Shown: one piece after another, positions 1 through 64,000 of the stretch
Layout of the letters: each line of letters starts with the position of its first letter
Position numbering within the stretch: position 1 is the first letter of the stretch
Source of the DNA: an uncultured Planctomycetota bacterium
GTDB taxonomy: Bacteria; Planctomycetota; Planctomycetia; Gemmatales; Gemmataceae
DNA: 64,000 nucleotides
Reading direction: 5' to 3'
Assembly: GCA_963849325.1 (NCBI GenBank)
Contig: CAWKHF010000005.1
Coordinates: 960,001 to 1,024,000 of the forward strand
Made by a program: the position numbers and the translations under genes
Notes under the pieces: generated by a model
Seen by the model: only the letters and a program-made list of their open reading frames with translations
Told to the model about the DNA's origin: nothing
The model's database searches: none

Positions 1-1
1 C

Positions 2-247
2 GTCAATCACTTCCTCGACAAGCCGCTGCCGTTGGCCCCGGTGCTCGCCGTGCTCAGCGGCATGGGCTTTGCCAGCCTCGGAGCGACGATCTGGGGCTGG
101 TTCTACGTCTGGAGCCTGGCTTTCTTCGGGCTGGCCGTGTTCATGGTTGGTGTCCCGTTCGGGCTGACCTACGGCCTGACGCTGCTCGGCTGCGGCTGGT
201 TTCTCTTGCTGGCGCTGGGCAGCGTTCAGCTGCACTATACGCGCTGA
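2..247 (+). CDS. 3' end of a multi-pass membrane protein (truncated by window edge)
   Basis: Open frame from position 2 to TGA at 247; several hydrophobic helices. Confidence 0.7.
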   Translation, partial: VNHFLDKPLPLAPVLAVLSGMGFASLGATIWGWFYVWSLAFFGLAVFMVGVPFGLTYGLTLLGCGWFLLLALGSVQLHYTR

Positions 248-254
248 GGTATCT

Positions 255-317
255 CGTTTAGCCGCGACGCGCAGCGGAGCGCGGCAGACGCGCTCCGCTG
301 CGCGTCGCGGCTAAACG
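255..317. repeat. Palindromic REP-like element, family A (TTAGCCGCGACGCGCAGCGGAGCGCG...CGCGCTCCGCTGCGCGTCGCGGCTAA)
   Basis: Perfect inverted arms with a 5-nt loop; between convergent genes; 4 more copies in window. Confidence 0.95.
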
Positions 318-352
318 GAGAGGAAATGGGACACCAGCACCGGACACGTGTA

Positions 353-1636
353 TTACGCCGCCACCGGCTGGACCTGCCGGAGCGGTTGACTCGGCGTGCT
401 TTGAAGATAATCGCCGAGCCGGTTCAGCCCTTCCTGCCATCGGCCGTCGTCGCCGGCGTAACTGATGCGGACGTAGCCGGCGCCGCTCGGCCCGAACAGG
501 TCGCCGGGCGTCACGCGCACCTTGCGCTCGCGGAGCAACCCCTCGGCGAAGCGACGGCCGCTCGCGCCCCTTTGCCAAACCGGCACCCACAAGAAGTAAC
601 CTCCCGCCGGCCAGGTCGGGTTCAAGTCCATGGCCCGCAAGCGCTCGTAGCCGTACCGCCGACGCGATTCCCATTCGGCGCGGACGGACGCGAATTGCCC
701 AGCATCGCCGCGCAGGGCGGCCAGGGCGATTTGCTGGCTGACCGTTGGCACGAACGGAGAGCGCAGGGCCGCGGTGAGCAGGCACGGCCGCAGCAAATGG
801 CGGTAAGCGGCCAGCCAGCCGACGCGGGCCGACGCCAGGCCATGGCCTTGACTGACGCTGCCCGCTGTCAAAGTGCGCGGACGCGCGCGGGGCATGGCGC
901 CGATGCCGGCCGGCGGACCTCCCGGATGATAGCGCTCGAAGGCGCCGTCGCTGAGCAGGAGCACGTCGTTGCGATCGGCCCACCAGGCGATCTGCTCCAG
1001 GTCTTCGGCGGCGATCACTCCGCCGGTCGGATTGGCCGGCGAATTGAGCACCATCAGGCGCGCTCTGCGCAGGACGCGGGCGAGGTGATCGAAGCGAAAG
1101 CGCGTGCGGCCGTCCTCGTTCCAGGTGGACAGCCAGCGGACACGGGCCTGACGCGCACCGACCGACAGGGTATACAACGGCGAACAGGGATCGAGCAGGA
1201 CGACGCGATCGCCGCGATTGACGAAGGCGTCGAGCACCGTCTGCACCGCCCCCAGCACTCCCGCCGTAATCAGAACTTCGCTGGCGGGATTGAATGCGAG
1301 ACCGTTGTCCGCGAGAAGTTTCTCGGCGACGGCCGCGCGTAGCTCGGACAGACCGGCCAGCGGCGGCAAGCCGCGCCGATCCACCGGCAGCTTGGTGGAG
1401 GCGGAGGGCAGCCAGTCGAAGGACGGCCAGCCGCGGCAGAGATCGATCGCGTCCGGCTCCTGCGGCCCCCACTCGTCGGCGACAGCTTCCAGCTCTCGCA
1501 GAGGGGAAGCGAACAGCCGATTGCTGTAATGACGCAGGAAGTCCGTCCCGCCGCCCGGGCGGCGTCGCCCACCCGGTACAAACCGAGAGAATCCACTGTG
1601 AAGGAAGAGCTTCCGCAGGAAAAGAGATGGTCTCAC
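353..1636 (-). CDS. Class I/II PLP-dependent aminotransferase-like protein (catalytic Lys position reads Gln)
   Basis: VLITAG, LNSPANPTG, GYVRISYA motifs; GSVSQGHGLASARVGW where SxSK is expected. Confidence 0.85.
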   Translation of the reverse strand: MRPSLFLRKLFLHSGFSRFVPGGRRRPGGGTDFLRHYSNRLFASPLRELEAVADEWGPQEPDAIDLCRGWPSFDWLPSASTKLPVDRRGLPPLAGLSELRAAVAEKLLADNGLAFNPASEVLITAGVLGAVQTVLDAFVNRGDRVVLLDPCSPLYTLSVGARQARVRWLSTWNEDGRTRFRFDHLARVLRRARLMVLNSPANPTGGVIAAEDLEQIAWWADRNDVLLLSDGAFERYHPGGPPAGIGAMPRARPRTLTAGSVSQGHGLASARVGWLAAYRHLLRPCLLTAALRSPFVPTVSQQIALAALRGDAGQFASVRAEWESRRRYGYERLRAMDLNPTWPAGGYFLWVPVWQRGASGRRFAEGLLRERKVRVTPGDLFGPSGAGYVRISYAGDDGRWQEGLNRLGDYLQSTPSQPLRQVQPVAA

Positions 1637-1846
1637 CGCACCCGCCTCGTGAACTAGGAAACCCTACGTCCGGCCCGGTGTCCGTCGAGAGGAGCGGTAT
1701 CTTACCCACGCGGTTCCCGCGCCACAACGCGAACCTGTTCGGCATGGCAGATGCACTACATCCGAGTGAGGGTTGACGCCGGCGGCCCAGCCGATGCACG
1801 AAAGGCAACCCCGCGACCAACACGTTCCCGAGAAGAGGAGTTCATC

Positions 1847-2443
1847 ATGACGCGCACCTTTGCGATTGCTTTGTCCGGCATCTTCGCCTGGACGAGCTTG
1901 GCCCAGGCCCAGTTTTATTCCGGCGCCATCCACCCCTTGCCGGCCCGACAGTCGATGAGTTCGAGGTATGCGTCTTCTCCGCAGACCACCGAAGGCACCA
2001 GCGTCACCGCCCCCCGCGACCTGGGCCGGATGGGATCGTTGCAGAGAGAGCAACCCGAGGAGAAGCCTCGGGACACGATGGATAAGGCATCGTATTACCA
2101 GGATGACTTCAAACCGGCGGCCTTCATTGAGCGGTTGTACGTCGATGTGCTCGGACGCGAACCGTCCGACCGGGAAGTCAGTTACTGGCTGCTACGTCTG
2201 CGAACGGAATCGCGCAAGCAAGTCGCCGCGGAATTGGCGCAGTGCCGGCCGCTGTACTGGTTGGGGCACTACGATCCGCGCTATGGCTCGGCGATTGATC
2301 CGGGATGGGGTTCGGGCCTCTACCCGGATCCGGCCAGCCTGAACTTCCGCGATCCGGGTGGGCCCTTCTTCAAAAGCCCGTACTTTCCCAATTATGAGTA
2401 CCGCCGGCCCATTCGAGCGTTCCCGCTCGGCGCCCGAGGTTAA
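1847..2443 (+). CDS. Secreted hypothetical protein with DUF4214-like helical segment
   Basis: GAGGAG RBS; signal peptide MTRTFAIALSGIFAWTSLAQA; FIERLYVDVLGREPSDREVSYW. Confidence 0.7.
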   Translation: MTRTFAIALSGIFAWTSLAQAQFYSGAIHPLPARQSMSSRYASSPQTTEGTSVTAPRDLGRMGSLQREQPEEKPRDTMDKASYYQDDFKPAAFIERLYVDVLGREPSDREVSYWLLRLRTESRKQVAAELAQCRPLYWLGHYDPRYGSAIDPGWGSGLYPDPASLNFRDPGGPFFKSPYFPNYEYRRPIRAFPLGARG

Positions 2444-2487
2444 CGGGGAAAATCCAACCCTCGCTTCGAGGCACGAACCTTTTTGCC

Positions 2488-2544
2488 GACAAGCCCGGAG
2501 CGCCAGCGACGGTTGTTCACCCGTCGCTGCGCTCCGGGCTTGTC
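2488..2544. repeat. Palindromic element (AAGCCCGGAGCGCCAGCGACGG...CCGTCGCTGCGCTCCGGGCTT), related to family B
   Basis: Near-perfect inverted arms between convergent genes. Confidence 0.85.
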
Positions 2545-2545
2545 T

Positions 2546-3394
2546 TCATTTTGCGCTGACCGAACCGAAATCGGGGTGGAAAATCACTTGCCGCGCGTCA
2601 ACTCTCAATCGGCGGGCCTCCTCTGGGAAAGGAGTTTTCCGCAGGGGAGGATAATGGCCGGGTTCCAGCGGTACTTCCTCGCCCATGACGAGACCGAGGA
2701 AGTTGGCCTTGGCCAAAATCTCGACGTGGACGAACGAACCATTCGACTGGATGGGGATACGCGCGAAGATGTCGCGGCGTTGCAGTCGGAAGGGGCAGGC
2801 GACGTCGCGATAGCGCACGCCGAAAAGTACGCGCACGGCCAGTCGGCCCAGTTCGCGCTTCCAGCCCAGCCAGCCGGGTGAGCGAGCCGGCGAATGTCCG
2901 AAGAGCACACGACAAAAGAAACGCCACAGCAATCCCATAAGGCGTCCCGGCCACGGCATCCGCTCGCCACCGCGCGCGGCGGACAGGACGTGAACGTGAT
3001 CGAGTTCCAGGTCCGGTTTGTCCGGCTCCGGGCGCTTCCGCAGCAAGCGACCGAGGTCGCTCGGCTGATAGTGCGGATCGCACAGGGTATAGAAAAGCAA
3101 GGGATGACGAGCGGAAGCCAGTCCCGTCCGCAGGGCCGCTCCTTCACCCTGGGAAGTGGCGTGCCGGAGGATTTGCACGCGCCGATAGCCGGAGGCCAGC
3201 TTGTCGGCCAGCGCCGCCGTGCCGTCCGTACTGCCGTCGTCCACGACGATCACTTCATAGTCCCGATCCAGCCCGTTGAGGAACGTCACCCAGGCCGCGA
3301 GCACGGCTTCCAGATGGTTCGCCGAATTGTGTGCCAGCAGGATCACGCTCAGCGACTGTGAAGCGATCGGCGGCAGACGGGGGAGTTCGGGCAT
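2546..3394 (-). CDS. Glycosyltransferase family 2
   Basis: LSVILLAHN, EVIVVDDGSTDGT, GEGAALRTG; the usual DxD position reads LCD. Confidence 0.85.
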   Translation of the reverse strand: MPELPRLPPIASQSLSVILLAHNSANHLEAVLAAWVTFLNGLDRDYEVIVVDDGSTDGTAALADKLASGYRRVQILRHATSQGEGAALRTGLASARHPLLFYTLCDPHYQPSDLGRLLRKRPEPDKPDLELDHVHVLSAARGGERMPWPGRLMGLLWRFFCRVLFGHSPARSPGWLGWKRELGRLAVRVLFGVRYRDVACPFRLQRRDIFARIPIQSNGSFVHVEILAKANFLGLVMGEEVPLEPGHYPPLRKTPFPEEARRLRVDARQVIFHPDFGSVSAK

Positions 3395-3415
3395 ATTGCG
3401 ATGGTGGAGAAGGTC

Positions 3416-5003
3416 TCAGGGGGCGAGTTCCGGCGCGCGTTCGCCGCGGAGCAGGACCAGCGGATGTTCGTGTCCCATGCTGGAGAGGTCGGTGTTCGCC
3501 ACGACTTTCTCCAGGTACACTCCACGCAAAGAGCGGCGGCATTCGGCGGCGTACTGCGGCGGGGTCACGACATAGTGCGTACCCGGCCCGAGCAGTCGCG
3601 CGTTCAGTTCTCCCCATTGTACGACAAGGACGAGCGGCCGACCCAGGTGAAAGGCGAGAGGATGGGCCTCGGTGCGGAAGAAGAGGATCTCCGCGGGCGG
3701 GGCGCCTGTCGGCGCACGGCGGCGGCGAACGCCCGATAATCGCGGTACGGCTCGTTGGCGGGCAACTGCCACTCTACCCGCACGAGCCACAACAGCGTCA
3801 TGACGCCGGCCACGGCGGCGAGAGAACCGACGGCCCCTTTTCGTCGTTCAGGGCGGAGGCTTTGCAACCAATGTTGCCCCACGCATCCCAGGAAGATCGC
3901 GGCCCCCGGATACGCTGGCAGCAGGTAGTCGGCACGCTTGAAGCGCGAACAGGAGAGGACCAGTAAAACACTGACGAACCAGGCCAAGCCGAAACGCGCC
4001 TCGGCATCGATCCGCCAGCAGCCGCGACGATACGCCCACCATGCGGCGAACGGCAGCAAGAGCGTCCACGGTAGAAAATCGCCGGCGAACTGAGGCAAGT
4101 AGAACCACCACGGATTGGAGCGCAAGCCGGAACCGCCCCAGCCGCGCTCGACGTTGTGGTGCCAGAGGAAGACGCGGAAGAATTCGCCCTGCGTGCGCGC
4201 GTTGGTCCAGAAAAACCAGGGCAACGTCAGGACCGCGACGAGCGGAAGACCCCACCACACGCCCAGCTCGCCGAGCGCCGGCGCCAGTTCCGCCAGCGCC
4301 GCGGCGACGGCGGACCACACTCCAGGGCGACGTGGGCGATCAGCACGGCCGCCGGCAGGACGAGGCCGATCGGCCCTTTCAGGTGAACGCCGGCCGCGAC
4401 GGACAGATACGTCAGACCCAGCAGGAGCCAGCGCACGCGGCCCTCCCAACCGCGTGCCAGGTAGGCGGCACCGACTGCGAGGGTGACGCTGAGTGTCAAC
4501 GGCATGTCAATGCGGCCGATGCGGGCCAGCCAGGTGAAGTGGACGGCCGTGGCCAGAACGGTCGCCGCCATCAGCCCGGCCGCGAGGCGCTGTCGTCCCC
4601 ATCCCAGTCCCAGTCCCACGGCCAGCACGCAAAGGGTCGCCGCGCCCGCCGCGGGCAGACGCACCGCCCAGGCATCGACCTCGCCGCCGCGCAGCTTGGC
4701 GATACCCGCAACCAACCAGTAGTAGAGGGGAGGCTTTTGCAGTTCGAGACGGCCATCGTACAGTCGCGGCAAGCCGCCGGCGCCGTCGTCGAGGATCGTC
4801 TGGGCATCCATGCCCGCCCGCGCCTCGTGGCTGCTCCACAGGTCGCGCTCGGCCAGACGATGAAAGAACAAACTATAAATCGCCAAGAGGGCGCAGATAA
4901 CAAAAACTCGTTTAGCCGCGACGCGCAGCGGAGCGCGGGAGAACCCCGCGCTCCGCTGCGCGTCGCGGCTAAACGAGGAGATTGTTTGGATAGGCAGTTC
5001 CAC
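3416..5003 (-). CDS. ArnT/PMT-like (GT39/GT83) polyprenyl-phosphate-sugar transferase; frameshifted, pieces 4227-5003, 3604-4449, 3416-3790
   Basis: LWSSHEAR, QKPPLYYW, ARIGRIDM, LKGPIG, PWWFY, KRADYLLPAYP motifs spread over three frames. Confidence 0.85.
4907..4977. repeat. Family A palindrome inside the N-terminal coding region of the ArnT-like gene
   Basis: Same arms as 255-317; translated as SFSRDAQRSAGFSRAPLRVAAKR. Confidence 0.9.
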
Positions 5004-5009
5004 GTTCGT

Positions 5010-7115
5010 TCACGCACACAAGCGCTGATTGTACGCTTCCTGCAGGCGCTGATAGGGCGGGCATCCGGCCAGAAGCTCGGCATGAGATCCGACGGCGGCG
5101 ATGCGACCGTTCTCCAGCACCACAATGCGGCCGGCGATCTCCAGCGTGTGCAAGCGGTGCGTGATGACGAAGGTCGTGCGGCCGACCATGAAGTCCTTCA
5201 TGGCCCGATGAATGAGCGCCTCGCTCTCGGCGTCGGCGGCGCTGGTGAATTCGTCCAGGATCAGGATGCTCGGGTTGCGCAGGATGGCGCGGGCCAGGGC
5301 CAGGCGCTGCTTCTGTCCGCCCGACAGCTTGCCGCCGATTTCGCCGACGCGCGTCTGGTAGCCTCGGGGCTGGGCGGTGATGAAGTCGTGAGCGAAGGCG
5401 CGGTGGGCCGCCGCCTCCACGTCTTCGGGCTTCGCCGCGCGCGTGCCGTAGGCGATGTTGTTGTAGATCGTGTCGTCGAAAAGGCGCGTCTCCTGGGTGA
5501 CGAGACCGATCTGCTGCCGCAGACTGCGCAGATTGACCGTGCGCAGGTCGTGTCCGTCGATGAGGACGCTGCCGTGGTCGGGGTCGTAGAAACGCGGCAG
5601 CAGACCCAGCATCGTCGTCTTGCCGCAGCCGTTGGCGCCGACCAGGGCGACCGTTTCGCCGGCGCGGACGCCGAGGTGGATGTCGTAGAGGATCGGATGG
5701 CCCGGCTGATACGAAAAGCATACGTCGCGGAATTCGATGTAATACGGCCGGCTTCGGGCCGATGACGAGGAGGCCGCGTTCGATTCGACCGCCGACTCTT
5801 CCAGGGAGGCCATCTGGAGGGTGGGGCGTGCCAGGCGTGGACCGTCGCTGTTGCCGCGCACGCGCGGCCGACGGTCCACGAAATCGAAGATGCGGTCAGC
5901 GGCCGCGCAGCCGGACTGAATGCGCGTGAACACGCTCGACAACTTGCGAACCGGGTCGGCGATGGCGGCCAGCAGAATGTACAGTTGCAGCAGCGACTCC
6001 GATTCCAACGGCTGCTGCGTCATGCGCATGCCGAACAGATGCGTGTGCTTTTGCAGCACCAGATGGCAGCCGGCCAACAGAGCGGCGGCCACCGCCGCCA
6101 CGCCGAGCACTTCGATAATCGGATCGGCCAGGGCGTCGATGGTCACCACCTTCATCGCTTTGTAGTAGTAGTCCTTCGTCGCCAGGCAGAAGCGCCGCCG
6201 TTCGTAAGGCTCCATCGTGAAGGCCTTGACGACGCGGATGCCCTGGAACGACTCTTGCAGGATCTTATAAATACTGGACATGCGCTCCAGCAGCCGTCGC
6301 GTCGCCTGCTTCATGATTCGGCCGACGCGGGCCAAGATGAACGCCGCCACCGGCACCAGCACCAGAAACATGAGCGTTAATTGCCAGCTAATGAAGCAGG
6401 CCATGATGACGCAGGCCAGGGCGCGGAGCGGCTCGGCCACCACCTTGCCGAACAGCGTCTTGATGCCGGTGCCCAGCGATTCCATGTCGTTGGTGAAGCG
6501 AGCCATCAGTTCGCTGGTGCCCTGTTCGCCGAACTGATCGACGTCGAGGTGAATGACGTTGCGATAGAAGCGATTGCGCAGGTCGAACAGCGTCAGATTG
6601 ACGACGCTTCCGACCAGCGATTCCTGGGCGAACTCGAAGAAACATTTGATGGCCACGCCCACCACGACGAAGAGGATCACCCAGGCCAGGGTGGTGAAGC
6701 AATCGGGGGCCAGGAAACGGTAAATGTACTTGCGCAGCACCTGGTGCCAGTACAGGCTGCTCCGGGCGGGACCGAGCTTGGCCTCCCACCTGGACAGATC
6801 GCGATTGATGTCGCGGATGCGCTGTTCGACGTAGCTGTTGCGCTGCTTGCTTTCTTCCAGTTCCTTGAGGTGGCTCAGCTCTTCGTCTTTGTTCTGATAT
6901 TCCGTAATCTGGGCCTGGATTTCGTTGATCCGTCCATCGACCCACTGATGCGGGCTTTGCTCGGTGTTGAGCAGCTTGAGGACGGGATAAATCGAGGTGA
7001 AGTTGGCCCCCCACAGGACCGCGGCGCAGAGAGCACACAAGATGGACAGAATCAGGCGCCGGCGGTACGGCACGGCATGACGGAGAGCGCGGAGGAAATT
7101 TTTCATGGTACTCAC
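5010..7115 (-). CDS. MsbA-like ABC exporter (fused TMD and NBD)
   Basis: Walker A GANGCGKT, LSGGQKQR signature, ILILDE, TM helices. Confidence 0.93.
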   Translation of the reverse strand: MSTMKNFLRALRHAVPYRRRLILSILCALCAAVLWGANFTSIYPVLKLLNTEQSPHQWVDGRINEIQAQITEYQNKDEELSHLKELEESKQRNSYVEQRIRDINRDLSRWEAKLGPARSSLYWHQVLRKYIYRFLAPDCFTTLAWVILFVVVGVAIKCFFEFAQESLVGSVVNLTLFDLRNRFYRNVIHLDVDQFGEQGTSELMARFTNDMESLGTGIKTLFGKVVAEPLRALACVIMACFISWQLTLMFLVLVPVAAFILARVGRIMKQATRRLLERMSSIYKILQESFQGIRVVKAFTMEPYERRRFCLATKDYYYKAMKVVTIDALADPIIEVLGVAAVAAALLAGCHLVLQKHTHLFGMRMTQQPLESESLLQLYILLAAIADPVRKLSSVFTRIQSGCAAADRIFDFVDRRPRVRGNSDGPRLARPTLQMASLEESAVESNAASSSSARSRPYYIEFRDVCFSYQPGHPILYDIHLGVRAGETVALVGANGCGKTTMLGLLPRFYDPDHGSVLIDGHDLRTVNLRSLRQQIGLVTQETRLFDDTIYNNIAYGTRAAKPEDVEAAAHRAFAHDFITAQPRGYQTRVGEIGGKLSGGQKQRLALARAILRNPSILILDEFTSAADAESEALIHRAMKDFMVGRTTFVITHRLHTLEIAGRIVVLENGRIAAVGSHAELLAGCPPYQRLQEAYNQRLCA

Positions 7116-7210
7116 GAACCTGGGGAGGTCAGCAGGGACGCCAGGCGATCCGTCTCGGCGCGGCTTCGGGTTTTAGCACAGGGGCGGATCGGGGACAAGG
7201 GCGAGTCCAC

Positions 7211-7361
7211 CCGGCCGGGTGTAACCCAATTCTCTGGGGGTGTCGGCGCCCTTGTAGGGTGGGTCGAGGGCCGCGAGGCCCACCATGCCCGCATGGTGGG
7301 CCTCGCGGCCCTCGACCCACCCTACCCCCGGCCCCCAGAGATTCGGGTTACACCCAGCCGG
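7211..7361. repeat. Nested palindrome: GTAG-type REP pair (7254-7325) inside a second ~30-bp inverted repeat (7211-7240 / 7332-7361)
   Basis: GTAGGGTGGGTCGAGGGCCGCGAGGCCCACCATGC and its exact reverse complement; outer arms CCGGCCGGGTGTAACCCAATTCTCTGGGGG / CCCCCAGAGATTCGGGTTACACCCAGCCGG. Confidence 0.9.
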
Positions 7362-7478
7362 CCGATGGGCATACAGAGTCTTGGCAATTGGCCGCGCGAT
7401 GCAGTAGGATTTGAGGAAGGTCCCCCCAGGCAAGCATGGGGGTTTCCCCTGGCCGTGGGGTCGGGGGCGGATTGAAAC

Positions 7479-8643
7479 ATGAACGACGATCTCCTCTGTT
7501 CCTGGTTGGGATTGCCGCCGGGAGGGTGGCCGCCCGATCATTACCGCCTGCTGGGCCTGGAGCCTGGCGAAGACAACGCGGAACTGATTGAGCAGCGCGT
7601 CCACCAGCGCCTGGACTCCGTCCGTCGCTATCAGATCATGCATCCGGAGCAGGCCACCGAGGCGATGAATCGGCTGGCCCAGGCGTTCGTCTGCCTCATG
7701 GACCCGGCGTCCAAGAAAGCCTACGACGCCACCTTGCCGGGCGCCGCGGCTCGGGCCGCCTCCTCCGCCAACGCCGCCGAGCAGGCGGCGAACGAGGATG
7801 GCCCGGTCTGGTTGGACGACCAGGCCGCCGTCGTTCCGTCCGCCCAGGCGGTGCCGTTTGGCCCGCCGGCCGCCGTCTCGTTCCCGTTCGCGGTCCCGGT
7901 CGTTCCTCCGCCGCTGCCCGCGTCGGCCGTCTTGAACTATGCCACCACCCCGCCGCCGATTCGCCAGCCTCCGCCCTTGCCGCCGCTGCCGCCTCCTCGC
8001 CGAGGCCGAACCTCCCGCCGCCGCGGAAGCCGGTCCCGCTCCCGTCCCCGTCCCAGCCGCGCCTCCGCCGGAGCCAGTGGACCCGGTGCTCGAAGCGGCC
8101 CAGTCCGGCCCCGCCCTTCGCGGCATCGCTACCAAGCGTGCCCTCTATCACCGCATCGTCCGTACCCGCCGACTCCTGCGTGTGTGGATCAACCTGGGCA
8201 AATACGTCGCCTCGCCCAAGCGTCGCCTGAGCCGTTCCACCGATGGCCCGGAGCTGGTTCGTCTTCTGGACGAAATGCTCACGCTGCTGAAGCGGTTCCC
8301 TCCTGTGCTGGGCGAGGCGGGTCAGCCGGGCTACCTGGTCCGAACGCTGACAGAGGTAGATACGGTCAAGGTGTTTCAGAGTTTCTCGCCGCATCAGCGC
8401 GAGGCGCTGACCCGCGACTGGCGGGCCGGCCAGAAACTCTTGTTGGCCCATCGGGATTTTCTGCGCCGGGAGGCGCGCTCGCTCCGCAATCGGCCGTGGC
8501 GCCAACGCCTGCTCCGATCCGCCTGGTCGCTGATGGTCGATCAGCCGGGGACCGTCCTCTTGTTGCTGGCCCTGGTCGCCATCAACGTCGCCCTGTGGCG
8601 GACCTATGCCCGTGTCCTGTGGGAGAAATTCTTCGGACACTGA
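7479..8643 (+). CDS. Planctomycete-type protein with J-domain-like N-terminus, Pro-rich linker and C-terminal TM helix; frameshift near 8000
   Basis: WLGLPPGGWPPDHYRLLGL...AQAFVCLMDPASKKAYD; continues in ORF 7939-8643. Confidence 0.75.
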
Positions 8644-8738
8644 GAGCGGACGCGGCACGCCGCGGGCATACAATCCGCAGTTTCGGCGCGGGCGGTCCCT
8701 TTGCTCTCCTTCCTCCCCGTTTGCCTATCTTCCTTACG

Positions 8739-8768
8739 TTGACAAGTCGCTGTCATTGAAGCTATCGT
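8739..8768 (+). promoter_or_regulatory. Candidate sigma70 promoter with an overlapping TGACA-N6-TGTCA palindrome (possible operator)
   Basis: TTGACA at 8739, TATCGT 18 nt later; inverted repeat 8740-8755; upstream of the MarR gene. Confidence 0.5.
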
Positions 8769-8841
8769 TAATATGTTCTCTTCGACACGTTTTCCTGGGA
8801 CGCCGGCGCGGGCCGTCCGCGCGGGGAGGGGCACGGTCATC

Positions 8842-9303
8842 ATGGTCGCCACCGGAACTGAGATGCGCGTGCAAGAGATCGCGCAGGATCTTTTCGACCT
8901 GATCACGCAGTTCTGCCTGGTCAGTCCGCGCGGCCGTCGCCGTTCCGGCGATCTCAAGGAAGTGGAGTTTTTGACGCTGTCGCTGCTGCACCATCACGAT
9001 ACGCTCATTGTCGGCGACATCCAGCGCCAGCTCGGCGTCCTGCCCGCTCAGATGTCGCGGATCATCCGCTCCCTGGAGACGCGCGAACGTCCCCTCATCG
9101 CCTGCCGCATCAATTCGCACGACAAGAGGAAGATTGACGTCGCCCTGACACCGGAAGGCATCGCCGCTTTCCTGGAGTACCAGTCGGCGCGCATCGGCAG
9201 CATTCACCACCTGATCGGCAAGCTCGCGGAAGAAGACCTCGACGATTTGCAGCGCTTGCTGGCCAAACTCCACGACGCCGTCGGCCCCTCCGTGCTCAGC
9301 TGA
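8842..9303 (+). CDS. MarR-family transcriptional regulator
   Basis: GGGAGG RBS; wHTH pattern MSRIIRSLE...[13 protein letters not shown]. Confidence 0.88.
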
Positions 9304-9306
9304 TCC

Positions 9307-9358
9307 GAGTCCGCCGCGTTCGCAAGGGAAGATCCCTCCTCGCTTACGCTGCGGGCTT
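9307..9358. repeat. Degenerate family-B-like palindrome downstream of MarR
   Basis: Right arm CTCGCTTACGCTGCGGGCTT recognisable; left arm decayed. Confidence 0.55.
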
Positions 9359-9530
9359 CGATGACCACGTCCTTGCCCTTCTCCTCGCTGTTATTACAAT
9401 TTTGAGAAGCGTATTACCGGATAAGGAAGCCCCTGGCATCCGCCAACGAATGGGCGAAGCCGTAAGCCAGAGGCGCCATCCGCCGAAGTCAACTTCCCTG
9501 TGGCCTGATCCAGAGAAAGGGGATGAAATC

Positions 9531-10448
9531 ATGACCGCACGCCGTTGCCTCCGTTCCCATTCTCCCGGCTTCACCTTGATCGAGCTGCTGGTTGTCATCG
9601 CCATCATTGCCGTGCTGATCGGACTGTTGCTGCCCGCTGTCCAGAAGGTCCGTGAGGCGGCCAGCGTTACGCGGTGCAGCAATAATGAGAAGCAGCTGAT
9701 GTTGGCGATCCATGCCTACCAGGACACCATGCAGGCTCTGCCGCCCTCGAACTTCTCCCAGGTGGTAAACCCGCAGACCGGCGACGTGGCCCAAGGCAGC
9801 GCCTTCTACGCGTTGTTGCCCTACTACGAGCAGGGCAACCTCTTCAACCAGTGTACGCAGAACATTCCCAAGCCCGGATACCTGACGGCCGAGTGGGTGC
9901 CGCTCAAGGTCCACGTCTGCCCCTCGGATCCAACGACCAACAACGGCATCGGCAGCGTTCCCCCCAACTACGCCACCGGCAACTACTCCCTCAACCTGGC
10001 GCTGTGGGGGGCTAGCGGCACATGGAACATCCAAGCGGCCCCCCCCCCTTACAAGATCGAAACCATCCCCGATGGTTCCTCGAACACCATCGGCATTGTC
10101 GAGGCGTCGGGCTGTTTCCCCGGCTACCCCACCGTGGACCCGCAGACGGGCACGCTGACGAGCTACATGACCTGGCATTGGCCCGCCTATCCGAATTCCT
10201 TCGGTCCCTACTGGCCCGACCCGGACGAGCTTCCCGGACAGCCGAACTACAGCGGGGTGTTCTCCTTGCCGCAGATCGGCGTCAACCCCATGAAGGCGGA
10301 CCCTAACCTTTCGCAGAGCTACCACGCCATCATGGTCGTGGCACTTATGGACGGCAGCATTCGCAAGATTTCTCCCGCTCTGACGCAGACGACGTGGACG
10401 AACGCACTGAATCCGGCGGATGGGCAAGTGCTGGGGAATGACTGGTAG
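9531..10448 (+). CDS. DUF1559-family prepilin-type N-terminal cleavage/methylation protein
   Basis: [46 protein letters not shown]-x-ALMDGS. Confidence 0.95.
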
Positions 10449-10585
10449 ACATTTCGGTCATCGCATGCCCTCCCCAATCCAGAGTCATCGGTGAGCAGGG
10501 AACCCGCTATACGGTCTTGACGAGATGCGGCGGCCGGGGTTGGATAGCGGAACGTTTACGCTTTCCACCACGACGAGGCGGCGAC

Positions 10586-12664
10586 ATGCAACGGCTGCGC
10601 ATTCGCGGGGCGTGCCCGCACGATTGTCCCGATACCTGTGGAATCATCACGGAGGTCGAGAACGGTCAAGCCGTCTCCGTCCGCGGCGATCCCGACAATC
10701 CCATCACGCGCGGCTGGCTGTGCGCCAAGGTCCGGCCCTACCTCCAGCACGTCTATCATCCCGACCGTCTGCTGCATCCGCTGCGCCGCGTGGGAGCCAA
10801 GGGCGAGGGCCGATGGCGGCGCCTGAGCTGGGACGAAGCGCTGGCGGAGATCGCCGCTCGCTGGAAGGCGATCATCGCCGAGTCGGGCGCGGCGGCGATC
10901 TTGCCTTACAGTTTCAGCGGCACGCTCGGCCTGGTGCAAATGATCGTGTCCAGCGCGCGTTTGTGGAACCGCCTGGGCGCCAGCCAGCTGGAGCGCAGTA
11001 TTTGCGGGGCGGCCGCCGAGGCCGCGGTCGTGGCCACGCTCGGCCGGCGCTGGAGTCCAGCGTATGACGACGTACTGCACAGCCGGCTGGTTGTTCTCTG
11101 GGGCCACAACCCCATCTGCACGGCGCCGCACTTCATGCCGTTCTTGCGCCAGGCCCAGCATTCCGGATGTCAAGTCATTGTCATCGATCCGCACCGCACG
11201 CGGACGGCGCGAAGCGCCGACTGGCACCTGGCGCCTCGGCCGGGCAGCGACGGCGTACTGGCGATGGGCCTGGGCCACGTCCTCCTTGCCGAAGGTTGGC
11301 ACGACGAAAAGTGGCTGGAGGCGCACACCATCGGTTGGCCGTTGTTGCGCGAGCGGCTGGCGGAATATCCGCCCCATCGTGTCGCCGCTATTACCGGACT
11401 GGCCGAGGAGGACATCACGAAACTGGCCCGTCTTTACGCAATGCACCGGCCCGGTCTGATCAAGATCGCCGACGGCATCAACCGCAATCGTAACGGCGGG
11501 GAGAACGTGCGCGCCATCTGCGCGCTGCCGGCGTTGACCGGGCAGTACGGCGTCCGCGGCGGCGGTCTGTCCTACAGCACGAGCGATGCCGTGAAATGGG
11601 ACAGCGAGGCGGTCAATCATTGGAGCGACTGTCCGCCGCCGGCGCGGCGGGTGAACATGAACCGTCTCGGCGCCGCCCTGCTCGGCGAGATCGCCGACCC
11701 GCCGATCCGCTCTCTCTACGTCTTCGGCGCCAACCCGGCGACCTCCAGCCCCAACGCCGGCCGCATCGTCGAGGGGTTGCGACGCGAAGACCTCTTCACC
11801 GTGGTCCACGAATTGTTCCTCACCGACACCGCCGATTACGCCGACATCGTGCTGCCGGCCACGTCGCAGCTGGAGCAGACCGACCTCCACAAGGCCTACG
11901 GCACCTCCTTGTTGACGTACAATCGTCCGGCCATCGCGCCGCTGGGCGAATGCAAGAGCAACTGGGAGGTGATGGGCCTGCTGGCTTCCGCGCTGGGCTT
12001 CGACGAGCCGTGGCTGCACCAGAGCGCCGACGAGGTGATCGAGGAGGTGCTGGCCGCGACGGCGGAGCGTCTGCCGCCGCTGCGCGGCATCACCCTGGAC
12101 CGGCTGCGCGCCGAGGGCGCCGTGGCAATCCATCTCGACGATCCGACGCCCTTCGCCGACGGCCGCTTCCCCACGCCCAGCGGCAAGGTCGAGTTGTGTT
12201 GCCCGGCGCTGGCCGAGCGAGGGCTCGATCCGGTGCCCGGCCGCTTCCTGGCGCGAGAGGATGACGGCGGCGTGTCGGCGGATGATCCCGAGTATCCGGT
12301 CGGCGAGTCTCTGCAACTGCTGACAGCCGCCTCGCACCACTTTGTCAGCAGCAGCTTCGCCAACCACCCGCATTTGCTCAAGAACGCCGGCCCGCCGCTG
12401 GTGGAGATCCATCCCGCCGACGCGGCCCGGCGCGGCATCGACAGCGGCGATACGGTCCTCGTGTCCAACGGCCGGGGTTCGTGCCGGCTGCGAGCGGTGG
12501 TCACGGATGCGGTTCGGCCCGGCGTGGTCGCGTCGGCGAAGGGACGGTGGGCCAAGCTCGATGGCGGTCGCAACGTCAACTGGACGACGCCGGACGCCCT
12601 GGCCGACATGGCCGGGCAAAGTACGTTTCACAGCAATCGCGTCTGGCTGCGCCGCGTCGAATAG
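10586..12664 (+). CDS. Molybdopterin oxidoreductase (bis-MGD family) with N-terminal 4Fe-4S motif
   Basis: CPHDCPDTC...LCAK; TDTADYADIVLPAT; C-terminal VEIHPADA dinucleotide-binding domain. Confidence 0.92.
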   Translation: MQRLRIRGACPHDCPDTCGIITEVENGQAVSVRGDPDNPITRGWLCAKVRPYLQHVYHPDRLLHPLRRVGAKGEGRWRRLSWDEALAEIAARWKAIIAESGAAAILPYSFSGTLGLVQMIVSSARLWNRLGASQLERSICGAAAEAAVVATLGRRWSPAYDDVLHSRLVVLWGHNPICTAPHFMPFLRQAQHSGCQVIVIDPHRTRTARSADWHLAPRPGSDGVLAMGLGHVLLAEGWHDEKWLEAHTIGWPLLRERLAEYPPHRVAAITGLAEEDITKLARLYAMHRPGLIKIADGINRNRNGGENVRAICALPALTGQYGVRGGGLSYSTSDAVKWDSEAVNHWSDCPPPARRVNMNRLGAALLGEIADPPIRSLYVFGANPATSSPNAGRIVEGLRREDLFTVVHELFLTDTADYADIVLPATSQLEQTDLHKAYGTSLLTYNRPAIAPLGECKSNWEVMGLLASALGFDEPWLHQSADEVIEEVLAATAERLPPLRGITLDRLRAEGAVAIHLDDPTPFADGRFPTPSGKVELCCPALAERGLDPVPGRFLAREDDGGVSADDPEYPVGESLQLLTAASHHFVSSSFANHPHLLKNAGPPLVEIHPADAARRGIDSGDTVLVSNGRGSCRLRAVVTDAVRPGVVASAKGRWAKLDGGRNVNWTTPDALADMAGQSTFHSNRVWLRRVE

Positions 12665-12678
12665 GAGTTCGACCCGAC

Positions 12679-13464
12679 ATGGGGAACTGGTGGGAACACA
12701 TCCCGTCGTGGCTGCGCGAGTACGCCCTTCGCCTGTCCGGTGCGGTGCTGATCCTGTTGCTGGGCTGGGTGGCCAACCGTCTGCTGGTGGGACCGCTGCG
12801 CCGTCTGCTCGGCCGCAGTCGTCTCGACGTTTCCGTGGCGTCGTTCCTGGTCAACTCAGTTCGCACGGCCATCCTGCTGGTGGTGCTGCTGGCGGTGCTC
12901 CAGCAGTTCGGCCTGGAGACGACGTCGCTGTTGACCCTGCTCGGCACGGCGGGCCTGGCCGTGGCCCTGTCGCTGCAAGGTTCGTTGGCCAACTTCGCCT
13001 CGGGACTGCTGCTCTTGGCCTTCCGCACGGTACGCATCGGCGACTGGATTGAAGTTGGCGACGTGCGCGGCCGGGTCAGCGAGATGCTGCCCTTCCACAT
13101 TGTCCTGGAGACGCCGGACAACCAGCGCATCACCGTGCCCAACACTCTGCTGACCAACGGACCCGTGCGCAACAACACGTTTCTGCCGGCGCGGCGCGTG
13201 CAGTGGACGTTACCCGTCGGTGCCCGCGACGACCTCGACGCGGTCAAGGCCGCGCTGCGGGCGCGCTTGCAGTCCGAGCCGCGCATCGCCAAGGAACCGC
13301 CGCCGCAACTGTTCGTCCAGGAGTGGACAGCGGACAAACGCACGCTGGTCGTAACCGCGTGGACGGCGACCGCCGATTACCTCGACGTGCAGCAGGACAT
13401 GCTCGAAGAGTTGGGCAAGACTGCCGAAGGCGTGCGCGCTGCCCAAACTTCACCCAGCCCATGA
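12679..13464 (+). CDS. mscS: Small-conductance mechanosensitive channel (MscS family)
   Basis: GLAVALSLQGSLANFASG, RIGDWIEV, ITVPN. Confidence 0.88.
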   Translation: MGNWWEHIPSWLREYALRLSGAVLILLLGWVANRLLVGPLRRLLGRSRLDVSVASFLVNSVRTAILLVVLLAVLQQFGLETTSLLTLLGTAGLAVALSLQGSLANFASGLLLLAFRTVRIGDWIEVGDVRGRVSEMLPFHIVLETPDNQRITVPNTLLTNGPVRNNTFLPARRVQWTLPVGARDDLDAVKAALRARLQSEPRIAKEPPPQLFVQEWTADKRTLVVTAWTATADYLDVQQDMLEELGKTAEGVRAAQTSPSP

Positions 13465-13606
13465 AGCTACTTCGTCCTTCCGATCCTCGATGGGCTTTTC
13501 CGCCTCCGGGAGTATGATAATACCGTTTTCCCTCCCGTGGCTGGGCACGGAGGTGCGGTGATCGGCGCAATTGACGCCGGGTAGATGCTTTCCAAGGGGG
13601 CGGAAT

Positions 13607-14701
13607 ATGGATCGCAGAGTTTTCCTGCGTGGTGGCGCGATCGGGGCCGCCACGCTGGGTGCCGCCGGGGCCGAGCCGGCCGACAAGGGCGCGCCCGTCG
13701 TCAAGTCCCGGCTCAAGGCGGGCCATCAACATCACTCCACCGACGCCGACCTGCGCGTCCTGTCCGCGCTGGGAGTCAATCACATTTGCAGCGCCCTGCC
13801 CTCCCGCCGCTTCGACGCGAACTGGTCGGTCGAGGGACTGTCGCGCTTGCGCGAGCGCGTCGAGAAGTTCGGCATCCAGCTGGACATGGTCCCGCTGCCG
13901 TTGAGCAGCTCTCCCATCAGCCGGGTCGAGAACCCTCACATCATGAGGGGCAAAAGCCCGGAGCGCGACCGCGAGATCGACAACCTTTGCCAGATGATCC
14001 GCAACGCGGCCAAGGTGGGCATCCCGGCCGTGAAGTACAACCTCTCGGTCCTGGGCGTGGTCCGCACTCCGAGCACGCGCGGCCGCGGCGGCGCGGCGTA
14101 CAGCACCTTCGTCTTCAGCAAAGCTGTGCAAGGTCCGCCGCCCGAGGAGACCGGCCCTCTCGACGCGGACGCCATGTGGGAGCGCATTACCTATTTCCTG
14201 CGGCGCGTCGTGCCGGTGGCCGAGGAGTGCAAGGTGCGACTGTGCTGTCATCCGCACGATCCCGGCATGCCGCGCGGCAAGGGCTTCCGCGGCGTCGAGC
14301 GCGTCCTCGGCTCCGTCGAGGGGCTGAAGAAGTTCGTCGGCATCATGCCGAGTCCGTATCACGGCTTGAACTTCTGCCAGGGCACCGTGGCCGAAATGTT
14401 GGAAAAGCCCGGCGAGCAGATTTACGACGTGATTCGCTGGTTCGGCCGTCGCGGCAAGATCTTCAACGTCCATTTCCGCAACATCAAGGGCGGTTTCCTC
14501 AACTTCCAGGAGACCTTTCCCGATGACGGCGACGTGGACATGCCGCGGGCATTGCGCGTGTACAAGGAGGTTGGTTACAACGGCATGATTATGCCCGATC
14601 ACGTCCCGCGCATCGAGGGCGATAGCGGCGGAGCGCAGGCGTTCGCCTATGCTTTCGGCTACATCCAGGCGTTGATCCAGGTGGTCAACGGCGAAGCGTG
14701 A
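13607..14701 (+). CDS. uxuA: Mannonate dehydratase with Tat-like signal peptide
   Basis: [31 protein letters not shown]-terminus [10 protein letters not shown]. Confidence 0.85.
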
Positions 14702-14712
14702 TGGAGGGCAGT

Positions 14713-14765
14713 CGGAGCCTGAAGCGTAAGCGAAGGATTTTCTTCGCTTACGCTTCAGGCTCGGA
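14713..14765. repeat. Palindromic element, family B (CCGAGCCTGAAGCGTAAGCGAAG...CTTCGCTTACGCTTCAGGCTCGG)
   Basis: Inverted arms between convergent genes; contains the stop codon of the YbaK-like ORF. Confidence 0.93.
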
Positions 14766-15258
14766 GACTTAACCCGTGCTGAACGGAAGGGCGCGGCCGG
14801 GACGGCGAGCGGCGGGCAAAACGAAGGCGGCGCGGGTTCTCCAGGCGCTCGAAGTCTCGGCAGCGCAGACGGACGGCCTCGAACTGGGTGTGCGTCTCCA
14901 GCACAATGAGGGCATCCGGCGCGATGGCGTCGTCGAGCAAGGTCGAGAGACCGTAGCGCGTCCCGAACGGCGGTACGACGCCCCACTCGCAGTCGGGGAA
15001 AACCGCGGCGACCTCGCGGTCGGTGGCCAGCCGTACCGGCCCGCCCAGCTGCTCGATCAGTACCGTGGTATCGACCTGATGCGTCGCCGGCAGCACGGCC
15101 AACAGGTAGCCGGACGGACCCGCCAGCAGCACACACTTGGCGACCTGCTCGCCGGGCACGGACAGATACTTGGCTCGTTTCTGCGCCGTGTACGCCGGCG
15201 GATGTGGCAGCCATTCAAAATCAATCCGCTGTTCGAGCAGATATTCGTCGATGTGCAT
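14755..15258 (-). CDS. YbaK/EbsC-family aminoacyl-tRNA deacylase
   Basis: VAKCVLL, LAVLPA, FPDCEWGVVPPFG. Confidence 0.85.
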   Translation of the reverse strand: MHIDEYLLEQRIDFEWLPHPPAYTAQKRAKYLSVPGEQVAKCVLLAGPSGYLLAVLPATHQVDTTVLIEQLGGPVRLATDREVAAVFPDCEWGVVPPFGTRYGLSTLLDDAIAPDALIVLETHTQFEAVRLRCRDFERLENPRRLRFARRSPSRPRPSVQHGLSLRA

Positions 15259-15535
15259 GACGACCTCTCCTGTTCCGAGATGCCCAGAGGGCGTCAGTCG
15301 CGAAGAATGGGGGAGACGATCGGGGTCGCTTTCGCCCCGATGCGGTCTTGCTGAAATATAACAGCGGAAGGCCCGCCGTCTGAGGACGGCGGCGTCCGGT
15401 TCCGCGATTCGGTCCCTTCGCGGCTTCCGGCACTGCGGAGGATAGCGGTTTTTCCATCGCCCCTCCGCGAACCCGGTCGCGAGCAGTCCAGACGGCCTTC
15501 GGAGGATGCGACAAGCGAACGGACGGAGAAAAGTG

Positions 15536-16367
15536 ATGTTTCTCGATGCGGAGATGGAAATTCTTCGAGCCGACCTGCCCCGCGGCCGCTTCCGCTCCGT
15601 GCTCTTCGACTTCGACGGCACGCTGTCGCTCATCCGCGAAGGTTGGCCGCAGGTCATGGTCCCGCTGATGGTCGAGGTGCTGCGCGAGACCGGCACCCGC
15701 GAGACCGAGGCGGAGCTGACGGCCGAGGTGGAAGAGTTCGTCATGCGTCTGAACGGCCGGCAGACGATTTACCAGATGATCCAACTGGCCGAGGAAGTGC
15801 GGCGGCGCGGCGGCCAACCGCTCGACCCGCTGGTCTACAAGCATCGCTATCACGACCGGCTCATGGAGCGCATCCGCGATCGTCTGTCCGCCCTCCAGAC
15901 GGGCAGCGCGACGCCCGAAGAGTGGACTGTGCCCGGTAGTCACGCCTTGCTGGACAATCTGCGCCGTCGTGGCCTGACTCTGTACCTGGCCAGCGGGACC
16001 GATCTGAAATACGTGCGCCACGAGGCGGACCTGCTCGGTCTGACCGAGTATTTCGGCGATCGCATCTACGGGGCGCTGGACGACTATCATAACTTCTCCA
16101 AACAGATGATTATCGAGCGCCATCCTGCGCGAGAATGATCTGCACGGCGAGGAGTTGCTCGGTTTTGGCGACGGCTTCGTGGAGATCGAGGAGATCAAGC
16201 GCGTCGGCGGCGTCGCCGTGGCCGTCGCCAGCGATGAGGTCAACCGGCGCGGCGTCCACGCCTGGAAGCGGGACCGGCTGGTACGGGCCGGTGCCGACAT
16301 CGTCATCCCGGAATATCGCCGGCACGAGCGGCTGCTGGCGTACCTGATGGGGGAAGAGGGGCCTTGA
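15536..16367 (+). CDS. HAD-family hydrolase; frameshift near 16120
   Basis: LFDFDGTLSL motif I; LASGT; GFGDGFVEI in the second frame. Confidence 0.85.
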
Positions 16368-16492
16368 AAGAAGGCCGGCCTGATCCTCTCGGTTTTTTTG
16401 AGTAGGATGAATCCGGGTGACGGGACCGTTCCTCGCACGGCTCGCCGTCTCCCTCCTCGGATGTCCTCGCCAGGTTGACCGCGAAAGTTACC

Positions 16493-18060
16493 ATGCTGAT
16501 TTCATCCTCCCGACTCGTCGTTCTCTCGGCTGCTATCGTTCTCGCTCCGCTGTCGTCCGGCCGGGCCGCCGACGGGTTGGAGTCCCGTGTCAAGGAGATC
16601 CTCGCGCGGCCCGAGTACAAGCACAGCCGATGGGGTCTCCTCGTCGTGGATGCCGACAGCGGCAAACCGATCCTGGAGCACAACGCCGACCAACTCTTCG
16701 CTCCCGCCTCGGTGACCAAGCTCTACACCTGCGCCGCCGCGCTGATCGCCTTCGGGCCGGACTATCGCTTCCGCACGCCCGTCTATCGTCGCGGCGTGCT
16801 GACCGACGGCACTCTCCAGGGCGACCTCATCCTGGTCGCCAAGGGCGATCCGACGCTGGGCGGCCGCACCGACGCCAAGGGGCACCTGGTCTTCCAGAAC
16901 TTCGATCACACCTACGCCTCCTTCGTCAGCACGTTGCCCCAGTTGACCGACACCGATCCGCTGGCCGGACTGCGGGAGCTGGCCCGGCAGGTGAAGAAGA
17001 GCGGCGTCCACAAGGTCGAGGGCGACGTGCTCATCGACGATCGCCTGTACGCGCCGGCCTTCAGCAGCGGCAGCGGTCCCAAGATCATCACGCCCATCAT
17101 GGTCAACGATAACCTGGTGGACGCGATCATTACGCCGGGCAAGGCGGTCGGCGAGCCGGCTTCCGTGCAGTTTCGTCCGCCCAACGGGATGATTCAGATC
17201 AACGTCCAGGTCGAGACGCGTCGCCGCCGAGAAGAAACCGAACATCACGGTCGAGCTGGTTGGGATCGGTCGATACGTCTTGCGCGGCGGCATCCCGCTC
17301 GGTTCGCCGCCGCTGCCGCGCATCTGTCCGGTGACGGACCCGGAAAGCTTCGCCCGCGGTCTGTTCATCGAGACGCTGCGGAAGGAAGGGGTGGCCGTCA
17401 AGGCCAGCGTCTTGAGTCGGCCGACCGCCATCTTGCCGGAGGCGGACGGCTATGCGGGACTCACGCGGGTCGCCCGCTACGAGTCGCCGCCGATGTCGGA
17501 GCTGCTCCGCGTCATCCTCAAAGTCAGCCACAACCTGTACGCCAGCTCGCTGCCGTTGCTGCTGGCGTCCAAGCACGGCAAGCGAACGCTGGCGGAGGGC
17601 ATGGCGCTGCAAGGCAAGCTGTTGGCCGACCTGGGCGTGGACGTCAAGGACATCGCCCTGGAGAGCGGCGCCGGCGGCGGCTCCTGCGACAACGTGACGC
17701 CGCGCGTGACCGTGCAGCTGTTCGCGCGCCCTGTCCCGCCGGCCCGATTTCCCCGTCTTCCGCGCGGCGTTGCCGATACTCGGCGTCGATGGCACGCTCG
17801 TGGACGTGGTCGAGAAAGACAGCCCGGCTCGCGGCAAGGTGATGGCCAAGACGGGGACTTATCCCGATACCGATCTGCTCAACGACCGCATGTTTCTCCG
17901 CTGCAAGTCGTTGGCGGGCGTGATGACCACCCGCAACGGCCGCAACCTCGTGTTCGCCCTGTTCGTCAACGACGTGCCGCTGCCGCCGGGCGTTCCCACC
18001 ACGCGCGAGGCCAAAGCCCTCGGCCGTCTGTGCGAGATCCTGTACCAGTACACGCCCTGA
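16493..18060 (+). CDS. dacB: D-Ala-D-Ala carboxypeptidase/endopeptidase (PBP4, peptidase S13); two frameshifts
   Basis: PASVTK (SxxK), SHN (SxN), AKTGT (KTG) in three successive frames; signal peptide. Confidence 0.88.
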
Positions 18061-18063
18061 CCT

Positions 18064-18150
18064 TAGGGACTAGGGACTAGGGACTAGGGACTAGGGACTA
18101 GAGAAGAAGAATCCTCTTCTCTAGTCCCTAGTCCCTAGTCCCTAGTCCCT
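18064..18150. repeat. Heptamer-armed stem-loop: (TAGGGAC)5 ... (GTCCCTA)n
   Basis: Tandem 7-mers followed by their reverse complement. Confidence 0.95.
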
Positions 18151-18168
18151 GCGAGGGGAGGATCGGCC

Positions 18169-18924
18169 ATGTCCGTTGTCCTCGTCACCGGCGCGACCGG
18201 CGAGGTAGCGCGCGGAGTGCTGCCCTGGTTGGAGCACGAGTTCGCGTTGCGTCTGCTGGCGCTCGATCCTCCCGGTGACGATCCGCGCCGCCTCCAGGCC
18301 GATTTGCTCGACTGGGACGCGCTAACGAGCGCCCTGCGCGGCATCAACGCCGTCCTGCACCTGGCCGTCGCGCCGGGGCACTCCGGCGTGTACGAAGACG
18401 ATGTCTTCAACGACCGGCGCTTCGACGTCAACGTCAAGGGCACCTATCACGTTTTCGAGACGGCGCGCCGGGCGGGCGTCCGTCGCGTCGTCCACGTCAG
18501 CAGCCTGATGGTCGTCTGGGGACATGGGAACGCGGCGCCGGTGCCCGGCGATGCGCCGCCGCGGCCGGCCGGAACCTACGCCTTGACCAAGACCCTGTCC
18601 GAAGAAATCGCTCGCCATTACGCCGTCGCTTTCGGCATGGAAGTCGTCACGCTCCGCATCGCGGCGCCGCTGGACCTCCGCGATCCCGACTTGACCCGCA
18701 AGCCGATACGGCCGCAGCAGGTGCCCTTGCCCGATCTGGCCCAGGCGTTCGTCCGAGCGCTGACGGCGCCCCTCGATCGCTATGAGGTCGTCACCATCGT
18801 CGGCGAGAGTTCGCGGCGCGTCTGGGATCTGGGACCGGCGCGGCGCGTCCTCGGTTACGAGCCGCGTTATCGGCTCGATGACCTGGGACTTTGCTGGGCC
18901 GAGCCGTTCGATGTTGAGCCGTGA
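18169..18924 (+). CDS. NAD-dependent epimerase/dehydratase family
   Basis: VLVTGATG, NVKGT, YALTK (YxxxK). Confidence 0.88.
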   Translation: MSVVLVTGATGEVARGVLPWLEHEFALRLLALDPPGDDPRRLQADLLDWDALTSALRGINAVLHLAVAPGHSGVYEDDVFNDRRFDVNVKGTYHVFETARRAGVRRVVHVSSLMVVWGHGNAAPVPGDAPPRPAGTYALTKTLSEEIARHYAVAFGMEVVTLRIAAPLDLRDPDLTRKPIRPQQVPLPDLAQAFVRALTAPLDRYEVVTIVGESSRRVWDLGPARRVLGYEPRYRLDDLGLCWAEPFDVEP

Positions 18925-19046
18925 TCCATGCCGGAGTGGCCCGCTCTCCGACCGCATCCGTTGGGCCGATTTCCCTCCGAAGCCTTGATCCTCTCGGTCG
19001 ATCCTGTTAAGACTAGACTTTTCCCGCATAACCAAGAGGGACAACC

Positions 19047-20120
19047 ATGCGTCACTGGATTGGAGCTTTCCTCGCCGCTGGGATCGCGGCAACCTCGCTG
19101 ATGGCCCTGGACAAACCGGCCGACGAAAAGGGCAACGACCGGGCCTCTCAGTTCGAGATCCTCCAGAAGGACTTCCAGAAGACCATCAACGAGGTGGTCA
19201 AGGAATTTCAGGCGGCCAAGACGTCCAAGGAGCGGCAAGCGATCCTGGATCGGCTGAGCAAGGAATACAGCCCGCGCGTCGTCAAGCTCGTCGAAGCCGA
19301 CCCCAAGGACAAGCTCTCCTTCGAGATTCTGCTGTGGGGCGCGGAGAACGTGCCGCAAATCGATACCAAGGTGTACGACCTGCTGACGGAGCATTGGGCC
19401 ACGAACGCCCGAATCAAGAGTGTGTGCCAGGCGATGTCGTCCCAACCGTCCAGCGCCACGAAATTGTTCCGCAAGGTGCTCGAGGAGAACCCGGACAAGG
19501 ACGCTCAGGGTCTGGCCTGCTTCGCCCTGGCGAAAACCGCCCTGAAGAAAAGTGAGTCGGAAGGCGATCCGAAAGCGGCTGAGGAAGCCGAGAAATTCTA
19601 CGAACGGGTGAGCCGAGATTTCGCCGACGTGAAGGCGAAACGCGGGGCCGCCCTGGGCGTTCAAGCCAAGGACGCCCTGAGCGAAATTCGCGCGCGCGGG
19701 GTCGGCAAGACGGCGCCGAACGTCCAGAGCGAGGACCTGGCCGGCAAGAAGGTCCAGCTGAAGGATTACAAGGGCAAGGTGGTCGTGCTCGACATCTGGG
19801 CGACCTGGTGCGGTCCCTGCCGGGCCATGATTCCGCACGAGCGCAACATGGTCAAGAAGCTGAAAGACAAGCCGTTCGCCCTCATCAGCGTCAGCGCCGA
19901 CGAGACGAAGGACACGATCAAGGAGTTTCTCGACAACGAATCGATGCCGTGGACGCACTGGTGGAACGGCCCCAGCGGCGGCATCCTCAAGGACTGGAAC
20001 GTCCAGTTTTTCCCGACGATCTACGTCCTCGACGCCAAGGGCGTCATCCGCTACAAGCACGTCCGCGGCGACGAGCTGGAAAAGGCGGTCGAGAAGCTGC
20101 TCGCGGAAGTCGAAAAGTAA
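19047..20120 (+). CDS. TlpA-family thiol-disulfide oxidoreductase with helical N-terminal domain
   Basis: Signal peptide; WATWCGPC; FPTIYVLD. Confidence 0.92.
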   Translation: MRHWIGAFLAAGIAATSLMALDKPADEKGNDRASQFEILQKDFQKTINEVVKEFQAAKTSKERQAILDRLSKEYSPRVVKLVEADPKDKLSFEILLWGAENVPQIDTKVYDLLTEHWATNARIKSVCQAMSSQPSSATKLFRKVLEENPDKDAQGLACFALAKTALKKSESEGDPKAAEEAEKFYERVSRDFADVKAKRGAALGVQAKDALSEIRARGVGKTAPNVQSEDLAGKKVQLKDYKGKVVVLDIWATWCGPCRAMIPHERNMVKKLKDKPFALISVSADETKDTIKEFLDNESMPWTHWWNGPSGGILKDWNVQFFPTIYVLDAKGVIRYKHVRGDELEKAVEKLLAEVEK

Positions 20121-20145
20121 GAGCGCTTGCCCAGCAATCATTTCG

Positions 20146-20210
20146 GTTAGCCGCGACGCGCAGCGGAGCGCGGGAGCACTCCCGCGCTCCGCTGCGCGTC
20201 GCGGCGAAAC
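20146..20210. repeat. Family A palindrome
   Basis: Same arms as 255-317; between convergent genes. Confidence 0.93.
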
Positions 20211-20225
20211 TTGCGGCGCGGTCGT

Positions 20226-21272
20226 TCATTTCTCACGCGCGAAATCCGTCACGGCGACGATCGCGCCCGTATCGACCGAGCGCTGCGCCGCCAGGCACAG
20301 CGCCACCGACCATTTGCCGTCCGTCCCCGTGGCCGCGATCGGGCCTCCGTCGCGCACGGCGCGGACCATCATCGCCATCTCGTCTTCCAGCTCGTACACC
20401 TCGCCGGTGATTTTCGTGATGGGGATGTTCTCGGTCTTCGTGCCGTCGTGATACTGGAGCGAAAAGCGCGGATGGAAGTCGCGGTCCATGGCGCCGCTCC
20501 AGCTCGCTCCCAGCGCGCCGCGCGTGCCGGTCAGCTTGACCACCTGATGATGCTCGAACGCGGCCAACGTCTGCGAAATGACGGCGTATTCCCCGCCGGC
20601 GAAGGTGAGAAGGGCGCTGAAATTGTCCTGCAATTCGGGATGGCCTTCCTGTTTCGAGTTGGCGCGCGCGTACACCGTGACCGGCTCGCCCGCTCCGGCG
20701 AGATACCAGCGTGCCATGTCGAAAAAGTGGATGGGTTCTTCGAGCACCCAATTGCCGACGCGGTTGATGTCGTAACGCCAGCCCTCCGCGCCGAGACGGT
20801 ACGGCCTCCGCCATAGCTCGATGAGCAAGTACAGCGGCCGGTCGACGGCGCCGGACTCGACCATCTCGTGCATCTTGCTCCACAGGGAGGAGAGGCGGAA
20901 TTCGTGGCCGATCGCCAGGCACTTCCCACGGGCACCGGCCAGCGCGATCAGCTCGTCGCACTCCGCCACGCGCAGCGCCATCGGCTTTTCCAGCAACAGA
21001 TGCCGGCCGGACTCCAGCACCGCTCGGCCGACCTCGTAGTGCAGGTAGGTCGGCAGCACCACATCCACCACGTCGAGTTGTTCGCGTTCGAGCAGGGCGC
21101 GATAATCCTCGTAGACGTGGGCCGTGGGATGATCGTTTTGGGCGGCGGCGCGCGTCTTCTCCGAGCGCGCCGCGATGGCGGCCAGCTCCGCCCCTTCCGT
21201 CTTGGCGATGGCGCGGGCGTGATGACTGCCCCAGGCGCCGTAACCGATCAGTCCGAAACGAATGCTGCTCAC
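20226..21272 (-). CDS. Gfo/Idh/MocA-family oxidoreductase
   Basis: FGLIGYGAWG, LLEKPMA, IHFFD. Confidence 0.92.
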   Translation of the reverse strand: MSSIRFGLIGYGAWGSHHARAIAKTEGAELAAIAARSEKTRAAAQNDHPTAHVYEDYRALLEREQLDVVDVVLPTYLHYEVGRAVLESGRHLLLEKPMALRVAECDELIALAGARGKCLAIGHEFRLSSLWSKMHEMVESGAVDRPLYLLIELWRRPYRLGAEGWRYDINRVGNWVLEEPIHFFDMARWYLAGAGEPVTVYARANSKQEGHPELQDNFSALLTFAGGEYAVISQTLAAFEHHQVVKLTGTRGALGASWSGAMDRDFHPRFSLQYHDGTKTENIPITKITGEVYELEDEMAMMVRAVRDGGPIAATGTDGKWSVALCLAAQRSVDTGAIVAVTDFAREK

Positions 21273-21373
21273 GATGGTCTCCGATTCCCTGGCGGCATCT
21301 ATCCGGTGGATGGAGAGCATTGTATTATAGAGGGCCGTCGAGGCAGCCCGGAATCGCGGCGGGAGGTAGATCG

Positions 21374-22717
21374 GTGAGTGGGCAGCGGCAGGCGGACGGA
21401 CGTTGGTACGAGGGCATCACCCGCTATCAATGGCTGGTGTTGATCGTGGCCTCGCTGGGCTGGGTCTTCGACGTTTTCGAGGGCCAAATCTTCGTCGCCA
21501 GCATGAACCAGGCGATGCCCGCGCTGGTGCCCGCCGGCAGCCAGCGCCACAACCTACCCTATTACACCAACATCACGCTCGCGGCTTTCCTCCTCGGCGG
21601 CGCTCTGGGCGGCGTCGTCTTCGGCCTGCTCAGCGATCGCATCGGCCGCAAGAGGACGATGACGTACACCATCCTGATGTACTCGCTGTTCACCTGCGTG
21701 TCGGCCTTCGCCGGAACGTGGTGGGAGATGGCCGGCTATCGCTTTCTGGTGGCGCTGGGCGTCGGCGGCGAATGGGCGGTGGCCAGCGCCCTGGCCGCCG
21801 AGGTCTTTCCGCAACGCGCCCGCACCTGGTCGCAGTCGATTTTCCATGCGTCGAGCGTGCTGGGCACGCTGCTGGCCGTCGCCGCCGGGGCGCTCATCGT
21901 CGCCAACCCGCGCCTCACCTTCACGATCGCCCTGCCGGGCGGCGACTTCGTCGTCACCGGCTGGCGCATGGGCTTTCTCCTCGGCGTCGCGCCGGCCCTG
22001 CTCATTATCTGGGTCCGGGTGAGTCTGCGCGAACCGGAGCGTTGGCTGAAAGCGCGAGCGGTCCCGGGCGACAGCACGCCATCGGTGTGGCAACTATTCG
22101 AGCCGGGACTCTTGCGGCGGACGCTGGTGGGAGTGGGGTTGGCCACGATCGGACTGGCGACCTTCTGGGGTACGCACATCTACGGCAAGGACATGCTCGA
22201 ACAGGCGTACAGGGCGGCGACCGGGGAAGAGAACGCGAAGGTCGTCAAACAGGTCGAGATGCTCGGCATGTTGCTCGTCACGCTCGGCGGCGGCGTGGGA
22301 CTGGTCGCCTTCGGGCCGATCTGCGAACGCCTGGGCCGGCGCGGAGCGTTCCTGTTCTATCACCTGGGCGGATTGGCGGCGGCCCTGCTGCTCTTCAAGG
22401 GACTGACGGGAGTGACGACGATCGGTGTGTTCCTGCCGATCTTCGGTTTCCTGACGCTGGGCATGCACGCCGGCTATGCAGTCTACTTCCCCGAGTTGTT
22501 TCCGACGCGCCTGCGGAGTACCGGCGGCGGCTTCTGCTTCAACGTCGGCCGTATCCTGGCCGCTCCCATTCTCTTCCTCAGCGGCTGGCTGCAATCGGAC
22601 GGGGGCATGAACCTGGGCATGGCCAATGCCGCAGCTCTCCTCAGCTTGTTGTTCCCCCTCGGCGCGCTGCTGTTGCTGTTCGCTCCCGAGACGCGAGGGC
22701 AAGATCTGCCGGCGTAA
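21374..22717 (+). CDS. MFS transporter
   Basis: GLLSDRIGRKR motif A; GVGGEW; PELFPTRLR; many TM helices. Confidence 0.93.
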   Translation: MSGQRQADGRWYEGITRYQWLVLIVASLGWVFDVFEGQIFVASMNQAMPALVPAGSQRHNLPYYTNITLAAFLLGGALGGVVFGLLSDRIGRKRTMTYTILMYSLFTCVSAFAGTWWEMAGYRFLVALGVGGEWAVASALAAEVFPQRARTWSQSIFHASSVLGTLLAVAAGALIVANPRLTFTIALPGGDFVVTGWRMGFLLGVAPALLIIWVRVSLREPERWLKARAVPGDSTPSVWQLFEPGLLRRTLVGVGLATIGLATFWGTHIYGKDMLEQAYRAATGEENAKVVKQVEMLGMLLVTLGGGVGLVAFGPICERLGRRGAFLFYHLGGLAAALLLFKGLTGVTTIGVFLPIFGFLTLGMHAGYAVYFPELFPTRLRSTGGGFCFNVGRILAAPILFLSGWLQSDGGMNLGMANAAALLSLLFPLGALLLLFAPETRGQDLPA

Positions 22718-22753
22718 GGGCGAACCTTTCTCTCCGCGAGGAGTCTGACGGAC

Positions 22754-22957
22754 ATGGACCAGGACAAACGCCGCTATCGCCAGCTCAAGCGCGACCTGAA
22801 ACGGGCTGGCAATCGCAAGCGCCGCCGCCAGCTTCAGCGCGAACTGGTGGAACACCCCGAGAACGCTGGGCAAACGACGTTCGACTTTGGCCGTCACGGC
22901 AGCGCCGGACTCAACGGCAACGACCGCGACGCCACGCGACGCCGCGAAGACGATTAA
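22754..22957 (+). CDS. Small basic hypothetical protein
   Basis: GAGGAG RBS, ATG start, high-GC3 codon usage. Confidence 0.6.
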   Translation: MDQDKRRYRQLKRDLKRAGNRKRRRQLQRELVEHPENAGQTTFDFGRHGSAGLNGNDRDATRRREDD

Positions 22958-24867
22958 CCCCCGGCCCATTCCAGCACGCGCGGGAACGGCACCTGATCGA
23001 GGGCGCCGAACAAGGGATGACCGCCGAGCTTTGCCCGCGATAATCGAGGCGAGGTCAGACCGCACAGAAAACGGGCCAGCGTTCTCGGCTCGGCGAACAG
23101 CTCTGGCCGCTCGCGGCGCAACTCTCCGACGCGATCCCGGAGCGCCGGATCAAGGACGGTCGCCGGACGCGGCGGAATGTCCGCCGGCCGATGCCCGTTC
23201 AAACACCAGGAACAATGGCCGCACGGTTTCGCCAGCGCTTCGCCGAAATGCTCGCCCAGGCGCGATACGAGACATCCATCGTTTCCGGCCCATTCCAGCA
23301 CCTGCCGGAGCCGACCGATCTCTCGCGCCTCGCGGTCGAGCGTCCGCTGGTGCAGCGTCCGCGCCATCTCGTCGAGGCTGGCCGGCGGGCGGCGGCGGTG
23401 GTAGCGATTGCGCACACCCTCGACTTTGAGAGTCAAGAGACCTTGTTCCTCAAGATATTGCAGAGCGCTGACGACCCGATCGCGCGTTGCACCGGCGGCG
23501 GCCGCCGCTTTCTCTGCGTCGATCGTGAACCACTTCACCGCCTTGACCGCCTGACCGAGCACCCTGGATAGAAACGTCCGCCGTTCGCCGGTGAAGCGCG
23601 CCAGGATTTCCGCCGAGGTACACAGCGGCTGGAACTGGTAGCGGGCGTAAAACGGCGTACCGGCTTCGAGGTAGCCGTCCAGCTCCAGATAGGTCAGCAG
23701 CGTGTTCAGCACGAGCGGGCGAAGATCGTGCTCGGCGGCCAGGTCGTACAGGCTGACGTCGAACTCGTCGCCGCGTCCGAAGACGTCGCGCAGCAGTCCT
23801 TGCACCGAGGAGAGGGCCGGCGTATCGCCGTAGACGAAATTCTCCAGGGTGCCCAGGTCGCGCGGACAGACGAACATCTCGCAATGGGCGGGGGCGTCAT
23901 CGCGTCCGGCTCGGCCGATCTCCTGGGAGAAGTTCTCCAGGCTCTTGGGCAGGTTGTAATGGTACACCGCCCGGATATCGGACTTGTCGATGCCCATGCC
24001 GAAGGCAATGGTCGCCACGACGACGGCATGATCGGCACGGGCGAACCAGTCCTGAATTTCGGCGCGGATCTCGTCGGCGAGTCCGGCGTGATACGGGCGA
24101 GCGGGCAGTCCGGCCGCGGCGAGGCGCGACGCCACGTCCTCGGCCGTGCGCTGCAGGGTGACGTAGACGATGGACGCGCCGGGGGGCCGGCTGCTCAGAC
24201 CTCGGATCAGGTCTTCGTCGCGTTTCTCCGGAGTCACGGGGGAGACGAGGACGGTGAGGTTGGGGCGATAGAAGCCGGTACGGACGGCGCAGGCTGGATC
24301 GATGCCGAAGCCGCGGCAGATGTCCGTCAACACGTGCGGCGTGGCCGTCGCCGTCAGCGCCAGCGTGCGCTCGGCACGGCAGGCGGCCGCGAAGTGGGCC
24401 AATTTGAGATAATCCGGACGAAAATTGTGGCCCCATTCAGAGATGCAGTGGGCCTCGTCCACGGCGAACAACGACACGCGGACGCGCTCCAGCGCCGCCC
24501 GAAATCGCTCGTTGTTGAAACGCTCGGGCGCGACGTAGAGCAAGCGGAGTTGGCCGGCGCGGAGGGAACTGGTGACGGCGGCGACCTCATCGGCGTCGCG
24601 CGTCGAATCGAGACGTTCGGCGCGAATGTTGCGAGCTTGTAAGCGCTCGATCTGCTCGCGCATGAGGGCGATCAGCGGCGAAACAACCACGGTCAATCCC
24701 GGCAGCAGCAGGGCCGGCAGTTGATAACACAGCGATTTGCCGCTGCCGGTGGGAAAGACGGCCGCCGCGGATCGACCGGCCAGCAGGTGGCCGATGACCT
24801 CTTCCTGTCCGGGGCGGAAGCGCTCGAAACCAAACGTCTGACGCAGTACGTCGTGGGCCGTGGACAT
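22954..24867 (-). CDS. recQ: RecQ-family ATP-dependent DNA helicase
   Basis: PTGSGKSLCYQ, DEAHCISEWGHNFRPDY, QEIGRAGRD, CGHCSWC. Confidence 0.93.
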   Translation of the reverse strand: MSTAHDVLRQTFGFERFRPGQEEVIGHLLAGRSAAAVFPTGSGKSLCYQLPALLLPGLTVVVSPLIALMREQIERLQARNIRAERLDSTRDADEVAAVTSSLRAGQLRLLYVAPERFNNERFRAALERVRVSLFAVDEAHCISEWGHNFRPDYLKLAHFAAACRAERTLALTATATPHVLTDICRGFGIDPACAVRTGFYRPNLTVLVSPVTPEKRDEDLIRGLSSRPPGASIVYVTLQRTAEDVASRLAAAGLPARPYHAGLADEIRAEIQDWFARADHAVVVATIAFGMGIDKSDIRAVYHYNLPKSLENFSQEIGRAGRDDAPAHCEMFVCPRDLGTLENFVYGDTPALSSVQGLLRDVFGRGDEFDVSLYDLAAEHDLRPLVLNTLLTYLELDGYLEAGTPFYARYQFQPLCTSAEILARFTGERRTFLSRVLGQAVKAVKWFTIDAEKAAAAAGATRDRVVSALQYLEEQGLLTLKVEGVRNRYHRRRPPASLDEMARTLHQRTLDREAREIGRLRQVLEWAGNDGCLVSRLGEHFGEALAKPCGHCSWCLNGHRPADIPPRPATVLDPALRDRVGELRRERPELFAEPRTLARFLCGLTSPRLSRAKLGGHPLFGALDQVPFPRVLEWAGG

Positions 24868-25016
24868 GGGCCGCTCCCGGAACGCAATCGGCAAGGGAGG
24901 AGAAGCAACGGCCCCACTCTAGCACGGATCGGACGACGCGGATACTGACTTTTGTGGACGGACGAGGTATCCTGACGGGTAGGGCAAATCTCACCTCCCT
25001 TCGGCGAGGTCGCATC

Positions 25017-26868
25017 ATGAAGAAGCTACTGACGGTGGGACTCCTGGCCGGCGTCATGCTGACAGCGATGGTCAACCCGGCTCGCGCCGTCGATCCGGAC
25101 GCCGTCAAACGGGCCGTTGATCGAGGCGTAACTGCATTGCGGGGTTTGCAGGGCGCCGACGGCACCTGGCGTTATCCGGAGATCGGCGCCACCGCCCTGG
25201 CCGGATTGACTCTGCTGGAGTGCGGCGTGCCGGCGGACGATCGGTCGGTGTCGCAGGCCGCCGAGGTCGTGCGACAGGCCGGCGTCACTCTGACGCACAC
25301 CTACTCGATCGCCCTGATCCTTCTCTTTCTCGATCGCCTCGGCGATCCGGCGGACGAGGCGTTGATTGAATCGCTGACCGTGCGTCTGCTGGGAGGGCAG
25401 GGCAGCACGGGTGGCTGGACCTATCATTGTCCGGCGATCCCGGAGAAAGAGGTGCGGCGCCTGCAGGCGAAGCGGAATGACCGGAAAGGACCGGCGGATG
25501 GCCGCGATCCTCCCAAGCCCGGTCCCGGTCAACGTGCGGGCAAGAAGTTGCCCGCGGAGATCCAGCAACAACTGGCCGCGCTGAGCCGAGCGGGTGCGAC
25601 CTTCGGCACCGGACAGAGCGACAATTCCAACACGCAGTTCGCCACGCTGGCCTTGTGGGTGGCCCGGCGTCATGGCTTACCCGTTGAAAAAGCCTTGCGC
25701 CTCATCGACGCCCGTTTCCGCACCAGTCAGAACCCCGACGGCGGCTGGGGCTACTCCGATTGGCGAACGGGACGCGGACCCGGCCGGCGTGCCGCCTCGA
25801 CCGCCTCGATGACCTGTGCCGGCCTGCTCGCTCTGGCGGTGGAGCATGGGGCGGCGCTGGAAAGCGCCGCGCGAAAAAACACGTCCGAGACCTTGGCAAG
25901 GACACCGCCGTGCGCAAGGGCTTACTCGCCCTGGGCACCGCGGTCGGCAATCCGGCCGGGGCAGGGCGCCGATGGGCAATGGCGGAGGCGTCGCGCGGGT
26001 GGGCGGACGAACATATTATTTCTTGTGGTCGCTGGAGCGTGTCGCCGTGGCGCTGGACTTGAAGACGATCGGCAAGAAAGATTGGTACGGCTGGGGCGCG
26101 GAAATCCTGCTGGCCAATCAACAGCGTGACGGCTCTTGGGATGGCGATTACTCGCCCGCCGGCATCGACACGTGTTTCGCGCTGTTGTTCCTCCAGCGCG
26201 CCAACCTGGCGCGCGATCTGACGTCCCGGATTACCGGCAAGTTGCAAGACCCGGCCGAACGGACCCTCAAGGGCGGCGGCGTCGGCGGCTCCGCCGTGCT
26301 CGGCGAGAGCATCGCCCAGATCAAGCCGGGCCTCGAAAGCAAGGACGCCCAACCGATCGCCAAGCCGCTGCAGGATCTCCCCGCCAATCCCAAGCCGCTG
26401 AATACTCCCAGCACGCGGATGGCGGACGACCTGGTGAAATCGTCCGGCTCGCGCCAGACGTCGCTGCTGAGCCACATGCGTGATGGCAAGGGCGTCGTGT
26501 TCACGGAGGCGTTGGCCTACGCGATTCCGCGTCTGCGCGGCGACATCCAGCAACAGGCGCGGCGAGCGCTGGTCGAACGTCTGACGCGCATGAAGGCGGA
26601 GACGCTGAGGGATTATCTCGAAGACGAAGACGCCGAGATTCGCCGAGCTGCTGCCCTGGCCTGCGCACGCAAGGAGAACAAGGCGCTCACTCCCCACCTC
26701 ATCCCGCTTGTGGGCGACGCGGATCGCTCGGTGGCGGAGGCGGCGCATGCGGCCTTGAAAGATCTCACCGGCCAGGACTTCGGTCCCGCCGCCGCGGCCA
26801 GCCGCGAAGACCGCGAACAAGCCGCGCGCAAGTGGCTCGATTGGTGGAACAAACAGGACGGCAAATAG
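25017..26868 (+). CDS. Secreted prenyltransferase/squalene-oxidase-repeat protein with C-terminal HEAT repeats; frameshifts near 25880-25970
   Basis: Signal peptide; QGADGTW, DNSNTQFA, QNPDGGWGY, QQRDGSW; EIRRAAALA, VAEAAHAALK. Confidence 0.8.
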
Positions 26869-26889
26869 TCCGCGTCCAAGTCCGTTCTT

Positions 26890-27108
26890 CAAGCCGCTTG
26901 CGGCTTGGCGTGCGCCCCGCAGCGCTAAGTGCCTCTAATAAAATGAACCACAGATGAACACGGATGAACACGGATAAAAGACAAAATGAGAGAAAGACAC
27001 CGGAAAGGGAGCGTTCCTCGCTAGCGCTTTTCTTTTTGTTTTGATCCGTGTTCATCTGTGTTCATCTGTGGTTCATTATTTTACAGGTTATAAGCCGCAA
27101 GGGGCTTG
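26890..27108. repeat. Nested palindrome: 10-mer-armed stem-loop (26942-27077, unit ACAC[GA]GATGA) inside outer arms CAAGCCGCTTGCGGCTTG / TAAGCCGCAAGGGGCTTG
   Basis: AATGAACCACAGATGAACACGGATGAACACGGAT pairs with ATCCGTGTTCATCTGTGTTCATCTGTGGTTCATT. Confidence 0.88.
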
Positions 27109-27193
27109 GGCGACCGACTCTCCCTTGCCATCCGCTGCCTTTGCTGCTACAAGATTCTTACGTTGCTTTTCGACGATCGGGGAGCTTGCCGCG

Positions 27194-27289
27194 ATGGCAC
27201 GTCGGACGAACCTGGCAGCCTGCATCCTCCCGGCCCCGCTGGCCGGTCGGGCTGTTCTCGTCGCCGCCGCCATCGCTGTCACGGGCTAA
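27194..27289 (+). CDS. Putative attenuator leader peptide, 31 aa (MARRTNLAACILPAPLAGRAVLVAAAIAVTG)
   Basis: GGGGAG RBS 9 nt upstream; Ala/Val/Leu/Ile run just before the stop; followed directly by antiterminator and terminator. Confidence 0.7.
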   Translation: MARRTNLAACILPAPLAGRAVLVAAAIAVTG

Positions 27290-27351
27290 CCGGGTCGTCT
27301 TATCTCGATTGGAGAACCACGACCCGGGGTAGCCCCCCGGGTTTTTTCTTT
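27290..27351 (+). terminator. Attenuator: antiterminator (27290-27298 with 27319-27327) overlapping an intrinsic terminator (27322-27329 with 27335-27342, then T-tract)
   Basis: CCGGGTCGT/ACGACCCGG and ACCCGGGG/CCCCGGGT share the ACCCGG segment; TTTTTTCTTT follows; about 20 nt before the next ATG. Confidence 0.8.
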
Positions 27352-27369
27352 CCCGCCTGGAGAACCCTC

Positions 27370-28719
27370 ATGCCGCCGGTGCCGCTGTCGTCGCGCTCGC
27401 AACGCACCACCGAGTCCCCCATCGGGTATTTCGTGCGCCTGGCCCTGGAAGATCCCTCGCTCATCAGCCTGGCCGCCGGCCTGGTCGATGAGGAGTCGCT
27501 GCCGGTCGAGGAGGTCGCCGAGGCGCTGGCCGAACTGCTCGCCCAGCCCACCGCCGGCCGGGCCGCCCTCCAGTACGGCACCGTCCAGGGTCATGGGCCG
27601 CTGCGCCGGCAGATCCTCCATCGCTTCGCCGCCGCCGACGGACTGCGTCCCGAGGACGTGAGCCTGACGCCCGACGAGGTCGTCATCACCACCGGCTCGC
27701 AGCAATTGCTGGCCCTGCTCGCCGACGTCCTGCTCGATCCGGGCGACATCGTCATCACCGAGGCGCCGACCTACTTCGTTTATCAGGGCGTCCTCCAGAG
27801 CGCCGGCGCCCGCGTCCATGCCGTGCCGATGGACGCCGACGGGCTGAACACCGACGCCCTCGACGAACTACTGCGGCGTCTGGATCGCGCGGGCGAGCTG
27901 GGGCGAGTGAAGCTGATCTACACCTGCGACTACTATCAGAACCCGACCGGCCTGACGCTGTCGATGCAGCGGCGGCGAAAGCTGCTGGAGCTGGCGCGAC
28001 AGTATAGCCGTTCGCATCGCATCCTGATCCTGGAAGACGCCGCCTACCGCGAGCTGCGCTATGAAGGCGAAGACCTGCCGAGCATCAAGAGCTTCGACAC
28101 CCGCAACGAACACGTCATCTGGACTTCGACCTTCTCCAAGCCATGCGCTCCGGGGCTGAAGACCGGCTACGGTATCCTGCCGCGCGATCTGGTCGGCCCC
28201 TTGCTGCGGCTGAAGGGCAATCACGACTTCGGGTCCAACAATCTGACGCAATACCTGCTGGAGCGCCTGCTGGCGAGTGGGGCCTATGATGTACACGTCG
28301 AACGGCTGCGCGACGTCTACCGCCGCAAGCGCGACGCCCTGCTCGACGCGCTGGCGGCGGAATTTCGAGATGACCCGCGAATCTCCTGGACGCGGCCGGC
28401 GGGCGGACTGTACGTGTGGGCGACCTTCCCGCCCGGCATGGAGGCGGGTCCGTCGAGCCGGCTACTGCGGGCGGCGCTGGACGAAGGCGTGCTGTACGTT
28501 CCCGGCGAATACGGCTACGTCGCCGACGACGGCGCTCCGTTGCCGCGCCACGAGGCGCGGTTGAGCTTCGGGGTGGCGACGCCGGAACAGCTTCGTGAAG
28601 GCGTCCGCCGTCTGCGCCGGGCCATCCTGTCCGCCTCTGCCGGCGCGAAGGACTGGGGAGTTAGTCACGGAACACCCAGCGCATCATCTCCCCCAACTTC
28701 GCCCCCTTGCCCTGCATGA
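27370..28719 (+). CDS. PLP-dependent aminotransferase (ARO8/LysN/AvtA-like)
   Basis: ISLAAGL, ALQYG, TTGSQQ, YQNPTG, EDAAY, TFSK, GGLYVW, RLSFG. Confidence 0.9.
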   Translation: MPPVPLSSRSQRTTESPIGYFVRLALEDPSLISLAAGLVDEESLPVEEVAEALAELLAQPTAGRAALQYGTVQGHGPLRRQILHRFAAADGLRPEDVSLTPDEVVITTGSQQLLALLADVLLDPGDIVITEAPTYFVYQGVLQSAGARVHAVPMDADGLNTDALDELLRRLDRAGELGRVKLIYTCDYYQNPTGLTLSMQRRRKLLELARQYSRSHRILILEDAAYRELRYEGEDLPSIKSFDTRNEHVIWTSTFSKPCAPGLKTGYGILPRDLVGPLLRLKGNHDFGSNNLTQYLLERLLASGAYDVHVERLRDVYRRKRDALLDALAAEFRDDPRISWTRPAGGLYVWATFPPGMEAGPSSRLLRAALDEGVLYVPGEYGYVADDGAPLPRHEARLSFGVATPEQLREGVRRLRRAILSASAGAKDWGVSHGTPSASSPPTSPPCPA

Positions 28720-30009
28720 GGATGCCGACGCGGAAGACGCGGCCGGCGGCCCAGACGCACAGCATCGTCGTGGCCAGCACCACCACGGCGCCAACGACTG
28801 GCTGCCAGGTCTCGACGCCCGGCGGCACCGACTGCCGCACGATCATCAGCATCGGCGTAGCGAAGGGGAAGAACGATAGTCCCGTGGCCACGGAACTGTT
28901 GGGTTCCTGCAAGACACTGCCCAGGAGAAACATCGGCATGACCGCCAACATCATGACCGGCCACATCAAGTTCTGCGTCTCCTTCATGTCCGTGCAGGCG
29001 GCGCCGATGGCGATGAACAGCGAGCCGTACATCAGCGCCGCCAACGCCTGGAAGACGACGAACCAGGCCAGCAGATGTCCGGGAATGTACTCGGCGAAAC
29101 CGTAGTGCTGCGCCGACCAGTACACGCCGCCGAGGTAAACCGCCGTGATGGTCAGCGACACCGCCGTCATGCCCAGCAGCTTGCCGAGCATCAGGTCGAA
29201 CGGCCGTACCGACGCCAGAAGCACCTCGGCGATGCGCTGCATCTTCTCCTCAACCACGCCCTGCATGAGCGGCGTCGCACTCATCATGATAATCATGAAC
29301 ATCAGCATCATGAAACCCATCGGCACGGCCACCGGAGCGAACCGGCTCTGCAAGGTGGCGTCCTCGATTTCGCCGGTGATCGGGTTGCGCCGCGTCAACC
29401 CCTTCGATTCGAGCGTCACTGGCCGCATGACCTCGCGCACTTTCTCCAGCGGCGCCTGCAAGCCGGCCTCGCGGAAGCGGAGTTCCTGCACGCGGGGAGC
29501 CAGAAACGTCCTCATCAGGCGCGGGAAGCTCTCATTGGTGGGACGATTCGACTGGTAGCGGATGCCGTGACGGTCCTCGGCGTCGTCCGCGAGCGATGGC
29601 GGCTGGAGGACATCGGGACCGATGTCGAGGAAGCCGAACAACTCCCCGTTGCGAACGCGCTCGGAGAGGTCGGCGCGTTGTCCGGCCATCGCCTCAGGTG
29701 TATCCGCCGAGGGCGCCACTGCCTCCACGCGGAAGAACGGCTGCACCTGCTTGCCCGTCTGGGGATCGCGCGTTTGCGTCGGTTGTACTGCTCGACACAC
29801 GCTTCGATGGACGGATAGAGGCGGGTGCCGGGAGTGCGATCGACGACCGCGAAGCGCTTCTCGGCGATATCGTGAAAATCGCGTAGAAGCCACTGCACCA
29901 GCAGACTGCCGCCCATCATGACCGGCATGATGACCAGGCTGACGACGAACGCCTTGGTGCGCACGGCGGCCAGGTACTCGCGCACGGCGACGACCAACAT
30001 CTTACGCAT
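28661..30009 (-). CDS. ABC transporter permease (NatB/YhaP-like); frameshift near 29775
   Basis: REYLAAVRTKAF; EEKMQRIAEVLLAS; LMLGKLLG; PFATPMLM. Confidence 0.88.
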
Positions 30010-30937
30010 GGACCTGGTCCTCCGGCGCCGCGGCCGCCTCGGCGGCGTCTGGCCGGGCGATGCGAACGAAGATGTCGTGCAGGGTGGGACGGACCAGCTC
30101 GAAATGGCGGACCCGGCCGCGCCGCATCAGGCCGGTCAGCACCTCTTGCGAATCCGCCTCGGCCGCCAAACGCAGCTCCTGCCAGCGGCCGAGGTCCGTC
30201 ACGCGGACGACGCCCGGCAAGTCCTCCAGCGTCGCCGGCCCGTCGAGGTGGACGCGCAGCGTGTCCCGGCCGTAGGCGTCCTGGATCGACTCCAGGGTGC
30301 CGTCGAGTACCTTGCGGCCCTTGTAGATCATGAAGATGAAGTCGCACAGCTTCTCGGCCACGCTCATGTCGTGCGTCGAAAAGATGATGGTCGCCCCCTG
30401 GCGGCGCAGGTCGAGGATCGCCTCGCGCAGCACCTCGGTGTTGACCGGATCGAGGCCGCTGAACGGTTCGTCGAGCAGCACCAGTTCCGGTCGCGCGATG
30501 ATGGTGGCGATGAATTGTACTTTCTGGGCCATGCCCTTGGACAGCGTCTCGACCTTTTTGTCGCCCCAGTCGGCGAGGTCCATGCGCTCCAGCCAGGCAT
30601 CGATGGCCGGCCGGCTGCGGCGAAAGCCTTTCAACTCGGCGTAGAAACGGAGCACGTCGCGCACCTTCATCTGCTTGTACAGGCCGCGCTCTTCCGGCAG
30701 GTAGGCGACGCGGTCGAGGATTGATCGGGCGTCGCGCCCTCCCTCGTCGAGGACGCGGAGGGTGCCGCGATCGGGATAGAGGATGCGCATAATCATGCGG
30801 AGCGTGGTCGTCTTGCCGGAGCCGTTGGGCCCGATGAAGCCGTAGATGCTGCCGCGCGGCACTTCCAGGCTGAGGTCGTCCACGGCGACGTGCTGGCGGA
30901 AGGTCTTGGTCACCTGTTCGATCGCGACGGCGGACAT
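30002..30937 (-). CDS. ABC transporter ATP-binding protein (NatA/YhaQ-like)
   Basis: GPNGSGKTT, LSKGMAQK, LLDEPFSGLDP. Confidence 0.93.
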   Translation of the reverse strand: MSAVAIEQVTKTFRQHVAVDDLSLEVPRGSIYGFIGPNGSGKTTTLRMIMRILYPDRGTLRVLDEGGRDARSILDRVAYLPEERGLYKQMKVRDVLRFYAELKGFRRSRPAIDAWLERMDLADWGDKKVETLSKGMAQKVQFIATIIARPELVLLDEPFSGLDPVNTEVLREAILDLRRQGATIIFSTHDMSVAEKLCDFIFMIYKGRKVLDGTLESIQDAYGRDTLRVHLDGPATLEDLPGVVRVTDLGRWQELRLAAEADSQEVLTGLMRRGRVRHFELVRPTLHDIFVRIARPDAAEAAAAPEDQVHA

Positions 30938-30996
30938 GCGTCTCCTCGGGGGAGAGTGGAAATGTTCTTTTGTTGATGGTATCCAGGGACCATCCG

Positions 30997-31050
30997 TCCG
31001 AGCCTGAAGCGTAAGCGAAGAGCAACCTTCGCTTACGCTTCAGGCTCGGA
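30997..31050. repeat. Family B palindrome
   Basis: Perfect 24-bp arms. Confidence 0.93.
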
Positions 31051-31056
31051 GAGAGG

Positions 31057-31578
31057 CTATCCGTCCGCCTTGCGCAGCTGCTGCCACCACAGCAGCGCCA
31101 GCAGCGTTTTGGCATCGCGGATGGTGCCGTCGCGGGTCCAGGCCAATGCCTGCGACCAGGCGACGACTTGCGGTTCCAGCTGCTCGTCGATCTCCGGTCT
31201 CATGGTCCCGGCCGTCAGGTCCGAGGCGACGAACAGGTGCGTCCGTTCGCTCAGGATGCCGGGCGACGGATAGAACTCCAGCAGCTTGCGCCAACGGCCG
31301 GCCTGGTAGCCGGTCTCCTCGGCCAGTTCACGGACGGCCGCCGCCTCGATGTCTTCGCCCGGCTCCAACGTGCCGGCCGGGATCTCCCACAGTACTTCGT
31401 TGAGAATGAACCGATGATTGCGCAGAAGACAGATGTGCTCGTCATCCACCAGCGGCAGGATGGCCACGGCCCCTGGATGCAGCACGACGTCGCGCAGGAC
31501 CGTCTGGCCGTCGGGCGCCTGGCTGCGGTCCACGGCAACCTGAATCTTGCGCCCCCGGTGAACAATGTCCCATGCCAT
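31057..31578 (-). CDS. NUDIX hydrolase (ADP-ribose pyrophosphatase-like)
   Basis: EIPAGTLEPGEDIEAAAVRELAEETG Nudix box; YPSPG; IRDAKT. Confidence 0.92.
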   Translation of the reverse strand: MAWDIVHRGRKIQVAVDRSQAPDGQTVLRDVVLHPGAVAILPLVDDEHICLLRNHRFILNEVLWEIPAGTLEPGEDIEAAAVRELAEETGYQAGRWRKLLEFYPSPGILSERTHLFVASDLTAGTMRPEIDEQLEPQVVAWSQALAWTRDGTIRDAKTLLALLWWQQLRKADG

Positions 31579-31771
31579 GACTGGCCTCCTGAAGGGTCGG
31601 CCGCTACGCCGAGCCTCGGCGGTGGAGCGGATGATTGCGTGTCCGTGCCTGCGATGATAGAATCACAACGTCGAAGAGGCAACGCTTCCACCGGAAGACA
31701 GCGCCGTCCGGCCCGTACGTGTCCGCGTGTCGGCGAGGGGCGAGGACGGCGGGAACTGGCGAGCTGCTGTG

Positions 31772-32836
31772 ATGCGCGATCCGTTTTTCTGGTCGATTCC
31801 GCTGGGCCGTCTGTTCGGTATCACCATCCGGGTCCACCTGCTGTTTCCGGTGGTGGCCCTGGCCATGATCCTGCGTATCGCCTTCAAACAAGACCCGCCT
31901 TACATTGAGGGTTCGTGGATCGACGCCGTCATGGTGACGGTCCTGTTTTTCGTGTCGGTGCTGTGCCACGAATTCGGCCACTGCTTCGTGGCCCGCTGGG
32001 TGGACGGCGACGCCACGGAGATCATGATGTGGCCGCTGGGCGGCCTGGCCTCGGTGGATCTGCCGCACCAGCCGCGCGCTCACTTCCTCACCGCGGCGGC
32101 GGGACCGGCCGTCAACCTCCTGCTGGCCACCCTCTGCGCTCTGCTTTTGGCCGTCGTGTTTGATCCTTCCTTTCAGCCGCCCTGGAACCCTCTGAACTGT
32201 CCGTTCCGAATCTCCGCGGACGGTTCGATCGCCCTGTACGCCTGGAACGGCCAACCGCACGCGATCAACCGCCTGGGTCTGGTGCTTTTGGCCCGCTTGT
32301 TCTGGGTCAACTGGGTGCTGTTCCTCTTCAACATGGTCCTCGTCTGCTTCCCGATGGACGCTGGCCGAATGCTGCAGAGCGCCTTGTGGCCGCAGCTCGG
32401 CTTCCGCCAGGCGACGCTGGTCGTCATCTACGCCGGCTTCGTTATGACGGTGATCGTCGGCCTGTTGTCGATCGTGTGGAACGAGATCCTCATCTTCTGC
32501 CTGGCCGCCTTCATCTACGTATCCTGCCGCACGCAGTTGTTCGTCCTGGAGACCGGCGGCGAGGAGGGTTTGTTCGGCTACGACTTCTCGCAGGGCTACA
32601 CCAGCCTGGAGCGCGATCAGCCGCGTCCGGCCACGAAGAAGGCGAGTTGGTGGAAGCGCTGGCGCGACCGCCGCGCCGCTCGCAAGCTCCAGCGCGACAT
32701 GGAGACACGCGAGGCCGATGAGCGACGCCTCGACGAACTGCTGGAAAAAGTGCAGCGCCTCGGCATGGGCGCCCTGACCGACGAGGAACGCCGCTTCATG
32801 AAGCGCGTCAGCGACCGCTATCGCAACCGAAATTAA
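31772..32836 (+). CDS. Site-2 protease (M50) with C-terminal soluble domain
   Basis: HEFGH, AAAGPAVN, FPMDAGR; C-terminal LDELLEKV...LTDEERRFM. Confidence 0.9.
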   Translation: MRDPFFWSIPLGRLFGITIRVHLLFPVVALAMILRIAFKQDPPYIEGSWIDAVMVTVLFFVSVLCHEFGHCFVARWVDGDATEIMMWPLGGLASVDLPHQPRAHFLTAAAGPAVNLLLATLCALLLAVVFDPSFQPPWNPLNCPFRISADGSIALYAWNGQPHAINRLGLVLLARLFWVNWVLFLFNMVLVCFPMDAGRMLQSALWPQLGFRQATLVVIYAGFVMTVIVGLLSIVWNEILIFCLAAFIYVSCRTQLFVLETGGEEGLFGYDFSQGYTSLERDQPRPATKKASWWKRWRDRRAARKLQRDMETREADERRLDELLEKVQRLGMGALTDEERRFMKRVSDRYRNRN

Positions 32837-32837
32837 C

Positions 32838-34166
32838 ATGGCCGAGCAAATTCCTCCCCGAACGCTCAAGGGCTTCCGCGATTATCTGCCGGAATTGATG
32901 ATTCCGCGCGAACACCTGCTGGAACAGGCGCGGCGCGTCTATCGCTCTTACGGCTTCGCTCCCATCGACACGCCGGCGCTGGAGTATCTGGAGATCCTGC
33001 GCGGCAAGGCCGGCGAGGAATCGGACAAGCTCATCTACAGCTTCAAGGACCACGGCGGCCGCGACGTCGCCCTGCGCTTCGATCTGACGGTGCCGTTCGC
33101 TCGTTTCGCCGCCCAGTACATCGGCCAGCTCGGCACGCCGTTCAAGCGTTATCACGTCGGGCCGGTCTGGCGCGGCGAGAACACCGGACACGGACGCTAC
33201 CGCGAATTCTGGCAGTGCGATTTCGACACCATCGGCACTACCTCGAATGCCAGCGACATCGAGGTCGCCCTGGTCATTCACGACCTGATGCGCGCCCTCG
33301 GCTTCGAGAAGTTTGAAATCCGCATCAACAATCGCCTTGTCCTCAACGGCCTGCTGGAAGAGTTGGGTCTGGCCGGGCAGGCGGCACCGCTGCTGCGCGC
33401 TCTCGACAAATTGCCGAAGATCGGGGCGGAGGCGGTCTGCGCTGAGATGGCCGAGAAGGCCGGGGTCGGCCGTGCTCAGGCCGAGCGCGTGCTGGCCCTG
33501 GCCGGGATGCAAGGCGGCAACACCGACATCCTCACTCGCCTCGAACGCGAGTTCGGCGCCAACCCGCGCGCCGCCGACGGCATCGCTCGTCTGCGCGAAC
33601 TCGTCACCGTGGCCCGCGACGCCGGTATCGCCGAGGAGCGGATTCGACTGGACCTGTCCATCGCGCGCGGCCTGGACTACTACACCGGCACCATTTACGA
33701 GACGTTCCTGACCGACAAGCCGGACATCGGCAGCGTCTGCTCCGGCGGTCGTTACGACAACCTCGCCAGCCTGTACACCAAGCAGGTGTTGCCCGGCGTC
33801 GGCGCCTCGCTGGGACTGGACCGCCTGCTGGCCGCGATGGAGGAAATGAACCTGCTGCCGAAGGTGAGTACACCGGCCCCGGTGCTGGTCGTGCAGTTCG
33901 CTGCCGAGTACATCGGGGCGTACCAGCGCATGGCGCGGCACCTGCGAACGGAAGGGGTCGGCGTCGAGGTCTATCCCGAGGCGAAGAAGGTCGGCCAGCA
34001 GTTGAAGTACGCCGAGGGGCGCGGCTTCCGCGTCGCCCTCATCGCCGGACCGGACGAGTTCGCTCGCGGCATGTGGCAGATCAAGGACCTGGCGCGGCGC
34101 GAGCAGATCAACGTGCCGGCGACGGAAGTCGTGCCGGCCGTGCGCAAGGTGCTGGGGACAACGTGA
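32838..34166 (+). CDS. hisS: Histidine--tRNA ligase
   Basis: KGFRDYLP, LRFDLTVP, GRYREFWQCDFD, ARGLDYYTG, GGRYDNL. Confidence 0.97.
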   Translation: MAEQIPPRTLKGFRDYLPELMIPREHLLEQARRVYRSYGFAPIDTPALEYLEILRGKAGEESDKLIYSFKDHGGRDVALRFDLTVPFARFAAQYIGQLGTPFKRYHVGPVWRGENTGHGRYREFWQCDFDTIGTTSNASDIEVALVIHDLMRALGFEKFEIRINNRLVLNGLLEELGLAGQAAPLLRALDKLPKIGAEAVCAEMAEKAGVGRAQAERVLALAGMQGGNTDILTRLEREFGANPRAADGIARLRELVTVARDAGIAEERIRLDLSIARGLDYYTGTIYETFLTDKPDIGSVCSGGRYDNLASLYTKQVLPGVGASLGLDRLLAAMEEMNLLPKVSTPAPVLVVQFAAEYIGAYQRMARHLRTEGVGVEVYPEAKKVGQQLKYAEGRGFRVALIAGPDEFARGMWQIKDLARREQINVPATEVVPAVRKVLGTT

Positions 34167-34179
34167 GCGAGGGCGCCGC

Positions 34180-34791
34180 ATGGACCGCAGCAACCATTAC
34201 GAGTCGGCCTTCGAGGCGTACCTGCAAGGACATCGTCTCTGTTACGTCGCCGTCGATGAGACGCGGCGGCCCATCCTCGGCGCCTCGCCGGTCAAGAGCC
34301 TCGATTTCATCGTCTTCGGCGAGAACGGCGCCCGCCTCGTGGTGGACGTGAAGGGTCGCCGCTTCCCGGCCGGCCGGGCCGGCAAGCGCCGCCGCGTCTG
34401 GGAGTGCTGGTCCACCCGCGCGGACATCGACGGCTTGCGGCGCTGGGTCGATCTGTGGGGCGAGGGCTATCAGGGCTTGCTCGTCTTCAGCTATCACATC
34501 CTGCCCGACGTGGAGTTGCCCGCCGACACCGAGGATCTGTGGACGTGGCGCGGCCGGCGCTATCTTCTGCGCGCGATCGAAGTGAACGAGTATCAGCGGC
34601 ACATGCGCGTCCGCAGTCCGAAATGGGAGACTGTCACTCTGCCGCGCGAGGCGTATCGCGAGCTGGTGCAACCGCTGCATCACTACACGCAGGTTACGGC
34701 GACCGTGCCACCCGACACGGCAGACTTGGGTGAAGATGCGTGGGACAACTGGGAGGATGCCGGCGAGTACGAAGATAGCCCGTGGCGGTGA
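34180..34791 (+). CDS. HYExAFE-family protein (PD-(D/E)xK-like motif)
   Basis: NHYESAFEAYL; SLDFIV...VDVKGR. Confidence 0.85.
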   Translation: MDRSNHYESAFEAYLQGHRLCYVAVDETRRPILGASPVKSLDFIVFGENGARLVVDVKGRRFPAGRAGKRRRVWECWSTRADIDGLRRWVDLWGEGYQGLLVFSYHILPDVELPADTEDLWTWRGRRYLLRAIEVNEYQRHMRVRSPKWETVTLPREAYRELVQPLHHYTQVTATVPPDTADLGEDAWDNWEDAGEYEDSPWR

Positions 34792-34876
34792 TGTCCTGAC
34801 TCTCGTTCGCCATCCGAGTTTTGCCGGGTGCGAGGAAAGCCAACGAAAAGTTTCGGATACCTTTGCTGCGCGGCGG

Positions 34877-35284
34877 TCAAGGCGGCGGGAAGTAGCCAGC
34901 GGCGATCAACGCTTCGCGCAGCGTAACGCGATGCGGAAGGTTCATGCCCAGCACAGCCACCGTCGCACGGCCGATGGCCGTGCGCCCGGTCAGGATCGGG
35001 CCGTCCCAGTGGAAATGCCAAGACCACTTGTGTCGCCGCGGATTGAAGAGACGAGTGAGCTTCTTGGTGACGGGGTCGATCCCGGTCAGGTTCGGCCCCT
35101 TGTGCAAGTTGTCTTGGTGACAGGCGAGGGCCAGATTGCTTGGAGAATCCGTGCCCCCGTGCTGCCGGGCGATGACGTGCTCGACATGGAACGCGAAGAG
35201 AGGGTCATCGTCCTCGTGGAGCCGGCAGTATTCGCAGCGCTGCCCCGCGCGCTGCCGGACCAAGTTGCGGGTGAGCGCGTCCAT
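34877..35284 (-). CDS. HNH endonuclease
   Basis: RAGQRCEYC, HVEHVIARQHGG, NLALACHQDNLHKG. Confidence 0.9.
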   Translation of the reverse strand: MDALTRNLVRQRAGQRCEYCRLHEDDDPLFAFHVEHVIARQHGGTDSPSNLALACHQDNLHKGPNLTGIDPVTKKLTRLFNPRRHKWSWHFHWDGPILTGRTAIGRATVAVLGMNLPHRVTLREALIAAGYFPPP

Positions 35285-35550
35285 CAGGAAGTAGTACGGA
35301 GCTGTGCCCGGGCTTTGGCCTGGAGGATAGCCACGATGTTCGCGGCCATGACACAGGCTTCATACTCGGCGCGCTCTTCCGTTGAGAGTAAGCCCTCGTT
35401 GCACTTCTCCGCCAGTTCGCGGATTCGGGCCTGAGCCTCTTCGTCGCCGCGTAGGCCAGCCAACTCGCGGGCTGCCCGTTTGGAGAGGCAACGTCCTACC
35501 GGGTCGAGCAATCGGTCCAAGACGCGCGTGAGAGTAGTCGTTTCGGGCAT
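35284..35550 (-). CDS. Small hypothetical protein translationally coupled to the HNH gene (antitoxin-like)
   Basis: TGATG stop/start overlap; ELAEKCNEGLLSTEERAEY. Confidence 0.75.
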   Translation of the reverse strand: MPETTTLTRVLDRLLDPVGRCLSKRAARELAGLRGDEEAQARIRELAEKCNEGLLSTEERAEYEACVMAANIVAILQAKARAQLRTTS

Positions 35551-35734
35551 GTCTTCATAATACCTTGGTGTCCTGCCGCCGTCTGGATGTTAGCACAGAT
35601 ACGGCCGCAGGTCGAGCACGTCCGCCAGGGAACGTCGGAGGACGGCTTGGCCTGGATGGGGTCGAAGCGCGGTGGTTATCATTGACGAGAGATCGAGAGG
35701 GGCGGGGCGACCGGCATCATCCAGGAGGTTGGTC

Positions 35735-36439
35735 ATGGCGACGCGATTGTGTTGGTTGGGACATGCGTGTTTGCTGCTGGAGAGCGACGGCAAGCGGGTG
35801 CTGATCGATCCGTTCCTCACCGGCAATCCCTCGGCGGCGATAACGGCCGACAAGGTGCCGGCCGATTTTATCCTCGTCTCGCACGGCCACGGCGATCACG
35901 TCGGCGACACCGTGGCCATCGCCAAGCGCACCGGCGCGACCGTCATCGCCAACTACGAGATGAGCGAGTGGTTCAAAAAGCAGGGAGTGAAGAACGTCCA
36001 CGGCCAGCAGCACGGCGGTGGACATGCTTATCCGTTCGGCCACGTCAAGCTGACGTTGGCCTTCCACGGCTCGGCGCTGCCCGATGGCAGCTACGGCGGC
36101 AATCCTTGCGGTTTCCTCATCACCTTCTCGGACGGCACGCGCGTTTACGACGCCGCGGACACGGGTTTGTTCGGCGACATGCGGCTGATCGGCGAGGAGG
36201 GGATCGATCTGGCCGTGCTGCCCATCGGCGACAATTTCACGATGGGGCCGGGCGACGCCGTGCGCGCCGTGAAGCTAATTCAGCCGCGGCAGGTGGTGCC
36301 CATCCACTACAACACCTGGGAACTGATCGCGCAGGACGCCGGCGCCTGGGCCGAGCGCGTTCGCCGCGAGACGCAGGCCGAACCCGTCGTCCTCAAACCC
36401 GGCGAATGGGTCGATGTCCAGGCTCGGAAAAGGGAATAG
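35735..36439 (+). CDS. Metal-dependent hydrolase, beta-lactamase fold (UPF0173-like)
   Basis: WLGHA, IDPFL, SHGHGDH, LPIGDNFTM, PIHYNT. Confidence 0.92.
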   Translation: MATRLCWLGHACLLLESDGKRVLIDPFLTGNPSAAITADKVPADFILVSHGHGDHVGDTVAIAKRTGATVIANYEMSEWFKKQGVKNVHGQQHGGGHAYPFGHVKLTLAFHGSALPDGSYGGNPCGFLITFSDGTRVYDAADTGLFGDMRLIGEEGIDLAVLPIGDNFTMGPGDAVRAVKLIQPRQVVPIHYNTWELIAQDAGAWAERVRRETQAEPVVLKPGEWVDVQARKRE

Positions 36440-36493
36440 GGAATAGGAAAGACTCCTTGCCCCTATTCCCTATTCCCTATTCCCTATTCCCTA
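36431..36493. repeat. Heptamer-armed stem-loop (TAGGGAA)n / (TTCCCTA)n
   Basis: Between convergent genes; contains the TAG stop of the hydrolase. Confidence 0.92.
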
Positions 36494-36499
36494 GTTGAT

Positions 36500-39400
36500 T
36501 CAGTGCGCCATGCTGTCCGAGCCGGCGGGCGGCTCGCGATGGCCGTAGAGGCTGTACAGGATCGGCATGAGATAGCGCGTCAAAAACAGCGTCGTAATCA
36601 TGCCGCCGACGACGACGATGGCCAGCGGTTGCTGCGTCTGGGCGCCGATGCGCGTCGAGAGCGCCGCCGGCAGCAGGCCCAGGATGGCCGTCAACGCCGT
36701 CATCATCACCGGCCGTACCCGCTTCTCCGCCCCCTGCATGATGGCGTCGTGCAGCGGCAACCCCTGGGCGCGCAGCTGGTTGAAGTAGGAGATCATCAGC
36801 AGGCCGTCCATGATGGCCACGCCGAACAGCGAGATGAAGCCGACCGCCGCCGAGATGCTGAAGTGCGTGCCGGTCAACAAGAGCGCCCAGATGCCGCCCA
36901 TCGACAGGTCGAGGACGTTGGACAGCACCACGAAGGCGTCCAGAAATGAGTGGAAGGCCAGGTACAGCAGCAGGAAAATCAAAACCAGCGACAAGGGGAT
37001 GATGAACATGAGGCGGCCCTCGGCCTCCTCCATCTCCTCGAACTCGCCGCTCCAGATGGCCCGGTAAGGGGTCCGGAACAGCTCGGCCGACTTCTGCTGG
37101 GCCTCGGCCACGGTGCCGGCCAGGTCGCGGTTGCGCACGCTGAACTTGACGGCGATCAGCCGTTCACCCTGCTCGCGGTAAATCGTCGAGGCGCCTGCGC
37201 GGATGAAATGGCCTTTCGGGTCGGGCCGGCCTTGCTCGTCGAGTGGCGTGACGAAGTCTTGCAGCGGCCGCTGCGGATTCGCCGCCAGATAGTTCAGGGT
37301 GCCGTTCCACAAACTGCCGTGCAAACCCGGCATGCTCACACTGGTGCCGATGCTCGACAACCCCGTACTGCCGCCGGTGATCCGCGTCGGGGCGACGCCG
37401 GAGACGAAGCCCGAAGTCTGGTTGTTGCCGATGTCCACCGGGATGTTCAGGATGGTCTTCTCGCTCGCTCGCAGCGACTCCGGCCAGCGCAGGGTGAGGT
37501 CGAACTTCTTCTCGCCCTCGATCATGGTCGAGAACGGCTGGCCGCCCACCGCCGACTTGATGACGGTCAGCACGTCGTTATCGCTGGCCCCATACGTCTG
37601 ACACTTGTCGCGGTCGATGGGAAATTCCAGGTTCGGTTGGCCCTTGACGCGGAAGACGCCGACGTCCTCGATGCCGCGCACGTCCTTGAGGATGATCTGC
37701 AAGCGATCGGCCAGCTTCTCCAGTTCGTCGAGGTCCGGGCCGATGATCTTGACGGAGTTGTCGCCCTTGACGCCGGAGAGCGACTCCATGACGTTGTCGC
37801 GGATGTTCTGCGAGAAGTTCCAATCGACGCCGACGATCTTGAGGTTCAGCTCGTCGTTCATCTCGCGGACCAGTTCCGGCTTGGTCCGCGCTCGGCGGGT
37901 GCGGAACCAGCGGAGCCAGCCCGTCTGGTTCTTGAGCGCCGGCCAGTCGCGCTGCGGCTTGAGCGGCACGAAGAACTCGACGTTGTAGAAGCCGGTCGGG
38001 TCGGTGCCGTCGTCGGGCCGGCCGATCTGCGCCATGATCGCCTGGATCTCGGGGTAGGTCTGCATGATGAGCCGGGCGCGATCGGTCTGCACCGACACGG
38101 CATCGAGGTTGATGTTCATTGGGAAGGTGGCGCGAATCCACAGGTTGCCCTCTTCCAGTTCGGGCATGAACTCGCGGCCCAGCAACGGCAACAGCAACAC
38201 CGTGATGGCGATAAGGCTGCCCATGACCGCCAGCGTCGCCCAGCGATACTTCAGGCACAGCTCCAGCTGGTTGAGGTAGCGCGACTTGAGGACGCGGACC
38301 AGGAAGTTGTCCGGGACCGGCTCGAGCTTGCTGAAGAAGAGCAGGCACAGCACCGGGGCCAGGGTCAGGGCCAGAAGCAGAGCGCCGCCCAGGGCGAAGG
38401 CGTAGGTGTCGGCCATCGGGCCGAAGATCTGTCCTTCCGGGCCGCGCATCGTGAACAGCGGCAGGAAGGCGCAGACCATGATGAGCGTCGAGAAAAACAG
38501 GCTTTTCTGCACCTCGCCGCTGGCCCGGATAATGCGGTCCTTCAGCGGCAGTTCGGCGTACTCGCCGGAGCTGAGGTGGCGATAGATGTTCTCGACCATG
38601 ATGACCGAGGAATCGACGATGATGCCGAAATCGACGGCCCCGATGGACAGCAGGTTGGCCGACTTGCCGCGCAGGAACAGCATCGAGAAGGCGAACAACA
38701 GCGCCAGCGGGATGTTGATGGCCACGATCAGAGCGCTGCGCACGTTACTGAGGAACATGAACAGGATGACCGTCACCAGGCCCATGCCCAGGAGGAGGTT
38801 CTCTTGCACGGTCTCGGTGGTGACGTGGATGAGGTCGGTGCGATCGTAGTAGGTGTCGATTTTGACGCCGGGCAGCATCCGGCCGGGCTTCTCGTTGAGT
38901 TCCTTGATCTTGACTTCGACGTCGTGCAGGGCGGGCAGCGAGTCCTCGTTCTTGCGCAGCAGGATGATGCTCTGCACCTTCTCCGGCTCGCTGAGCCAGA
39001 CTACGTTGCCGTCGGCATCGTGGACTTCTCGGCCGTTGGCGTTCTTCTTCGGTTCGCTGTACATGACCCGGCCGAGGCGCGTCTGGGAAGCGACGACGAC
39101 GCCCTGCCGGCCGATGTCGGTGGCGTACTTGAGGGGGCCGCCCTCGACCACGTCCCCGACGCGGATGGGCGATTGTTGATTGATGCGATGGTGATCTGGC
39201 GGATGGCCCGGACGCGGCGTTCGTCCTCGCGGCGCAGGTAGTCGGCGGCGGCGCGGGGGTTGCTCGTGGCGAGCACTTCCGGGGCCTGCATGGGGTCGAT
39301 GCCGCCGCCGATCAGGCCGATGCCGCGCACGTTGAGGAGGTTGGGGCCGAGCTGGAGGTGTTCGCCGCCGACGTTGGCGTTGGCGTTGGCGATGGCGTTT

Positions 39401-40030
39401 TGCAGCTGCGACAGGGTGATGCCGTAGCGCCGCAGGCGGTCCGGGTCGGGACGGACCTCGTAGCGCTTGACGGTGCCGCCGCTGCTGGACACGTCGATGA
39501 TGCGCGGTACGCGCTTGAAGATGCGCTCCAGGCTCCAGTCTTGCAGCGCCTTCAGGTCGTTGAGCGAATAAATATCGCGGCCATGATCGTCCTTGGGTCC
39601 GGTCAGGGTGTAGCGGAGGATTTCGCCGGTCGGACTTTGCGGCGACAGGATCGGCAGGACGCCCGGCGGCAACGACTCGGTGAATTGCAGGCGGTTGATG
39701 ACCTCCTGCTTGGCCCTCTCGTAGTCGATGCCGTACTCGAACTGGTTGCGCAGGTGCGACAGGCCGAACAGCGATTTGGTCGCGCGTGTACTTCAGGCCG
39801 GGCATGCCGGCCAGCGTCACTTCCAGCGGGATGGTGACCTGGCGCTCGACCTCCTCGGCCGAGGCGCCGGGATACTGGGCGATGACCTCGACGATGGCCG
39901 GCGCCGGGTCGGGGTAGGCTTCGACGTTGACCTTGAAGAAGGCGTAGCCGCCGAAGCCGGCCAGCCCCGCCATGAGCAACAGGACGATGAGCGGATTGTT
40001 GACCGCCCAGGCGATGAGTTTGCGTACCAT
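36500..40030 (-). CDS. CusA/CzcA-family heavy-metal RND permease; two compensating frameshifts (~39780, ~39175), true middle in ORF 39001-39672
   Basis: EAYPD, EEVERQVT, GAVDFGIIVDSSVIMVEN, RPVMMTAL. Confidence 0.92.
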   Translation of the reverse strand: MVRKLIAWAVNNPLIVLLLMAGLAGFGGYAFFKVNVEAYPDPAPAIVEVIAQYPGASAEEVERQVTIPLEVTLAGMPGLKYTRDQIAVRPVAPAQPVRVRHRLREGQAGGHQPPAIHRVVAAGRPADPVAAKSDRRNPPLHPDRTQGRSWPRYLFAQRPEGAARLEPGAHLQARTAHHRRVQQRRHRQALRGPSRPGPPAALRHHPVAAAKRHRQRQRQRRRRTPPARPQPPQRARHRPDRRRHRPHAGPGSARHEQPPRRRRLPAPRGRTPRPGHPPDHHRINQQSPIRVGDVVEGGPLKYATDIGRQGVVVASQTRLGRVMYSEPKKNANGREVHDADGNVVWLSEPEKVQSIILLRKNEDSLPALHDVEVKIKELNEKPGRMLPGVKIDTYYDRTDLIHVTTETVQENLLLGMGLVTVILFMFLSNVRSALIVAINIPLALLFAFSMLFLRGKSANLLSIGAVDFGIIVDSSVIMVENIYRHLSSGEYAELPLKDRIIRASGEVQKSLFFSTLIMVCAFLPLFTMRGPEGQIFGPMADTYAFALGGALLLALTLAPVLCLLFFSKLEPVPDNFLVRVLKSRYLNQLELCLKYRWATLAVMGSLIAITVLLLPLLGREFMPELEEGNLWIRATFPMNINLDAVSVQTDRARLIMQTYPEIQAIMAQIGRPDDGTDPTGFYNVEFFVPLKPQRDWPALKNQTGWLRWFRTRRARTKPELVREMNDELNLKIVGVDWNFSQNIRDNVMESLSGVKGDNSVKIIGPDLDELEKLADRLQIILKDVRGIEDVGVFRVKGQPNLEFPIDRDKCQTYGASDNDVLTVIKSAVGGQPFSTMIEGEKKFDLTLRWPESLRASEKTILNIPVDIGNNQTSGFVSGVAPTRITGGSTGLSSIGTSVSMPGLHGSLWNGTLNYLAANPQRPLQDFVTPLDEQGRPDPKGHFIRAGASTIYREQGERLIAVKFSVRNRDLAGTVAEAQQKSAELFRTPYRAIWSGEFEEMEEAEGRLMFIIPLSLVLIFLLLYLAFHSFLDAFVVLSNVLDLSMGGIWALLLTGTHFSISAAVGFISLFGVAIMDGLLMISYFNQLRAQGLPLHDAIMQGAEKRVRPVMMTALTAILGLLPAALSTRIGAQTQQPLAIVVVGGMITTLFLTRYLMPILYSLYGHREPPAGSDSMAH

Positions 40031-40044
40031 CTGGATTTAGGGAC

Positions 40045-40132
40045 ATAGGGAATAGGGAATAGGGAATAGGGAATAGGGAATAGGTAGGAGCGAGGACTGC
40101 TTCTTCCCTATTCCCTATTCCCTATTCCCTAT
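40045..40132. repeat. Heptamer-armed stem-loop (TAGGGAA)5 / (TTCCCTA)4
   Basis: Between RND adaptor and permease; contains the adaptor stop codon. Confidence 0.93.
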
Positions 40133-41592
40133 TTGCCATTGGGTGATGCCTTGAAGTTGGCCAACTCCGCCGCCAGTTGCAGGTTGCCGGTGGTGACGAC
40201 TTCCTCGCCGGCGTGCAGGGGTCGAGCGCCGCGCTTCTTTTCGGCCTCGTTCGGCTCGGCGCGGATGAGGACGGTTTGACGGCCGCGCTGCACGACGGCC
40301 ACCGGACGCGGCGTGAACTCGCGGTGGGCGGTATCGACGGCGACGAGGACGCTGGCGGCGTCGCCTTCCTCGATCAGCGCCGACGACGGGATGGCGACCA
40401 GCGACGGATCGGACGGCAGATCGACGGTGGCCGCGATAAACTCGCCGATGAGCCGATCGCCGGGGTTGCGCAGCCAACCGCTGACTAGGCCGGTGTGCTG
40501 CGTCGGATCGATGACTGGACTGATGCGGTCAATCTCTCCCTCGATCGGCTTGTCGTCGCCGGCCCCGTCCAGGTGGACCTTCCAGCGCATCTGCTCCGGC
40601 TTGAGCCGGCGCAGGGCGGCGATGTCCTCCTCGTAGGCGTTGGCCATCACCTGCAAATGAGATAGATCGAGGACTTTGAACAGATCGGTGGTGTTATCGA
40701 CGACGTCGCCGATGGTGACGTTCTTCTCGACGAGGACGCCGTCGATGGGGGCGCGGATGGTGGTCTCGGCCCAGGTGCGTTCGACCTCGGGGTCCACGGC
40801 CCGATGTTCGGGGCGTTTCTTGTCGAGTTGGCCGCGCGCGGTGATGTCGGCCGCGTTCTGGAGGGAGAGCTTCTCGGCCTCGCGGCGGACAGCGGCGATC
40901 TCCGCCTCGGTCAGCCGGTACGAACGCAGCGTGCGCTCGGCCAGAGATACCTGGATGAGGTCGGCCGCCACGTTGCGGCGGGCGGCGTCGATGTCCGACT
41001 CCTTGATGATGCCGGGTTCCGCACGCAGATAGCGGCCCAGCAGTTTTTGATCGACTTCCAGGTGCGAGAGCGCATCGACAAGCTGGCTCTTCATGGCGCC
41101 GACGTCCTTGCTCCAGACGACGGCGAGGATCTGGCCTTTCTTGACGACATCGCCGTAACGCAGGGTGCCGGGATCGTCCGTTTTTTTGCTCATCAGGCTG
41201 GCCGGCAGCGCGGGGCCGATGCGCCGGCCGTTCGAGTCGGCCTTGCCGATGGAGACGACCTGGCCGGAGAAGAAGCACTTGATGCGGGCCAAGCGATTGG
41301 CGTCGAGCATGAGCGAGCCGCGCAGCCGCAGCGGTTCGGGCGGCGGAGCAGGCTGGACCGTGGTGGTTTGCACTTTCAGCGAGGTCGTGTAGTCGGCCGG
41401 TAGACGGAGGACGTCGGGGGAGCGCGCGTCCCAGCCGATGCGCGGCAGCAGGGCGCCCGGGGGCGACGACTCGGTCGCGTTGACCGGACGATACTTCACC
41501 CACAGAAAGAGTCCGGCCGCGATGCCGCCGAGCAGGAGGAGAGCGACGAACACACGGAGGAACGCTTTCACGATGGTGGAGGACCGGGACAT
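40129..41592 (-). CDS. RND efflux periplasmic adaptor (CzcB/CusB-like)
   Basis: N-terminal TM helix; GDVVKKGQIL; IRAPIDGVLVEKNVTIGD; AIPSSALI. Confidence 0.9.
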   Translation of the reverse strand: MSRSSTIVKAFLRVFVALLLLGGIAAGLFLWVKYRPVNATESSPPGALLPRIGWDARSPDVLRLPADYTTSLKVQTTTVQPAPPPEPLRLRGSLMLDANRLARIKCFFSGQVVSIGKADSNGRRIGPALPASLMSKKTDDPGTLRYGDVVKKGQILAVVWSKDVGAMKSQLVDALSHLEVDQKLLGRYLRAEPGIIKESDIDAARRNVAADLIQVSLAERTLRSYRLTEAEIAAVRREAEKLSLQNAADITARGQLDKKRPEHRAVDPEVERTWAETTIRAPIDGVLVEKNVTIGDVVDNTTDLFKVLDLSHLQVMANAYEEDIAALRRLKPEQMRWKVHLDGAGDDKPIEGEIDRISPVIDPTQHTGLVSGWLRNPGDRLIGEFIAATVDLPSDPSLVAIPSSALIEEGDAASVLVAVDTAHREFTPRPVAVVQRGRQTVLIRAEPNEAEKKRGARPLHAGEEVVTTGNLQLAAELANFKASPNGK

Positions 41593-41734
41593 AAAAATCC
41601 GATGGCAGGAGGGAGGTCACGCGCCAGCGTTGGCACACACCTTATGCTACGCTAACAATTAAACGGCGGTTCGTATAGAGAGTTCCGGCTTATCGGCGGG
41701 GCGCTCCGAGAATGTCTGGCGTGGGCGAAAGAAA

Positions 41735-41751
41735 AGCAAGGGCCATGCCAA
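41735..41751 (-). promoter_or_regulatory. Candidate sigma54 (-24/-12) promoter for the RND operon
   Basis: Minus strand reads TTGGCATGGCCCTTGCT (GG-N10-GC), about 140 nt upstream of the adaptor start. Confidence 0.55.
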
Positions 41752-42024
41752 TGGCCGGGTGGTCTCTTCGTCCAACTATCTTATCACCTAACTCCTTCAC
41801 ATAAAAGCCCCTGCGAAAGCAAGACCGCGATGACCGGCTGGACGGACGCCGCCGCGTGTGATCGCGGATCGGCCAGCGTGGCCGCTGTCCGATCAGAGGC
41901 AGTGGTCGGCCCACGCTCATCGCCCATCGCCGCAAGGGCGATTCGTGTTGACTCGGAAGGGCCGCGTTCTGTCTACTGGAGCTTCGCTTGCGGGCGGATG
42001 AGGGCCCGCGCAAGGGGATGACGC

Positions 42025-43272
42025 ATGGATGCGAACAGCGACAAGGGGCCGCGGGTGGTGCTGGTTCACGACTGGCTGACCGGCATGCGCGGCGGCGAGA
42101 AGTGCCTGGAAGTGCTGTGCCGTCGTTGGCCGCACGCTCGGCTGTTCACCCTGCTCCACCGCCGCGGCTCCGTCAGCGCGGCCATCGAGCGCCTGCAGCC
42201 ACGCACCAGCTTTCTCAACTGCTTGCCCGAAAACCATCGCTATTATCGCTATCTGCTGCCGCTCATGCCGGCGGCGGTCACGAGTTGGCGCCTGCCGCCG
42301 TGCGACCTGGTGGTCAGCTTCAGCCATTGCGTCGCCAAGGCCATCCGTCCACGCCGAATAGGGACTAGGGACAAGGGACTAGGGACTAGGGAAGAGACAT
42401 GGTCCCTGTCTTCCCTAGTCCCTAGTCCCTTGTCCCTAGTCCCTATTCCTCACGTCTGCTACTGCTTCACGCCCATGCGTTACGCCTGGCACATGCAGAG
42501 GGCGTACTTCGGAGCGGATCGCGTCGGCGGCGTCAAGGCGCGGGCGCTGGAGCGCGTCCTGGGCTGGCTGCGCCAGTGGGACCGGCGCACCGCCGACGGC
42601 GTGACGCATTTTTTGGCCATCAGCGAGACGGTGCAGCGCCGCATCGCCGAGTGCTACGGCCGATCCAGCACGGTTATCTATCCGCCGGTCGATACCGACT
42701 TCTATCACCCGGCGGCCCTGCCGCGCGAGGAGTTCTACCTGGCCGTGTCGGCCTTCGCTCCGTACAAGCGGCTCGACCTGGCCATCCAGGCGTGCAACGC
42801 CCTGCGCCGGCCGTTACTGGTCATCGGCGCCGGCCAGGACGAGGCGCGTTTGCGCGCTGGCGGGACCGACGATTCACTTTCTCGGCTGGCAGCCCGACAC
42901 GGTTATCCGCGACCACCTGCGCCGCTGCCGCGCTCTCCTTTTCCCCGGCGAGGAGGACTTTGGCATCGTGCCGGTGGAAGCGCAGGCGTGCGGCGCGCCG
43001 GTGATCGCCTTCGGCCAGGGCGGCGCCACCGAGACGGTCATCCCTCCCGATCGCCGCCGCGAGCCGACCGGCATGTGGTTCGACGAGCAAACCGTCGAGT
43101 CGCTGGCGGAGACGCTCGCCTCCTTCGAGGCGCGCCGAGCGCCTTCTCGCCGTCGGCGGCTCGGCGTCAGGCTCTGCGTTTCAACGCTCCGCGTTTCGCC
43201 GACGAGTTGTTCACCTATCTCGACAACGTACTGCAACCGAGCGCCGACTCGACCCGCCGACGGGCGGCTTGA
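42025..43272 (+). CDS. Glycosyltransferase family 4; frameshifts near 42855 and 43135; carries an in-frame palindromic insertion
   Basis: VHDWLTGMRGGEKCL, CYCFTPMRYAW, YPPVD, YKRLDL, EEDFGIVPVEAQACG. Confidence 0.9.
   Translation: MDANSDKGPRVVLVHDWLTGMRGGEKCLEVLCRRWPHARLFTLLHRRGSVSAAIERLQPRTSFLNCLPENHRYYRYLLPLMPAAVTSWRLPPCDLVVSFSHCVAKAIRPRRIGTRDKGLGTREETWSLSSLVPSPLSLVPIPHVCYCFTPMRYAWHMQRAYFGADRVGGVKARALERVLGWLRQWDRRTADGVTHFLAISETVQRRIAECYGRSSTVIYPPVDTDFYHPAALPREEFYLAVSAFAPYKRLDLAIQACNALRRPLLVIGAGQDEARLRAGGTDDSLSRLAARHGYPRPPAPLPRSPFPRRGGLWHRAGGSAGVRRAGDRLRPGRRHRDGHPSRSPPRADRHVVRRANRRVAGGDARLLRGAPSAFSPSAARRQALRFNAPRFADELFTYLDNVLQPSADSTRRRAA
42356..42448. repeat. 93-bp heptamer-armed perfect palindrome, in-frame within the GT4 gene
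   Basis: 40-bp arms 42356-42395 and 42409-42448 are exact reverse complements; 13-nt loop. Confidence 0.95.
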
Positions 43273-43514
43273 ATGCAGGCGCGATGTCCGCGCTCCGGAG
43301 AATCGCCTCATCGGCAGGGGATTGCCTCTTTTTTGGCACGCGAATGCTCGAAAGTGCGTCCCGCCGCGTAAGAAAGGGAGGATCCTCGCTTAAGCGGCGG
43401 ACTCCGATCTGCTCTATCCCATCTTTTTTCCCCAAAACACCCAAATTGACAAGTCGGCATCTTATTTGCTCCCGCTTTGCCCGGAAAATGCGGAGTTTTC
43501 GGAAAAGTTTTTAC

Positions 43515-43543
43515 TTGCCCTTTTCCCGGTAAGTAATTACTCT
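43515..43543 (+). promoter_or_regulatory. Candidate sigma70 promoter upstream of the YTV-type gene
   Basis: TTGCCC-N17-TACTCT in an AT-rich intergenic tract. Confidence 0.4.
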
Positions 43544-43610
43544 TTTCTCTGTGTAACCCAGCTTACCCAAACTAACTAGTCTGTCGGCAACTCGAAAAGA
43601 AGGGGAGGCC

Positions 43611-44636
43611 ATGAAACGACTGCTTGTCGGTGTAGCGGGACTTGCGCTGTTGCTCCAGGTTCCGGGGATGGCGTCGGCTGCCCATCGGAGCCGGGGCGGC
43701 TGCTGCGCCCCGACGTGCGGGTATGGCGGCGGATACGGCGGCGTGCAGTATCAGGTGTCGTACCAGCAGGTCAAACAGGTCGTCCACGAATGCGTGCCGG
43801 TGACGGAGACCGTCCAGCAGCAATGCACGGTCATGGTCCCGCACACTCGGCAGGTCGAGCAGCAATGCACGGTCATGGTCCCGCAGTACCGAACCGTCCA
43901 GCAGCAGTGTACCGTGTACCAGTGCTCCTACGTGCAGAAGCAGATCCAGCGGACAGTCTGCGTGCCGGTCTACAGCACGGTCGCGCAGAAGGTCTGGCAG
44001 TGCGTGCCGTCGTATCAGAACGTCCAGGAACAAGTAACCGTCATGGTGCCGCAGATGACGCAACAGCAGCGGCAATGCACGGTGTACGTGATGAAGCCGG
44101 TCACGCAGGTGGTGCCCTGCCAGATCACCGTCTGCAAGCCGCAGCTGGTGCAACTGCCGCCCAGCTGCTGCAACCCCTGCGGCGCCACCATCTGCCAGAT
44201 GGTGCCGACCGTCGAGACCATCAACCGCACCGTGACTACCTGCGTTCCCGAGGCCGTCACCCACAACTACACGGTCAACGTCTGCACCTACAAGCCGACG
44301 ACCCAGACCGTGACGCGCCAGGTCTGCACCATGCAGCAGGTCGAAAAGACGATCCAGGTGCCCGTCTGCACGATGCAGCAGCAAGTGCAGACCTGCACGG
44401 TGAACGTGCCGGTGACGACCCCCGTCGTGCGGAACTACAACGTGCAAGTCTGTGAGATGGTGCCGACCGTGAAGAAGTACACGGTCAACGTCGTGGAGTG
44501 CGTGCCGACGCAGCGCACCATCAACGTGCAGGTGGTCCGCTATCAGACCGTGGCCCGCGAGATCACGGTCAACGTGCCGGTGGTCACCTGCGTGCCATGC
44601 CCGGTCGTCACCTGTGCGCCGGGGTGCGTGTACTAA
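43611..44636 (+). CDS. Secreted Cys/Val/Thr/Gln-rich repetitive protein (YTV-type)
   Basis: GGGGAGG RBS; signal peptide; 14-aa repeats CTVMVPHTRQVEQQ / CTVMVPQYRTVQQQ; YTVNV motifs. Confidence 0.85.
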   Translation: MKRLLVGVAGLALLLQVPGMASAAHRSRGGCCAPTCGYGGGYGGVQYQVSYQQVKQVVHECVPVTETVQQQCTVMVPHTRQVEQQCTVMVPQYRTVQQQCTVYQCSYVQKQIQRTVCVPVYSTVAQKVWQCVPSYQNVQEQVTVMVPQMTQQQRQCTVYVMKPVTQVVPCQITVCKPQLVQLPPSCCNPCGATICQMVPTVETINRTVTTCVPEAVTHNYTVNVCTYKPTTQTVTRQVCTMQQVEKTIQVPVCTMQQQVQTCTVNVPVTTPVVRNYNVQVCEMVPTVKKYTVNVVECVPTQRTINVQVVRYQTVAREITVNVPVVTCVPCPVVTCAPGCVY

Positions 44637-44659
44637 GCGCGAGCGGACAAGATGTTTGT

Positions 44660-44734
44660 CTCCGAGCCTGAAGCGTAAGCGAAGGGACGGCAACCGAAGG
44701 TTGTCGTCCCTTCGCTTACGCTTCAGGCTCGGAG
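44660..44734. repeat. Family B palindrome with internal CAACCGAAGGTTG hairpin
   Basis: Inverted arms between convergent genes. Confidence 0.93.
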
Positions 44735-44743
44735 GCGTTTGAC

Positions 44744-46175
44744 TCAAATCCAACGCTGTAACATCTCCTGCAGGACCGTGCTCCAGCTGTCGAGTGGGTC
44801 GTCGCCGATCACTTCGACGTTCGCATTATTCAGGACGGGGCGCGGGCCGTCGATGTGCAGGTGGTCCACCACGGTATCGCTGGCCTTCATCTCCCGCGGC
44901 CGGACGTCGATCAGAAGGGCATGGCACAGGCTGCGCCGCGCCCAGTTCGCGCAGAGGCTCACGATCGGCTCGGCCCCGATTTTCTCCAGCCGCACCGAGC
45001 CGTTGGCGATCTCGTCCATCAAGAGCGAGGCGAGCAAGTCGCGCTCGGCGGCCAGCGCGTCGTTGTCGCCCTCGGCGACGAACAGGAAGCGGAACGACAG
45101 GGCATCGGCGCTCAGCCACTCGGTCAGTTTGCGAACCGTCACGTACAGCAGGGCCAGCAAGAGGACGCCGCGCTGGAACTCCAGGCCGCGGTCCTTGAAG
45201 CGCGTCTGGTCCAGGTCGGGGTAGAGCACGAAGACGAAGGTCCGCCTTCGACGGAGGAACTGGTTTTCGTCCCGTGCGTAATAGAGCAGTTCGTCGCGCA
45301 CGAACTTGATGTCGAACAGGTCGGGGCGTTCGTCCTTCTCCATGTAGGCCGAGCTGGGAGTGCAGCAGACTCTCGACGCTGCCGCGCGTCGAGAGGGACG
45401 TGAAGCCGCCGACGGGATAGGTGTCCTCGTCGAGGATGCGCGTGGGCACTTCCTGGCGCTGCGCTTGGGGGCGGAGACGATGGCGCGGCAGGGTCGCCTC
45501 CAGCAGACCGGCGGCGCGCAACACCTGGCGCTCGGCCAATTGCTCGCCCTCCGGTTTGAGGGCGGTGCCGCGCTCCAACTGCGAGATGTCTTCCGCTCCG
45601 AGTATCTCGGCGGTTCGGCGGACGGCGGCAATCAGCATCTCATACTGCGGCACCAGCGCGGCTTGCAGTCCGTCGCGGCCAAGGGACTCGAAGCCGCGAG
45701 CATGCACTTCGTCGGGCGGTGTTTCCAGGACGGCCTTGATGACGCCGGGACTGAGGCGGACGCCGTCGAAGCCGGAACGCTCGGCGAACTGGCGGAAGAG
45801 GAAAGCCAGTCCGCGCGACTGCTTTCGTCCCTTGTAGCGCCGCAGGGCGTCGCCGGCCCGGCTGAACGTCCAGTCGGCGTAGAACTTGCCGAGGACGTGG
45901 TCCTCGTAGGTGCGCAGCAGGTTAACGGGCAGGGCCGGCACGGTGAGGACGTCGCGGACGGCGGGCGCTTCGTGGTCCTGGCCGAAGGCGACATGGCCGA
46001 GGTCGGCCAAAAAACCCGGCGGCGGCAGGTCGTGGCCGCTCGACGCGATCTCCAACGCCCATTCCAATACCTCGCGCACGTGCGCCGGACGCGGCGGCGT
46101 CACCCGCTGCCACCACAGGCCTTGCAGCAGGAAACGGCGGGCCTCGTCGGAATCGCGCAGTTCGTATCGACTCAT
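44744..46175 (-). CDS. Hypothetical protein; frameshift near 45350
   Basis: ORF 44826-46175 to ...ESLLHSQL joins AYMEKDERPDLF... in ORF 44744-45631; coding-like codon usage. Confidence 0.75.
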
Positions 46176-46196
46176 AATCCGCAGCCAGCCGTTCGA

Positions 46197-46262
46197 GTTT
46201 AGCCGCGACGCGCAGCGGAGCGCGGGCTTTTCCCGCGCTCCGCTGCGCAGTCGCGGCTAAAC
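46197..46262. repeat. Family A palindrome
   Basis: Same arms with one extra base in the right arm. Confidence 0.9.
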
Positions 46263-46476
46263 GAAGTTTCCGTCAGATGAATCCTTCCCATTCCCCCTCC
46301 TCGCATTATAACCGCCCATCCTCCCCGGTGGACCAGCTAGGCAGCACCACCCGCGCATTCCGCGCAACCCGCTTGTTCCGTATTGCGGTTAATTCCGTCA
46401 GCTCTTTCGTCCGATGAAGAGGATGATCCGCACCCGAAGTCTCGGCGTGGGGCGGTCTCGAATAGACGAGGGCGGC

Positions 46477-47478
46477 ATGAGCGTGAAGCGTATCGGCCTG
46501 AGCTGTCTGGTCGTGGCCCTCTGGGTCTCGGGCGTGGTCCAGGCCCAGGCGCCGGCCCTGCCCCCGAACGGTTCGGAGACGATGCCGCTGTATACGCCCG
46601 GTAGCGTGGATCAGCCGTCGCCCTACGCGGCCGTCCCTCCGGCGGCCGCCAGCGGGGCCGTCGGCGGCAGCACCTTCGCCAGCAGCGACGGCGGCCCGCC
46701 GCCGGCCGCGCAGCCGCCCGTTGTCCTGGGGCTGCCCTCCTCGCCTTATCTCAATTACATGCGTTCGCCCTGCTGCTGCGGCAAGGTCGGCTCCTGCGGC
46801 GGGCCGCTCGGCTACGAACTGTTCGTCCGCAGTGGTATCGCCTTCCCCATCGGACCCGGCATCTTCGAGAAGTACCTCCATCCCGGCTGGGACATCGAGG
46901 GCGGCGGCCGTCTGCTCTTCTTCGATCCCACCGTGACCAAGGCCTGGACCATCAGCCTGAGCGTCAGCAACATCTTCAACCGCACCGGAAACGCCAACCA
47001 ATCCTTTGAGATGTTCAACGTGCCGGTGCGAACGAGCATCACGGTCCCGGGGCAAACCAACGTCCCGGGGTCCGTCGCCGCAACCACGCCGGTGATCGCC
47101 AACGTGCCGCAGGTGACGGCGACCGTCAGCTCGCTCAACATGACGTTCGTCAACGTCGGTTTCGGCCGCGAGTGGTATCTGCTGGGCACGGCCAACCCCG
47201 GCCAGATGCAGGGCTGCAACTGGCGCGTCGGCTTCGACGGCGGCGGGCGTTACGGCTCGGCGATGGTGCAGTTCAACGAACTGCAGCATCACACCGACGT
47301 GGTTGGCGGTCTGTACGCCGCCATCCACAGTGACGTCGAATATCCCTTCCGCTGCGGCATCGTCCAGGCCGGCATCCGCTACGAGTACAACTACATCTGG
47401 ACGTCGCTGTTGCAGAGCCAGAACAACGGTGATTACCAGAGCATGAACCTGCTCTTCCAGATCGGCATGCGCTATTGA
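46477..47478 (+). CDS. Secreted protein, probable outer-membrane beta-barrel with Pro-rich N-terminus
   Basis: Signal peptide; alternating hydrophobic strands; aromatic C-terminus FQIGMRY. Confidence 0.7.
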   Translation: MSVKRIGLSCLVVALWVSGVVQAQAPALPPNGSETMPLYTPGSVDQPSPYAAVPPAAASGAVGGSTFASSDGGPPPAAQPPVVLGLPSSPYLNYMRSPCCCGKVGSCGGPLGYELFVRSGIAFPIGPGIFEKYLHPGWDIEGGGRLLFFDPTVTKAWTISLSVSNIFNRTGNANQSFEMFNVPVRTSITVPGQTNVPGSVAATTPVIANVPQVTATVSSLNMTFVNVGFGREWYLLGTANPGQMQGCNWRVGFDGGGRYGSAMVQFNELQHHTDVVGGLYAAIHSDVEYPFRCGIVQAGIRYEYNYIWTSLLQSQNNGDYQSMNLLFQIGMRY

Positions 47479-47595
47479 TGCGGAGGGCAAGCCGCGAATC
47501 CGCTGACAGAGCGCTTTCCGCCGGCCGTGGCCTGTCATGGAGGTCGCGAGACGGGTATACTGGCCAGTATGGATGCCAGCGGAGGAGAGTTGGAG

Positions 47596-47895
47596 ATGTT
47601 TACGCTGGATGCCATGCGGGCGCTGCTGAAAACACGGCCCTTCACGCCGTTCCGCTTGTGGCTGAGTGACGGCGGGCACGTTGACGTTCACAGTACGGAG
47701 CAAGTCTTGCCGGGGCGGCAATATGCCATTGTGGCTCTGCTCGATCCGGGCGCGATGGACACGGGTTTTGACCGGCACATAGTCCTCTGGTACATGCATG
47801 TCACGCGCTACGAGGCGTTGACCCCTGGCGCCGCGCCGTTCACCTCGCCGGGCGAGCCACCGTCCGGGACGCCCGCGCCGGCGGCCGGCAGCTGA
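47596..47895 (+). CDS. Small hypothetical protein (tandem paralog 1)
   Basis: GGAG RBS; MFTLDAMRALLKTRPFTPFRLWLSDGGH. Confidence 0.8.
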   Translation: MFTLDAMRALLKTRPFTPFRLWLSDGGHVDVHSTEQVLPGRQYAIVALLDPGAMDTGFDRHIVLWYMHVTRYEALTPGAAPFTSPGEPPSGTPAPAAGS

Positions 47896-47925
47896 CTCGG
47901 GTCCGCAGTCAGAGCGGAAAGGACG

Positions 47926-48225
47926 ATGTTTACACACGACGACATGCGGGCCTTGATTAGCACACGACCCTTCGCGCCGTTCCGTTTGTGGCTCAGCGAT
48001 GGTGGACACCTTGACGTCCGCAGTCCGGAGTTGGTCTTTCCGGGACGGCGCTATGCCATCGTGGGCTTACTCGATCCTAACGCGGCGGAACAACCCTACG
48101 ATCGCCATGCGACGGTCTGGTATATGCACGTCACGCGGTACGAGGTGTTGACCCCTGGCGCCTCGCCCTTCACCCCGCCAGGCGAGCCGCCGTCCGGGAC
48201 GCCCGCACCGGCGACCGGCAGTTGA
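47926..48225 (+). CDS. Small hypothetical protein (tandem paralog 2)
   Basis: Same 99-aa length as paralog 1 and aligns without gaps. Confidence 0.8.
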   Translation: MFTHDDMRALISTRPFAPFRLWLSDGGHLDVRSPELVFPGRRYAIVGLLDPNAAEQPYDRHATVWYMHVTRYEVLTPGASPFTPPGEPPSGTPAPATGS

Positions 48226-48231
48226 TCTTTC

Positions 48232-49239
48232 TCAGGCGGCCCGGCGTTTCGTCTGGGCATCGAGGTTGAGCGTGGCCCGCACCGTGTAGGCCGACTTGCC
48301 CTGGCTCTCGAAATAGGTGCCGCGTCAGCAGTTCGCCGAGCAGGCCCATCGAAATGAACTGCACGCCGACCAACTCCAGCATCACACTCAACAGCAGCAG
48401 CGGGTTGCCGGTCATGAACACCGGATGGCTGGCGAAATACTTCATCCACATCGTCGCCAGCAGACTGACCCCCCCCAGGCCCATCGACACCAGGCCGGCG
48501 GTGCCCAGGACGTGCATCGGCCGCGTCAGGTAGCTGTGCAGGAACTTCACCGTGATGAGGTCGAGCAGGACGCGGACGGTGCGCGTCAGGCCGTACTTGG
48601 TCTGGCCGGCGACGCGGGCGTGATGGCGGACGGGGACCTGCACGATGCTGGCGCCGTGCATCTGGGCCAGCACCGGCACGAAGCGGTGCATCTCGCCGTA
48701 CAGCGGCAGCGCCTCGGCCAGGTCGCGGCGCATGGCGCGCAGCGTGCAGCCCATGTCGCGGATGTGGACGCCGGTGACGGAGCGGATCAGCCAGTTGCCC
48801 ATCCAACTCGGCAGCTTGCGGACCAGGAAAGTGATCCTGGCGGTTGGCGCGCAGGCCGAACACGGCGTCGTGGCCCTCGTCGAGCTTGTCCAGCAGCATG
48901 GGGATGTCGGCCGGGTCGTTTTGCAGGTCGCCGTCCATGGTGACGAGCACGTCGCCGCAAGACCAGTCGATGCCGGCGCGGAGGGCGGGCGTCTGTCCGA
49001 AATTGCGGCGCAGTCGGACCACCTTGACGCGCGGGTCGGCCGCCGCCAACTCTTGCAGCACGGCGAAGGAGTCGTCCTTGCTGCCGTCGTCGATAAAAAG
49101 GACCTCGTAATCGCGCAAACGGGCCGGCCGATCACCGGCCAGGCACAGCGGATCGAGGGCGCGACGCAGCCGATCGTGCAGCGGCCGTAGGTTCGTCGCC
49201 TTCATCCTTGATCGGAATCACCACGGACAGCGTCTGCAT
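48232..49239 (-). CDS. Glycosyltransferase family 2 (ArnC/polyprenol-phosphate glycosyltransferase-like); several frameshifts
   Basis: MQTLSVVIP, IDDGSKD, RRNFGQT, MDGDLQNDP, GEMHRFVP, two C-terminal TM helices. Confidence 0.88.
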
Positions 49240-49252
49240 GAAAGACCTCCAT

Positions 49253-49373
49253 TCAGGGGTCAGGGGTCAGGGGTCAGGCTGCCGGCACCTGTTCTTCGAC
49301 CTCTGCCTCCTGATCGCTGACTCCTGACTCCTGATCGCTCACTCCTGACCCCGGACCCCTGACCCCTGACCCC
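49253..49373. repeat. Heptamer-armed element (TCAGGGG)n / (CTGACCC, CTGACTC)n overlapping the 3' end of the flippase-like gene
   Basis: Encodes GSGVRGPGSGVSDQESGVSDQE and the TGA stop. Confidence 0.85.
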
Positions 49374-50299
49374 TTCGGCTGAAAGCGCGGCGCCAGGCCG
49401 AAGAGATAGAAAAGTCCGCCGGCCAGGCTGGCGGCGGTGTAGACGGCGAAGATGAGCAGCGACAGCGTGACGGCCGACGCCGAGCTGACGCCCAGCGGGG
49501 CCAACAGCAGGACGGTGCCGCCCTCGCGCAGGCCCATGCCGTTGAGGCTGATGGGCAACAGCGTCAACATCGCCACCAGCGGCACCATGACGCCGTAATA
49601 CAGCGGCGGCACCGGCAAGCCCATGCCCTCGCCGATCAGCCACACCAGCACCACGTTGGCCAGCTGCACCACCAGCGACAGGGCGGTGATGAGGAACATG
49701 CCGCGACGGTCGCGCCGATACAGGTCGGCGCCGTCCAGCAAATGCGCCAGGCGTGGATGGGCCGGCAGCATCGAACGCAACAGGGGCAGGGCCGGCAGCG
49801 CCGCCAGGCCGAGCACGCAGGCGCCGCCCATGGCGGCCACGGTGGCCCAAATCCAGCCCGGCAACGCCGTCGGACAGCACAGTGTCGCCAGGCAGCCCAG
49901 ACCGATCAGCACCGCGAAGCCGTTGACGCGATCGGCCAGCACGCTGAAAAAGGCGGCCGTGCGCCGTCCCGTCGGCGGCGTCGGTCCCTCCAGTCGGCCC
50001 AGATACCAGGCGCGCACCACGTCGCCGCCGACCGAGGTGGGCAGGACGAGGTTGAAGAACATGCCGGTGAAGTAGTAGCTGAGGTAATCCCACCAGCGAC
50101 CGCCCAGGCCGAGCCGGCCAGCCAGGATCTGCCAACGCACGGCGCTGACGGCCTGCGCCAGCAGAAACAACGCCAGCGCCAGCAGCCAGTACGTCACGTC
50201 CAGCTGCGCGAAGGCCGCTCCCGCCTGCCGCCAATCGACGCGCCAGACGAGAAAGCCCACCAGGACGAGGCTGCCCAGCAGCCGCCAATACTTCTTCAC
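49274..50299 (-). CDS. Lysylphosphatidylglycerol-synthase-TM / flippase-like (UPF0104) membrane protein
   Basis: FFNLVLPTSVGGDVVR; LPISLNGMGLRE. Confidence 0.88.
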   Translation of the reverse strand: MKKYWRLLGSLVLVGFLVWRVDWRQAGAAFAQLDVTYWLLALALFLLAQAVSAVRWQILAGRLGLGGRWWDYLSYYFTGMFFNLVLPTSVGGDVVRAWYLGRLEGPTPPTGRRTAAFFSVLADRVNGFAVLIGLGCLATLCCPTALPGWIWATVAAMGGACVLGLAALPALPLLRSMLPAHPRLAHLLDGADLYRRDRRGMFLITALSLVVQLANVVLVWLIGEGMGLPVPPLYYGVMVPLVAMLTLLPISLNGMGLREGGTVLLLAPLGVSSASAVTLSLLIFAVYTAASLAGGLFYLFGLAPRFQPKGSGVRGPGSGVSDQESGVSDQEAEVEEQVPAA

Positions 50300-51312
50300 G
50301 GGACCTCCAGACTCCAGGTCAACGGCTCCGAGCCGGTCTGCAGGAAGGATGCGTGCTGCTCGTCCACCATGTCCAGGCGCAGTTCGTACCGCCCCGGACT
50401 GGCCAGTCCCGGAACGGCGATGGTCAGGTCGATGAATTCGCCCGGCGGCACGATGGCCTCGAACAGGCCGGCTTTGCCCTCGGCGACGCGCTGGTCCCTA
50501 TCGTTTAATAGCACGAAATTCAGGTGGATGCCGGCGTTGCTGCCCGGCCGCAAACGCCACGGCTTGATCGACGTGTTGTGACAGCGGACGTGCAGCGGTG
50601 TCGGCTGGCAAAGCCCCGGCCGCAGCGGTTGAGCGATCGGATGGAGCATCTCCAGCCGGCAGCGGCATTCGCCGGGACAGTAATCCTGTTCGACCCAGCG
50701 GCGGAAAGCGGCCGGCGTGTGAGTCAGACCGTGCGCCGTCAACCATTCCTGGTACAGATCGAAGAAGCGATCGATGTTGGCGGTGCGGCCCAGGGCGAGA
50801 TGGCCGAAGCGGAAGCCGAGCTGGCCGCGGGCCTCCTCCAGCGGTTTGTCGGTGCGCAGCAGCAGGGCGATGGCCGAGGCCATGCCGGTGCGGTCGGCGC
50901 CCTTGTGGCAGTGGAAGAGGATGGGGTATTCGCTGTGGTCGAGTACCTCGACGAACTGACGCAGGGCGATCGGCGACGGTAGCCGGGCTGCCGAGAAGCT
51001 GAGGTCTTCCTGCGACACGTCGTGGCCGTGCGTGACGCGGCTCTCGTCGAGATACCACGCTTCCGGATCGCAGCAGCCGCGTAGGTTGATTATCGTGCGG
51101 ATGTGCCGCGCCTGGAGAAACCGTTCCAGCGTGGCCGCCGGCAGCTGAGCGGAGCGGTAGACTTCGCCCGGAATGACGGTGTGGAAATTACTGCCAAGCA
51201 AGATGTAAGCAGCGTGGGCGGCGACGGCCAACAGCAAGCCGAGGAGGCAACCGCGCAAAAGGACCCGTCCCAGCGAAAGCCGGGGACGTGTGGCGACGGG
51301 GGAGTCTGTCAT
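50296..51312 (-). CDS. Membrane-anchored dual-specificity/tyrosine phosphatase with C-terminal Ig-like domain
   Basis: VYRSAQL, IINLRG, FHCHKGADRTG (CX5R). Confidence 0.88.
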   Translation of the reverse strand: MTDSPVATRPRLSLGRVLLRGCLLGLLLAVAAHAAYILLGSNFHTVIPGEVYRSAQLPAATLERFLQARHIRTIINLRGCCDPEAWYLDESRVTHGHDVSQEDLSFSAARLPSPIALRQFVEVLDHSEYPILFHCHKGADRTGMASAIALLLRTDKPLEEARGQLGFRFGHLALGRTANIDRFFDLYQEWLTAHGLTHTPAAFRRWVEQDYCPGECRCRLEMLHPIAQPLRPGLCQPTPLHVRCHNTSIKPWRLRPGSNAGIHLNFVLLNDRDQRVAEGKAGLFEAIVPPGEFIDLTIAVPGLASPGRYELRLDMVDEQHASFLQTGSEPLTWSLEVP

Positions 51313-51510
51313 GGGTCCATGCGCCTCCCTGTCCGTCCCGGGTCCGATCCGGGCGAAGGGCGGCATGATGCCAAATGTCCGGCGGCGCGGCTAGATCGAT
51401 TGAAGGGCTGAAATGCTGACCGTCCGCGGGCGAATAGCTTTCGAGGCGAACCTCTCTAAAATGCCGACGGCCTCCACTCGCGCGGACGCCTGCTCTCTGG
51501 AGATTCCCGC

Positions 51511-52230
51511 ATGTCCATCCAGCCAACCCTGCCGCCCCCGCCACCAACCCTGCCACTTCCGCGCCACGCCCTCGGCCTGCCGGCCGGCAGCATCCGCGCC
51601 TTGCTCGCCCTGGCGGTGCTGGGTTTGCTCTGGCTGCTCGCCTTGCGGCCGCTGCCCGGTCACGCCGAAACGCCGGCCGAGATCAAGCTGCCGACCATCT
51701 TCATGGACCTGCAAATCCTGATGGTGCTGATCCTGGCCCACTTCTTCGCGGCCCACGGCCACAGCATTCGGGCCAGCGGCGTCGGACCCTCGCCTTTGCA
51801 CTTGCCGCGCGGCAGTGTGCGTTTCCTTCTGTTGGCCGGCTATCTCGGCCTGGCTGGCTTTCTCTACCACACGCAGCCGAAGTTCGAGTATCCGTCCACC
51901 AGTGCCTTCATCCTGCTGCTCGTGCTGCTCAGCGGCTTTTTCCTCGGCCACGTCCTTACGGGGGCGGTCCTCTGGTTCTCCGGCGGCGTCTTACCGTTCT
52001 GGTTTCAGGACGTGCAGGCGTGGGTGGCCCTGTTGGCGATCCTGTGCATGGGCGTCATTCTGATTATCCAGGTCTTCATCAACACCAGCTTATCGCTGGA
52101 ACAGCAGCTCGATTTGCCGGTGGTGGAAGCGATCCTGGCCGCCCTGGTCGGCTTTTATTTCGGCGCCGTTCGTGACATCCGCCCTTTTGAGTTGACGCCG
52201 CCCCACGTTCCCCCTCATAATGGTCCCTAG
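51511..52230 (+). CDS. Multi-pass membrane protein of unknown function (true stop probably ~52175)
   Basis: Internal duplication LGLPAGSIRALL / LHLPRGSVRFLL; ends VGFYFG. Confidence 0.8.
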   Translation: MSIQPTLPPPPPTLPLPRHALGLPAGSIRALLALAVLGLLWLLALRPLPGHAETPAEIKLPTIFMDLQILMVLILAHFFAAHGHSIRASGVGPSPLHLPRGSVRFLLLAGYLGLAGFLYHTQPKFEYPSTSAFILLLVLLSGFFLGHVLTGAVLWFSGGVLPFWFQDVQAWVALLAILCMGVILIIQVFINTSLSLEQQLDLPVVEAILAALVGFYFGAVRDIRPFELTPPHVPPHNGP

Positions 52231-52235
52231 GTATT

Positions 52236-52456
52236 TCCAAAAACTCTCCTCTCGGCCCGAAGGCCGGGAGTGGATTGGCGACAAGTTTTGGCTTACGAGG
52301 TCCGCAGCGTCGGGACCACGACACGCTCTGCCAGTGGGACCGGAAGTGCCGCGGGCGCCTTCACCGACTCAAGCACGCTATCGGAATGACGTTCCCCGCT
52401 CTGGGGCTGGACGGAAAGGCCCCTCGGGGTGGCGCCTGGTCGAAAGGCTGGGCGAG
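52236..52456 (+). ncRNA. Structured intergenic RNA, candidate 6S RNA
   Basis: Several hairpins with G-U pairs and a GAAA loop; position upstream of rny-ymdB; fold not verified. Confidence 0.4.
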
Positions 52457-52472
52457 GATTGAAACAAACCGC

Positions 52473-52691
52473 ATGACTCTGTTCTGGTTGCTTTGCGTGT
52501 GTCTACTACTGGTTGGACTCGCCGTATGCCCGCCGGTGCGTGCGACCCTGGGGGACTGGTGGCTCCACTGTTTCGGAGTCCGTCAACGGGTGCCGCGCTC
52601 GTCCGGGCGGCCCGTTCCGGTCCCTGCCCGTAGTCCTCCACACGATCGCTTGCCTCCGCCGCGCGTCATCACGCGCGCGGGTCCGAGATAA
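52473..52691 (+). CDS. Possible small single-TM protein
   Basis: MTLFWLLCVCLLLVGLAVC followed by a Pro/Arg-rich tail. Confidence 0.35.
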   Translation: MTLFWLLCVCLLLVGLAVCPPVRATLGDWWLHCFGVRQRVPRSSGRPVPVPARSPPHDRLPPPRVITRAGPR

Positions 52692-52893
52692 GTGCGGATC
52701 GCGCCGCCGGATCGTCGAGGAAAACGTATCCGCCGGCGCGATCGGAAGTGTGACGTGATCGGTTGAGGTTGCCCGTCCGCATGTTCCTTTCTCCCTCTCC
52801 CGCCGCCGCCGCGGGAGGCGAAGGCTTCGCGCACTTCGCCGGTGTGTCGGCCGGATTCGGACGCCGCGGCCCTCTCGGGAAGGAGTGGGCTGA

Positions 52894-54462
52894 ATGGTGG
52901 AGCCGCTGTACGTGGTCCTCTTCAGCTGTCTCGCGGCCCTGGTCGGTTTGTCTCTGGGCTATGCCGGCGTTCGCCTGATCGATCGTTCGCGTTTGAAAGG
53001 CGTCCGCAGCCGAGCCGATGAGATCGCCCGCAGCGCCCGCGAAGAGGCCGACAAGATCAAGAAGGAAGCGGAGCTGAAGGCCAAGGACGACCTGTATCAG
53101 CAGCGCGAGGAGTTCAAGCGCGAGACCGAACAGGTCCGCGGCGAGCTGCGCGAGCAGGAACGCCGCCTGGCCAGCCGCGAGGACGGTCTGGAGGAGAAAA
53201 ACCAAGCGCTGCAAAAACGCGAGCGCAGCCTGGAACATCTCAAAACCAAGCTCAACGAGCGCAAGGCCGAGGTCGAGAAGCGCGGCCAGGAGATGGAGAA
53301 GCTCGTCCAGGAGCAGACGCGCAAGCTGCACGAGATCAGCGGCCTGGGCCGCGAGCAGGCCGAGACGCTGCTGCTGGAGCGCCTGGAACGCGAACTGTCC
53401 GAGCGCATCGCCGAGCGTCTGCAAAAGCACGAGGAAGCGCTGCGCCAGGCCAGCGAGGAGAAGAGCCGTCGCATCCTGGCGACGGCCATCCATCGCTACG
53501 CCGCCGAGCACACCGGCGACACCACCGTCAGCACCGTGGACATCCCCAGCGACGACATGAAGGGCCGCATCATCGGCCGCGAGGGGCGCAACATCCGCAC
53601 CTTCGAGAAGTGCACCGGCGTGGACGTGATCGTGGACGACACGCCCGGCGTGGTCATCGTCAGCGCCTTCGACAACGTCCGCCGCGAGACGGCCCGGCTG
53701 GCCCTGACCAAGCTCATCCAGGACGGCCGCATTCACCCCTCGCGCATCGAGGAGGTGGTCACGGAGACGCAGGCGGAGATGGAGAAGCACATCCTGGAGG
53801 TCGGCAAGCAGGCCGTGCAGGACGCGAACATCGGCCTACTGCACGAGAAGCTGGTGCAGCTGCTGGGCCGGCTGAAGTTCCGCACCAGCTACAGCCAGAA
53901 CGTCTTGCAGCACAGCCTGGAGGTGTGCCACCTGTGCGGCATGATGGCCGACGAGCTGGGCCTGGACGGCCGGCTGGCCCGGCGCTGCGGCCTGCTGCAC
54001 GACATCGGCAAGGCGGCCGACCACGAGATGGAAGGCGGCCATCCCAAGATCGGCGCCGAGCTGGCCAGCCGCTACGGCGAGACGAGCAAGGACGTGCTGC
54101 ACGCCATCGCCGGCCATCACGATGACGTGACGATCGACCACATTTACACGGTGCTGGTGGCCGCCGCCGACGCCATCAGCGCCTCGCGCCCCGGCGCACG
54201 CCGGGAGACGCTGGAGAAGTACGTCAAGCGGCTGGAGGAGCTGGAGGCGGTGGCGTCGGGCTTCCCGGGCGTCGAGCACGCCTACGCCATCCAGGCCGGC
54301 CGCGAGGTGCGCGTCATCGCCAACGCCTCGCAAACGTCCGACAGCGAGGCGATCAAGGTCTGCCACGACATCGCCAAGGCCATCGAGGAGCAGCTGCACT
54401 ATCCCGGCGAGATCAAGGTCACGGTCGTCCGCGAAACCCGCGCCGTCGAGTTTGCCCGGTAA
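52894..54462 (+). CDS. rny: Ribonuclease Y
   Basis: TM helix, coiled coil, KH motif [15 protein letters not shown] motif [19 protein letters not shown]. Confidence 0.97.
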
Positions 54463-54465
54463 AGC

Positions 54466-54633
54466 AGAGATTCACCACGGAAAACACGGAAAACACGGAA
54501 AAAAGACAAATAATAGAGAAAACAAGATACCAAGAATGAGGCCCGAGACACCCAGCAATCCCGCTCCGCCTGGTGGGTTATTCTTGTTTTGTTTTTTTTT
54601 CCGTGTTTTCCGTGTTTTCCGTGGTGAATCTCT
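54466..54633. repeat. 9-mer-armed stem-loop (CACGGAAAA)3 ... (TTTTCCGTG)3 between rny and ymdB
   Basis: AGAGATTCACCACGGAAAACACGGAAAACACGGAAAAAA and its reverse complement. Confidence 0.93.
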
Positions 54634-54650
54634 TCTTAGGGACGGTGTGT

Positions 54651-55451
54651 ATGCGTGTGTTGTTCATCGGTGACATCGTCGGTTCGCCGGGCGTGACGTT
54701 CCTGCGTCAAGCGCTGCCGCCGCTGATCGAGCGCGAGCGGATCGACCTGGTCATCGCCAACGCCGAGAACGCCGCCAACGGCTCGGGCCTGACGCCCACG
54801 CTGTACCGCCGCATCCGCGAGGCCGGCGTCGATCTGGTGACACTGGGCGATCACATCTACAAGAAGGCCGACATCATCCCCACACTGGAGAAAGACGACC
54901 GCATCTGCAAGCCGGCCAACTTCCCACCCGAGGCGCCCGGCCGCGACTTCGCCCTGGCCGCGGCGCGCGACGGCACGCCGGTGGCCGTGCTGTGTCTGCT
55001 GGGCCGCACCTTCATGCGCGCGGTGGACTGCCCCTTCCACGCCGCCGACCGCGTGCTGGCGGCGCTAACTGGGCAGACACGCTGCATCGTCGTCGATGCC
55101 CACGCCGAGGCGACCGCCGACAAGTATCTGCTCGGCCATCACCTCAAGGGCCGCGTCAGCGCCGTGCTCGGCACTCACACGCACGTAGCCACCGCCGACG
55201 AGCAAATCCTGCCGGGCGGCACCGCTTTCATCAGCGACGTCGGCATGACGGGGCCGTATGACAGCATCCTCGGCCGCCGCATCGACCGCGTGCTGCCGAC
55301 GACCATCACGTTCGTGCCCAGCGCCTTCGACGTGGCGACCGGCGATCCGCGCCTGGCCGGCGCCCTCGTGGACATCGACCCGGCGACCGGCCAAAGTCAC
55401 GCCATCCGCCGCGTCATGCTGAGAGAGACGGACCTAAACCCTAAGCTCTGA
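54651..55451 (+). CDS. ymdB: YmdB/TIGR00282-family metallophosphoesterase
   Basis: FIGDIVG, NAENAA, DAHAEAT, GTHTHV, DVGMTG; follows rny. Confidence 0.92.
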
Positions 55452-55459
55452 CTCGAAAT

Positions 55460-56311
55460 ATGGTTGAGAACGCACCGATCCTGTCCTGCCAGCACGCCGG
55501 TCTGACCATCGAGGGCTACTCGCGGGCGGCCGTGCAGTCGTACTGGCGCATCCCCGAGCTGAAGATCGGCTTCGACCTCGGCGCGCAGCCGTGGGACTTC
55601 ATGGGCACGCCGACCTGGCTGGTGACGCACACGCACCTGGACCACGTCGCCGCCCTGCCGGTCTACGTGGCTCGGCGGCGCATGATGCGCATGGAACCGC
55701 CGACGCTGTACGTGCCGGCGCCGGCCGTCGAAGACCTGCGCCGTCTGCTGCTGGTCTTCCAGCGCCTCGACCGCGGCCGCATGATCTGCGACCTGCGCGG
55801 CGTCAACGCCGGCGACGAGATCGAACTGTCGCGCGATCACGTCGTCACCGCCTTCGCCACCACGCACACCATCCCGTCGCTGGGCTACGTCGTCTGGGAG
55901 CGCCGCTTCAAGCTCAAGGAGGAGTATCACGGTCTGCCCGGCGAGAAGATCCGCGACCTGCGCCTGTCCGGCGTGGCGGTGACGCGCGAGGTGCGCACGC
56001 CGTTGGTGGCCTACACCGGCGACACCAGCCCCGGCGGCATGGACGCCTATCCGCCCGTTTTCGAGGCCAAGATCCTTATCACGGAGCTGAGTTTCATCCG
56101 GCCCAACCACCGCCGCGAGAAGATCCACAAGTTCGGCCACATGCACCTGGACGACTACATCGAGCGGGCCGACCGCTTCCAGAACGAACTGATCATCTGT
56201 GCGCACCTGAGCACGCGCTACCATCCGCAGGAAGTCAAGCGCATCGTCGAGTCGAAACTGCCGCCGCAGCTGCGCCACGCGCGTCCGCCTCTGGCTGTAA
56301 AAAAGTTCTGA
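55460..56311 (+). CDS. Metallo-beta-lactamase-fold hydrolase, RNase Z-like
   Basis: [32 protein letters not shown]. Confidence 0.85.
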
Positions 56312-56400
56312 GTTCTTCAGTTAGCCGCGACGCGCAGCGGAGCGCGGGAGTCTTCCGCGCTCCGCTGCGCGTCGCGGCTAACCGAAGAACTCCGAACTTT
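56302..56400. repeat. Family A palindrome with ~19-bp extended outer arms
   Basis: AAAGTTCTGAGTTCTTCAGTTAGCC... pairs with ...GGCTAACCGAAGAACTCCGAACTTT. Confidence 0.92.
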
Positions 56401-56489
56401 GCCGTGCGCGGGAGGCAAGTGTGTGCTAGGGTTTCTTGGTACAAACTTTGGTGGCCGATTGTTCGAGTGTTCATGTGGGATTGGCGATC

Positions 56490-56996
56490 ATGAACTCCTC
56501 CCTCTCGATAGTGAACTTTTTCACGAACCAACCGTGGGTCATCCCGGTCCTCGTCATCGGCCTGCTGGTGGCGAGTTTGGCGTTCCTGGTGGGCCGGCGC
56601 TGGCTGATCGTCCGTCCGCCGGCCGTCGAGGAAGGGCCGCCGCCGGAAGAAGGCATGACGACACTGACCACTGCACAGCCGAAAAAGTCCGAACCCGATC
56701 GGCGGTCCGCGCCGCGCCGCAAGGGCAACCGCGTCGAGGTCTACCTAACCGACGACTCCAAACGGCCGCCCTTGCAAGGCTGGGTCGTCGATCGCTCGAT
56801 GGGCGGTCTCTGCCTGATCGTGGAGAAACCGCTGACCGAAGGCTCCGTCTTCAACGTCCGTCCACGCCAGGCGCCGCAGACGGCGCCGTGGACGGCCATC
56901 GAGGTCCGCTCGTGCCGTCCCGAAGGCGGCGAGTGGGAAGTCGGCTGTCGCTTCGTCAAAACGCCACAGTGGAACGACTTGCTGCTGTTCGGTTGA
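56490..56996 (+). CDS. Membrane-anchored PilZ-domain protein
   Basis: DRRSAPR (RxxxR) and DRSMGG (DxSxxG). Confidence 0.85.
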   Translation: MNSSLSIVNFFTNQPWVIPVLVIGLLVASLAFLVGRRWLIVRPPAVEEGPPPEEGMTTLTTAQPKKSEPDRRSAPRRKGNRVEVYLTDDSKRPPLQGWVVDRSMGGLCLIVEKPLTEGSVFNVRPRQAPQTAPWTAIEVRSCRPEGGEWEVGCRFVKTPQWNDLLLFG

Positions 56997-57146
56997 GCCG
57001 CACTCGGGATCGCTTCTCGTCTTGACCCGCCCTGGACCGCGCACTACTATCCCGCCCTTGCGCGCCGGCGTCCATCCTGGTGAATCGGGGAGGACCAGTC
57101 GGCGCGGCAAATTGGGTCGTTGGTTGCCGTTGGACGAGGGCGCTGG

Positions 57147-58208
57147 ATGCGAGGGCGTCGCTGGCTGCTGATCGGAAGTTTCGGCCTGGCCGCCTGCCTG
57201 CTGTCGGGGTGTCTGCGCACCCTCTCGCCGCCGGAAAGCCCTGTCGCGCGCCGGACGTCCCCGACCCGGCCGGACAACAACGTGCCGGGCCGGAGAGGAA
57301 ACAACTCGATTCGTCGCCATCGGATTACCAAGACTCCCCGCCTCCTCCCGTCATGCCGGACGTGCGAACCACGGCGATGCCGGTCAAGCCGATGGAGTTG
57401 CGCATCAAAGCCGAGGAGCCGCCACCGGCCCAGCCGGCCGACCCACCCGCACCACGGATGGACGTCCATGCCTCGCCGCCGGCGAAGCCCGACGCCGCCT
57501 CCGTGCAGGCGCTCCGCGCTCTGCTCGAACGCCAACCCGAGGAGGAGGTACGCGAGCAGCTGAAGCCTTATGATCCGGCCACGCAGGAAGCGCTGTTCAT
57601 CCTGCTGGGGAACGTGGCCCAGCTGGAACAGGGGGGCGGCGTGGCGCAGCTGCGCCGCGCGACCTGGCCACCTGGACGGATCGTCTGCACGCCCTGACCG
57701 CCGGCCTGCGGGCGCGGCGCAGCTGGTCCTCGACAATATGTGTTTTTGCAGCCACATCGAGAACTTTGGCCAGTTCACGATGCTGCCGCCCAGCCAGTGT
57801 TGCTTCCAGCCCGGCGAGTTGGTGCGCGTTTACGTGCAGGTCCGCAACTTCGCCAGCCGCCGCGACAAGAAGGGCGGATATACGACGGTCCTCAAAGGTC
57901 GGCTGGAAATCTACGACGAGAACAACCGCGACAAGCCGTTCCTGTACTCGGACTCCCCACCGCGCGGCGACTTCAGCTGGACGCCGCGACAGGATTACTT
58001 CGTCAACTTCCGCTTCCGCGTGCCGCTGAATTGTCCGCCCGGTTCGTACACGGTATGGATCGCGGTCGAGGATTGGACCGATGCCGCTCCGGGATCGAAA
58101 GGGGTGGCCCCGTCGCGTGGCGCACGCAGCTCGCTCGACTTCCGCGTCGGCGGACCCGTCTCGCGGCATCCACGCGCCAGCATCGACGATGTCACGCCGG
58201 CGCGCTGA
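57147..58208 (+). CDS. Putative lipoprotein of unknown function; several frameshifts
   Basis: Lipobox LLSGC; Pro-rich linker; C-terminal Ig-like part FQPGELVRVYVQVRNF...PPGSYTVWIAVED. Confidence 0.7.
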
Positions 58209-58229
58209 AAACCCGAATCGTAAGATGTT

Positions 58230-58302
58230 TATCCGAGCCTGAAGCGTTAGCGAAGACAACCTTCGGTTGTCGCTCTCTTCGCTTACGCTTCAGGCTCGGA
58301 TA
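58230..58302. repeat. Family B palindrome with internal GACAACCTTCGGTTGTC hairpin
   Basis: Inverted arms; internal hairpin is the reverse orientation of the one in 44660-44734. Confidence 0.92.
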
Positions 58303-58388
58303 GGTTTTGTCCGTCCGTCCGAACTTGTTTCAGGACGATCTCAACGGGTAGCATGAATCGGTTCGCTCGCCATTGCCAGGGGAGAATT

Positions 58389-58871
58389 ATGAGCCTGTTT
58401 GAGCAGCTCGTGCAGGCCGTCGAGGAGGCGCGGGGGATGGCGACCCGGGCGGCGAACGAAGAGCAAGCCTGGGCTGGCCGCTTCTGCGAACAATTGACCG
58501 CCTACCTCAACGCCCCGCAAGAGGCCGTCCACTACGTCAGCGAGGAAGGCGGCGTCATGGTCCACGTCGGCTTTCCATCCCTGCGCGACGTGGATGGCTG
58601 GCACGCCTTCCAGCTGGAAATCGCCACGGACTCCCAGCAGCACCACCGCTTCCTGCTGAACCTTCTCTTTCAACCGACCGAAGAAGAGCACCGGGTCAAG
58701 CTGGGTTCAGAGGGAGAGGTGTTTCGGATTCCGTTGCAGCGCGAAGACTTCTTCGATCGCGTGTTCGTCAGTCTGCTGGCCGACCTGAAGACGCCGGAGG
58801 GCCAGGACACGGCGCGCAAGGGCGGCGTGCGCAAGATCGGCTCGGTGTCGAATTCGGAGAAGGAATCGTGA
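58389..58871 (+). CDS. Hypothetical protein
   Basis: GGGAG RBS; GTGA overlap with the next gene. Confidence 0.7.
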   Translation: MSLFEQLVQAVEEARGMATRAANEEQAWAGRFCEQLTAYLNAPQEAVHYVSEEGGVMVHVGFPSLRDVDGWHAFQLEIATDSQQHHRFLLNLLFQPTEEEHRVKLGSEGEVFRIPLQREDFFDRVFVSLLADLKTPEGQDTARKGGVRKIGSVSNSEKES

Positions 58872-59793
58872 CGATCCTCAGCGCCGGCCTTACGCCAGCC
58901 TGGCAGCAGGTCTTGCTTTTCGATTCGTTCGCACTCGGCGAGGTCAACCGCGCGCCGCCAGGTTTGCTGGTGCGCCTCCGGCAAGGTGCTGAACGCCGCG
59001 CGCGCTGCTGCACCTGGGAGCGCCCTGCAAGGCGCTGACGGTGGTGGGCGGCACCGCCGGGTCGGCCATCCGGCACGACTGTTCGCGGCTCGGCTTGCCG
59101 GCGCGATGGATCGACAGCGACACGCCGACGCGCATCTGCACGACCGTCCTCGACGCCGCCGGCGGCACCGCCACCGAGTTGGTCCCCAACGCCGCCGAAC
59201 TCGGTGACGCCGAGCGCGAGGCCTTCGTCGCCGCTTACGCCGAGGAGGCGGCGGACGCCGCCGTCGTGGTCCTGATCGGCTCGCTGCCGGTGGGAACGCC
59301 CTCCGCGTTGTACCGCGATCTGCTGGCCCACACTCCCGGCAAGGTCATCCTCGACGCTCGCGGCTCCGAACTGCTCGACGCTCTGCCGGCCCGGCCCTTC
59401 CTCGTCAAGCCGAACCGGGCCGAGCTGGAGAAAACACTTGGTCGGCCGCTGCGGAGCGAGGAGGAGCTGTGCGACGGCATGCGCGAGATCAACGAGCGCG
59501 GCGCCGAGTGGGTGGTCATCACGGACGGCGGCCATCCGCTGTACGCGCGGTCGCACGGCCATCTCTATCGGCTGCGGCCGCCGACGGCCGGCCGGATCGT
59601 CAATCCCATCGGCTGCGGCGACTGCATGGCTGCGGGCATCGCCTGGAGCATCTTCCAGGGGCGCGAGCCGATCGACGCCGTTCGTTTCGGCGTGGCCGCC
59701 GCCGCCAGCAAGGTCACTCAGCCGCTGCCCGGTTTCGTCGCGCGCGAACAGGTGGAAGCGTTGGCCCCAAGCGTGGAGATCGATCGCCTGTAA
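58868..59793 (+). CDS. PfkB-family (1-phosphofructokinase-like) sugar kinase; frameshifts near 58950-59010
   Basis: LSAGLTPAWQQ, SGKVLNAA, LVKPNRAEL, NPIGCGD. Confidence 0.88.
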
Positions 59794-59816
59794 GGCGGAA
59801 AAAGAAGGAGGGCGAA

Positions 59817-60686
59817 ATGACGGATCGATTCACCCGACGTTTCCGGGTGCGCCATTACGAGCTGGACGCGACCGGCCGGGTCGGCGGCGTGGTCCTCGTC
59901 CGCTACATGCAGGAGGCCGCGATCGAGGCTTCCACCGCCCTGGGCTTCAGCCCCGACTGGTATCAGGAGCACGGCACCGCCTGGGTGGTGCGACGGCTCT
60001 CCGTTCGTTACTTCGCCCCGGTCGGCTACGGCGAGGAGGTCGCCGTCGCCACCTGGCTCTCGACGCTGCGCGGCGTCCGCTCCATCCGCGAGTATGACGT
60101 GACGCGCAGCCGCGACGGCGCCCGCGTGGCCCGTGGGCGGGCCGAGTGGGTTTACATCGACGTGCGGACGGCCCAGCCGATCCGCTTCCCGGATGCCTGG
60201 TCGGAAGCCTTTCCTCGACCCGCCACGGCAGAGGATCTCGGTATTCGTCTGGTCGATGCGCGACCGACCGCGAACGCTCACCGCTACACGAGCCGGCGCA
60301 CGGTCCAGTTCCACGATCTGGACGCGGCCCAGCACGTCAACCACGCAATGTATCTGCAATGGGCGGAGCAAGCTCGTCTGGACGCCCTTCGCGCCGCGGG
60401 CCATCCACCGGAGCGTGGCCAGCGCGAGGGATGGAGTGTGCTCCAGGCCGGACGCGAAGTCCAGTATTTCGCGCCGGCGCTGGACAACGACAACATCGAG
60501 ATCGTCAGCTGGCTGCACGAGACAGCGGGAGACGGCTGGGCGTGGACGCAGGAGATCTGCCACGCCGACACGCGCAAGTTGCTGGTACGCGAGTATTCCG
60601 TCGGGACGTTCGTGGACGCGGAAGGCAAATCGATCGCGCCGCCCCAGCAGGCCATCGAAGACGTCCTTCGCGGACCCGCAAAGTAA
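59817..60686 (+). CDS. Acyl-CoA/acyl-ACP thioesterase (double hotdog fold)
   Basis: VRHYELDATG; DLDAAQHVNHAMY. Confidence 0.88.
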   Translation: MTDRFTRRFRVRHYELDATGRVGGVVLVRYMQEAAIEASTALGFSPDWYQEHGTAWVVRRLSVRYFAPVGYGEEVAVATWLSTLRGVRSIREYDVTRSRDGARVARGRAEWVYIDVRTAQPIRFPDAWSEAFPRPATAEDLGIRLVDARPTANAHRYTSRRTVQFHDLDAAQHVNHAMYLQWAEQARLDALRAAGHPPERGQREGWSVLQAGREVQYFAPALDNDNIEIVSWLHETAGDGWAWTQEICHADTRKLLVREYSVGTFVDAEGKSIAPPQQAIEDVLRGPAK

Positions 60687-60688
60687 TG

Positions 60689-62025
60689 TTATTGATGTTT
60701 CGGATCGATGCGGTGGATGACCTTGGAAGCTTCGCCGCGAACCATCGCGTCCTTGTCCTGTGCCAGCTGCTCCAGCAACGGGATCGCTTCCTTGGCCGGA
60801 GGACCGATTTCCCCCAAGGTCCAGAGGAGTCCGACGCGGCCATAAGGGGTCGCCGTCTTGAAGCGCTCCATGACCGGCTTAACGGCAGCGGGGCCGATTT
60901 GAGCAAGCGTCTGGCAGAACCCGAATCGATGCCGGCCGAATTGAGGATCGACCAGCCAGGTGATAAGTTGCGGAATGGCCGCCTTGGCGCCGGAGCCGAT
61001 TTCGCCGAGGGTGGAAAGAGTTCGGGAGCGGACGCGGATTGGCGTGTCTGGATCGCCAAAGAGGGCGAGAAGTGCCGGCACGGCTTCCTTGCCGTCTGGC
61101 CCCATCGCTCCAAGAGCCTGGAGAACGGAGTCCACTATTCGCAAGGGCAAGGACGTATCCGGGACGGGATTGACATCGCGGACGTCCAGGGCTTTCAGGA
61201 GATGGGGGATGGCCGTCTTGGCGTCCGGCCCCATTTCCATGATGGCCCTGGCCACGACATTCCGAATCCCCTCTTCTTTTTTATCTCCCAACATGCGGAT
61301 CAAGAACGGCACAACCTTGTCGGCGTTCGTGCCGATCTTGCCCAAGGAGTTCAGAGAATAGATGCGCAAAGTGCGGTCCTGGGAAGTCCGGATTACCTCC
61401 ATGAGGGCCGGAACGGCATCGCGTGCCCCACGGCCGAAACCGCCCAGGCGCGCGCGGCAGCCTGGGAAAGAGGCATCTCGTTTGGATCCTCGGTGCGATC
61501 GTCTGATTTCAAGGCTTCGATAAGCGCGGGAACGGCGTATCTGGGCTGCTTTCCAATGGCGCCCAATGCGTGTGCCGCTGCTCGGCGAAGAGCCATGTCT
61601 TCATCGTAGATAAGGATCTTGGCCAATGTAGACGAACCGCCGCCCCTTGGACCGATTAGGCCGAGAAGAGTGATACACTGTAACCGTACCCGGCGGTTCT
61701 GTCCTGGCTTCGTAAGGACAGTGGTCACAGAAGAGGCATCAGCGGAAGGAGAGCGATAAGCCGAAGTTAAGGTCGATAAAGCCGAGAGAGCCTCAAAGCG
61801 AATCTCTTCCTCGCGATCCAACAGCCCCTCCCGTATTACCATCATCGCTGGCCGCACGTTCTTGGCTATCGAAGTCATCTTCTTCATGGCAGCCAGGCGC
61901 TCGGCGGGACGAGACTTTAAATACTCTTTCAGGAGCCGTTCGACATCGGTCTCCTCTGCTGAAACGCAGGCCGAAGAGCAGGCAAAGACGAAGGATAATA
62001 CCAGAGATTTGGGAAAAAAAACCAC
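60689..62025 (-). CDS. Secreted HEAT-repeat protein; frameshift near 61400-61450
   Basis: Signal peptide; repeated ALGAIG / AVPALIEAL / AIPHLLKAL / LGEIG units. Confidence 0.82.
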
Positions 62026-62052
62026 GTTATTACCTCCGCTTCGTAGTGGTCG

Positions 62053-63929
62053 TCAGAACTGTCCGCGTAGCTCAACGCCCTTGGTATTCGGGACGACCGT
62101 CAAGCCGTTTGGCGGATTGATTTGGTCGAACCCCGTCCCAGCCTGTTGCCCCCATTGAATCATCAAATCATCAATTGCCGTACCCGGCGGCGGGGTATAA
62201 CCATTGCCATAGGTAACTGTCACAATCCCCCCGTTCAGCGTCGCCGTCCCGGTGATGTTTAAGGAACTGAAAGTGGTATTGCCGTAAATCGACTCGGTGA
62301 TGCTGCTATTCGACTCGGACTGAAAGTCACCCTGAACTTGGATGGCATTAACGACAGCAAGTAGGCCATAATTGTCCAACGACCCAGCCACAATAATGGA
62401 GTTGGCCCCCTGTCCATCCGTGACAGTGACGTAATTCGTTAGGTCGAGGTTCATTGTCACTTGCGTGCCAAGGGAATTGATTGTTCCCTCGTTAAAGAGA
62501 GAGGTGCGGGCACAACATTGTTATATGCGATGTCACACGGACCTTGGCCCCAGAGTATAGAGCCTACGTTGGTGATGATTACTCCGCCGCCCAGGGTCAA
62601 ATCCCCTGTGAAAAACTGAATAGTTCCATCATTGTATATTTGACCACCGTTTACCATGTTGACCGTTTGAATTCCGCCTTCAACATCCACATTGCCGCCG
62701 GAGGCGATATTAAGGGCTCCGGAGGAGTTAAAGTTTCCCTTCCAAATAAAAACACTTCCCGGCCCAATATCCAAGTTGCCCGTACCGACGAAGCTTTGCG
62801 TTGTGTTTTCCGTGAGGTTAGGGATCTGGATTACATTATCGCCATTATCACCGCTGAGTTGAACATTCCCACCACCAGATAAGCCAAGATAACCGTTTCC
62901 AGAAAAAACAGCGCCGTTCCATTGATTAGTTATAGTTGGCCCCAAAGAAATATAAAAATCGCCGGCAATGTTGACGTTTGTATTTTGACCGTCTCCCGTT
63001 ATGATGGCACCAGCTTGGGCTTGCAGGTTACCAGCAATAGTCACCGTGCCAAAGTTATCGACCAACGGTGTATTGATGATGACTGTACTGCCAGGGAAAG
63101 AAACATTATCGACCATTGACGATGCACTATCGGTAATCTGAAAGCTGGAACTGGGCGACTGGCTACCGTCGATCGTCGCTTTGGTCGTAATCCCCGCGTC
63201 AAAAGTGAATATTCCTCCTTCGCTATTCCTGATAGTGGCACCGTTACGGAGACTGAGTGTATTTTCAGCTTCATAAGAGATATTGCCGTTATTCTGGATG
63301 TCTCGACCATCGAGTATTAAAGTTTGCGAAGCATTGGCCGGAATGAGCAAGATGCCGGCATTATCGACACCAAGGATCGCCCCGCTGGCATCGCCCGACA
63401 TTTTTCCGCTGACCCATTTTAATGTGTCTCCCTGCACAGTCAGGTTGCCACTTCCCGACACCCCTCCGTCCGGATCTGCCTCTATATCGCCTCCCTTATC
63501 CAATGTCAAATCTCCATCGAGATCTAAAGTTCCCATGTAACCAGGGTCCATCTGCAGGAAGGCAATTTCAACGCCGGCTATCCCCATCGAAGGGATGTGG
63601 CAAGAATCATTAGTTGACTGTGGATCAAAGACGACTGAATCGTTGGCTCCCGGCAACACCGTCGGCGTTTGGTTGTTTACTGACCAACTCCAATTTCCTA
63701 GAGTAGTCCAGAGACCGTCACCCTTTGCATCCGTCCAAGTGTACAATGCAAGACACCAACGCTCCTCAAGAGCTTCCAATTGCAAAATCGCTCGCTTCCA
63801 CTTGCGCGACGCCATCGCCGTCCGCGTCTTGTACTGATGCCCGTAGTGGCGAATCTTGCCGCCAGCGAGGCGAAGGAGTCCACGGATGCTCGCTAATGGA
63901 TTTGGAAACATGTTCATCTCCCTTCGCAA
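62053..63929 (-). CDS. Planctomycete-type secreted beta-helix/adhesin-like protein; frameshift near 62490
   Basis: LQLEALEERWC motif; WTDAKGDGLWTTLGNW; Gly/Asn/Thr/Ile-rich passenger-like repeats. Confidence 0.75.
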
Positions 63930-64000
63930 CCTGATTGGGAGCTACGTCCGCTCGTCGAACAACACGGCCGGCAACTTCGCCCGCTCCCCGCCTGTCCTCT

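Follow-up and report, generated by a model that had tools for sequence, protein, structure and literature searches.

In-frame palindromic repeats of bacteria are best known from Rickettsia, with its reduced intracellular genome, and dispersed tandem heptamers comparable to those treated here are represented by the STRR heptamers of cyanobacteria. As far as the accounts drawn upon here describe them, Rickettsia palindromic elements (RPEs) are small palindromic repeats that lie in frame in unrelated genes, are read through and occupy positions compatible with the protein fold (PMC10969869; also named in PMC3733652). For the GGGNATC repeats of Xanthomonas and Nostoc, the pertinent parts of the report give 70–75 facing array pairs per Xanthomonas genome, for which a stem-loop is possible, and place the repeats mostly between genes, near stop or start codons, with under-representation in coding regions and 7–11% overlapping an ORF (PMC4692102). 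The TAACTGA heptamers of marine Beggiatoaceae and cyanobacteria are depicted, in the sections devoted to them, as dispersed direct repeats that carry stops in all three frames when read in one orientation; they lie mostly between genes, while some overlap ORF ends or sit in ORFs in the stop-free orientation (PMC4679880). Further relatives are, according to the portions of the literature used here, the RAYT-mobilised REP/REPIN sequences tagged by GTAG or CGTC, which are short, abundant hairpin repeats also present in Planctomycetes (PMC3733652), and bacterial MITEs (ERIC, BOX, Coxiella QMITE and others), non-autonomous inverted repeats with occasional in-frame ORF fusions (PMC10969869).

Within the 64-kb stretch of DNA analysed here (the window, with a G+C content of 64.8%), a 93-nt hairpin with arms of TAGGGAC units is read through in the ORF of a glycosyltransferase (Table 1). 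The original prediction had likened it to RPEs, and the comparison is apt in that an in-frame palindrome sits at a fold-compatible position of a conserved ORF. The likeness is one of description: RPEs form families of about 100–150 bp with conserved sequence and peptide and are found in Rickettsia only, whereas the present element has arms made of heptamers in tandem, with a unit that varies between copies and carries a stop that needed removal, and the host is a free-living planctomycete outside the genus Rickettsia, the orthologs named below stemming from Gemmataceae MAGs. With the GGGNATC pairs the element shares heptamers in tandem (four units or more) that contain a G3 tract, as well as two close convergent arrays, and the other copies in the window are likewise mostly intergenic and near stop or start codons. 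Its rotated units, GGGACTA and GGGAATA, however, deviate from the GGGNATC consensus, the window elements also use 9- and 10-nt units as well as units that are not G-rich, and the parts of the Xanthomonas study considered here mention neither read-through in frame nor stop-avoiding changes nor repeated insertion into a loop (PMC4692102). TAACTGA repeats differ in being direct arrays, with one indirect repeat in the BOGUAY genome, rather than hairpins, and loop insertions into conserved proteins are not described in the corresponding sections (PMC4679880). Unlike REP/REPIN sequences, which are imperfect palindromes of 20–40 bp with the tag at one end, the element has neither GTAG nor CGTC at either end and its arms consist of tandem repeats; no transposase family, Y1 domains included, was detected among the 59 window coding segments scanned. 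It resembles MITEs in its terminal inverted repeats, here perfect arms of 40 nt, but shows no target-site duplication, lies below their usual size range and has no known parent insertion sequence. On balance, we consider it probable that the hairpin represents one member of a class of small palindromic repeats with tandem-array arms, read through as a disordered loop of a GT4-type glycosyltransferase.

Table 1. The hairpin, its host gene and related elements (positions counted from the first nucleotide of the window)
Feature	Position	Strand	Remarks
Host ORF	42025..43272	+	415 aa, P0001, GT-B/GT4-type glycosyltransferase, Gemmataceae orthogroup
Palindromic element, 93 nt	42356..42448	+	Inverted repeat, fold, translation; read in frame of the glycosyltransferase ORF
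Left arm	42356..42395	+	GAA + TAGGGAC TAGGGAC AAGGGAC TAGGGAC TAGGGAA + GA
13-nt spacer or loop	42396..42408	+	GACATGGTCCCTG
Right arm	42409..42448	+	Exact reverse complement of the left arm
Codon AAG, TAG in a pure unit	42373..42375	+	Phase 0; base 42373 paired with 42431
Codon TTG, TAG in a pure unit	42430..42432	+	Base 42431 mirrors 42373
Segment truly coding in the +1 frame relative to the ORF	42857..43144	+	LAGPTIHFLGW...EEDFGIVPVEAQ...FEAR
Intergenic sister element	18064..18150	.	TAGGGAC arms of 5.4 and 4.3 units
Hairpin with 10-nt tandem units	26943..27076	.	ATGAACACGG
TAGGGAA-type element	36426..36493	.	Flanked by convergent genes
TAGGGAA-armed element	40038..40133	.	Fills the spacer between membrane-fusion gene and RND pump gene
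TCAGGGG-armed element	49253..49374	.	
Hairpin with 9-nt tandem units	54476..54623	.	CACGGAAAA

Anatomy and reading frame of the hairpin

The predicted perfect 40-bp inverted repeat in the GT4 gene was recovered in full: two TAGGGAC-built arms of 40 nt, 100% complementary, enclose a 13-nt spacer, and the units at the stem ends, GAAT/ATTC and GGGAAGA/TCTTCCC, are impure. Folded as RNA, the element reaches –85.2 kcal/mol (z = –13.4), a value equalled by none of 200 shuffles. With at most one mismatch allowed, the window contains TAGGGACTAGGGAC 15 times where 0.01 occurrences would be expected, and none of 100 shuffles reaches this count; all 15 matches are confined to the elements at 18064–18151 and 42359–42445. 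The sense strand of the left arm contains five GGG tracts, and for a putative quadruplex the motif (G3N4)x5 is all that can be read from the letters of the element. None of the six terminator-like sites in 41500–43600 is located at the hairpin, so that a terminator role was dismissed. The length of 93 nt agrees with the 31 codons originally proposed, but the element is out of step with the codons, position 42356 being the second base of a CGA codon. ORF 42025–43272 translates it as ...AIRPRRIGTRDKGLGTREETWSLSSLVPSPLSLVPIPHVCYC....

On either strand, a TAGGGAC array brings TAG into every reading frame once per three units, so that an unaltered copy would stop translation once per arm. Among the five units of the left arm, the sole in-frame position is 42373, and it reads AAG; among the five TAG positions of the right arm, it is 42430, and it reads TTG. 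The claim that stops are absent from both arms through paired changes thus holds, and the two codon changes come down to a single stem base pair, 42373/42431, altered from T:A to A:T. Because both in-frame TAGs lie on the same self-complementary CTAG, one pair change clears both stops and leaves the stem perfect. When T and A are put back at these positions, two in-frame stops appear; the remaining two plus-strand frames across the element have four stops each. Out of 120 possible compensated changes of a single pair, just 6 open the frame, and none of 279 single changes does so, which marks the change at 42373/42431 as specific.

The intergenic sister element was said to keep TAG in every unit. 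TAG or CTA is indeed found in all but one, the exception being the outermost right unit, GTCCCTG. Taking the three intergenic TAGGGAM elements of the window together, a baseline of 25 units, 23 units are pure and both impure ones are outermost; the variant unit of the coding copy, by contrast, is internal and third in each arm.

The host gene and the position of the insert

The host gene comprises the two Rossmann-like domains expected from Pfam Glyco_transf_4 and Glycos_transf_1, and the model of an ortholog (pLDDT 85, pTM 0.86) resembles MshA, PimA, PglA and BshA. Insertion relative to the orthologs is readily apparent. The spacing from CVAK to PHVCY amounts to 8–12 aa in 106 of 111 scorable Gemmataceae orthologs and to 34–61 aa in the other five, compared with 36 aa in the window protein, and BLASTP against P0004 opens a 27-aa gap within a sequence that is otherwise 82% identical. 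The gap of about 25–31 aa anticipated from the DNA is therefore present, although the net gain is 27 aa (81 nt) and not the full 31; the outermost bases of the stem may in part derive from the host, or codons of the host may have been replaced. Third-position G+C falls from about 0.85 in the host to 0.62 in the insert, which accordingly does not follow the codon bias of its host.

In the ortholog model, the empty site falls in a loop that separates a helix from a strand. In the window protein as modelled, residues 111–140 lack secondary structure and have a pLDDT of 50–62 (59/50/62), against 78 and 83 in the flanks. This fits the proposal that a new peptide loop was added, and in the models the insert forms a disordered stretch within a variable loop on the surface of the N-terminal, Rossmann-like domain.

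Further downstream, the ORF changes frame twice. Frame 1 is the true frame over 42025–42858 and from about 43141 to 43272, and the segment in between is coding in the +1 frame; its borders are an apparent loss of 2 nt at 42857/58 and of 1 nt at 43141/42, positions inferred from the codons read against orthologs. Accordingly, Pfam detects the N-terminal domain in the frame-1 segment (32.2 bits) and the C-terminal domain in the shifted frame only (59.6 bits), the EX7E motif (EEDFGIVPVE) lies in the +1 frame between the two frame changes rather than in one continuous frame, and residues 279–371 of the 415-aa product are modelled at pLDDT <50. Were the shifts real, leaving EX7E out of frame, the glycosyltransferase would be a pseudogene under no selection now, and the open frame of the hairpin a leftover or a coincidence. 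We regard a dead gene as unlikely. The shifted segment is free of stops, matches ortholog P0004 at 80 of 93 residues (86%) and retains the full codon bias, with third-position G+C near 0.9, and a frame that just 5% of the compensated changes would open is not readily expected by coincidence. The frameshifts are present in the sequence, as the original prediction had feared, but assembly error is likelier than real lesions because the window holds at least seven such shifts in four unrelated genes, for S13 peptidase, RND pump, glycosyltransferase and ivWA, for which simultaneous recent gene death is implausible. Pfam profile coordinates continue across the frame changes in the S13 peptidase (2–186/192–351/357–424) and the RND pump (2–80/82–219/272–786), and likewise in the glycosyltransferase and ivWA. 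The integrity of the gene depends on both of its frameshifts being assembly errors, as we suppose them to be.

Related hairpins and recurrent insertions

Tandem-array-armed palindromic elements are probably abundant in this Gemmataceae-type genome: the window alone contains seven tandem-repeat-armed hairpins, including the one in the glycosyltransferase gene. The sister element follows the stop of the S13 peptidase gene by 3 nt and precedes the next start by about 20 nt, and the TAG stop of ORF 40129–41592 (minus strand) is part of the last unit of the element at 40038. The C-terminal tail of ORF 49274–50299 (minus strand), ...KGSGVRGPGSGVSDQESGVSDQE..., is the translated right arm and centre of the TCAGGGG-armed element. 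The hairpins at 26943 and 54476 have the inner core ACGGAnAAAAGACAAA in common. Two REP-like families with conserved sequence also occur in the window, and Rfam yielded no match there at gathering thresholds.

The element had been called mobile, a term that we do not retain. The window's two TAGGGAC and two TAGGGAA copies differ in their centres and no conserved terminus was seen; inspection of five window elements by eye revealed no target-site duplication, and the flanks of the hairpin, CCACGCC and TCACGTC, contain no direct repeat. At the protein level, the insert of ortholog P0011 is bordered by PRRG on either side.

Different heptamer-armed palindromes, with the units GATCCAC and AAATCCG, occupy the same loop in four other orthologs. 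In P0002, the stretch DPRSTIHDPRS follows the GATCCAC cycle exactly over 11 residues, and P0011 and P0018 contain KSEIRNPKSE...SDFGFRISDF, encoded by AAATCCG and its complement. The insert of P0036 is degraded, with exact arm peptide runs of four and zero residues in an open ORF, and is apparently older. Judged from sequence identity, the inserts of P0011 and P0018 would be recent, since these proteins are 96% and 97% identical to the insert-free P0005 and P0022, respectively. On a tree of 60 orthologs, insert presence requires at least four state changes. Two more loops carry inserts in other orthologs, P0020 (TGGATGG) and P0142 (CGAGGAT), the latter having emerged from a search for short alleles; in the ortholog model, all three sites (107–115, 136–142 and 311–322) are coil between secondary-structure elements. 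Inserts were recognised by exact-run matching in place of a strict scan for seven-residue periodicity, which found only P0142 in 240 proteins and was too strict for short arms. No stop-bearing heptamer element was encountered at the site among 120 listed of 952 short-form matches, mostly fragments at contig ends, and phmmer with the 32-aa element peptide gave no match at E <= 0.001 among 1.84 billion representatives.

The peptide of the AAATCCG element recurs in 50 further proteins, these translated inserts being gene predictions of mostly metagenomic origin. Both arms are present in 47 of them, and 45 have Pfam domains from many different families; kinases, SMC-like proteins and transporters are among the hosts. 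The compact segments number 44 when those of the glycosyltransferases P0011 and P0018 are counted in; of these, 27 are internal and 15 start within the first 12 residues, where ORFs may be over-extended. One irregularity, KSE-x-N / FGF-x-SDF, is common to nearly all copies and speaks for their descent from a common source. As a lead on their distribution, the nearest Atlas clusters of one such protein, P0243, belong to Planctomycetota.

Recurrence bears on three other explanations. An assembly or long-read chimera that produced the palindrome or its symmetry is extremely improbable despite the many apparent indel errors of the assembly, given that the window contains seven elements built in this way, that analogous inserts occupy the same site in independent metagenome assemblies and that a mirrored substitution is not an expected type of error.

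A regulatory device is a second possibility. Glycosyltransferases are classic phase-variable genes, and loss or gain of 7-nt units, whose length is not a multiple of three and of which five per arm lie within the ORF, could shift the frame and thereby make a surface-sugar enzyme phase-variable. Alternatively, the very stable stem or a G-quadruplex, such as the G-rich heptamer repeats of Xanthomonas form in vitro according to the relevant part of that study (PMC4692102), might slow ribosomes or direct RNase cleavage. We nevertheless judge such a device very unlikely here: similar inserts in families as different as kinases, SMC-like proteins and transporters, among many others, speak against a gene-specific role, most orthologs do without the insert, the units of the other inserts are not G-rich, and the element has neither a terminator-like tail nor an Rfam match.

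Thirdly, each insert could have arisen in place, heptamer arrays by slippage at a fragile site and palindromes by fold-back or template switching, so that the shared site would be a mutational hot spot. Each lineage indeed has a different unit at the same loop, the centres of the window elements are unique and lack target-site duplications, and arms of intergenic copies differ in unit number, as slippage would produce. Moreover, heptamer arrays of this kind are found in many phyla. A scan of genome contigs for the pattern AGGGAMNAGGGAMNAGGGAM returned at least 125 stretches; the 125 matches listed derive mostly from cyanobacteria and Acidobacteriota and include no Gemmataceae, and among them 117 loci are unpaired, while 8 have both orientations within 200 nt; the loci L099 and L114 are clear hairpins with heptamer arms from other phyla. 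All the same, local origin is not likely to be the explanation. The 44 AAATCCG segments reside in unrelated proteins with the same irregularity and layout and thus appear to be copies of one source, the shared core of the elements at 26943 and 54476 persists despite different unit lengths, and the three sites of insertion correspond to the fold's variable loops, for which a survival filter suffices without any hot spot.

Proposed origin and implications of the read-through copy

If the hairpin is a read-through copy of such a repeat, as we favour, the apparent hot spot would reflect insertions that survive only in tolerant loops. A point mutation in one arm may have been copied to the other by template switching within the hairpin. 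For quasipalindromes, the part of the literature relied on here describes that a change in one imperfect arm is copied to the other and the palindrome thereby perfected (PMC7202029), a mutational mechanism rather than an element family, which, had it acted here, would yield the mirrored A/T pair. The variant pair could, alternatively, have been present in the donor copy already. This matters for the order of events, which is awkward otherwise, since a copy that arrived with both stops would initially have disabled the gene. With the enzyme under purifying selection, only an open version with a length of 3n would then have been retained, the element itself being without function for the protein. 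The originally suggested selection for the reading frame is plausible. Symmetry requires no selection of its own, as templated correction between arms would also explain a perfect stem, and P0036 retains hardly any exact arm peptide in an open ORF.

A broader idea, which we put forward tentatively and with some doubt, is that heptamer-armed hairpins constitute a prolific, undescribed planctomycete repeat class that time and again seeds loops in conserved proteins, reaching the same permissive loops independently across lineages, with arms evolving in concert through templated repair and genes made switchable by 7-nt slippage. Were the arms concerted in this way, a single event could clear the stops of both. 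The mirrored base pair would in any case be a compact example either of selection together with hairpin arms that evolve in concert or of filtering at the level of the donor copy. The original prediction was aware of no such description for heptamer-armed elements in planctomycetes. No published account of the translated, stop-repaired and recurrent form was found for this group, and no planctomycete description of these elements was found in the open-access literature (supplements excluded); heptamer-armed inverted repeats as such are known from Xanthomonas, as the part of that report cited above documents (PMC4692102).

If common in the large genomes of free-living planctomycetes, read-through hairpins would be a general source of new protein loops and a natural experiment on how a stop-carrying repeat becomes readable. 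Odd low-complexity stretches and misplaced start sites in planctomycete protein predictions would also repeatedly trace back to them, and annotation should treat peptides of the kind KSEIRNPKSE...SDFGFRISDF or GLGTRD/SLVPSP as products of repeats. From the glycosyltransferase, read-through would be predicted to yield a tryptic peptide across the insert, for example ...EETWSLSSLVPSPLSLVPIPHVCYCFTPMR.

Anatomy and reading frame of the palindrome

The best-supported reading of the palindrome at 42356-42448 is that of a read-through hairpin repeat in a permissive loop of the glycosyltransferase (GT), and in this it is like the Rickettsia palindromic elements (RPEs), for which in-frame insertions are described as established, with occasional cases in other MITEs (PMC10969869; PMC3733652). 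Each arm (42356-42395 and 42409-42448) measures 40 nt; the two are 100% complementary and separated by a 13-nt spacer, which confirms the perfect inverted repeat of TAGGGAC units reported in the original prediction; the stem does not consist of pure units throughout, since its ends deviate from them. The RNA folds at -85.2 kcal/mol as compared to -37.3 +/- 3.6 kcal/mol for 200 shuffles (z = -13.4). A selected switch or brake is a rival reading that we consider less well supported, and no terminator-like tail was found after the element. All 15 matches to the double unit TAGGGACTAGGGAC in the window (at most one mismatch, 0.01 expected) are confined to two elements, 18064-18151 and 42359-42445.

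As 7 and 3 have no common factor, a heptamer array encodes the same cyclic seven-residue peptide in all three frames. The cycles of TAGGGAC (*GLGTRD) and its complement (VPSP*SL) each carry a stop, so that three or more units terminate translation in every frame of either strand. The element is nevertheless translated without interruption as RIGTRDKGLGTREETWSLSSLVPSPLSLVPIP in ORF 42025-43272 (415 aa), and the two remaining forward frames have four stops each across it. CTAG is self-complementary, and in one of the three frames relative to the palindrome centre the in-frame TAGs of both arms are located on one stem CTAG; the element is such a case. Among the five units of the left arm only the one starting at 42373 is in phase, with the codon AAG, among the five TAG positions of the right arm only 42430, with the codon TTG, and 42373 pairs with 42431 in the stem, just as had been proposed. 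When the pure palindrome was restored by script and every change tried, the frame was opened by none of the 279 single-base changes and by 6 of the 120 compensated single-pair changes, all at 42373 or 42374, which places the observed change among very few minimal solutions. The window's three intergenic elements with TAGGGAC or TAGGGAA arms offer a small baseline: of their 25 units, 23 are pure and the other two are outermost.

One compensated base pair would have rendered the hairpin readable, and purifying selection on the enzyme would have kept the insert because it is 3n long and stop-free. Joint selection for frame and symmetry had been suggested originally; frame retention by purifying selection is best supported, while arm-to-arm templated repair accounts equally well for the symmetry, template-switch correction of quasipalindromes being an established mutational route (PMC7202029). 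The open-access literature yielded no report of such elements in planctomycetes or of a stop-repaired translated heptamer hairpin.

Recurrence in orthologs and translated relatives

A protein search with the window GT returned 7975 relatives, the best 120 of which form the basis of the analysis; those with a named source are Gemmataceae MAGs, and lengths are mostly 384-388 aa. The distance from CVAK to PHVCY is 8-12 residues in 106 of 111 scorable sequences (nine of the 120 lack one of the motifs and were not scored), and it is 34-61 residues in five, the window protein, P0002, P0036, P0018 and P0011. BLASTP against the ortholog P0004 opens a single 27-residue gap, the N-terminal 278 residues being otherwise 82% identical. 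The predicted insertion is therefore present, with a net gain of 27 rather than 31 residues; likewise, "exactly 31 codons" is correct for the length of 93 nt and not for codon alignment, as the element lies out of codon register. GC3 drops from ~0.85 to 0.62 across the insert, which thus lacks the host codon bias. In the AlphaFold model of the window protein, insert residues 111-140 (pLDDT 59/50/62) have no secondary structure; they follow helix 101-106 and precede strand 143-147. The site is coil (107-115) in the model of the insert-free ortholog P0004 (pLDDT 85, pTM 0.86), which resembles the GT4 enzymes MshA, PimA, PglA and BshA.

Two findings outside the coordinates originally considered are the strongest new points: such inserts recur at the same loops, and their translated relatives are found in a broad range of proteins. 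In the loop of the window insert, the remaining four long alleles carry heptamer-armed palindromes of different units. The P0002 insert matches the GATCCAC cycle exactly over 11 residues (DPRSTIHDPRS), with a SWIV/WIVERGS stretch of the complementary cycle upstream; those of P0011 and P0018 contain KSEIRNPKSE ... SDFGFRISDF, cycles of AAATCCG and its complement; and that of P0036 seems to be a shortened, degraded form. Two of these proteins have close relatives without the insert, P0005 (96% identical to P0011) and P0022 (97% identical to P0018). A FastTree phylogeny of the 60 closest orthologs (among the 120 listed of 7975), calculated after removal of the insert columns and of the shifted part of the window protein, requires at least four changes of insert state; the window protein and P0002 group together, yet their units differ. 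A second insert site follows GGATETV in P0020 (unit TGGATGG) and probably also in P0090 and P0048, and a third follows AYFG in P0142 (unit CGAGGAT). An ortholog model has coil at all three sites, and because all are variable loops of the fold, the site common to orthologs would most simply reflect a survival filter; a structural target preference is possible.

When the 48-residue P0011 insert alone was used as query (393 candidates), 52 proteins were retrieved at E <= 10 and, besides P0011 itself, eight at E <= 0.001 (P0018 and seven others). Leaving P0011 and P0018 aside, 47 of the remaining 50 proteins contain exact five-residue words from both arm cycles. These non-GT hosts (P0241-P0290) are gene predictions, and 45 of the 50 have Pfam domains of many unrelated families, including arginyl-transferase, SMC-like, M56 peptidase, radical SAM, Ser/Thr kinases, esterase, outer-membrane factor, ABC transporter and others; in two Ser/Thr kinases the module KSEIRNPKSE...SDFGFRISDF sits between PANILL and KI[TA]DFG. 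For one host protein, the nearest Atlas clusters are mostly Planctomycetota, which is a lead only. The 44 compact segments, among them those of P0011 and P0018, comprise 27 internal ones, 15 that begin within the first 12 residues and two that end at the C-terminus. The N-terminal cases may be predicted ORFs over-extended into an upstream element, and many predicted N-termini reading MKSEIRNPKSE may be mis-called starts. Local origin by slippage and fold-back is a less probable rival reading; nearly all 44 segments share the irregularity KSE-x-N and FGF-x-SDF, which speaks for descent of the AAATCCG-module copies from a single source element.

Frame changes and further palindromes in the window

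Two more rivals of the read-through repeat, a dead gene and an artefact, are less well supported. The coding frame of the GT gene departs from the ORF frame near 42857 and rejoins it near 43141. The shifted segment is the conserved LAGPTIHFLGW...EEDFGIVPVEAQ... region (80 of 93 residues identical to P0004, ungapped), and the ORF's own translation of this stretch has pLDDT <50 in the model. Comparison of codons with orthologs suggests a 2-nt and a 1-nt loss. GC3-phase segmentation of the window followed by Pfam on 59 coding segments revealed three further genes in which the Pfam coordinates continue through frame changes (see table), resulting in at least seven shifts in four genes within 64 kb, with codon bias intact at each. 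Assembly indel errors are very probably the cause. At 60668-64000, long ORFs are listed over 3.3 kb that the GC3-phase model calls non-coding. Directly downstream of the GT gene, a Cys/Gln-rich ORF (43611-44636) has 24/42-nt tandem repeats (CTVMVP...QQ motifs) and no Pfam match.

Features located in the window and in the contig collection
Feature	Position	Found by
S13 D-Ala-D-Ala carboxypeptidase, three frames	16421-18057	GC3 phase + Pfam
RND pump, three pieces	36503-40036	GC3 phase + Pfam
GT, mid-gene frame change	42022-43180	GC3 phase + Pfam
ivWA protein, two pieces	44747-46256	GC3 phase + Pfam
TAGGGAC-armed hairpins	18064 and 42359	Tandem Repeats Finder
TAGGGAA-armed hairpins	36426 and 40038	Tandem Repeats Finder
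TCAGGGG-armed hairpin	49253-49374	Tandem Repeats Finder
Hairpin with 10-mer units	26943-27076	Tandem Repeats Finder
Hairpin with 9-mer units	54476-54623	Tandem Repeats Finder
REP-like family A, core TTAGCCGCGACGCGCAGCGGAGCGCGGG + complement, 4 copies	255-317, 4907-4977, 20147-20208, 56302-56400	
REP-like family B, TCCGAGCCTGAAGCGTAAGCGAAG + complement, 3 copies	30997-31050, 44660-44734, 58230-58302	
Heptamer-armed hairpins, collection loci	L099 301-367, L114 222-295, L054 801-938, L077 801-1074	

The seven hairpins with tandem-array arms often have unequal numbers of arm units, and their centres are dissimilar. Those with 10- and 9-nt units share the inner core ACGGAnAAAAGACAAA and look like one family with arm units of differing length. 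Intergenic copies tightly adjoin genes: the 18064 copy begins 3 nt past a stop codon, and the TAGGGAA element at 40038 occupies a whole operon spacer, the TAG in its last unit (40125-40131) being the stop of the membrane-fusion gene (ORF 40129-41592, -) and the pump gene starting 8 nt past its opposite end. ORF 49274-50299 (-; LPG_synthase_TM family) has a C-terminal tail of ~30 residues (KGSGVRGPGSGVSDQESGVSDQE...) encoded by the right arm and centre of the TCAGGGG element; the arm has a 21-nt super-period, matching the expectation for a translated heptamer array. REP-like families A and B are each conserved in sequence, and the family A copy at 56302 has short period-7-like repeats on its flanks. 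Nested palindromes occur at 7211-7361, with a perfect 35-nt inverted repeat (7254-7325) inside a 30-nt pair of 90% complementarity. Rfam gave no match anywhere in the window.

Heptamer arrays in other bacteria

G-rich GGGNATC arrays of Xanthomonas, discussed as quadruplex formers, are reported to form 70-75 convergent pairs per genome and to be mostly intergenic, with 7-11% ORF overlap (PMC4692102), and the TAACTGA heptamers of Beggiatoaceae, with stops in all frames, are described as lying mostly between genes (PMC4679880). A scan of genome_contigs for three TAGGGAM-type units yielded at least 125 loci, chiefly from cyanobacteria and Acidobacteriota and with no Gemmataceae among the matches listed. 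Of the 125 loci listed, 117 have an unpaired array and eight have both orientations within 200 nt; the latter include clear heptamer-armed hairpins in a Pyrinomonadaceae and a Brevundimonas MAG. Units of this type are thus widespread, and a minority of the arrays, from several phyla, are arranged as hairpins. The four tabulated hairpins have the units GAGGGAC, TAGGGAC/T and AAGGGAA and stem from Pyrinomonadaceae, Brevundimonas and Cellvibrionaceae MAGs; in L077, the arms surround a ~230-nt centre with a palindrome of its own.
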